Positions 1 to 64,000 of a stretch of DNA of 64,000 nucleotides are shown here, piece after piece. The DNA is from Prorocentrum cordatum (taxonomy: Eukaryota): the NCBI GenBank assembly GCA_963575745.1, contig CAUYUJ010000234.1, forward strand, positions 1-64,000. Reading direction: 5' to 3'. Below the pieces are notes generated by a model. That model was not told where the DNA came from, ran no database searches, and saw only the letters and a program-made list of their open reading frames with translations. Within the stretch, counting starts at the first letter, position 1, and the number at the start of each line of letters is the position of its first letter. The position numbers and the translations under genes were made by a program.

Positions 1-149
1 AACAACATCGGTAGCCCGAGCGCGCCGGGCCCAGACCTCCTTAGACCGCCGAACGACAGGAGAGACGGCCCCGAACCAGGCAGGGCCCCCCTCGATCCTG
101 GACAAAACGGTCACACTTCGCCCCCCGATCGTCGGTGTCATCGTGGCCG

Positions 150-1400
150 CGCACAGCCTGCGAACATGTAAAAGTTCGCCGTCGCTGCGTCCGTGGACCT
201 CGCTGCGGGCCCCGCAATGCAAAATTGGATGGCCCTGCGCCCTAGAACGGCGCGCTGACGGGCCAGGCTGCTAACTCGGCGCATCGCCTTGACCAGCCTC
301 GCCACAGCGCGGGCATTGCGCCCGCGCACGCGCCGGGCGCCGCGCACTGCGCCATCAATCCCAGGGTTAACTGCCGATTATGTGCGAGCTCCTCGAGGTG
401 GCCCCAGTCGTTCCTGGATGTGTCTGGGAATCTCCTTCGACGGCGAGATCGGCCCAATCTTATCGAGGGGAATGTCGACATGGAGCACCGCCGAAATAAC
501 TTCCAGCTGCAAAGCGGCCGCGGGGAAGTCGTGGCAACTGGCGCGGGTCGACCCAATCGAACTGAGCCCCGGTCCGCCGAGGTAGGCGTCAAACGACGCA
601 CTCCTAAGGATAATTACACGCCGAAAGCGCCCAGAGCAAAAGCACTGATGAGGATGGTCACAAAACTGCGCCCCGCCATGGTGCCCACTCGGGCGCGCAT
701 CGGACTAGCCGCGACCCCTCCGAGCACCGCGAACTTAGCGGCCCTGCGCCCAGTAGGACAGACCGAGGCGATGGAGACACTGAAGCTGCGTTGGCGGCGC
801 CTCAGGGCCAAGGCTTCACTGGGGGCGCGCTCGTAATACATAATGAAATCCCAGAGCAGGGTGCAGGCGTGGTCCGATTGATTGCGGGCTCTCCCCGCGC
901 GGGCAGTTTGTTTCCAAGCCGCGCCGCTGGCCGACTTGCATTGGCCAGCAGCCCGAACAGAACGCCGGTTGGTTGCCCCCCGGCGCGTCGCGGCGCCGCG
1001 GCGGCACTTGCCCCCGAGGCGACGCAAGCTAGGGGGGCCAACGATCGGGCGGAAACCAGACGTGGGCTTAGATATCATCGCAATGATGACGGCGCGGATT
1101 TGAGCAGGCAACACCCCCGTCCACTCCTAAGAGGAGAGGGCCGGCAAGGCCCGTTCCGACAGGGGCGCAAATCGGCGCAAGTGCAAGCCGCCAAGCCCGA
1201 CCGCAGACCGCCGAGCGAAGGTCTTGGAAAACCTACAAATCTCGTCGATGGGGATGGGGGGAAGGGGTCGTCCACAATCCCAGCTTGCTTGACAGCCGCC
1301 TCCAGCGCTTCCCACTGACCTCTGAGACGGCGGGCCTCGTCGGCCAAGAAGGGCCGTGGGTCGGACGCCGCGATGCCCGCGGATCCTTCGCGACAGAATG
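150..1400 (-). pseudogene. Decayed non-LTR retrotransposon reverse transcriptase fragment
   Basis: Minus-strand peptide MISKPTSGFRPIVGPPSLRRLGGKCRR resembles RT domain 1 (K..g.RPI); LLWDFIMYYER resembles domain 3 (D..k.y[de]). The frame is broken by frameshifts and the boundaries are approximate. Confidence 0.6.
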
Positions 1401-2055
1401 ATCCCCCCCCCCACGCGCCCTCCTTGATCCACCGTCTCCGTCAGCCAGTCCGCCCAGTCCTGGCGAGCCCGCGCAGCGGGAGACACTCGCCGGCAAAACC
1501 TGCAACGACACCAGCAAGTTGACCGGCCCAATCCCGCGCCATGCGATCCGAGAGAATTCCCCCGAGGCAATCCGAGGCTAACGTGGGAACTTTGTCCAGG
1601 AGGCTCGGGGGACCAGGAAGGGAGTTCGGATGGGGGTTGGGGGGGGGGGGGGGGCGTCGTCGCCGGACCCAGCGCCAGAATTTGCCTCGCACGCGGTTCG
1701 GGTGGCGGGGGCGCCAAAAAGCGCGAGCCGCACCTCGGGTCTCGGGCCAATCCGTCGGCTGAACGGCCCCGCTGAAACGATCGAAGGCACTCGCGAGCCA
1801 GTGGCGGGCGCGGAGCTGGGGGCACCTGACGCAAGCCCGATCTTTCCCATGGAGCGGCCTCCAGCGGGCGATGGGCCCCTTGCCCCTCGACCCCTCGGAC
1901 AGGCAGTCCGACCCTGAAAGTCCTCGCCAACTCCCACTCCGCCAAGCCAGCCAAGGAGGCGCGCGCCTCGCTGAAGAGCTTGGAGGCCACGATCACGTCG
2001 TCTCCACGAGGGGCCCTGATCTGCGCGGCGCCTGGCTGCGACTCCACTCGATCGA

Positions 2056-2088
2056 AAGAGAGAGAGAGAGAGAGAGAGAAGAGAGCAG

Positions 2089-2178
<90 letters not shown>

Positions 2179-2185
2179 AAGAGAG

Positions 2186-2217
<32 letters not shown>
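2056..2217. repeat. (AG)n/(CT)n microsatellite abutting the 3' end of large LINE copy 1
   Basis: Directly visible imperfect dinucleotide tract. Confidence 0.95.
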
Positions 2218-2220
<3 letters not shown>

Positions 2221-2584
2221 GGACAAGTAGGCGGACCAGGGTCCGTCCGCGAGGCGCACTGCAGTGCGACAACTCGCCAAACACTATTTGCGGCGGTGCA
2301 GCCTTGAGATACGAGGGCGGGCAACAAACCCCCTCCCCCGGCGCAATGCGACAGACGCTACAGACGGCGGACAGACGGTGAAGATCTCACGTGTCAGACC
2401 GCGTGACGAAGAAGGCCCCAACAAGAAAGGCGACGTGCTGACACGTTGCTAGGCGGCTTGGCAGACCGCCAGTTGGGCGCTTGGCCGCAACGCGGCGCGC
2501 AGGGACGGGGCACCCCCCGCCCCCACGCCCTGACACCGTGGACGCGGGGCCACGCGTGCACACGGGCAGGCAGAATGGGGGAGA

Positions 2585-3727
2585 TTAGCGCGGGGCTCCA
2601 GGCGGAGCGCCGCGGAGCGATGACAGCATAGCATGGAGGGTGAGTGGCGGCGCAGCACCATCGGGCGAGGGCGTAAGCAGCTCGGCGAAGGCACGCCCGG
2701 CGCGGTGGAGGCGCTGGAGCAGAGGGCCTTGACGGGCATGAGCAGCGGCAAGGTCGGCGGCGAGAGCAGCACACCTCTGCTGAAGAGCGGCCATAGACTG
2801 GGACAGCTCGGTTTCGCGGTCGGTGAGGGGCGGCTGCTCAGTGCCTGCGGCCGCGGGCCTCGTGGCAGGGACGAGGTCATCGGTGCGCCTGGCCAGGTGG
2901 TGGACTAGCGCAGTACGGCGCTCCGTGCGCTGGCGGCCGTCACCCTTGAGAGGCGACTGGAGGGTAACACGCGGCCCCAGGGCTGGAGCCGCTAGGGCCA
3001 CGCCCCGTGAGGTCGGAAGAGCCGCATCCTCGCGCCCAGCAACACTGGAAGCGTGGACGGGGCGCGACGGCCTGACTGGCTCGGTGCCCTGCGGGGGGGC
3101 TGGAGCCGCCCCCGCGGGCTGGCGCTGGTGGGGGGACGGAGTGGGTGGCACGGTAGGACCAATCATGATGCCGTACGAGGGCTCGGAGGTCGGCCGCGTG
3201 GTCGGGTGGCGTCTCGATGGGGCGGCATCGTCGGCAGCGTGGAGTGTCGGCGGGGCGTCGTCTATGCTGCCACTCAGTCCGAGGGGATCAACCAGGTCAT
3301 CGTCGGCGTCTTTACGGTGAGCGACATCATCATGTGGGTGCGATGTCGCTCTCGGTGGCGGAGTCGCGGTGGGCGTCGAGAGGTTGCCCGACGGGGCAGG
3401 GTTGGCGCTGGCTGGGCCGTCGTCCAAGAAGTCAAATCCCCCGCCAAAGCCGAACGGGTCGTCCTCCTGTTCATCGAGCATCGCCCGTTGGGCCTCGGCC
3501 CAGAGCTCATCCGGGTCTTGCGGGATGAATGGTCCAGCCGCGGGAGGTGCCTGGTCCGACAGCAGGGGGTTCGGTTCCATTTTGCTGAGTTCCGCTGCTG
3601 TAAACCCAGCCCTGCGGTGTGGGAGCGGCAGAGTACGGTGTCTGCGCTCGTAGATAGCGACAGCGACCCCATGAAAAAAAAAAAAATTTAACAAAAAAAA
3701 AATAAAAAAAGACAAAAAAAAAAAAAA

Positions 3728-3768
<41 letters not shown>

Positions 3769-6700
3769 AAAAAGCAACGGTCCTTGGCGATGTCGAGGTT
3801 TTGGCAGCTTTCAACAATGTCGTCGGAAGTGTGAAGTGCGTGCCAGCCGTGTGGCAAGCGTCGGCCTGTAGACTCCGCGCCAGAGTTCGATATCGGAACC
3901 GAGCCCCAATGTCGAAAGGCTCCTCGCCCCAGGTGGCTGGCGAGTTTTTCGACGCGAAACATGTTGGGCTTGGCCATAACACATCGGTGGATCTTTTCCC
4001 AGAGCTCCGCGTGCGTGCCCTGCGGCGCTGGATGTCCGTCGAAGATGCTTTGGAACCCATCGACCACCGCCTGGTTGTCCACGAAAACGTGCACGGGCCG
4101 TTCGGCACATGCCGTAAGGTGGACAATGGCGAGGGTCTCCGCAACCTGGGCGTTCTGCGTTTGGCCGTGAACGCGTGCACTGTAGTTCATGCGGTGGTCG
4201 ATGCCGTAGTAGACGCCGTAGCCCGCTCGTGCTAGCAATGGGATGGCTTGGTTGGTGCACGCACCGTCCGTGGCAGCATAGACCCATGTCCAACCAGTGT
4301 CGTAGTCGAGGTAGGTGGTGTAGGTGTCCTGGGCTGAAGCCGCAGGATCACCCTCAGGGGGAGGCCGCGGGATGGGCTGTGGCAGCGGGTCCCTCGCGAG
4401 GTCGGCCTGCAGGTCGAGGAGGGCTGGGTCTTCGTCGAAGAGCCCGCAGTGTCTTGTGTGCGGCGGAAGACGGGCCCACTGGTCGTCACTGATGAGGGTG
4501 TGAGAGGGAGTCTTTCTCGGGCCCAGCACTTGCAGTCGCGGACAGTGTGCTCCTGAGTTTCCTCTTCCTCGTCGCAGTAGCGGCACATGGGGCTGGGGTC
4601 TGCCGACGTGTTGGATCGGGATCGTCGCTGTTGGGTGTGGTCCCCGCCCGACAGGTAGTTCAGGAGGAGCGCCAGCTGCCAGGCAGTGCATTTGGCTGCT
4701 CCTTTAGTTCGCGCGAGCCACGTGCTGGCGAAGAGGTCAAGGCCCTGTCTGACAGAGGCGAGGTAGCCAAGGTCGTGACGCCGTGGCATGATCCTCCGCA
4801 GAAATGCCCTGCGTTGTGAGGCCCGCAGCATGTGCAGGAAGGCGTTTTGGGGTAAATTCAGCCAGCTGATCTGGCAGCCCCAGTCGTCGTACATGATGCC
4901 AACTGTGGGCCAGGTCCATCGGAGCTGCTGGAGCGACTGGACGAGTCGTCCGACGGGACCTCCACCAAACAGGGTCTGGACGTGGTGTTGGAGGTCTCTG
5001 GCGAGCCCGCAGAGTGTAACGTCGCGGTTAACCTGTCGCCGCAGGCACAGGAATGCTTCACGCTGCGTGATGGCGTCGATCTCAAGGGCGTGTCCTGGGA
5101 CGCACACGGCCATGAGAGTCCAGAACTCGACCCACTTGTTCCCCTTTGGGCGGATAGCCGCCTTGAGGGCGTGGTTGTAGGCAGTTTTGGCTGGGCCTGA
5201 TGGTGCTTGAATGTCGGTGCCCGTGGTGCAGACGCTGGCAGCCAGGGAACGGGCGTGCCGCGCCTTGATAAGCATCGGCGATGGGAGCTTGCCAATGCGC
5301 GGCAGGCGGATAGTCGCCCTCCGTATACGGGCGTCTGCGGTGGCCGTGAGGTTAAGCGCGGCTGGAGCCGGCGCTGCCTCTGCGTTGATGTAACTCCCGA
5401 CGAGCTTGAAGGAATCAACCACACGTAGGGGGCGCTCCGCCAGTGTGAGCTGGGTAACGGCGGCGTGAAGCTCGTCGGTGAGCGCCCACCCTGCCACTTT
5501 ACCAGGGTGAATGCGTTGACCTGAGAATCGATCAAACTTGGCGGTTTCGTCGAGAGATTTCTGCAGCTCAGAAGCGGTGTGGGTCGTGGAGTTGCTGTCG
5601 TCAACGAAGGTAGTGCTGAGTGATCGAGGAACGTATCGGTGCTGCCTCTTTGTCCACACGCACATGAGCAGCTTGATGTCATCCAGGGACCACGAGCTGC
5701 CCTGGAGGTGACCGTTTGTCCTGACCAGGTCCCTGGAGCACGCTCCGTTCATGCGGATGTAGCGTTTGTGGTGTCTGTAGAAGTTTCGGCGGACAGTAAC
5801 GATGTCTTGTGGGCACCCCGCGTGCAGCGCAAGGTTTAGACAGATGTCCGTGATGAGGTAGTCGAAGCACTTCTGTCGGTCAAGGGCAGCTCCAGCTAAG
5901 GGGAGGAGTAAAGTCCTGGCGTGTTCGATGCGCAGGGCGAGAGAGGTGCTGACATCCCCAATGTTGGCTTTGGGAACAGCGCCGAAGCTCGTGGCATGGG
6001 TCCATCCTTGCCGCCAGGTCGTGAGGCTACGGTAGGCCGGCGCTTCCCACGCATACATCCACCCGGAAAGAACCGAGAGAAGTCGTTGGTCCGTCGGGAG
6101 TTCCCCTCGGCCTTTTCGGAGGCACGGGTTTGGCACGTGCAGGAGGGGCTCGGGGATGGTGCCAGTGCGTTGCATAGCACGTAAGACGCTGGCGAAGAGG
6201 CGAAGGATGTCGTCGGGTCACTCCTTAGCCTCCTTAGTTGTCCAGCCGTCGAGTCCCCCCGCGCGGCGCGGTGAACGGGTGCGAATGACGTGGATGAGTT
6301 GGTCGTCGGTGAGGTGGAAAGGGGCTGCTGGTGATGGCGTAGGCAGCTCTTGTCGGTATTCGTCGTAGAAGTCCGCCCACGTCGGCATAGCTTCGGCGTC
6401 ATGGCCCGCGCGAGCGCGGTACCTGCCCAAGATGGGCTCCCAGGTGTCGACCATGAGCTTAAGCATGTCTTTGGTGTTGGCAACAATGGCGTTGGCGGGG
6501 AGGGCGTCGGGAACCTGGGCAGGTGGTGGGTCACGAGTGTGGCCTTCGTCGTTGTCCGTGTCGAGCGAACTACCGTCGCTGGGGCTGAAGCCGCCGGCGT
6601 TGGTGTCGGCATCACTATCGTCCGTGCTAGCTTGGTCAGGGTTGAAGGCGGTGGTGTCGCAGTGGAGCTGTGCATCGTCGGGAGTGGTAGGCGTGCGGAG

Positions 6701-8349
6701 ATACGCCGTGGGAGAGCAGTCGGCAGCCCGTGCGTATATGGCCGCCTTTCGCCCGCTTGGCTCGCGGACACCCTCAGCCCAGATCTTGATGCGTTCAGCT
6801 TTGGCTCGGTTAGCACGTCGCGCCAGCTCCGAGTCTAGGTTTTGGATCAGACGATCTAGGTGCTCTCCGCGTGGTGCTGGCACGTCGGGGGTCCAGGCAT
6901 CGGGAAAGGCCAGGAGGGCCGTGGGGCGCAGCTTGTGGCAGAGAAGGCGGGCCGCGGTCCACGTGCAGTCGATGCGCTGCGCCAGGTACGGCGGGATAGC
7001 ACGGCAGTCGATATGATGGTGTTGTCCGATGAAGCGAAGCTCGCAATGTTGCCGATGGAGCTTGCGAAGGCGGTTCATGTGAATCGTGGAAGCTCCGTAG
7101 GTGGGAAAGGCGCGGGGGACAGCGGGTCGCTCCTCGAACGTGGGTGTGAGCCCGTGCATGTAGGGGCCTTCTTTTTTGGGTGGTCTGGCGGTGGGGGCGG
7201 CAGGTCCCGCAGCCGGGTGAGATGGTACTCATGGCTGGCCTCGTTTGCCAGGGCGAACATGCGTTCCACATCGTCGCGTGTGTCAGCCTGCTCCTTGCGG
7301 TCGTGGTATCGTCCTGCGATGAGGGTCCCTAATGCCTGAAGTTCGTGGTCCTCATGAGCTCCGTCGTTAGGAGGGTAAGGCGTGGGGGCCAGAAGGCGTG
7401 GGGCCGTATGGTCAAGGCGGCTAAGGTCGAGTGTGACCTGCAGGCCAACATGGGACTTCGCTGGCAAGTCACGCAGATAGCAGAAGTCGGTGACAAGGGA
7501 TCGCGCAGCTTGGTTGGCGATGATATAAACGATGCGCGAAGTGCGGGGGCACTTGGTGACGCGGTCCCAGTCAGGGATATTGCCATATGTGTGCATGGTG
7601 TGGTCTGGTGTGCCTTCAGCGACGTTAAACCATCCGTGCTGCATCATGTGCAGCAGATGTGGATTGTCGTCGGTGTTCGTGTTGGCGTCCATGCAAATGA
7701 AATACGGGGCTGAGCCGACCCTCGCGGCGGCGCAATCAGCAAGCCGAAACAAGTCGGTGCTGTCCCCTCCAGCGACCCCGTGGAGGCTCGCAATGTAGAT
7801 CCCAGCGGGACCGTGGTTGTTTCGTCGCCGCCTGCGGCGGTGCTGGGTGCAGAGCGGGAGGAAGGCCTCGTGCCATCGTTTCTTGGCCTTGAGGGTGGCG
7901 ATACAGGACGCAGTGTCGTCGACGGTGGAGTCGACGATGGCGACCTTAGAGAGGATGGCGACCCCCCCCGAGGCGCCAGTGTTGCCCTCGACCGTGTGGT
8001 CCGTGCCACCGTGAGCAGCTTTGCGCTGGGCTCGCGCCAGATCCAGGTCAGGTCCCAGACTGGCCTGGTATCCTCCGTGGTGTGGATTGGCGGCGTTGGT
8101 AGCGATGGCTTGCCTGGTAGGCTTGGCATGTCGGGTCTCCTGCAGTGCTATGACTGCGGCGTTGTGGTCGACACCTAGAGCGGTAATGGTTGGCCAGTTC
8201 GCTGGGAGACTCGTGATGTTGAGGCTGACGAGGTGGATGGAGCGACCTGGCCCATCTCCGTCGGTGGAGCTGGGGTTAGCACGCCCCGCACGGTGGAGGG
8301 CAGCCTGGCCGTCACCCAGGTAGAAGGCATGGCCACAGTAGGAGCTCAT
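2585..8349 (-). pseudogene. pol of copy 1 (APE endonuclease, RT, CCHC finger, RNase H), disrupted
   Basis: Motifs SLNITSL, ALQET, CMDAN, LDRQKCFD, QGSSWS, FVDD, CRYCDEEEETQEH, ATDGAC and FVDNQ are present. There is an in-frame TGA at 6218-6220 where copy 2 has TTA, plus several frameshifts; some of these may be sequencing errors. Confidence 0.9.
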
Positions 8350-11190
8350 GGCGTCGCGGCAGATTGGCTTGGACGGGGCTGAAGCCGCCGTCGGGCCAAA
8401 AGTATAGGCAAGGCATGGTCGACGCTGCGCCGGGGGGGGTTCATAAACATCGGCAAAACTGCCTCGAAAAATCCTCCTCACTCCTGTGCCGTGGGGGACG
8501 GGGGGAGGAGAGGTGAGACGGCAGCAGAGGGAGAGGGAGGCGACTCCTCGATCCGTCCTGCCGAGAACAAGCACAAAAGCAAACCAGCGGCGGCAGCTCG
8601 GCGCGGCAGCGGCGCAACGCGCGCGCACATACTGCGCACGCGACACCGCTGGTCCGTCCTGCGGCGGCGCGCCCGCCCCGTCAGTACCGTGATGAGCAGC
8701 ATCAGCTGGAACAGCTTGTTCGTGTGCGCCCTCTGCGCTCGCCTCGGGCGGTGGGCCCTGTGGCTGCAGCGGAGGACGCTCTACCAGCGCGTCAGCCACC
8801 AGCTGGGCGTGGCGAGCGGCGCGGTCGGTGGCCTGGCGCTGAGCCTCATCCATGCCCGCTGCCGTGAGGCACGCGTTGCGGACAGGGCTGACTCCACGCG
8901 GGGCCGCCGCTGCCGCGGCAGCGGAAGAGGTGGCGGGGGCGCCGCCGTGGCTCTGAGGAGACAGCGGTGAGCCGCCGCCGAAGCCCGCCGCGAGGTCCTT
9001 GACGGAGTACTTGTGCTTGAAGGGGTCGAAGGTCGGCGCCTCGTCGGGGGCGACGACGCGGGTGGGCGGTGGCAGCACCTGGTCCGTGGACGGCGTCGGC
9101 TCGAGGTCGACCTCGTTAGGGTCTTTGGCGCCGGCACCGAAACGTGGCACCACCTCGGGGGCTTGGGCGTCAGCCTGAGTCTCGCGGGGCGGCGAGCTCG
9201 TGGAACTCCCAGGGGGCTTGCGCGAGCGGTGGCGGCTGCTGGGCCGGCTGCGCGGGACGCGCCCGCCCGTGTTGCGGTCACGTGGCGAGGCCGCCTGGGC
9301 GTTGGCGCGCGCAGAGTCCGCCCTGCTCGGGGAGCGGATCGGCGCTGCGCTGGGTGCTGGGCTGGGCGGGCGGGAGCCGCCTGTGCCGCCCGCCGCCGAG
9401 GCTGCAGCCTGGTCAGGGTCGACGGCGTCGGGCCGGGGGCTGACGTGGTGGGCACTACCCTCGCTGTGCCGCGGGGAGGCGCTGTGGTGCACCTGGATGT
9501 GCGTGAGGACGAGCGGGACGAGCGGCTGCCGCTCGCGCTCAGGGGGGGCAGGTTTTGCCAGGGCAGGGCGCAGCGCTGCGGCCACGTTTGGCGGGGGCGT
9601 GTGTTGGCGCGGTTGCCAGGCACGCACGTTCGCCTCGCGCCATCCTTCAGGGCGCCCTGTCCTGCCACGGCTTGGTGCAGCCCCCAGGGCTGAAGCCGCA
9701 GGGGTTACCACTGCGGGCTGGTTGCTGGCGGTGCTGTCATGGCGGCCTGGGTAATGGCCCCAGGCACGCGTGGACCCTGGCACGGGCGAGGAGGCCCGTG
9801 GGGGAGCCTGCACGAGTGCACGCGGGTAGCCGATGACCGCTGGGTGCACCCTGGCGTGGGGGGCGTGGCCATAGCTGGAGGCGGCAGCTCCTGCCGCCGC
9901 GGGCCTGGCGCCAATGGGGCCACGGTGATAGGCGGCGCCCCCGCCGTACACCGCGCTGTCGCCTGTTGGGACGCGCGCGGGAGAGCGGTTGCGTGGCGTG
10001 CTCGGCTGACCTGCGTCGCGTTGGTCGCGCTGCTGGGTGCGCTGCTGGTGCTGTTGGTAGCGCTGCTGGTCGGCTCTCGAGAGCGGGCGGGTGTCGGGGA
10101 GGATGGTGGGCACGTCGGGCCGCCGCCAGCCCAGATAGACGTGCTCGAAGGCATGGTCTGGGTAGGTCTCCCCGACGGGTGAGTAGCGCCGCACATGCTC
10201 CACGTAGTCAATGTTCTGCGGCTCGGGGAGCACCGTGATATTCACAGCCCGCTGGTGCGCTGGTCCATAGAGACAGAAGCTACCACGGTTGCTGCGGTCG
10301 TGGTTCAGCTCGGCTTCGGTCGTGGCACGGCTCACCATGGCGTCGCAGAGGCGCATGTCGTAGTCGAGAGCTTGAGGCCCAGGTCCGCCCTGGGCATCCC
10401 AGTACAGTACCACATCTCGCCAGCGGGTGCGGGTAGTGTGGATGCGCTCGGCGATAGACTCGCAGACGGTCCTGACTGTGACACGATCCCTATGCATGTT
10501 GGTGATGGCTAGGGAGTAAGGTCGGCGGACCGTTTTGTTGAAGATGAATTCCTCCTTGAGGGCCTGGTGGGGGCCGAAGAGCACGTAGCCTTCCCTCCAC
10601 AGCGGTTGGTCGGGGGACGGATCTTCAGGCATCCCCGTTCCTGTGAACCCAGGTGGCCGCCTCGTGCCGTCGGGCAATCCCTGCCTGAGGACGCGACGCG
10701 GCCTCGGTGGAAGATACCATTGATCCTGGTAACCTGCTTGGCCTGGTTGTGGAGGCTCCCCCCGGGGCCTGAAGGCGCTCGGGGGTGTTCCTTGAGGTCG
10801 TGCTGGGCTGGCGCGTTGCCGTATTGGCGGGCGAGGATGTGCGGAGGCATCCCTGTGGCACGGACGTCGAACAGGCTGTGCGGACGAGGCGGATGAGGGC
10901 ATCTGCTGGAGAGGCAGCATGTGTCGGAGTCCCTGTTGTCGGTGCTGTACGCACACGTCCAGCTGTTGCATGAGTAGTCCGTGGACCAGTCCATAAGTGC
11001 ACGTAGTCCGCTGAGGGAGCAGTCTGGGCACGTTGGTTGGCCTGAGGTGCCGAGCTGCGTGTTGCGGCGGGCAGCACAATACTGACAGCTTTGGAATCGG
11101 CACTGTAGGCAAGTCCAGCGTCCTGGTAGGGGCGGGAGCGCTTGCTCGTCGGTGACTGCGTCGTCTGGGTGGGGTCGGGGTCGATCCCAC
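8350..11190 (-). CDS. Distal part of the accessory ORF of the large LINE (possible ubiquitin-like domain, then Pro/Ala/Ser-rich region); in frame with APE in this copy
   Basis: Part of the 7075-11190 ORF. From 10472 down it is homologous to ORF 27359-29382 in copy 2. The true frame probably joins the upstream ORF near 10790. Confidence 0.65.
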
Positions 11191-21519: not shown

Positions 21520-24500
21520 TTAGCGCGGGGCACCAGGTGGAGCGTCGCGGAACGATGACAACATAGCTTGGATGTTGAGTGTCGGCACGGCACCATCGGG
21601 CGAGGCCCTGAGCAGCTCGGCGAAGGCTCGCCCAGCACTGTGGAGGCGCTGGAGTAGAGGGCCTTGACGAGCTTGGGCGGCGGCGAGGTCAGCGGCGAGA
21701 GCTAAGCACCTCTGCTGGAGGGCAGCCATAGCCTGTGACAGCTCGGTTTCGCGGTCGGTGAGGGGTGGCTGCTCTGTGCCAGCAGCCGAGGGCCTCGAGA
21801 CAGAGGCGAGGTCTTCGGTACGCCTGTCCAAATGGTGGACTAGCGTAGTGCGGGACCCAGTACGCTGGCGTCCGTCACCCTTGAAATGTGATTTGAGGGG
21901 CCGACGCGACCCCAGGGCTGGAGCCGCTAGGGCCACGCCCCGAGAGGTCGGGGGAGCCGCTTCCTCTCGCTCAGCAGCGATGGACGCGTGGATGGGGCAC
22001 GAGGGCCTGTCTGGTTTGGTACCCTGCGGGGGGGCTGAAGCCGCCCCCGCGGGCTGCCGGCGGTGGGGGGGTGGAGTGGTCTGCGCGGTGGGACCAGTGG
22101 TGATGCCATGCAAAGGCTCTGAGGTCGGTCGCGTAGAAGGTTGGCGTCTCGGTAGGTCGGCATGGTCAGCAGCGTGTGGTATCGGCGGTGCGTCCTCCAT
22201 GCCACTCGGTCCTCGGGGGTCACCCAGGTCATGGTCGGCGTCCTGGCGGTGGCCGATCTCATCGTATGTGGGCGATATCGCTCTCGGGGACGAAGTCGCA
22301 GTAGGGGTCGAGAGGTTTCCCGACAGGGCGGGGTTTTCGCTGGCTGGTCCGTCGTCCACAGCGTCCGATCCCCCACCGAAGCTGAACAGGTCATCCTCCT
22401 GTTCGTCAGCGTCTTGAAAATGAGCGGCGTTGTCATGTGGGTGCGCTGCCGCTCTCAATGGCGGAGTCGGGGGCGCCGCGCGGGTACCCGACGGGGCAGG
22501 GTTGGCGCTGGCTGGCCCGTCGCCCAGGAAGTCCAGGCCCCCACCAAAGCCGAACGGGTCGTCCTCCTGTTCGTCGAATATCGCCCGTTGGGCCTCGGCC
22601 CAGAGCTCGTCCGGGGTCTGTGGGATGTCTGGTCCAGCCGCGGGTGGTGCCTGGTCAGACAGCAGGGGGTTTGGTTCCATTTTGTTTAGTTCCGCAGCTG
22701 TGAACCCAGCCCTGCGGTGTGGGAGGGGGAGTGTACGGTGTCTGCGCTCGTAGATGGCGACAGCGACTCCATGCAGCACGGTCGCTTGGCGATGTCGTGA
22801 TTTGGCAGCTTCGACAATGTCGTCTGGAAGGTTATGAGTACGTGCCGCCGTTGTGGCGAGGGCGTCAGCCTGACGATTGAACTCCTCCGCGATGGGCCCG
22901 ATGAGCCCGAGGTCGATGCCCATGTCGCCCTGGTGGCTGGCGACTTTCTCGACGCGGAACATGTTGGGCTTGGCCATGACGCATCGGTGTACCTTTTCCC
23001 AGAGCTCCACGTGCGTGCCCTGCGGTGGTGAGTGTCCGTCGATGATCCTTTGGAGACCGTCAACCACCGCCTGGTTGTCCACGAAGACGTGTACGGGCCG
23101 TTCGGCACATGCCGTGAGGTGGACAATGGCGAGGGTCTCCGCAAGCTGTGCGTTCTGCGTGATGCCGTGAACGCGTGCACTGTAGTTCATGCGGTGGTCG
23201 ATGCCGTAGTAGACGCCGTAGCCCGCTCGTGCAAGCAATGGGATGGCTTGGTTGGTGCATGCACCGTCCGTGGCAGCGTAGACCCATGTCCAACCAGTGT
23301 CATGGTCAAGGTAGGTGGTGTAGGAGTCCTGGGCTGAAGCCGCAGGATCTCCCTCAGGTGGGGGCCGCGGTATGGGCTGAGGTAGCGGGTCCCTCGCGAG
23401 GTCGGCCTGCAGGTCGAGGAGGGCTGGGTCTTCATCGAAGAGCCCGCAGTGTCTTGTGTGCGGTGGAAGACGGGCCCACTGCTCGTCACTGATGAGGGTG
23501 GTAAGAGGGACTCTTTCTCGGGCCCAGCACTTGCAGTCGCGAACAGTGTGCTCCTGAGTTTCCTCTTCCTCGTCGCAGTATCGGCAGATGGGGCTGGGGT
23601 CAGCGGACGCGTTTGATCGGGATCGTCGTTGTTGGGTGTGGTCCCCGCCCGACAGGTAGTTAAGGAGGAGCGCCAGCTGCCGCGCGTTGCATTTGGCTGC
23701 TCCTTTCGTTCGGGCGAGCCACGTGCTGGCGAAGAGGTCGAGGCCCTGTCTGACAGAGGCCAGGTGTCCAAGGTCATGACGCCGTGGCTTGATTTTTCTC
23801 AGAAAGGCTCTGCGTTGTGAGGCTCGCAGCATGTGAAGGAAGGCGTTTTGGGGTAGGTTCAGCCAACTGATCTGACAGCCCCAGTCGTCGTACATGATGC
23901 CAAATGTGGGCCAGGTCCAACGGAGCTGCTGAAGCGTCTGGACAAGTCGTCCAACAGGTCCTCCCCCGAAAAGGGTCTGGACATGGTGTTGGAGATCCCT
24001 GACGAGACCGCAGAGAGTAGCGTCGCGGTTAACCTGTCGCCGCAGACACAGGAAGACTTCACGCTGCATAATGGCGTCAATCTCCAGGGCGTGTCCTGGG
24101 ACGCACACGGCCATGAGAGTCCAAAACTCGACCCACCTGTTTCCCTTGGGGCGGATAGCCGCCTTAAGGGCATGGTTGTAGGCAGTTTTGACGGGGCCTG
24201 ATGGGGCTTGAATGTCGGTGCCCGTGGTACAGACGCTGGCAGCAAGGGAACGGGCGTGCCGCGCCTTAATAAGCATCGGCGATGGGAGCTTGCCAATGCG
24301 CGGCAGGCGACTAGTCGCCCTCCGAACACGGGCGTCAGCGGTGGCCGTGAGGTTAAGCGCGGCTGGAGCCGGCGCTGCCTCGGCGTTGATGTAACTCCCG
24401 ACGAGCTTGAAGGAGTCGACCACGCGTAAGGGCCGTTCCGCCAGAGTGAGCTGGGTAACGGCGGCGTGAAGCTCGTCGGTGAGCGCCCACCCCGCCACTT

Positions 24501-27468
24501 TGCCAGGGTGAATGCGTTGACCAGAAAATCGATCAAACTTGGCGGTTTCATCAAGAGATTTCTGCAACTCAGGCGCGGTGTGGGTAGTGGAGTTGCTGTC
24601 GTCAACAATGGTAGTGCTGAGTGATCGCGGAACGTATCGATGCTGTCTCTTGGTCCACACACACATGAGCAGCTTAATGTCGTCCAGGGACCAAGAGCTT
24701 CCCTGGAGGTGCCCGTTAGTCCTGGCCAGTTCCTTAGAGTACGCACCGTTCATGCGGATGTAGCGTTTGTGGCGACTGTAGAAGTTTCTGCGGACAGTAA
24801 CGATGTCTTGGGGGCACCCCGCGTGAAGCGCAAGGTTAAGACAGATGTCCGTGATGAGGTAGTCGAAACACTTCTGTCGGTCCAGGGCAGCTCCAGCTAA
24901 GGGAAGGAGTAAGGCCCTGGCGTGTTCGATGCGCAGGGCAAGAGAGGTGCTGACGTCCCCAATGGTAGCTTTGGGGACAGCGCCAAAACTCGTGGCGTGG
25001 GTCCATCCTTTCCGCCAGTCCGTGAGGCTGCGGTAAGCTGGCGCTTCCCACGCATACATCCAAACGGAAAGCACCGAGAGAAGTCGTTGGTCCGTTGGGA
25101 GTTCGCCTCGGCCTTTTCGGAGGCACGGGTTTGGCACGTGGAGGAGGGGTTCTGGGATGGTGCCAGTGCGTTGCATAGCGCGTAGGACGCTGGCGAAGAG
25201 GCGAAGAATGTCGTCGGGTAACTCCTTAGCCTCCTTAGTAGTCCAGCCGTCCAGTCCCCCCGCGCGGCGCGGTGAACGGGTGCGAATGAAGTGGATGAGT
25301 TGGTCGTCGGTAAGGTGGAAAGGGGTAGCTGGTGATGGCGTAGGCAGCTCCTGTCGGTACTCGTCGTAGAAGTCGGCCCACGTCGGCATGGCTTCGGCGT
25401 CATGTCCCGCACGTGCACGGTACCTGCCCAAGATGGGCTCCCAGGTGTCGACCATGAGCTTCAGCATGTCCTTGGTGTTAGCAACAATGGCGTTGGCAGG
25501 GAGGATGTCGGGGACTTGCGCAGGTGGTGGTTCACGAGTGTGGTCTTCGTCGCTGTCCGTGTCGGGCGAACTACCGTCGCTGGGGCTGAAGCCGCCAGCT
25601 TCGGTGTCAGCGTCGCTGTCGTCCGTGCAAGCTTCGTCAGGTTTAAAGGCGTTGGTGTCGCAGTGGAGTTGCGTGTCGTCAGGTGTGGTAGGCGTGCGGA
25701 GATACGCCGTGGGCGAGCTGTCAGCAGCCCGTGCGTATATGGCCGCCTTTCGCCCGCTTGGCTCGCGGACGCCCTCAGCCCATATCTTGATGCGTTCAGC
25801 TTTGGCACGGTTCGCACGTCGCGCCAGCTCCAAGTCGAGGTGTTGGATCAAAACGTCAAGGTGCTCTCCGTGAGGCACTGGCTCGTCGGGGGTCCAGGCC
25901 TCGGGGAAGTCTAGGAGAACCGTGGGGCGCAGCTTGTGGCATAAGAGGCGGGCCGCGGTCCACGTGCAGTCGATGCGCTGCGCGAGGTACGGCGGGATAG
26001 CCCGGCAATCCAAATGATGGTGCTGTCCGATGAAACGGAGCTCACAGAGTTGCCGATGGAGCTTGCGCAGTCGGTTCATGTGTATCGTGGAAGCTCCGTA
26101 GGTGGGGAAGGCGCGGGGGACAACTGGTCGATCTTCGAACGTGGGCGTGAGCCCGTGCATGGTGGGGGGCTTCTTTTTTGGGTGGTCGGGCGGTGGAGGT
26201 GGCAGGTCGCGCAGACGGGTGAGATGGTACTCATGACTGGCCTCGTTAGCCAGGGCGAACATGCGCTCCACGTCGTCGCGTGTGTCGGCCTGTTCCATGC
26301 GGTCCTGATATCGCCCAGCGATGAGGGTCCCTAGTGCCTGCAGCTCGTGACCCTCATGAGCTCCATCGTCGGGAGGGTAGGGCGTGGGGGCAAGAAGACG
26401 TCGGGCCGTATGGTCGAGGCGACTGAGGTCAAGCGTGACCTGCAGGCCAACATGAGACTTCGCTGGCAAGTCGCGAAGGTAGCAGAAGTCGGTGACAAGG
26501 GATCGCGCCGCTTGGTTGGCAATGATATAATCGATGCGCGAAGTGCGGGGGCACTTGGTGACGCGGTCCCAGTCAGGGATATTGCCGTATGTGTGCATGG
26601 TGTGGTCTGGTGTGCCCTCAGCAACGTTGAACCATCCGTGCTGCAACATGTGCAGAAGGTGTGGGTTGTCGTCAATGTTCGTATTGGCGTCCATGCAGAT
26701 GAAGTAGGGGGCTGAGCCGACCCTCGCGGCGGCGCAGTCAGCGAGCCGAAAAAGAGCTGTGCTGTCTCCTCCAGCAATCCCGTAGAGGCTCGCTATGTAG
26801 ATCCCCGCGGGCCCGTGGTTGTTTCGTCGCCGCCTGCGGCGGTGTTGAGTGCAGAGCGGGAGAAAGACCTCGTGCCATCTTTTCTTGGCCTTGAGGGCGG
26901 CGATACAGGGCGCATTGTCGTCGACAGTGGAGTCGACAATGGCATCCTTAGAGAGGATGGCGACCCCTCCCGAGGCGCCAGTGTTGCCCACAACGGTGTG
27001 GTCTGTGCCGCCGTGGGCAGCTCTGCGCTGGGCTCGCGCCAGATCAAGGTCAGGTCCAAGACTGGCGTGGTATCCTCCGTGGAGTGGATTGGCGGCGCTG
27101 GTAGCGATGGCTTGCCTAGTCGGCTTGGCATGTCGGGTCTCCTGCAGTGCTATGACTGCGGCGTTGTGGTCGACACCAAGGGCGGTGATGGTTGGCCAAT
27201 TCGCTGCGAGACTGGTGATGTTAAGGCTGACGAGGTGTATGGAGCGACCTGGCCCGTCTCCATCGGTGGAGCTGGGGTTTGCACGCCCCGCGCGGTGAAG
27301 GTCAGCCTGACCCTCGCCCAGGTAGGAGGCTTGGCCACAGTAGGAGCTCATGGCGTTCCTATGGATTAGCTTGACCGGGGCTGAAGCCGCCGTCAGGCCA
27401 GGAAGTATAGGCGGGACACGGTCGGCACTGCGCCAGGGGGGGTTCATAAACGTCAGTAAAAATGTCAC
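21520..27468 (-). CDS. Intact pol polyprotein: APE endonuclease, reverse transcriptase, CCHC finger, RNase H (probable ATG at 27351)
   Basis: 1982-codon open frame. APE motifs: SLNIT, LQET, MDAN, SRIDYI, KSH. RT motifs: KGRG...DQRLLS, LDRQKCFD, QGSSWS, IVDD, KLVG. CCHC: CRYC-x8-H-x4-C. RNase H: ATDGAC, AETLA, VDNQ, VASH, NRQADALA. Confidence 0.95.
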   Translation of the reverse strand: MTFLLTFMNPPWRSADRVPPILPGLTAASAPVKLIHRNAMSSYCGQASYLGEGQADLHRAGRANPSSTDGDGPGRSIHLVSLNITSLAANWPTITALGVDHNAAVIALQETRHAKPTRQAIATSAANPLHGGYHASLGPDLDLARAQRRAAHGGTDHTVVGNTGASGGVAILSKDAIVDSTVDDNAPCIAALKAKKRWHEVFLPLCTQHRRRRRRNNHGPAGIYIASLYGIAGGDSTALFRLADCAAARVGSAPYFICMDANTNIDDNPHLLHMLQHGWFNVAEGTPDHTMHTYGNIPDWDRVTKCPRTSRIDYIIANQAARSLVTDFCYLRDLPAKSHVGLQVTLDLSRLDHTARRLLAPTPYPPDDGAHEGHELQALGTLIAGRYQDRMEQADTRDDVERMFALANEASHEYHLTRLRDLPPPPPDHPKKKPPTMHGLTPTFEDRPVVPRAFPTYGASTIHMNRLRKLHRQLCELRFIGQHHHLDCRAIPPYLAQRIDCTWTAARLLCHKLRPTVLLDFPEAWTPDEPVPHGEHLDVLIQHLDLELARRANRAKAERIKIWAEGVREPSGRKAAIYARAADSSPTAYLRTPTTPDDTQLHCDTNAFKPDEACTDDSDADTEAGGFSPSDGSSPDTDSDEDHTREPPPAQVPDILPANAIVANTKDMLKLMVDTWEPILGRYRARAGHDAEAMPTWADFYDEYRQELPTPSPATPFHLTDDQLIHFIRTRSPRRAGGLDGWTTKEAKELPDDILRLFASVLRAMQRTGTIPEPLLHVPNPCLRKGRGELPTDQRLLSVLSVWMYAWEAPAYRSLTDWRKGWTHATSFGAVPKATIGDVSTSLALRIEHARALLLPLAGAALDRQKCFDYLITDICLNLALHAGCPQDIVTVRRNFYSRHKRYIRMNGAYSKELARTNGHLQGSSWSLDDIKLLMCVWTKRQHRYVPRSLSTTIVDDSNSTTHTAPELQKSLDETAKFDRFSGQRIHPGKVAGWALTDELHAAVTQLTLAERPLRVVDSFKLVGSYINAEAAPAPAALNLTATADARVRRATSRLPRIGKLPSPMLIKARHARSLAASVCTTGTDIQAPSGPVKTAYNHALKAAIRPKGNRWVEFWTLMAVCVPGHALEIDAIMQREVFLCLRRQVNRDATLCGLVRDLQHHVQTLFGGGPVGRLVQTLQQLRWTWPTFGIMYDDWGCQISWLNLPQNAFLHMLRASQRRAFLRKIKPRRHDLGHLASVRQGLDLFASTWLARTKGAAKCNARQLALLLNYLSGGDHTQQRRSRSNASADPSPICRYCDEEEETQEHTVRDCKCWARERVPLTTLISDEQWARLPPHTRHCGLFDEDPALLDLQADLARDPLPQPIPRPPPEGDPAASAQDSYTTYLDHDTGWTWVYAATDGACTNQAIPLLARAGYGVYYGIDHRMNYSARVHGITQNAQLAETLAIVHLTACAERPVHVFVDNQAVVDGLQRIIDGHSPPQGTHVELWEKVHRCVMAKPNMFRVEKVASHQGDMGIDLGLIGPIAEEFNRQADALATTAARTHNLPDDIVEAAKSRHRQATVLHGVAVAIYERRHRTLPLPHRRAGFTAAELNKMEPNPLLSDQAPPAAGPDIPQTPDELWAEAQRAIFDEQEDDPFGFGGGLDFLGDGPASANPAPSGTRAAPPTPPLRAAAHPHDNAAHFQDADEQEDDLFSFGGGSDAVDDGPASENPALSGNLSTPTATSSPRAISPTYDEIGHRQDADHDLGDPRGPSGMEDAPPIPHAADHADLPRRQPSTRPTSEPLHGITTGPTAQTTPPPHRRQPAGAASAPPQGTKPDRPSCPIHASIAAEREEAAPPTSRGVALAAPALGSRRPLKSHFKGDGRQRTGSRTTLVHHLDRRTEDLASVSRPSAAGTEQPPLTDRETELSQAMAALQQRCLALAADLAAAQARQGPLLQRLHSAGRAFAELLRASPDGAVPTLNIQAMLSSFRDAPPGAPR

Positions 27469-29382
27469 GAAAAATCCTCCTCACTCCAGTACTGTAGGGG
27501 ACGAGGGGAGGAGAGGTGAGACGGCAGCAGAGGGAGAAGGAGGCGACTCCTCGATCCGTCCTGCCGAACACAGAAACAAAAGCGAACCAGCGGCGGCGGC
27601 TAGGCGCGGCGGCGGCACAACGCACGCGCATGTACTGCGCACGCGACACCGCTGGTCCCTCCTGCGGTGGCGCGCCCGCCCCGTCAGTATCTTGATGAGC
27701 AGCATCTGGTGGAACGGCTCCAGCAGCACGGTCGGAGGCCTGGCGCTGGGCCTCGTCCATGCCCGCTGCCGTGAGGCCCACGTTGCGGACAGGGCTGATT
27801 CCCCGCGGGGCCGCCGCTGCCGCGGCAGCAGCTGAGGTGGCGGGGGCTCCGCCCCGACTCTGAGGTGAGAGCGGTGAGCCCCCGCCGAAACCCGCCACAA
27901 GGTTCTTGACACGGTACTTGTTCTTGAACGGGTCGAAGGTTGGCGCCTCGTCGATGGGGACGATCACGCGGGTGGGCAGCGGCGGCTCGTGGTCCGTGGA
28001 CGGCGTCGGCTCGAGGTCAACCGCCTGGCCAGGTTCGATGACGCTGGCTCCGAAGCGTGGCACCACTTCGGGGGCTCGGCCATCAGCCTGAGTCTCGCGA
28101 GGCGGCGAGCTCGTGGAGCTCCCTGGGGCCTTGCGTGAACTGTGGCGGCTGCAGGTCCTGCTGCGCGGGACGCGCCCGCCCGTGTGGCGGTCGCGTGGCG
28201 AGGTCGCCTGGGCATTAGCGCGCTCGGAATCCGCCCTGCTCGGGGATCGGATCGGCGCCGCGCAGGGTGATGGGCTGGGCTGGCGAGAGGCGCTTGTGCC
28301 GCCCTCCGCCGTGGCTGTGGCCTGGTCGGGGTCGACAGCGTCGGGGCGGGGGCTGACGTGGTGGGCGCTTCCCTCGCTGTGCCGCGGGGAGGCGCTGTGA
28401 TGCGCCTGGATGTGCGTGAGGACGAGCGGGGTAAGCGGCTGCCTCTCCCGCTCAGGTGGGGCAGGTTTTGCCTGGGCAGGGCGCAGTGCTGCAGCCACGT
28501 TTGGCGGGGGCGTGTGCTGGCGCGGTTGCCAAGCGCGCACGTTCGCATCACGCCATCCTTCGGGGCGCCCAGCCCTGCCACGGTTTGTTGCAGCCCCCTG
28601 GGCTGAAGCCGCAGGGGTTATCACTGCGGGCTGGTTGCTGGAGGTGCCATCATGTCGGCCTGAGTAAAGGCCCCAGGCGCGCGTGGACCCTGGCACTGGC
28701 GAGGTGGCCCTTAGGGCCTGCACGGGTGCACGCGGGTAGCCGATGACCGCTGGGTGTACCCTGGCGTGGGGGGCGTGGCCGTAGCTGGAGGCGGCTGCTC
28801 CAGCAGCCGCGGGCCTGGCGCCTATGGGGCCACGGTAGTAGGCGGCAACCCCGTCGTAGGCCGTGTTACCGCCTGTCGGGACTCGCGCGGGGGAGCGGAA
28901 GCGTGGCGTGCCGTGCTGTCCTGCGTCACGTTGGTCCCGCTGCTGGATGCGCTGCTGGTGCTGTTGGTGACGCTGCCAGTCGGCTCTCGAGAGGGGACGG
29001 GTGTCGGGGAGGATGGTGGGCACGTCGGGCCGCTGCCAGCCCCGATAGACGTGCTCGAAGGCGTGGTCAGGGTAGGTCCCCCCTACGGGTGAGTATCGCC
29101 GCACATGCTCCATGTAGTCGATGTTCTGCGGCTCGGAGATCGCCGTGATGTTGACGGCTCGCTGGTGCGCTGGTCCATAGAGGCAGAAACTACCACGGTT
29201 GCTGCGGTCGTGGTTTAGCTCGGCTTCGGTCGTGGCACGGCTCACCATGGCGTCGCAGAGTCGCATGTCGTAGTCGAGGGCTTGAGGCCCAGGACCACCC
29301 TCGGCGTCCCAGTACAGTACCACATCTCGCCAGCGGGTGCGGGTGGTGTGGATGCGCTCGGCGATCGACTCGCAGACGGTCC
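27359..29382 (-). CDS. Truncated accessory ORF of copy 2
   Basis: Open frame homologous to copy 1 8350-10472; it ends at a TAG just before the pol ATG. Confidence 0.7.
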
Positions 29383-29413
<31 letters not shown>

Positions 29414-29471
29414 GGGAGAGAGAAAGGGAGAGAGAGGGAGGGAGGGAGGGAGGGAGGGAGGGAGGGAGAGG

Positions 29472-29533
<62 letters not shown>

Positions 29534-29548
29534 GAGAGAGAAGAGAAG

Positions 29549-29631
<83 letters not shown>
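29383..29631. repeat. (AG)n/(GGGA)n tract followed by a poly(A) run
   Basis: Directly visible. Confidence 0.95.
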
Positions 29632-29632
<1 letters not shown>

Positions 29633-30734
29633 GGCAACGCGCACGAGGATGCGGAGTCATGAATAGGAATGCCATATGGGATGACAGGGATCGAGGCGAG
29701 GATGGCACCAAGCGAGGTTCGTTCTTTTTTTGTGAGTTTCCTGTGGGCCTTTGCTGAGCCTGTGCTGCGCTACTAGGCCTGAGCTGGGCCTCAGCGCTGG
29801 ACATGAAATCAAAATCGGATATCCTCGATGCCACGCGCCACCATCCGTAGCATTCTCTTCCTCCTTCTCATCCTCCTCATCCTCCTCCTCATCCTCCGTT
29901 TCTTTCGTCGCCCCCGTCCTCGTCCTGCTACTCCTTGCTCCTCGAGATCGTCGGCCTCCCCCCTGTATCAGCGCCCCCTTTCCTCGCCCTCGTCGCCCTA
30001 GATCTGCGGCCCCTGACTCGAGCAGGAAGGCTCGGGGCCAGCCGACGGCCCCGCCCCGAGCGCTCGATCAGCATCGAGCTTGCAGCAGGCGAATAGGGAG
30101 TTGTTGGGCTTGCCATCGGTCTAAGATTGCAGCATGCGAATATGGAGTTGGGGGGCATGCATTGCCGATCGATCTTTGCATCAGGCGAATAGAATGTCTT
30201 GCAGCAGGCGAATTGGAAGTTGGTAGGCTTGCCATGCAGCATGCGAATATATTTGAGGGCATGCATTGCCGATCCCTGTAGCAAGCGAATAGTATAGTTA
30301 TTCTTTGCAGCATGCGGATGGGACCGGGGGGTGCTATCGGCCAAACCTTGCAGCTAGGATGAAGGAACTATAGGACAACGAGGAGGAACATGATCGAGGA
30401 GGCGGGGGGATAACGAAGATGAGAAGGAAGAAGACGTCGGGGACACTGAGGACGACATGGCCCTGATGACCAGGAGACAGGATGAGGATGATCAGGCGGA
30501 GAAGGTAGGGTGATGGGGAGGGAGGAAGCGGACAGATGAAGATCATGATTATGGAAGGGCACGGGGAGAGGAGGAGGAATGATACGATTACATTCCCACT
30601 CCTCCTCCCATCCCCTCTTCCCTAGAGGAGGAGATGGGGATCAGGAGGATCAGGGGGGTGGAGGGGGAGATGGAGGACGAGGAGAAGGAGGATCAGGACC
30701 CTGAAGAGTTCTTCAGTCTGCAGGGTCCTCCAGA

Positions 30735-30768
<34 letters not shown>

Positions 30769-30801
30769 TCCCCGTGTCCTCGCGTCCTCCAATGCTCCGA
30801 T

Positions 30802-30859
30802 CGATTGTGAACTTCCTCGTGCCTATATATATATATAAGCATGAGGAAGTTCACAATCG
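30802..30859. repeat. Imperfect inverted repeat centred on (TA)n
   Basis: CGATTGTGAACTTCCTCGTGCC-(TA)n-AGCATGAGGAAGTTCACAATCG, with two mismatches in 22-bp arms. Confidence 0.85.
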
Positions 30860-31338
30860 GAGTATATGGGGACGATTGTCAATCTCCTCGCCGAAGAGAT
30901 TGACAATCAGAGAAATCTCCGATGATGCCCATGGACGGGTCCTCGAGCCCGGTTCCTCTAGGGAGCTGCGGGCCCAAGGGCCGATGATATGGGCACCATC
31001 GGGGTCAAAATATGTAGTGGCCTCTTGACCCCCCCCCCGCTCGCCGCCCCCCCCCCGCGCCCCTGCGCCCGCAGGTGCAGACGCACGCGCTGGCGCCATC
31101 GCCGCGGCCGACGCAACGACGCATGACGCAAGTGACACGGCCGCTACAGCTCTGGAAGCGAACGCTTTTTTTTTTTTTCCGGCTATCGTGCTACACGGCA
31201 GCTTCAGGCCACCATGTGGCCGAGCTCCATCATAGCACCTGTCGACACATTGCCCTCGCGGCATCGTCGCGATGGCATCGCGGGGGTCGATCATGCCCTT
31301 CAATGGTGCGACCACGACGATGTCGCAAGGGCATGTGT

Positions 31339-32110
31339 CATGGTTTCATGGTTTCCTGGTCCATGGTTTTCGCATGGTTTATCAATGGTTGTTCCATGGT
31401 TTCACAATGGTTTTTCACGGATTCCTGGCTTCATGATTTCATTGTTTTCCCATGGTTTCTCCATGGTTTGTCCATGGCTTCCTGGTTTCATGGTTTCATG
31501 GTTTTTCCATGGTTTCCCGGTTTCACGGTTTCCTGGTTTCATTGTTTTTCCATGGTTTCACTGCGGTTTCACGGCTTCCTGGTTTCATGGTTTTTCAAAG
31601 GTTCCATGGTTTCTTGGTCTCATGGTTTTTCATTGTTTTTTCATGGTTGCGCAATGGTTTCACCATGGTGTCCTGGCCTCCTGGCTTCCTGGTTTCATGT
31701 TTTTTTTCAATGGTTTCACAATGGTTTCCTGGTTTCCTGGTTTCATGGTTTCATTGCTTTTCCATGGTTTCATATTTTCCTGGTTTCATGGGTTCCTGGT
31801 TTCGTGGTTTTTCCGTGGTTTCACCATGGTTTCCTGGTTTCCTGGTTTCACGGTTTTTCATTGGTTTCATGGTTTCCTGGTTTCCTGGTTTCCTGGTTTT
31901 TCCATGGTTTCACAATGGTTTCATAGCTTCCTGGTTTCATTGTTTCATGTTTTCCCATGGTTTTTCCATGGTTTCATGATTGCCTGGTTTCATGGTTTCA
32001 TTGTTTTTCCATGGTTTCCTGGCTTCCTGGTTTCATGGTTTCATGGTTCTTCAATGGTTCCACCATGGTTTTTCAGGTTTTCATGGTTTTTCCATGGTTA
32101 CATTGTTTTT
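31339..32110. repeat. Degenerate 8-10 bp satellite (CATGGTTT / CCTGGTTT)
   Basis: Directly visible tandem array; the long ORFs over it are artefacts of the repeat. Confidence 0.95.
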
Positions 32111-33295
32111 CCAAGTGTGATGATTTCTTTTGATTGTTTCTCGCATGGCGTGGCCACGCGGCATGGCCCTGCCGACAAAGCCGCATGGCAATGCCGCGCG
32201 GTTGAATAGACCATGGTATATCCATCATATGGGCGGCGGGCCTGCGCCAAAGCGCCTGGGGGGGGGGGGGCGTGCTTGTCGTCTGTTTTGCGCGCTCAGC
32301 GCTGATCTCTTTGCAGCGAGCGAATAGGTCCTTGCGCGCATGCGCAAAAAAAAGATACGATGAGCCGCGCGAGGGGGGCATGCACACGGGCCGATGCGTG
32401 GACGGGCGGGCGCCCCGGTTGGAAGGCGTCGCCGCGACGCCCCGCCACCCCTCCTTGCGTGTATATATATATATATATATATATAAAGCACCAACTAGCT
32501 TGCTCTCGCGCGTACCCAAGTGGGAGGGAGGCGACGCCGCCGAAAGGCAAAGCGAAGACGAAGCCTGGGGCGCAGAATTAAACAAAAAGGTGCGCAGTCA
32601 GCAAGAGCAAGAGAAGAGGAAACATAACGCCGAACATCACCAGGCTCAGGCCACGCAGGGGGGGGGGGGGGGCCCTGTAATTTCGCCGCGCCTGCATGGG
32701 GGAATCATATTGGCAGCGCTCCCTTGCGTGTGTGCTTGTATGTATATATATATATATATATATGGATACGCACTGCCCTCCTCAAGAGATAGGGGAGGGG
32801 GCGCCTGAAGAAAGAAGCGCCCGACATCTGGAGACAGTACAAGAAGGGCACCCACAACCAGAAACAAAAGCGGGCACGCGCGTGGGACGAGACGGGCTCC
32901 TTCGACCACATTCGCACGAAGAAGGTGGAGGCCCAACAGAAGGAAGAGTGGAAAAACGAGACCTCATCGTGGTTCTCCTGTTCGAAAATAAACCCTTTCT
33001 CGCCCCTAGCCAGCCGACTCGTCAGGGGGCGTGGGCGGAAACACCACAGAGAACAATTCCGCTCACGACATCTGAAAAGACTGCCGATGCATCCATATAT
33101 ATATATATATATGGACGGCGGCACCCTATCGGGCGATACCGATATGAGGCCGCCGAACGTCGACATCCCGAGGTCCCGTTACATCTGAAGAGGTATGTAG
33201 CATCTTGGGCGTTTTGTGGAACACTATGTGATTACATTCGCACAAGCACAGCTCCATAACGCTTTGCGTATAGCATGTCATCATTTTTATCTTTG

Positions 33296-34180
33296 GCCGA
33301 CCGGAGACCAGAGACCAGAGATTCGGGAAGACTCATCTCCGGTCGACCGGAGACCGGAGACCAGAGATTCCTGGGACTCATCTCCGGTCGACCGGAGACC
33401 GGAGACCAGAGATCTCCCAGGACTCATCTCCGGTCGACCGGAGACCGGAGACCAGAGATTCCTGGAGACTCATCTCTGGTCGACCGGAGACCGGAGACTG
33501 GAGATTCCTAGAGACTCATCTCCGGTCGACCGGAGATGAGTCCTGGGAGATCTCTGGTCTCTGGTCTCCGGTCGACCGGAGATGAGTCTCCAGGAATCTC
33601 TGGTCTCCGGTCTCCGGTCGACCAGAGAAAAGTCTTCAGGAATCTCTGGTCTCCTGTTGACTGGAGATCAGCCGCTCCATAATCTCTGATCTCCGGTCTC
33701 TGGTCGACTTCATTCGTCATGCAGGGCTCAAGCGAACAGTCGGTCACAGACGAGACCTGCGCGGCTACTATGCTTTTGTCTACCGGAGACCAGAGATTCC
33801 TGGAGACTCATCTCCGGTCGACCGGAGACCGGAGACCAGAGATTCCTGGAGACTCATCTCTGGTCGACCGGAGATGAATCCTGGGAGATCTCCGGTCTCC
33901 GGTCTCCGGTCGACCGGAGATGAGTCTCCAGGAATCTCCGGTCTCCGGTCTCCGGTCGACCGGAGATGAGTCTCCTGGAATCTCTGGTCTCCGGTCTCTG
34001 GTCGACCAGAGATATGTATTCAGGAATCTCTGGTCTCCGGTCTCCGGTTGACTGTAGATCAGCCACTCCAGAATCTCTGCGCATGGTCTCCGGTTTCTGG
34101 TTGATTTCATTCGTCATGCAGGGCTCAAGCGGACAGTCGGTCACAGACAAGACCCGCGCGGCTACTATGCCTTTGTCTGC
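33296..34180. repeat. Arrays of a ~46-bp unit with palindromic core TCTCCGGTCGACCGGAGA, arranged as two fold-backs
   Basis: Unit GAGACTCATCTCCGGTCGACCGGAGACCGGAGACCAGAGATTCCTG. Orientation flips at a perfect 30-bp palindrome (33513-33542) and again near 33865. A non-array block is duplicated at about 33711-33775 and 34108-34172. Confidence 0.92.
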
Positions 34181-34429
34181 GGACGAACGCCTCGCCGAAC
34201 TGCGCCGCCCAGATGATGGCGAGTCTCGTCTCGTCACCCTGACGGCTGCCCAGTGTTCGCGCCTGAGTTGGCAACGTGCATCGGATCTTCCCCGATCGGG
34301 AAATGGTCGATCTGGCACTTCGGAGTGCGATCCCAATCGTGTTTTAAGTGTCGCTATCTGGCATTCGTTCCTCCTGGGCCCCCTCTCGATCTGATCATCC
34401 GTCCCCCGCGGTCACATCGCCTGGAGGCG

Positions 34430-36919
34430 ATGGCGTTTGCGATCAATGCTGTCGGCCGTCGCTCAGCCGACCAAGGCAGGACGGTGAACCCTGAGGACGT
34501 GGAGGCCGCTCTCGACATGCCAGACTTCCTTTTCCGCCCAGTCGACCAAGTCGCCCACATGCTGAACCTGATCGACGTGGTGATGGCATGGTCGGGCAAC
34601 ATCGATGAGGAGACGGTCAAGGCGGCCGTGGAGAGCAGAGGGGCGCAGGCAATGGAGAACGTGCCAGATGTGCTGAAGATTCCAGCAGGAGCGCCTGCGA
34701 GCGTGAAGGCGCAGTTCGTTGTTCAGCGGGCTGGCGTTGGGCGGTGCAACGTGTTGCGCCACTTCATTTTCAAGCACGGCACCAGCCTAAAGCGCGCAGA
34801 CACGCGCCTGTACACCATGGGCCAGTCGGCGACGTTCCCTGCGGCCGAGGACTCCAACACTTGGGGCCAGCGGAAGAATTTCAATGCGATGCTCGACCGC
34901 TTGCCAGGATTCCAAGTGCGCCATTTCAGTGTGACCCGCAAGGAGCCCAGAGATCAGCAGGGGAAGGGCTGGGACCCCACGCCAGAAGAGATCCGCGACG
35001 GCTTCGCGTACATCCGCGAGCACTACCACGAGATTGCTGGTTCAAGCGCGATCGAAGCGCAGGAGTGGGTGCTTCTGCAGACTAAAATCCGATCGAGCGC
35101 TTGCTTTGGGTGGCCAACCAGCCAGATCGAGAAGGCGTTGGTGAACATGGACAAGGCATCAGCTTCGGCCGACGTAGACATATTCTTCCCGCTGACGTCG
35201 TACGACCTGCACCCTGTCATCCAGGAGCTTCTGCTGCCGTTGATCTACGCTTTCGCCCCGCTCTCTGGTACCATGGTGCTCGGCGCTCCCGGAGTGGGGA
35301 AGACTCCCTTGTGCCAGATTGCAGCCATGGCGTGGGGGCGGTACGTGACGCGGAGCAAAGGCATCGACAAGAAGCCTGGCTTCCGGCGGGGCAAACAGAT
35401 GGACGTCTTTCGGGATAAGGCAACGCCCGTGTATGAAGGCATCTTGCTCGACGACCCCTCTCTGGATCGCATTGACATCGAGGACCTCAAGGCCTTCGGT
35501 ACAGTCCACACAGCGGGTCATTGTGACGCTCGGTATACTCCCCCTAAGTGGGCCAAGGGCCAGTTCCACGCGCTTCTCAGCAACTGCTGGTCGGAAGATG
35601 CTGAGCCGCCAGACTCGGCGGAATTCTCCATCGACCCCCAGCTGTTCATGAGGATGCTCGAGAAGCCTTTCGGCTACCTCAGCCAGTCGCACAGGCTCGC
35701 CCTCACTAAGCGGTTCGTGCTCGTTGTGGTCGGCAGGCGCGCGTTGTACGTGCGAGCGCCTAGCTCCGATGACGCCGCCCAGATCTTTAAGTTCACTCAG
35801 GGCAACGTGGCCTCTGACTTTCTGTTGCCAGACCACAAGGACGCCCTCGCTGGCTTCTACCAGGGCATGGATCACGAGGACTGCGTGCACCCAGATTATG
35901 CGCTGCACGTCGAAAACGAATACAGTCTCGTATGCGAGGTGCAGGAGGCGGTGCGGCAGAAGACCGCAGAGGAGATCGCCTCGTGGTGGGCGAACCGCAC
36001 GGCCGATCGTCTATCGTCAGCCAGTGGCGCACCACCTGCGCCATCCATCCACCATGTCCCTGCGACTGCTGGTACGCAGGCATCCGACGCTGGCGGCGTG
36101 CGCGTGCGAGCGGATGCTGACGGCCAGTATCGCTTCCGCCTGCCAGCCGCGGGATCGCTGGCACCGCCAGGCGGATCGCGCCGCGCTTTCCGATACCCTC
36201 TCTCCGCGAAGCGTGAGCGCGAGGAGTTGGATCGGACCGACGCGCCTGGCGGCCCGAGGCCGAGGAGGGGCCTTGGCAGCGCCGCCGAGGGCGCTGCGCG
36301 GGCCAGCGCCAACGGCGCCAGATCGGCGTCGGGCGCGGGGGCGACGCCGCATGGCCTAAAGGAAGAGTTCAGCAGCCCCCCTGCGGCCCCCGCCGTGGAT
36401 AGCATTGGCGGCGCTGTGATCGACGTATTGTCCAGCGGAGAGGAGGGCGACGCTCCGCCCGCGCCGCTTGCTCGCTACCCGCGGGGAGCACGCCTGTGCG
36501 ACAGATCGTTTGGCTGCATCGTGTCGATGCAGTTCCGCCCCGAGAACGTGCGGCGCTACCCAGACTGCTGCATCCTGGATGCCCTGAACGCCATCGGCGT
36601 TCCCGTGCCTTACGATCACGCCGGCCCCTACACTTTGGATGAGGCAAAATCCCTGCTCAACCCGTTCGGTCTGTCGTTGCTCCGCTCGCATCCCAGATCG
36701 GCCAGAGGTTCTCAGGCAGGACGCTACATCATCGTTTACAGCATCGCACCCAATCGTCCTGGGCACGCTGTGGGTGGCATTGTATCCAAGGGCCGCGTGC
36801 ATTTCTTCGACGGTTTGCGAGAGCAGGTCCGTGCGGGCCATTCCGCCTGGCACCGGCTGCCCGACGGCACTCCCTCGTGGATCTGTGATTGGTATCAGGT
36901 GGTCTGCTGCGTCGCATGA
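34430..36919 (+). CDS. SF3 (CRESS Rep-like) helicase fused to a C-terminal papain-like cysteine peptidase domain, 829 aa
   Basis: Walker A GAPGVGKT (35282-35305), Walker B ILLDD (35441-35455), DARY followed by motif C LLSN, and a KRF arginine finger. The C-terminus has CCILDALNAI...GHAVG...HFFDG (Cys-His-Asp order). Intronless open frame. Confidence 0.8.
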   Translation: MAFAINAVGRRSADQGRTVNPEDVEAALDMPDFLFRPVDQVAHMLNLIDVVMAWSGNIDEETVKAAVESRGAQAMENVPDVLKIPAGAPASVKAQFVVQRAGVGRCNVLRHFIFKHGTSLKRADTRLYTMGQSATFPAAEDSNTWGQRKNFNAMLDRLPGFQVRHFSVTRKEPRDQQGKGWDPTPEEIRDGFAYIREHYHEIAGSSAIEAQEWVLLQTKIRSSACFGWPTSQIEKALVNMDKASASADVDIFFPLTSYDLHPVIQELLLPLIYAFAPLSGTMVLGAPGVGKTPLCQIAAMAWGRYVTRSKGIDKKPGFRRGKQMDVFRDKATPVYEGILLDDPSLDRIDIEDLKAFGTVHTAGHCDARYTPPKWAKGQFHALLSNCWSEDAEPPDSAEFSIDPQLFMRMLEKPFGYLSQSHRLALTKRFVLVVVGRRALYVRAPSSDDAAQIFKFTQGNVASDFLLPDHKDALAGFYQGMDHEDCVHPDYALHVENEYSLVCEVQEAVRQKTAEEIASWWANRTADRLSSASGAPPAPSIHHVPATAGTQASDAGGVRVRADADGQYRFRLPAAGSLAPPGGSRRAFRYPLSAKREREELDRTDAPGGPRPRRGLGSAAEGAARASANGARSASGAGATPHGLKEEFSSPPAAPAVDSIGGAVIDVLSSGEEGDAPPAPLARYPRGARLCDRSFGCIVSMQFRPENVRRYPDCCILDALNAIGVPVPYDHAGPYTLDEAKSLLNPFGLSLLRSHPRSARGSQAGRYIIVYSIAPNRPGHAVGGIVSKGRVHFFDGLREQVRAGHSAWHRLPDGTPSWICDWYQVVCCVA

Positions 36920-37498
36920 CCGCGATATTTTTTTTGCGCGATTGCCCGTTTCGCAGATGCGGTAGTTTGGCGTCGAGTGCAGAATGGGCGCCGATGCTGT
37001 GCTGATGTGAGTTTCCGTTGCTGCGCAGGCTCGTGGCGCGCGTGCAGGGCGCCGAGCACGCGCCCGAGGCAGAGGAGGGTCGGCGCGGCTTGTTTCGTCT
37101 TCTTTGTTGAAAGTCAGTTCGCATGGTAGTGGCCAAAATTGATTGAGCGCGCAGTCTTTGGCAGGGGAAATGCCCGCTGAACGGGGCGCGGCGCATTTCA
37201 TTTGAAGACTTCGCTGCGCTTTCCGCTGCGACGACGTGCAATCCATCATGGGTCCGATTGTCGCGGCAGCGGCGCGCCGCGTTTCATCCGTCACTTCTGG
37301 GCGCAGCCATGGCCGCTGCAGCGCGGGCGCTCTTCTGCGCAGGCCCCTTCGCCCGTGCGCAGCGCGCGGGGGGCGCGCCCCGCCCTTGCGGCCTCGTTTG
37401 GATTGCGTGAAGGAGTGGATGTGAAAATACACGTTGCATGTGTCTTTGGGTCGCACTTTTGTTGGCCAGTCTCATGCATCGACGTTGCTGGGTTGATA

Positions 37499-37520
37499 TC
37501 CGTAGGTATTTTTGCTCAAG
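37499..37520 (+). other. Relict dinoflagellate spliced leader upstream of the transposase
   Basis: TCCGTAGGTATTTTTGCTCAAG matches TCCGTAGCCATTTTGGCTCAAG at 19/22 positions and ends 21 nt before the ATG. Confidence 0.8.
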
Positions 37521-37541
37521 AAGAGATACCCGTTCTTTGAG

Positions 37542-38768
37542 ATGGGCAAATTTGTGCCGAAACGCGGTAGACTTCGCAATGGTCGCAGCGTCATGAAGAC
37601 TTTGAAGCTCATCAAAAAGCCTGCGGCGCAACCGCGCTCGCGGCAGAGTGCTCGAGCGCGCGCCACTTACACGCAGTCCGCGGCCGCGGAGATCAAAGGA
37701 GATCCACGCGATCGAAAAGTCAGTAAGAATTTGGTTGACCTGGCTCGCATGACGGAAGCAGAGATTTGGAATTTCATGCTCAAGGTTGATTTCGCGAAAG
37801 ATTTGCATGGGGAACGCTGTCCAGTGTGTAAGAATGGATATCTGGGTGCCAAGCAATTTCGATCTGATGGGAGTAAGCCGTTCCACCGCTGCTCGTCTTA
37901 TAAATGCCAGCACCGTGAGTTCCCATGGGGGCAATGTCCGCTTTTACACCATGGGCGACGTTCAGCTCCTCTCCAGCAGCAGCTCATGAACTTACTGTGC
38001 CTGTCCACGACGAACTCAGTGACTAGCACCATCCATTTGACGGGGCATGCGCGCAGGTCTGTCATACACACGCACGGGTTACTACAGAATGCTCGTAAGT
38101 TGTACGTGCAGCGGAAGGAGAAGACCATGACTTTTGGCAGTGACAAAAGAGTGCCAGCAGCGAAGTGGCACGACATCGAAGTAGACGAGGCCTCTTTCGG
38201 CAAGATGCTACTCCGACCTCCACGCAGCGCGTCTGACCACTGCCTCGCATGGGAGAACTGGATCGGTATTCTGCGCCGTGGTCACCCAGGTTCTCTCATG
38301 CTCATTCGTTCGAAAAACACGCCCACCCTGGCGAGATCGCCAGGTCCAGGACCGATCACGAAGGACCAGTGGAAATGCATAGCAAAGAAGCACTTGCAGA
38401 ACCGATGTGTCGTTATACACACAGATTCAGCACGAGCATACCGTGAAACCAATATTCCGGGAACGGTGCGGGACCAAGTCGTACACCAGAAGAAACGAGT
38501 TTTTAACAACAAGACTAAGCGGTTCACGTGGACGAAGCCTAAATACGTGGGCACTGTGCAGCACAGCGTCGATGGCAAACGATTTTGGCGCAAGTCTGGA
38601 ACTCAGACAGTTGATAGCTGCTGGAGATTCCTGAAGTCTCGCATTCACAAGAATCAATGTATGAAACCAGGCTCGCGCGCCTTTACGGTGGCAGTCAAGT
38701 CTGCACAGTACGAATATTGGACGAGAGGCATGGACCCTTGGGAGGCAATGTCTTTGCTGCTCAAATGA
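37542..38768 (+). CDS. IS1595/ISXO2-like (Merlin superfamily) transposase, 408 aa
   Basis: Zinc ribbon CPVC...RCSSYKC; catalytic motifs IEVDEASF, IHTDSARAY, VVH and GTQTVDSCWRFLK (third acidic residue is D rather than E). Confidence 0.9.
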   Translation: MGKFVPKRGRLRNGRSVMKTLKLIKKPAAQPRSRQSARARATYTQSAAAEIKGDPRDRKVSKNLVDLARMTEAEIWNFMLKVDFAKDLHGERCPVCKNGYLGAKQFRSDGSKPFHRCSSYKCQHREFPWGQCPLLHHGRRSAPLQQQLMNLLCLSTTNSVTSTIHLTGHARRSVIHTHGLLQNARKLYVQRKEKTMTFGSDKRVPAAKWHDIEVDEASFGKMLLRPPRSASDHCLAWENWIGILRRGHPGSLMLIRSKNTPTLARSPGPGPITKDQWKCIAKKHLQNRCVVIHTDSARAYRETNIPGTVRDQVVHQKKRVFNNKTKRFTWTKPKYVGTVQHSVDGKRFWRKSGTQTVDSCWRFLKSRIHKNQCMKPGSRAFTVAVKSAQYEYWTRGMDPWEAMSLLLK

Positions 38769-39260
38769 CAACTGTCGGCCGCGCATCTCTTGTCTCATCA
38801 TCATTCGAGCTGTTGGCTCGTGCAGGAGCCGAGCGGCCAGATTTGTTCAATGCTAGTGCGCGTGCAGACCTTCGCACTCAGATAGGCCTGAGACACTCCT
38901 CACGTGATCGCTTAATCGCTAGATGTTGCTGCGTCGCTGTTGGCTCATGCAGGAGCCAATCTGTCGAGCGCTTTAACGCTGTGCCGTATACAGTTGAACG
39001 CCACAGTTTGCGATCATCGGAACACTGCTTGATGTGAGCTAACATAAATTTATGATCACTCGAGTGTTTTAACGCTTTTGCGTATACAGTTAAACGCAAC
39101 AGCACGCGGCCATCGAAGCATTGATTATTTTGAGCCAGCAAAATGACTGATTGAAGTATGTGAGCATCCCCGGACCAGTTAAGATATCCTTGAGAAAGCT
39201 CCTAAAGAGGCCCCGGGGAGGGGGGGGTCAGGGGGGGAAAATGGCGCCGGGGCCGAGGCG

Positions 39261-39297
39261 GGAACCACATTTAGACTAATATTCTAAATGTGGTTCC
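39261..39297. other. Perfect 15-bp stem / 7-nt loop DNA hairpin
   Basis: GGAACCACATTTAGA-CTAATAT-TCTAAATGTGGTTCC. Confidence 0.9.
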
Positions 39298-39679
39298 AGC
39301 CCCATCCTCCGCACGGGTCCTGGATGGCCAACTGCGGTCCAAGGCACATTCGCAGACGCCCCAAACAGCTTCTGATAATTGCAAAAATGCAAACAAAATG
39401 GCGCAAAACGGCCTTCAATGTTTCCAAAATGCATGCCCCAGTGGGAAAAACACAATTGAAAAAAACGTTCCCGCATGCTTTTCCAATCTTATGTGTAAAA
39501 ACACGATATGCGGAAGGATTCGGACCAAGCGGAAGCCCGAAAACAAGGCCAACGTTGCACCGGGAACCGAATTTTGGAAGAATCAAGCACATTCAGATGG
39601 AAGAAGCAGATATGATAAAAACATCTCCCGGGATTGTTTCCGAATCCTATGTAAAAACAAGATGCGAAGGAGGGCCGAA

Positions 39680-40096
39680 TAGGAGGAGCAGGAGCATGAG
39701 GAGGAGGAGCAGGAGGAGGAGAAGGAGGAGGAGGAGAAGGAGGAAGAGGAGGAGGAGGAGGAGGAGAAGGAGGAGGAGGAGGAGGAGGAGGAGGAAGAGG
39801 ATGAGGAGGAGGAGGAGGAGGAGGATGGAAGAGGGACCTTCGTAAACAGGTCTAGGGTGAGAAACGGCGCTGGATTGATTCCACCCGCCTCCCCAGAGAG
39901 CCGACGTTCCAAACAAATTGGAACGGCAAGAGTTGGGTTCTTTACTTTCGTCCTCCTCCTCGCCCTCCTCGTCGTCCTCCTCCTCCTCCTGCACCACTAT
40001 GGGCCTCTTTGGGCCGTCGTGCCCAAACGGGTCCGTCGCTCCCTCGGCAGTGTGCGCTGGACCCTCCTTCCGTGGATTGCTTGCCTTGCCTCCTCC

Positions 40097-40131
<35 letters not shown>

Positions 40132-40150
40132 CTCCTCCTCCTCCTCCTAC
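39680..40150. repeat. (GAG)n and (CTC)n trinucleotide tracts
   Basis: Directly visible at about 39680-39830, 39950-39990 and 40088-40148. Confidence 0.9.
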
Positions 40151-41710
40151 TGGAGGCCTTCACCAGGCCTCGGAAGCATAAAAACCGATTCAGGACGAAA
40201 AGCTGTTCCCAGAGAAATCCTCGAAATGTGCAGATCCAGGGTGAGAAGCGGCGTTGGATTGAACTCACCCGCATAACTCAGAGGAGGCAGGGTGACACGA
40301 GGGTTGCTTTTTCGGCCTTCGAGGACCCTCGTCGCGTCTGAACGTGGCTCGGAAAACGGATGCGTTTGAACCCTGGGAGGGGTCCGGGAACCGATTTTGA
40401 ACCGAGTTCGGGCATCATTGTCTCACCGCCGTTATCTCACGTTGCCTTCTCTGAGTAACTGGTGCACCTGATCGGAACCACAACCATCACCGCAGCGCCA
40501 GTTGGGTTGATTGAGCCCCGACCGAGTAGAATGAGGAGGAGAGCTTGTGGCATTTTGCCTCGGCCGACACTTTGCCAGGGTTGTGGGTCACCGGCGTCTT
40601 CGATTTAACTGGGATACTCTTGAAAGTCTCATCGGCGACAGTGTATTTTCACGTGCTACCTTGGGCTAATCTTGATGTATTGTTGTCGCTTTCTCCGATC
40701 GTCTTCGAGCTCCGAGTTTCGTCTTGGAACTCTCGTAAACAAAGTTTGAGCTTCCTTGGATGCCCCAGTGGGCGTTTGAGTACTTGTTCAGCGTGTTTGC
40801 CAAATCCCTTGTCACACATGTTATTTTCCTAGTCGTAGTGATGCAGCTGATTATTTGTTATCTTCGATTCGTGTATCGTCCGAGCAACTTGGGCTCATTA
40901 GTAATATTGTCCCACGTTGCTGTTGTACCGAGCGCAGCTTCAGAACAATGCCAGAACATAAGAAAGACTTTCTTCAATTGTTGCGGGATGGAACCCCCAG
41001 CGAACGAACAGACGCAGTTGGTGTAGCTACAAAGCGGCTGCTAAATATGACGTTCAATGGCGTATTGAATGATGCGAACGGTGTGTATATCATATTCTTG
41101 ACGCTTCGCGCAACCCCACCAGCCCATCCAACACCAGGCGCTCGAACGAAGAACGCCGATGATCGGCAGCTGTTCTCCTCCCCCTTTTCCTCCTACTCCA
41201 CCGCCTTGTCGTCCTTTTCCTCTCCTCCTCCTCCTTCTCCCTCTCCTCCTTTTCCTCCTCCCTCTTCTCCTCCTCCTCTTCCTCCTCCTCCTTCCCTTCC
41301 CTTCCTCCTCCTCTTCCTCTTCTCCCGCTTCTTCCTCCTCCCTTGTGGCTTCTTGGAGGTATATTGGAACGTTTTGGCGGACTCTTGGGCCTTGCGGGCA
41401 GGCGGCCGGCGTTCCGCCCGCTCGCGCGCAGGCCAAGAGGAGAGTCCAAGACGTCTGTTGAAACCCTCTTGGAGGACATCGATCACAGAACGGGGGGCTT
41501 AAATTAGCAACGCCTTCCTTGGGGCCGCGATCCTCGTGAGGCCTGTCGAATTTTAGCTCTCCCAGGGGTCGATCTTGGACACTCTGACCGCTCGCGAACG
41601 CTCCTGTTCAGGTCAGTGGGAAGGAGTAGGGGGACGGATGCCCCTCCCCGAAAGGGAAGAAGGAGGGGCGGAAGAGGAAACGCCCTTTGCCAACGACGCC
41701 CAGAGGGCTG

Positions 41711-42976
41711 ATGGGATTTCAATTGCTACTTCGCCATCTCAATTTTGATACATGGTCACCGCTCCGAGTGTTCGCCACGCTCATGGCAGTGTATGTCGTC
41801 AAAAGGTGCACTGGGCGAAAGATTATCGATCGCTTTGCATACAAGCCAGGAGTGGCGACATTTTCGTTCACACTGCCGCTGTATTTCCGCATTGTTACTG
41901 CTGTCAACCCCTACAACAACGATGACCGAAACAGTATATCCAAGGTGATGGATTTGTTGCGCCTGCATCCAGTGTGGAAGGATGGGGATTCCAATGACAT
42001 TCTGCTAGCTGACCCTTTTTTCCAAAAGTTGCGCAATTGGTATATCCCACACGCTACAAGGGCAATGACCACAGAATCAGCAACTTATATTTTCGATCAG
42101 AAGTATGCGCGCGCGTTGCTTCTTACACTTTTAGTGGTTTTGTCGGTCAGGGCAGATCGTTTTCTGACATACTTGGTTGCGAATCCTGCATTCCTTTTGT
42201 TCGACGAAGAATGCTTGCCGCTGCTCTACAGGGGCGTTGTATTAGGAAAATCGTTGTACCTTGGGTTGCGAGATAATTCAGTCGCCGCGAGATGTTGCGC
42301 CACCACAGAGCAGAAACTTTGGAGAATCGGAGATCTAGTTGATTCGATCCTTGTTCCATGCTGGGAATGTCCTGAAAAGACCCTCGACCCGATTCTGAAT
42401 GCAACTTCGGTGGCTGATCTCGCAAAGGCTCTCATGGGCATCAACAAGACAAAAGGTAAGCTTGTGTTCAGTCATTCGATAGAATACTTGTTCTTACTGC
42501 ACGAGCAAGCATGCAAGGCGAAACGGGCGTCAGTTTTTAAATTCGCCCTCGATATGCAAGCACTCGACGACCACATTCTCTTGGGAACGAATGGAGAAAT
42601 ATTCGAAGAATGGATCAACGCGCACCCCGCCGGGAACCGAGCTGCCACTAGCGCGCGAAAGCGTTCCACGGTCCACGACCTGGCTGCTGCGGTGAATGAG
42701 ATGCTCCCGCTGTCCATCCACTACACTGACGGATCTGTCACCTACACTCAGCATTTCGGCGCGACATCTGCCCAGCAGACATCGTGCAAGATGGTGCAAG
42801 TTGCCCAGACGTATATCACGGGCAATACGGGCGGCAAGGACAGGGATCCAAACGGCAACGCAGCAGGTAAGAAACGGAAGCGAGGAGAAGTTGTGTCTTT
42901 GAAGCACGACGAGCCCGCCAGCAATTTGCGCCGCGTGCGCAAGAAAGCGCCCAGGCTGTCCTTCGTGCGGGCCTGA
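41711..42976 (+). CDS. Uncharacterised ~420-aa protein with basic C-terminal NLS-like tail; possible divergent aGPT-Pplase1/ADDT (5hmU-DNA modification, HhH fold) homolog; possible upstream exon 40948-41080
   Basis: Long, non-repetitive open frame in lower-GC DNA with KKRKR near the end. The motif order resembles the family. A GT donor at 41081 and an AG acceptor at 41704-41705 would join the upstream exon in frame. The CDS is likely; the function is tentative. Confidence 0.65.
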   Translation: MGFQLLLRHLNFDTWSPLRVFATLMAVYVVKRCTGRKIIDRFAYKPGVATFSFTLPLYFRIVTAVNPYNNDDRNSISKVMDLLRLHPVWKDGDSNDILLADPFFQKLRNWYIPHATRAMTTESATYIFDQKYARALLLTLLVVLSVRADRFLTYLVANPAFLLFDEECLPLLYRGVVLGKSLYLGLRDNSVAARCCATTEQKLWRIGDLVDSILVPCWECPEKTLDPILNATSVADLAKALMGINKTKGKLVFSHSIEYLFLLHEQACKAKRASVFKFALDMQALDDHILLGTNGEIFEEWINAHPAGNRAATSARKRSTVHDLAAAVNEMLPLSIHYTDGSVTYTQHFGATSAQQTSCKMVQVAQTYITGNTGGKDRDPNGNAAGKKRKRGEVVSLKHDEPASNLRRVRKKAPRLSFVRA

Positions 42977-43251
42977 GTTTGTCTTCCTTCGTCCGCGCAC
43001 GTGCGTCGAGGCATTGCCTGCCCTGCTGTCGTTATCCCGTTTCCCAGTCAGAAGTGCTTGAGAGCGCCTGCAGAGAGAATCCGCCACCGAGAAAAAATTA
43101 TAGCCCATCCGTTGCCATTGCAGCAGGCCGCATCTACCACCGTCGTTGATCGTGCATTTCTCGGGAGCGCACGACAACCGCGCGTATTGCCCGATAGGGT
43201 GCCGCCGCGCATATATATATACACATATGTATGTGCATATATATATAAATA

Positions 43252-43300
<49 letters not shown>

Positions 43301-43559
43301 TTACTTCCAAAGGTTCACGTACGACGAGCTTCTCGTCGAATGCAAGTGGACGCCCGAGAACGACAAGACGGAATTTGGACAGCGGCCCCCAGCCGATTGA
43401 GGGGCCGAATCGTCGAAAAGGGGGAGCGGGGTGCTGTGAGGCATATGACGAGGAGGAAGATGAGGAGAGGGAGAAGGAGAGAAGGATGGGAGGACAGGAT
43501 GAGCGATGAGGGGGAGAAGGGCAGCAAGAGAGGATGAAATGCTGAGAGGAGGAACGATG

Positions 43560-46260
43560 AGGATCGATGCGTCCAGCCAGGGCCCGCGCCCGCTGCGACG
43601 CGATCGTCTCGTTCTGCAACAAGTTCCCGAAGGATTTCACGAAGGTGGGATGGGCTTGCTGCCAAGGGTTGCATTCACATGAAAGGCAATATGAAAATGA
43701 GGATTGGAGCAAGAGGACGCATGACCTATACGTTCTTAGATCGTGATCTAAGAACGTGTAGATCATGTGTCATCTTGCGATGTAGGGTGCATGTAGGATG
43801 AGGCAGGTATAACGATGAGGGACGATGTGAAGCAAGCGTTGGCGCGCTCTTCTGCCTCGCCTCCCCCGCGGGCTGGGCTGGGCAGCGGAACCGGCAGCAC
43901 GGCGAGAAAGAGTACAAGAAGGTCAGCGATTCGGAGCTCAACCGCCAGGCGCAGCTCGCGCGATTGCTACCTCCCTTGTGTTTGTCCGTCTTTGCTTTGA
44001 TCGGATTGCCGTCTCATTTTCATCCTCCTGGTCCTTCTCATCCGTCTCACTTTTCATCCTCCTCATAGTTCTCATCCTTCTCATCCTCCTGGCCCTCCTC
44101 ATCCTCCTCATCGTTCTCATCCTTCTCATCCTCCTGGCCCTCCTCATCCTTCTCATCGTCCTCATCCTTCTCATCCTGCTGGTCCTTCTCATCCTTCTCA
44201 TCCTCATCATCCTTCGCATCCGTCTCATCCTCCTGGTCCTTCTCATCCTTCTCATCCTCCTAGTCCTTCTCATCCGTCTGATCCTTTTCATCGTTCTCCT
44301 TCTCCTCCGCATCCTTCTATTCCTTTCATCTTGAAGTGGGTTTCGCTTCGATTCGGGAGTGATCTTCCAAACCAGTCTCGTCGTCAGTTCATTCAGATTG
44401 GAAACGTGTGCCAGGGAAGACCACACTCGCCCTCGCGTTGAATCTATGCCGCCAGGGCCACTTGCAGACGCTCGAGACTGAGATGTCTGCCGACGCTGAT
44501 ATTCCAGAGGGAGATCGTGAGATGATGTGCAAGCGCGCCAAGAAGGACATGTCGGGTTGTGGTGATGAGGGGTACGCACGAGGAAGGAGCATGATGTTGA
44601 ACACCAGGACGAGTGAGGAGGGGTATCTTCTCACTTGCTATCCTCATCCTCATCCTCATCCTCATCCTTCTTTCTCGAGCTCCTCCTGCTCATCCTGCAG
44701 GGCGTCAGCCAACGTTGGCTCACGCCCTGCATATAGTTGGGGGCGCGGGTGATGGCACGCCCGATGGATGCAAGACGAGGAAGTCGGTTACGTGAGCGAA
44801 CAACGTATGGGAGGGTTGGGCAGGAAGCCGATGAGTCCGACAGCGACTACTCCTATTCTCCGTATTCAGATGATGATGATGATGATGATCAAGAACAGGC
44901 AGGCAGCTCATCGGCCGCTGCCCCGACTAGAGCCATACAGGATGCGGCCATTCTCCTTGGTGAAGCAACGAACCTGAAGACGTACTTTTCTCCGCTTTCG
45001 GTGGGAAGGGGTCGATTGGTCGCTGCTGAGAACGCTATCGAGAGAGACAGCGTGAGAGAGAGAGAGGATGAGAGGGGGGAGGAGGAACATCATCAGCAGC
45101 AACAGCAGCCGAAAGATGAGGATGATGAGGAGGAGGACTAGGAGGGGGAGGGGGAGGAGGAGAGCGTCGGAGCGAGAGCCTGTGGGACATACAGCGTGTG
45201 ATCGATTCACAAACCAGTTTTCCCTTTCGGATTTTGCGAAAGGAGAGGGGGAGGTAAGCAAAGATACGTGGGTGAAGCCCTTCGAGAAGCAGGTGAAAGA
45301 TGCCTTGAAGGACCTGGAGAGCGCTACAACTATCATCGCGAAGATCATCAGCGGAGCGTCCCTAAGTGTGGGCAGATGAGGACGGATGATGGCGAGCTGG
45401 ATTTGATGATGAGGAATAGGAGGATCACGATCAGGACCAGGAGCAGCGGTTAGGATGTCCAACTCAGGTGTAGGAAAAAGAGCAGAATCATCAGGAGTAC
45501 AAGGAGCAAGTGGAGGAGGATACGTAGGCATATGAGCAACGGTTTGAGTTTCGTTTCGTCTCTGCGTTAGGGGCCGTGATCGGCTCCCAGACGGCGATCG
45601 GGCCCTCAGCTGGGCCAAACATGGATCCTCGACGTTTGGGCACCTCTCCTCACCTCGCCCCCCCCCCTTCTTAAGATCGATCTCGAGCTCGGTCCTCGTC
45701 GACGTATTTTGTTTCGGCGTCAGGGGCCGCGATTGGCCTCCAGACGCCGCCCTCAGGCCCCAGCGGGACTTCAAACAATTGACCCTGGATACTTCTAAGT
45801 AGTCTCGTTTTGCCCTCCTGGAGGTCAATCGATTGAACGCGAACCGATCCACGAAGATCGATCGAGATCTCGATCCTGGGCGAGATCTCGATGGTGGTCG
45901 GTCGCGGCTTCGAAGGATTAATTAAAGGTCGACCGATCGATCCCGACGTGGCAAGGTCGGGCAACCTGGATGATGCGAAGACTCTCGTCACGGAGGCCGA
46001 CCACGGCATCGATAGCAGAGTGGCAGCGGCATTGTGGATCAGCGATGGCGATGGTAGCGATCGGTGGCGGTGGTGGCAGTGACCTAGGAGCGAGGAGCTC
46101 TCCCGATTCTCATTCCTACCCAAGGGTAGGAATGAGAATCGGGAGAGCAACGGCCTGCTGCCAGGCGAAGAACCTGTGGTCGGCGATCGGCCCGCTCCAG
46201 GAGACCTACAAAGCCGCCCAGGACGCGATCAAGTCCACGAATCGCGCGAGCAGGCGCTGA
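43560..46260 (+). CDS. Probable multi-exon gene of unknown function; exon structure unresolved
   Basis: Short protein-like blocks ending at GT/GC donors lie between low-complexity tracts: ARARCDAIVSFCNKFPKDFTK, RNRQHGEKEYKKVSDSELNRQ, LQTLETEMSADADIPEG, KPFEKQVKDALKDLE, NLDDAKTLVTEADHGIDSR, AKNLWSAIGPLQETYKAAQDAIKSTNRASRR-stop. Confidence 0.4.
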
Positions 46261-47557
46261 GAGGCCGCGGGTAGGCCGGTGTCGACCCGAGGGGGGCCCA
46301 CGGACCCAGTGGACAGGATGAGATCAGCGAGGAGGAGGAGGCGGAGGAGGAGGAGGAGGAGGAGGAGAAGCCCCGTGAACCCCTGCCCTCGCAACCCCGA
46401 GCGCTCGAGCGAGATCTCGAGGAGGGGTTGAGGTCGACGGCGCCTTGTTTTTTTGTTTGCGCACGGCGCCGCGGCGAGAGCAAGGAAGGATTCCGAGGTG
46501 TTGCGGCGCGCGTTCCGAGAAATTGCGTCGACCTTGCGCTTTCTGATGCAATCGACTGGTGCCCAGGGCCACAGGAGATGAGAAATGGGCTAAGTAGATA
46601 CATGACGGAGGAAGTGAGTAGGGAAGGATTCAGGAAAATACACCAGGGACGATGATTCACGATGTTAAATTGCACGTCGGATGCAGGCGCTGTCGCTAGC
46701 CTCCTGGCCGAAATCGGTCCAACGTTGGGCTTCCCAAATCAAGTATCGAGTTCATTGGGCCTTGTGGACCTCCCGCTCGAGGGGGCCGAGGCCATCGTCA
46801 TATGCAGCTTCCCTTCTTGTTCTGCCACCGCGACCTCCTCTCTCAGGAGAGGAGGAGGAGGACGAGGAGGAGGAGGAGGAGGAGGAGGAAGGTCAGGAGG
46901 GAGGAGGAATATGATGAGGCGGAGGCGAATCGATAGAGGACCCTCGCATGCGTCAGTCGACGAGGGTCGCTCAGCTAGAGGCTCCAAGCCCAGTTCACCT
47001 ATATCGTGGCCAATGGATGTCTGGAACCCCGTTGACCCAGCAGGAGCGGGGAAGCATGATGCCACGGATCGATGATGTGACAGAGAGGGAGGGGTCAAAG
47101 AAATGCTCGGGGGAGGGGGAGGAGGAGGGAGACACCTTAAAAGGATGAGGATGCGAACTAGGTTTGACGTTTTTTTGAAGTCGGCGTCTGGGGGCACGAA
47201 CCCCTAGGCTGGTAGAGGGGCCTCCTGTTGGGCCCTAAATGGATCCTCTATCTTCACCCTCATCGTCCTCCCCCTCCTCCGAATCGGTCTCGCGACCCCT
47301 GCGGTTGGTTTGGGGCCCATGGGTGGGTTTGTAATCCCGCTCCCCGCTCTCCTTGCAAGCCTCCTTCCTAACCCTCTCCCCCTATCTCTTTTCCTCGCGC
47401 CCCCCCCCCCTCCCCCTCGAGAAGCGATCAGCGCTGGGGCGCTGACCGAATGCAGCAACGCAGCGGCAGCAGCATTCCGTAGCCTTCACTGTGCACAAGG
47501 GTTTTGCTTGCTTCTCGCGCGAGCGGGGCAATCGTCGAATATAAGACCCAGTTCCTC

Positions 47558-50245
47558 ATGGCGCACAGGGCCGCTGGAGAGAGATTGGTTCAGGAGGCGA
47601 CGAGGGCCCGCGTAGCCCAGGAGTTACGCGATTCGTTTGATGGCGGTGTTGGCTTACGGAAGTACCTGCTGTCTGCGTATAAGAGCGGAGAGATGAGCGC
47701 GGTTGCTGTTGCTTCGATTTCGTTCCATGCAACTGCCGCGGGAGCAAAGGGCGTTTGCGATCTGGCAGTTGACCCGAGCTCTGTGCACCAAGCAGAGCAT
47801 ATACGATCTGCTGTGTCTGCGCGCTCTGTTGATACCTTCTATTGGTTTGACATTCCTATGTGGAATCAGCTGACAGATTCCAGAGAAATCGTGAGATTTC
47901 CCGTGAATTTACCTCACGATCAATTTGCTAGATCTTACGAGGATGATCCAGCTTCATTCGATCCTATAGCGGGTCGGCATCTGCACCCGTGTTCCTTTTG
48001 CGCTACCTCCTGCCCCGCCCCGTCTCCGCCGCGATGCTTGCCCTGGGAGGGGGGGGGGGGGGGGCGCCCCTGGACCTGTGGGGCATGGGGACCGGCCCTG
48101 GGAAGTAGAGCAAAACGGAAAGAAACCGCGCAAATGCCGACCCCGTGTCAATTTCGATCAAACTGCATTGCCTTTGACATATGCATCGAACCCAGTTGTT
48201 CTCGAGAACCCAGGGAAGTGTTGTCCCCTGGGCTACTTCAGTGACGCGGTCCCCCACACGCGCAAGGACGCGTTCTTTGCGCATTATCTTTCGAACACGC
48301 TCACATCGAAACGGTGCGAAGGGGGAACGGCAACCAACCGACACAATGTTCCAGGATCTGGCTTTGCAACGTTCCCCTCTCCTCCCCGCCCCCCCCCTCT
48401 GCCTCCAGGGAAACAACGACAATGTGCTTGGGTATGTGGACAATTTGGCCCCAATCCCCTTCCCCTTGCTCCCCAGGGAATGTGGTGCGTGTGTGTGTGT
48501 GCGTGCGTGTGTGTGTGAGAGAGAGAGAGTGCGTGTGCGCGTAGGGTAGGGCGGGGGAGGGAGGAGGGAGTAAGAACTAAAAGTTCCACATGTCTAGGCC
48601 CACGGTGTCAGTTTGGTTGCCCGCCCCGCTGTCGTTCCCAGGTGGCTGATAGCGTGTCTCAGAAAGTCGGACGTCTGCCGTTGCGGATGCCGCGGCTTCT
48701 GTACGTTCGGTCAACTTCTTCGCGTGATCACGTGGAGTTACAACGTGATCGCTGATGGTCGTCATCCTCATGTAGATCATTTAGGCAACCAGTTTGTCGA
48801 CGATCGACGTTTGAGTTTGAGAGGGAAGGCACTTGCATCAGGATGGACAGGCGCCCTCCTGGAGTACAGGGCAGACCTCCTAGAGATGATCACAGCTCTC
48901 GGATTCGCTCGCTGGGATAATATTTCAAATCCCTGCTTCAAGTGCTCGTGCCGACGAGCCGATATGTTTCGTTGCCCCAACACCGTTCGCGAGTCCAAAT
49001 GGGTTCGACGTGATACTCATGCTTATCAGATGATGCTTCAGCTTTCTTTGAAAAAAGTTGTTGTGAAGACAAGGCGTGAGATGAAGCAACTTTTGGAGGC
49101 CATGCGTTTTGATGACGAACGTGGTGGGTTTACCACTTGGAAACGAGTTGAATTTCTCGATCTGGATTCTGGATTCCGTCTCATTGAAGATGGGCCCATC
49201 ACAGATATCCACGCTTTGCCACAGATGTCTGTGCCGCCAACAGGTTTGCAATTAACGTTTTTCGACGCTGCAAACGGTGTTGGGTTGACCTTAATCTGCC
49301 CAATGTTTGCAGTGAGGGGGTTCAGTGTTGACGCCTTGCATTTGGATATAATGCACATATTGGACTTGGGTGTGTCTCAATTTGTTATTGGTATGCTCTT
49401 TTACCTTTTATGCAAAAACAACTTCTCGAAGTCCTCGAAGAGGACCAAGCCGATGCGGTACCGCGAGAACCTTCTTCATCTGCGAAGGCCGACTGGCAAG
49501 ACACCCAATGCAACACTCCGACTGGAAGTGGCAATATATACCGCTCAAGATGCGATGTCGAGGAGGAGACGGAGGCGGAAGAGAGGCTTCGAAGGGACGG
49601 AAGGCAGATGAGAAACGAGGAGAAGACGACATCGACATCTCGAGCGGATAAATTGCTACTTTCGGGGTGGTTCATTGGGCGTTTTGTCCCCCAAGGAGGT
49701 TGCAGGCTTTCTACTTGTCACGTCCGTCGGGCCTTGGATGCAAGCGCGGCCGACGCAGTAGAATCCACAGGATAACCTACAAAATGTTTTGGCCGTCCCC
49801 GAAGGCTAAACACCCGCGGCTCAGAGCCAAAGCGGCCGAGACTCGGCATCTCATCCCTTGCGCCAAGCAGATGGCCTCTGAAAATCTTGACGAACTCGGT
49901 CCTTCAGGCACGTTGCTGGCCATGTCGATTGATGCTCTTGTGTCGGCCCGCGACATCATGGAGCGAGAACCTCGCCAGATGGACCCTGATGCCGCGATTC
50001 GGCTGCAAAATGCTTTGGTTCGTTTCCTGCATTTTTGGCAGGCCTTTGGCGGCCATGAGGTTTTCAAGCATCACATGCTTTTTCATGTGGCAGAATTTGT
50101 TGAGGTTCATGGGAACCCTCGGTTCTATTGGACCTATGCAGACGAAAACGAAAACAGACTGATGGGCCAAGTGGCCAAATCATTACACGCGGGCAGCACT
50201 TTTTATAGCACGTTCCTCCAGAAGGTGCTCCCGGAGTGCTGCTGA
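47558..50245 (+). CDS. CMC/EnSpm(Plavaka)-like transposase, 4 predicted exons (47558-47972, 48109-48313, 48642-49487, 49696-50245), 671 aa
   Basis: Exon phases join correctly across GT-AG, GT-AG and GC-AG introns. Motifs: FSDAVP, YRADL, PCFKC, DIMHILDLG, KHHMLFH and WTYADE. Confidence 0.8.
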
Positions 50246-50532
50246 TGGTTTTTCGTCTCGAAGGGGTGGCACCGCCAACAACATCAACGAAACGCTTAAT
50301 ATTACCCAGGTGGACTAGAATCCTTGTCGCCGTTGCTGGGCGCAGCTCGGAAACCAATCGAAACGTAAATTCAAGTCAAAGTGATATACCGCTCGGGTGA
50401 ATTTCTAATCAGAGAATTGACACGTCGCTTGCGTGTGCCGTTCTTCTAATCAGAGAATCGGCACGTCGCTTGCTTGCGCCGTTCTTCTAATCAGAGAATC
50501 GACGCGTCTCGCGCTTGCTCCGTCTTTCAATC

Positions 50533-51075
50533 GGAGACGCAGGCCGCCAACTTCGCCGCAGGCTTGCGTTTCCGCTGTTGGAGCAAAAGCGGGATCGAAG
50601 GAAGGATGTGGAGGAATACTAGCAAGCTAATGGTGAGGAGGAGGGCGACGAGGAAGAAGAGGAGGAGGAGGAACATGAGGAGGAAGAGGAGTAAGAGACC
50701 GCAGAAGCGGACGCGAGGCACGGGCCCGCTCCGCGGCAAACGCAGAGGGCCCCATGCTGCGTTTTTGATTCACCCCCGGTATGTTTCACCAATGGGGATA
50801 GGAGAAGCAGGCCGCCACTTTCGCAGCAGGCTTGCGTTTCCGCCGCTGGAGCAAAAGCGGGATCGAAGGAAGGATGTGGAGGAAGACTAGCAAGCGAATG
50901 GTGAGAGGGAGGAGGAGGGCGACGAGGAAGAAGAGGAGGAGGAAAAACATGAGCAGGAGGATGAGAAAGAGGAGGAAGAGACCGCAGAAGCGGACGCGAG
51001 GCACGGGCCCGCTCCGCGGCAAACGAAGAGGGCCCCATGCTGCGTTTTTGCTTCACCTCGATTATGTTTCACCAA
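50533..51075. repeat. Direct duplication of about 265 bp, preceded by three TTCTAATCAGAGAAT repeats at about 50403-50500
   Basis: 50533-50792 matches 50801-51075. Confidence 0.85.
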
Positions 51076-51339
51076 GGGGGGGCGCGCGGCAGGGGCATGG
51101 GGCGCCCCCCCCCCAAGAGGGCCCGACTGATGAGGGGAGGGTTGGGCGAAGGAAAACCAGGAGGGGGGGGGGGAGGTTGGCGCCCACGCGGCGTGAGGAG
51201 AGGGCTCACCATGCGAGGTGGTGGGCCGCAGCGTGGCGCTAGGCGTTGCGGCTGCGTAACTCCAGTTCAGCGGCGTGAAGAGACATGGCGTTGCCTCCGT
51301 TTTCCTAACCCTCCATATATACTTCCACTCTCAATTCTT

Positions 51340-51382
<43 letters not shown>

Positions 51383-51783
51383 GCCATCTATATATGTCCT
51401 CGCCCCATCCCTTACGACTGTGTGTTCCTCGACCCACGGGGAAGATGGGAACGTTCCCGAAATGGTCGGTCTGCGACAACCGTGAACCGCGCTGACACCG
51501 CGTGAAAAGACATGGCGTTGCCTCCCTTCCGTAACCCTTTTTCTTCCATTCCCAAATATTCCATGCGCGCCCATCCTCGCCCCGCCCCTTAGGAATCCCC
51601 CCGAAAGGCTCGGGGGGGAGGGGGAGGGGGAGGGGGGGAAGGAGGAGGAGGAAGGGGGGGAGAGGAATTCCCTGGCCGCGGCCTGACGCACACGTCGGCG
51701 CCGCGTGCGCGGCTACCCTGCCGGGTCGAGGCAGTGTTCCCGCATGTTGCTTGGAATTCGTTCTTGCCGCCCATATGAGAAAT

Positions 51784-51830
<47 letters not shown>

Positions 51831-52809
51831 GCGTGTGCTTCACAGCACAAGCGAGTGTTATCCAGACGACGGAACGTCTGCAGTTCTGTTTGCCTCTCGC
51901 AGCTCGCACTGCCCCCCTTGCCCTCTCAACAAAAAGACAAAACCAAACAAATCAACAAACAACAAGCACAAACAGCACGAAACAAAAGAGAGAACAAAAA
52001 CACGCAGGATCCCGCAAATGGCTCCTGAAGGCCCCCGCAATGGCTCCAAAGGCTCCAACGAGAGGAGAAACACAAACGTCTCGAGAATGCACATTTCTCC
52101 TCCTCGGCGCATCCGCGTTGAATGTTGCCACCCGGGCGCCGCCGTTGCTCGACGAGGCCTTGTCGCAAAGACTGCTTCCACTTGCTTGACGAATTGCGCT
52201 ATGGAAAACACGCCCCCCCTGCATTCCTCTTCGCAGAATACGCGTGTACTATATACTAGTAGCATTACTACGAGTAAACATGTATGCGACGACTATGGAC
52301 GGCGCACGTCTGAATATGTTTTCTGTCCCTCGGGGTGCCCCTTTCGTTTCAATGCGAATGGGATGCAAGATGCGCATCCTGCGCACCTGGCAACGTGCCG
52401 CGCGTGATCACTGATCAGACGCACTGCCTTCTACAAAGAAAGACAATGCCCGCGGCCCCAAAGGCCCCCGCAAAGGCTCCAACAGGTTCCCACCCCAAAA
52501 GCCCGCGCAAAGGCTCCAAGGGACCACTGCTCGAAAAGCTCTCGCAAGGCTCCAAAGGCTCCAACTACTACAACCCACTCCAGCCACAACAACCGTTTTC
52601 TCAAACTGTGTTGGATTAGCTCTGTTTTGTTATATCTAGATACAACGGTTACAACAGCAACATACTGTTTGCATTATCTTGGTTGTTTTGAACTATCATA
52701 AGTGTGTTGGCATGTTGTCTTGAGTTTTTCGCGATGTCGTGAGTTTTCTCTGGCGTCGTGACTTAAACTCATGACGTTTCAAGACGTCGCGAATTTCTCA
52801 CAACGCTGG

Positions 52810-54770
52810 AGGTCTGGGTTCGGGGGCGTCACGGCCCGCGCCCGCGCGGTCCACGTCTGGGGCGACGGCGACGAAGCACGGCCATTGGGGGGCCCTCCTC
52901 CACTGGGCCAGCCGCGCACAGGGCCGCGCGGGCCGCGCCAGCTCAGGCGCGAAGCGGGCCGACCGATCCTCGACGAGGTTTACTTGGACCCGGAGGAGGG
53001 GGCCCTGGCACTCGACCCGCGGATGTCGATCTCCGGGGAGCGCGCCACGCCGAGGCCTCGCGGGACTGGGCAACCCGTGGGGGCCGGGTGCCCCCAGCGC
53101 GCGGCGGTGCACGACCCGCGCGGCCCTTGCCGCGCGGCTAGGGCCAAGCACGATCCGCTGCGAGGATGCTCCAGGACCTTGGTCCTCGAAGAATCGTGCG
53201 GAGGCTGGAAGGTGAGGGCCCTGCACCCGAATGAGATCTGGTGCGCCCAGGGGGGCATGGCCGAGCCCTGGGACACGCTGGGTCTGGGTGGCGCCACGGT
53301 GCCCGGTCGCATGCGGGAGGCGGCACGGGCGTTACCTCGCCGGGCCGCGCGTTGGGTGACCCGGCGGGCCGAGCGCCCCCTGCGCCATGCGGAGCAGGCC
53401 GCGAGCGGCGACGCAGCGCCCGGCGCTCGTGTTGGAGCGGGGCCGGACCGCGACCGGGGATAGCCAACGACGACTTCGCGCGGCTATGGTTGAGGGCGTG
53501 GCGGCGAGCCCCTATGAAGCAGCTCTGGAGGCGATGAAGGCGCCCGCGGGCGCGGACGCGCTGGCGGACCTTCTGGACCCGCTGGGCGCGGTGCGCGCCG
53601 AAGGGGCACGAGCGAGGGCAGTCGCGTTCGTCGACCCGCCCGATCCCGAGCGGCCAAAGCTCAGCGCGCGAGAGGGGGAGGCCTCAGCCCCCGCTCGGCC
53701 CGCAAGTGGCGATTGCGTGCCCAGAGCGCCCCCGCGTCAGCGTTGGTGAAGCCCGCGGCCTGGCGGCGTGGCGGGCCACCCCCCTGGGCGCTCTCGCGCG
53801 GGGGGCTCGCCGACGCTCGATGGGCGCGACGGCGATTGAGGCGGCGCATGCTGGGCTGGCCGAAGCAACCCGCGAGAACTACAGCGCGGGGCGGCGCCCT
53901 TGGACGATGTGGCGGAGGCTTCGGGGCTTCGGCCCGCGCCTCCAGGGAGAGACGCGGGGCGCCCGTCTCGCGGGCGAAGATGACCTCATCCGGTTCGTCA
54001 TCTACTTGTACAGGATGATGAAGAGGCGCGCCACGACCAGCGCGCCGCTGCGCCCGTGCGTCGGCGGGCTTCGGCGACGCGACGTCGGGCAGGCGGCGGC
54101 TCTGGACCGCTATCGAAGGGCTCCGCCGGCGGGGCGGCAAGGCGAGGCGAAAATTGCCAACCACGCCGCGCATGCTGCAATGGCTGCAGGAGTACTTGCT
54201 CGCGCATGGGGCCACCAGCTTCCGGGGGGCCACCGTCGCCCGGGCGGCGCTGATGACCGGGCATTTCTTCATGCCCCGAGCGTCGGAGCACTTGGTCCAA
54301 GAGGACCGCTCCTGGAGCTCGGGTTGGGCGGCGCGTGGCCAGGGCGTCCGCGGCCTCCGCGAGGGGGCGCCCGGCGCGCGGCTGGGCGACTGCAACGAGG
54401 TGGTCCTCGCGATCATCGAAGACCGACTAGTTCAACGCGGGAAGCTCGAGAAACCGCTTCCGCTCGGGTCGCCCCCGAGCTCCAGAGGGAGCCGCCGAAG
54501 CGCGTCGACCGGGGCGGCGAGGCCGGCCCCCCTCTTTTTAGGAGGTCGGATGGACGCCCAATTTCGCGCGACGAGATCCAGGGGGCCCCTCAATTGGCCG
54601 CCTCGGCCTGCGGAGTGGACGGGGCCCAGATGGGCCCACATTCGCTGGGGATCGGGGGCGCGACGGCGCGGCGCGCTGCCGCGCCTGTCGCGACCTCGAG
54701 GCGGCGAAGAGGTTTGGGGGGTGGTCTACTGACGCCTTCCATGGGCACCTCTGGGAGGACCACCGCCGCC
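52810..54770 (+). pseudogene. Decayed DIRS-type element: possible C5-methyltransferase C-terminal remnant followed by tyrosine recombinase
   Basis: Recombinase remnants at about 53820-54770: LAEATRENY, GHFFMPRASEHL, PLFRRSDGRPISR, HSLGIGGATA and KRFG.WSTDAF. Upstream are FGGVTARAR and VRALHPNEIWCAQG. The recombinase call is firmer than the methyltransferase call. Confidence 0.7.

Positions 54771-64000: not shown

Follow-up and report, generated by a model that had tools for sequence, protein, structure and literature searches.

The segment at positions 33113-43210 of the window (the whole 64-kb stretch of DNA that was analysed) is very probably an intact copy of a TIR-bounded DNA transposon from a dinoflagellate lineage of the IS1595/Merlin superfamily. 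Beside its transposase gene (ORF2) lies a conserved second gene (ORF1), and this pairing of a predicted Rep-like, initiator-type protein with a cut-and-paste enzyme recurs in distant relatives. The features of the element are listed in Table 1.

Table 1 Features of the element and its flanks in the window, with positions in nucleotides unless marked aa.
Feature	Position	Strand	Remarks
Left (TA)9 flank	33095..33112	.	Target microsatellite; last 8 bp ATATATAT, possible TSD copy
Left TIR GGACGGCGGCACCCTATCGGGCGATA	33113..33138	+	GG start, like left ends of relatives
Two palindromic arrays	33287..34178	.	GGAGACC/GGTCTCC heptamer iterons in 46-bp units; ~385-bp block twice in tandem
ORF1, 829 aa, predicted Rep-like protein	34430..36919	+	Intact ORF; AlphaFold model, Foldseek matches
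ORF1 HUH-fold N-domain	aa 41-167, nt 34550-34930	+	Predicted structure
ORF1 three-helix bundle	aa 185-244
ORF1 ASCE/AAA+-SF3-type ATPase	aa ~250-470		Walker A 285-292, LLDD 339-342, LLSN 382-385
ORF1 C-terminal helices	aa 490-529		Followed by low-complexity linker
ORF1 Cys/His domain	aa ~690-829, nt 36497-36916	+
Putative spliced-leader relic CCGTAGGTATTTTTGCTCAAG	37500..37520	+	17/21 positions match leader; ends 21 nt before ORF2 ATG
ORF2, 408 aa, predicted IS1595/Merlin-type transposase	37542..38768	+	NCBIfam NF033547 match, conserved residues
ORF2 zinc ribbon			C93, C96, C117, C122
ORF2 catalytic core			D215, D295, D358, then K365
Lineage-specific 3' segment, first part	38769..41710	.	No recognisable gene
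ORF3, 421 aa, passenger gene	41711..42976	+	Basic C-terminal tail
Right TIR, minus-strand reading GCGCGGCGGCACCCTATCGGGCAATA	43185..43210	-	GC start, like right ends of relatives
Right (TA)n-rich flank	43211..43297	.	(TA)n tract 43211-43221, continuing to 43297; first 8 bp ATATATAT

Ends and target site

The 22-bp TIR pattern GGCGGCACCCTATCGGGCRATA had two exact matches in the 64-kb window, at 33117-33138 on the plus strand and 43185-43206 on the minus strand, and no match in 100 shuffles, none being expected by chance. The TIR transposon proposed in the initial annotation is supported. The 24-bp inverted termini first described (33116-33139 and 43184-43207) do agree at 23 of 24 positions, but comparison with relatives sets the true ends 3-4 bp farther outward, at 33113 (GGAC...) and 43210 (...GCGC), with agreement at 23 of 26 positions in the revised arms. 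The resulting 10.1-kb TIR-bounded segment lies inside (TA)n; a (TA)n tract ending 25 bp away or less is found at 0.35% of window positions. Between the TIRs are the two palindromic arrays, three intact co-oriented ORFs and perfect hairpin that had been annotated there.

Contrary to the earlier statement that a TSD could not be seen, the two ends are bordered on the outside by the same 8 bp (ATATATAT), though this is weak as TSD evidence because the flanks are a microsatellite. Agreement between the flanks was 8/8 in the window copy, 7/8 in two related loci (L009 and L024) and 4/8 in a third (L007).

The transposase

The ORF2 product is predicted to be a divergent transposase of the IS1595/Merlin type; it has a zinc ribbon, and its invariant residues, which include a D-D-D triad, fit the pattern D-D-D(x6)K. 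A profile search with ORF2 returned 1525 relatives at E ≤ 1e-3. The model NF033547 matched ORF2 with an E of 4.6e-7 over aa 142-325 and was the sole family match at E ≤ 1e-3 among members of the ORF2 family (5 of 11, and 17 of 37 further members, 22 of 48 in total), with no score reaching the curated threshold of 75 bits. Weak matches to PF12762 were seen in 1 of 10 and 4 of 36 family members and to Zn_ribbon_IS1595 in 1 of 36; ORF2 itself gave no match to Pfam PF12762. The earlier identification of a Merlin transposase is upheld, as one of the IS1595/Merlin kind. The short stretch just upstream of ORF2 is presumably a relic of the dinoflagellate spliced leader, and no such relic was found in 42 related loci.

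Structure prediction for ORF1

The ORF1 product was modelled with AlphaFold2 from a 31-row alignment (mean pLDDT 84.5). The protein is probably Rep-like in fold, the predicted structure comprising an N-terminal HUH-fold domain, a bundle of helices and an ATPase of AAA+/SF3 type. A Foldseek search of BFVD with this model gave 413 matches at E ≤ 1e-3, and among the best 50 (E 5.6e-9 to 1.5e-6 over 400-550 alignment columns) the named rows were all Reps of CRESS-DNA-type viruses, except one parvovirus non-structural protein. Matches in the PDB included AAV2 Rep68 (E 3e-4 over 541 columns), Vientovirus Rep (E 6.5e-4) and B19V NS1 (E 2e-3), and IstB was also among the fold matches. The helicase-type ATPase read initially from the sequence agrees with this viral Rep architecture.

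Searches against Pfam, NCBIfam, PHROGs and PDB profiles gave Walker-A-level matches only and no sequence link of ORF1 to Rep, SF3 or any other named family. Walker A and B are conserved in the ORF1 family, as are downstream Asn and Lys-Arg motifs. Neither a His-x-His nor an invariant Tyr is retained in the family alignment, and the HUH catalytic His pair and Tyr seem to have been lost. The C-terminal Cys/His domain, previously termed a protease, had no family match in profile searches; its fusion to ORF1 is a lineage-specific addition of the window copy.

Conservation of the gene pair in related loci

The element was compared with 42 related metagenome loci, 22 of which have at least 2400 bp of upstream DNA. 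By tblastn (E ≤ 1e-3), 14 of the 42 have an ORF1-like sequence upstream of, and co-oriented with, the ORF2-like one. An ORF1 profile HMM was positive in 19, six of which had contributed to building it, and gave no opposite-strand match. Among the 22 loci with sufficient upstream DNA, 17 carry an ORF1-like sequence directly upstream of ORF2, including all eight with a full-length ORF2 match (two of these, L027 and L028, being one sequence). L009, one of the five loci lacking it, is a deletion derivative of 1.46 kb with both ends preserved, and the gene model P0066 fuses an ORF1 fragment with ORF2. Intact ORF1-like ORFs of 569-648 aa are present in L001, L002 and L041. The relatives measure 5.2-5.7 kb, have the two genes only, and share just 25-35% identity. 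Across 19 elements, pairwise identities of ORF1 and ORF2 were weakly correlated (Spearman 0.25, a value reached in 123 of 2000 permutations).

The ends of the relatives have a common layout, (TA)n|GG..GC|(TA)n. End-motif matches directly after (TA)n start with GG in 7 of 8 cases on the plus strand and with GC in 16 of 19 on the minus strand. For TIR pairs found without using TA (window, L007 and L011), a (TA)≥4 tract lies 5-15 bp outside all six ends, against a background of 2.1% for positions in the related loci and 0.35% for window positions. These observations support ORF1 and ORF2 as one conserved unit, against the initial caveat that the genes could be independent insertions.

ORF3, with the rest of the 4.4-kb 3' segment, was not found in any of the 42 loci. 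The segment is a lineage-specific addition of the window copy and not part of the conserved element. Its first part contains a 17-mer at 38974 and again at 39070, (GGA)n/(TCC)n tracts, and the perfect hairpin at 39261-39297 (15-bp stem, 7-nt loop, z = -6.85). ORF3 has a single homolog, P0017, with conservation confined to aa ~136-421 (82% identity), and profile searches found no family match, capsid included; its annotation as a DNA-modification gene is accordingly not sustained. No polymerase, primase or capsid gene was found in the element.

Palindromic iteron arrays

In the arrays between 33287 and 34094 the GGAGACC heptamers run first in direct and then in inverted order, with palindrome arms reaching 232 nt at 89% complementarity. 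The block at 33398-33781 is repeated at 33782-34178 with 86% identity, and the region 33375-33660, folded as single-stranded DNA, gave -140.7 kcal/mol (z = -20.9). Within the element, GGAGACC and GGTCTCC are confined to 33303-34085. In L007, L011, L024 and L029 other short iterons (7-10 nt) are arranged as inverted arrays, starting from a few hundred bp in from the left end; L004 and L012 show small palindromes only, and no iteron array was found in L002. The arrays occur at one end of the element only. We propose the arrays at 33287-34178 as a candidate ORF1 binding and origin-like site.

Proposed mechanism and alternative readings

On balance we favour, with modest confidence, a two-gene IS1595/Merlin-type transposon in which ORF1 would be a Rep-like unwinder acting at iterons, such that the element gains copies. 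ORF2, through its zinc ribbon and D215/D295/D358, would cut at the 5'-GG...GC-3' ends and integrate the element into (TA)n, probably with an 8-bp duplication. ORF1 would resemble polyomavirus large T and papillomavirus E1 in combining a Rep-fold DNA-binding domain, a helical bundle and a ring-forming ATPase; it may bind the palindromes just 5' of its own gene, at their lineage-specific heptamer iterons, and melt or unwind the DNA there. Host replication machinery could then copy the element, in place or after excision, and a cut-and-paste enzyme would thus give a net gain of copies. An initiator or unwinding role for ORF1, taken by itself, is a tentative assignment, held at a little under even confidence.

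ORF1 could instead regulate transposition as an AAA+ protein of the MuB, IstB or TnsC kind, one that binds the (TA)n target, passes it to ORF2 and controls strand transfer with no part in replication. Its conserved place beside a DDE-type transposase within the TIRs fits such a role, and the very strong bias of the family to (TA)n targets calls for a target selector. We consider this unlikely: the full-length fold matches are Rep proteins, N-terminal domain included, the IstB_IS21, TniB and MuB models had no sequence match to ORF1, and an hhalign comparison of ORF1 with MuB reached 16% probability across 26 columns. MuB-type systems also lack lineage-specific iteron palindromes beside the gene, and ORF1 lies upstream of the transposase gene, a gene order different from that of IS21, Mu and Tn5053.

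The fold matches to viral Reps would also suit a Rep gene that was acquired from a CRESS-DNA-type virus and kept as a passenger, or in a selfish or regulatory capacity (such as a repressor using the arrays as operator), without contributing mechanically to the movement or copying of the element. The apparent loss of the HUH and Tyr catalytic residues points the same way, as does the acquisition of other modules in the family (OTU in P0035, Cys/His domains in P0163, ORF3 in the window copy). The retention of ORF1 position and strand across such divergent lineages, its intact ORFs in three relatives, its conserved Walker A/B, Asn and Lys-Arg motifs and the variation of the iterons between lineages argue instead that ORF1 has an ATP-dependent function that is under selection and linked to the element, and make capture without function improbable. 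An integrated small DNA virus, with ORF1 as replicase, ORF2 as integrase and ORF3 as structural protein, is highly improbable. A Rep-like gene does adjoin one of integrase type, the tail of ORF3 is basic, and the available part of bioRxiv 10.64898/2026.10.13.758929 discusses modules that combine replication and integration in small eukaryotic DNA viruses; ORF3, however, lacks a capsid or other family match and is missing from every relative, the relatives have only their two genes, and neither the ORF1 nor the ORF2 alignment gave a match when viral contigs were scanned. That unrelated neighbouring genes were joined by a coincidental inverted repeat or an assembly artefact is scarcely credible: the element is single-copy within the window, but the TIR is absent from the shuffles and the synteny and end motifs occur also on independent contigs.

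Comparison with known systems

Like transposons of the Merlin/IS1595 superfamily, the favoured two-gene transposon has TIRs, a left end starting with GG, a predicted DDE-type transposase related to IS1595 models, and flanks that would fit an 8-bp duplication. It differs from them in its right end (GC, not GG), in the insertions in (TA)n, and in that the third catalytic residue of ORF2 is Asp and PF12762 does not detect the protein. The available part of PMC8101967 describes elements of the Merlin and IS1595 kinds as having a single gene, unlike the window element and its relatives with their conserved ORF1, and Merlin and IS1016 as being without the N-terminal zinc ribbon that ORF2 has. The same part describes Sy.m_F1 of Symbiodinium as having, close to its 5' end, internal repeats in tandem and inverted arrangement, as in the window element; Sy.m_F1 is a different protein, and ORF2-family motifs were not found in the supplementary sequences available from that source.

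In its predicted order of HUH-fold domain, helical oligomerisation bundle and P-loop helicase-type ATPase, ORF1 resembles the Reps of CRESS-DNA viruses and parvoviruses, large T and E1. The origin-binding domains of large T and E1 are of HUH-type fold and nuclease-dead. Short iterated candidate binding sites around palindromes beside ORF1 also recall viral Rep systems. Unlike viral Reps, ORF1 shows no detectable sequence similarity to them, apparently lacks the His pair and Tyr, and lies in a TIR/DDE transposon of a nuclear genome with no capsid gene. In layout, the ~385-bp iteron block that is duplicated 5' of ORF1 is like ori/crr of phage P4, whose annotated record has 120-bp direct repeats containing octamer iterons in both orientations, beside the SF3 primase-helicase gene; unlike P4 alpha, ORF1 has no primase domain, and the ORF1 family, when compared with P4 alpha by hhalign, reached 0.5% probability, confined to the Walker A motif.

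A DDE-type transposase and a P-loop ATPase are likewise held within one element by IS21 (IstA/IstB), Mu (A/B) and Tn7 (TnsB/TnsC). Unlike those ATPases, ORF1 has a predicted Rep-like N-domain, full-length Rep matches, no sequence match and a eukaryotic host. Helitrons encode an active HUH nuclease and an SF1 helicase and are not known to have TIRs or a DDE enzyme. Like Helitrons, polinton-like elements and transpovirons, the window element would join a replication-initiator type protein and mobility in a single eukaryotic element. The concept of a replication-plus-integration module is set out in bioRxiv 10.64898/2026.10.13.758929, the available part of which gives polinton-type modules as protein-primed PolB with an rve integrase; unlike these modules and Helitrons, the window element pairs a predicted Rep-like protein with an IS1595-type enzyme.

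A conserved gene pair and its relatives

The element carries three ORFs (829, 408 and 421 aa), all intact and in the same orientation, which encode a Rep-like protein (ORF1), a transposase (ORF2) and a passenger (ORF3). The initial annotation had proposed all three as parts of one candidate element. Metagenome contigs were scanned with the ORF2 alignment, and at least 42 related loci were recovered. By tblastn (E<=1e-3), ORF1-like sequence was observed upstream of, and in the same orientation as, the ORF2-like gene in 14 of the 42 listed loci. A profile HMM found it in 19 of the 42 and never on the opposite strand, six of the 19 having gone into building the ORF1 HMM. Among the 22 listed loci in which at least 2400 bp precede ORF2 the count was 17, one of the five exceptions being the deletion derivative at locus L009; it was 8/8 for such loci with a full-length ORF2 match, L027 and L028 being one sequence. 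ORF3 was found in 0/42 listed loci. What stands of the three-gene proposal is the linkage of ORF1 and ORF2, which form one conserved unit. Identity between ORF1 and its metagenome relatives is only 21-35%, so the pairing is old. Pairwise identities of ORF1 and ORF2 were weakly correlated (Spearman 0.25, a value reached by 123 of 2000 permutations). Searches of metagenome contigs and viral contigs with the ORF1 alignment returned no relative.

Features of the element, and iterons of related metagenome loci
Feature	Coordinates	Strand	Details
(TA)n flank, left	33095-33112		adjoins left end
(TA)n flank, right	43211-43221, on to 43297		adjoins right end
TIR 22-mer, left	33117-33138	+	GGCGGCACCCTATCGGGCRATA; exactly 2 matches in the 64-kb window
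TIR 22-mer, right	43185-43206	-	GGCGGCACCCTATCGGGCRATA
Two palindromic arrays	33287-34094		46-bp units made of GGAGACC heptamers
~385-bp block	33398-33781		repeated in tandem at 33782-34178, 86% identity
ORF1	34430-36919	+	Rep-like
ORF2	37542-38768	+	transposase
Lineage-specific 3' segment	38769-43210		holds ORF3
Perfect hairpin	39261-39297		15-bp stem; z = -6.85
ORF3	41711-42976	+	passenger
L007 iteron			GATTCAA; 47-nt arms, 98% complementarity
L011 iteron			GGTACTAGGA
L024 iteron			AGAAGTA
L029 iteron			GATCCAA
L004, L012			small palindromes only

Element ends and target sites

The inverted termini described in the initial annotation are real: the 24-bp arms are identical at 23/24 positions, and the 22-mer had no match in 100 shuffles of the window. 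Across the listed loci, with a slash marking the boundary, left ends read (TA)n/GGTAC(4-10)... and right ends, read inward, (TA)n/GCTA(A)C(4-10)...; matches to the end patterns began with GG in 7/8 cases on the plus strand and with GC in 16/19 on the minus strand. This asymmetry is common to the window element, whose left terminus begins GG and whose right terminus, read inward, begins GC. Its left end, (TA)9/GGACGGCGGC..., and its right end read inward, (TA)5/GCGCGGCGGC..., both fit the pattern of the relatives, and the element was therefore delimited to 33113-43210 (10,098 bp). For three TIR pairs that had been found without reference to TA (those of the window, L007 and L011), a tract of (TA)>=4 lies 5-15 bp outside 6/6 ends, against background frequencies of 2.1% (loci) and 0.35% (window) of positions. 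The 8-bp flank ATATATAT is present on both sides of the window element (8/8 identical), and the corresponding agreement is 7/8 in L009 and L024 and 4/8 in L007. Because all of these flanks lie in (TA)n, their identity proves little; they are compatible with an 8-bp target site duplication in a TATATATA-like target without proving one.

Shorter sequences with similar ends were also observed. At L009 6925-8388, a 1.46-kb element retains the two end motifs but just the C-terminal half of the transposase gene; it is a non-autonomous internal-deletion derivative of the family. At L007 6241-6364, a 124-bp stretch opens with the left-end motif and closes with a right-end-like motif and then (TA)n; this stretch resembles a miniature derivative bordering the full element, as though further insertions were attracted to the TA flanks. 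Another TA tract in the window, (TA)7, is enclosed by a 28-bp inverted repeat (30795-30865) that folds as single-stranded DNA with z = -10.9, possibly a footprint or a very small fold-back element. A short distance upstream of the element, more TA tracts are clustered at 32462 and 32743.

ORF2 is a divergent transposase

ORF2 matched no Pfam family, and PF12762 (DDE_Tnp_IS1595), the presence of which is the superfamily criterion in PMC8101967, was not matched even at E<=10. Relatives of ORF2 gave weak matches to this family in 1/10 (E 0.026) and 4/36 (E 0.014-0.022) cases, all under the gathering score. NCBIfam NF033547 (IS1595 transposase) matched ORF2 with an E value of 4.6e-7 and 29.9 bits (aa 142-325 against positions 4-172 of the 215 in the profile) and, at E<=1e-3, 5/11 family members and 17/37 more, with no other family matched, all of these scores being below the curated NCBI naming cut-off of 75 bits. 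D215, D295 and D358, with K365 after them, show no or almost no variation in a 10-row alignment, the third acidic residue being Asp and not Glu. The cysteines of a zinc ribbon, CxxC...CxxxxC (C93, C96, C117 and C122), are nearly invariant in the same alignment, and one relative matched Zn_ribbon_IS1595 (E 0.013). The catalytic blocks line up by eye with those of a Merlin protein from the supplement of PMC8101967, the supplementary sequences of which contain no ORF2-family motifs.

A word-based search with ORF2 returned nine relatives, including Symbiodinium proteins at 32-36% identity, and a profile built from ORF2 relatives matched 1525 proteins of a representative library at E<=1e-3. There was no relative among viral contigs searched with the ORF2 alignment and no match among plasmids by tblastn. 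ORF2 is assigned as a divergent IS1595/Merlin-type transposase. The Merlin transposase of the initial annotation holds at the level of the superfamily and fails for canonical Merlin, because Merlin elements, as characterized in PMC8101967, have GG-starting TIRs, 8-9-bp target site duplications, a single gene and no zinc ribbon, a ribbon being found in other IS1595 groups.

ORF1 resembles viral Rep proteins in predicted structure

The closest proteins to ORF1 carry Prorocentrum cordatum names (68-81% identity). A 526-aa protein that is 99.6% identical to ORF1, P0012, is labelled in EukProt as a green alga (Pyramimonas); the proteins next in similarity bear the name Prorocentrum cordatum, and this label looks like a mislabel or contamination. 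Sequence and profile searches of Pfam, NCBIfam, PHROGs and the PDB gave no match to Rep/SF3 family models, and only P-loop-level matches were obtained. An AlphaFold model of ORF1 based on 8 alignment rows was useless (pLDDT 40). For aa 1-530, a model based on 31 rows including the metagenome relatives reached a pLDDT of 84.5, with an alpha/beta domain (aa ~41-167), three helices (aa 185-244), an ASCE ATPase (aa ~250-470) and C-terminal helices.

Foldseek searches with this model against predicted viral structures returned 413 matches at E<=1e-3. Among the best 50 of the 413 (E 5.6e-9 to 1.5e-6), every named row is a Rep of a CRESS-DNA-type virus except one parvovirus non-structural protein, and since these matches span 400-550 columns, both ORF1 domains are covered. 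Five matches at E<=1e-3 were obtained in the PDB, namely two ClpC chains (2.7e-4 and 4.4e-4), AAV2 Rep68 (3e-4, 541 columns), a Vientovirus Rep (6.5e-4) and GspE (9.6e-4), with IstB (1.3e-3) and B19V NS1 (2.1e-3) ranked next. The predicted fold has the architecture of a Rep protein, with an HUH-fold domain, a helical bundle and an ATPase. An SF3 helicase had been proposed in the initial annotation; the model supports an ATPase of the helicase type, for which SF3 is one candidate clade. Read from the 31-row alignment, ORF1 and its relatives keep no His-x-His and no invariant Tyr, which argues that the N-terminal domain is probably a DNA-binding domain rather than a nickase. The same arrangement, a DNA-binding N-terminal domain without a nickase role, is found in large T antigen and E1.

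A relationship to the AAA+ ATPases of transposition was also considered. ORF1 has fold-level matches to IstB but no sequence match, and neither sequence nor profile searches of Pfam, NCBIfam and PHROGs linked it to IstB, MuB or TniB/TnsC. Alignment of the ORF1 family with a single MuB sequence using hhalign gave 16% probability over 26 columns, and neither this nor the same comparison with a single P4 alpha sequence was informative.

Two ORF1 homologs, P0010 and P0014, have Glu in place of the Walker A lysine (GVGE); the window ORF1 retains GVGKT. Judged by its Walker A motif, the window copy appears functional, unlike some paralogs.

Iteron arrays beside ORF1

Two palindromic arrays lie near the left end of the element, upstream of ORF1. 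Within the element, the heptamers GGAGACC and GGTCTCC occur only at 33303-34085, and the first array has a predicted folding energy as single-stranded DNA of -140.7 kcal/mol (z = -20.9). In relatives, inverted arrays some hundreds of bp in from the left end are made up of other short repeats; L002 has no iteron array. Rep, large-T and P4 origins are laid out in this way, with lineage-specific iterons around palindromes beside the gene of an initiator, as the annotated P4 record displays for P4. By analogy, the arrays look like candidate binding sites of ORF1.

A 17-mer, TAACGCTTTTGCGTATA, was also observed at 38974-38990 and 39070-39086, just after ORF2 (0.04 expected), and a near-copy with a 1-nt deletion was seen by eye around 33257, ~140 bp inside the left end. 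These copies may be subterminal binding sites.

Additions in the window copy

In six relatives for which both ends are present, the element measures 5.2-5.7 kb and the distance from ORF2 to the right end is 0.2-1.3 kb, compared with 4.4 kb in the window. ORF3 has one homolog (82% identity over aa 147-420). No match of ORF3 to a methylase, glycosylase, TET/JBP or similar was found in Pfam or NCBIfam, and its best Atlas score was 0.81 (PARI_N), with recognition below the mark; its proposed identity as a DNA-modification gene finds no support in these searches, the Atlas lead being a low-score one. G-rich runs occur at ~39215-39240, ~450 bp past the ORF2 stop, the same distance as that of the G-run right end in relatives. 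Speculatively, the ancestral right end may have been located there, with the 4-kb ORF3 segment added later.

A relic of the dinoflagellate spliced leader matches at 17/21 positions and ends 21 nt before the ORF2 ATG; arithmetic gives an estimate of ~0.015 such matches per window. The position of this relic, together with the low expectation, hints that ORF2 cDNA was recycled into this copy. The relic was found in 0/42 listed related loci.

Two motifs, one with Cys (DCCILD, aa 712) and one with His (GHAVG, aa 778), occur in the C-terminal domain of ORF1 (aa ~690-829). This domain is absent from the metagenome relatives and matched no Pfam family; Atlas gave leads only (YopQ, 0.92; Gln_amidase, 0.87). 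A small HMM of the domain matched the related protein P0163 (E 5e-4), in which the transposase part is preceded by two of these domains, and weakly matched P0040. Another relative, P0035, has an OTU domain (PF02338, E 1.4e-6) fused to the transposase. BLASTP of the ORF1 domain found nothing in P0035 and one 22-residue segment in P0040 (E 0.08). Based on the Cys/His domains of P0163 and the OTU domain of P0035, protease-like modules are predicted to recur in this transposon family.

Surrounding DNA

The DNA around the element is repeat-rich and includes LINE-like ORFs with an Exo_endo_phos domain. One of these, an open-ended ORF at 61516-63999 (828 aa, Exo_endo_phos domain), contains a perfect 21/21 spliced-leader copy near its start, at 61622-61642 (+), and resembles a LINE-type transcript that was trans-spliced and retroposed. 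An ORF of 1975 aa at 21523-27447 (-) likewise has an Exo_endo_phos domain; it and the other very long ORFs on the minus strand between 2.5 and 29 kb suggest that the left half of the window is filled with LINE-like retroelements. At 31338-32113 lies a long, degenerate satellite in which an 8-bp unit, TCATGGTT, is repeated in ~80 copies, with higher-order periods to 247 bp.

Discussion

Eukaryotic DDE transposons are thought to depend on host replication and repair for gains in copy number, and initiators of the Rep type are known in viruses, plasmids and Helitrons. The ORF1/ORF2 pairing suggests a tentative and still doubtful model, in which the transposon brings along a replication initiator of its own. 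The nuclease-dead, Rep/large-T-like helicase encoded by ORF1 would fire the iteron origin within the element, either in place or on excised copies, and the IS1595-type DDD transposase encoded by ORF2 would then insert the copies into (TA)n microsatellites. This putative initiator mechanism is preferred because the iteron layout matches that of Rep, large-T and P4 origins.

If the initiator model is true, this would be the first cut-and-paste transposon of eukaryotes to have a virus-type module of initiator and origin, and a direct evolutionary bridge, in either direction, between the Reps of CRESS-DNA viruses and DDE transposons. A conserved pairing of Rep and DDE genes within one TIR element would represent a new self-copying route for transposons, as well as a new context for the persistence of viral Rep genes in nuclear genomes. 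For dinoflagellate genomics, the family provides a defined autonomous DNA transposon with recognisable ends, (TA)n/GG...GC/(TA)n, and its marked (TA)n preference may help explain clusters of TA microsatellites.

A literature search, the scope of which lay outside Repbase and most subscription journals so that a prior description is possible, returned no description of the ORF1/ORF2 pairing. Two candidates for kinship were rejected: Sy.m_F1, for which the supplement of PMC8101967 shows a different protein and TIR, and introner elements, for which PMC9860276 gives 4-bp target site duplications.

The element is predicted to work like a Merlin/IS1595 cut-and-paste transposon, and ORF2 belongs to that superfamily. 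Merlin has a transposase only, without a ribbon, whereas here a ribbon-bearing transposase is accompanied by a conserved second gene. Compared with Merlin/IS1595 elements in general, four departures are seen: the Rep-like nature of that second gene, the iteron palindromes, the asymmetric GG/GC termini and the targeting of (TA)n.
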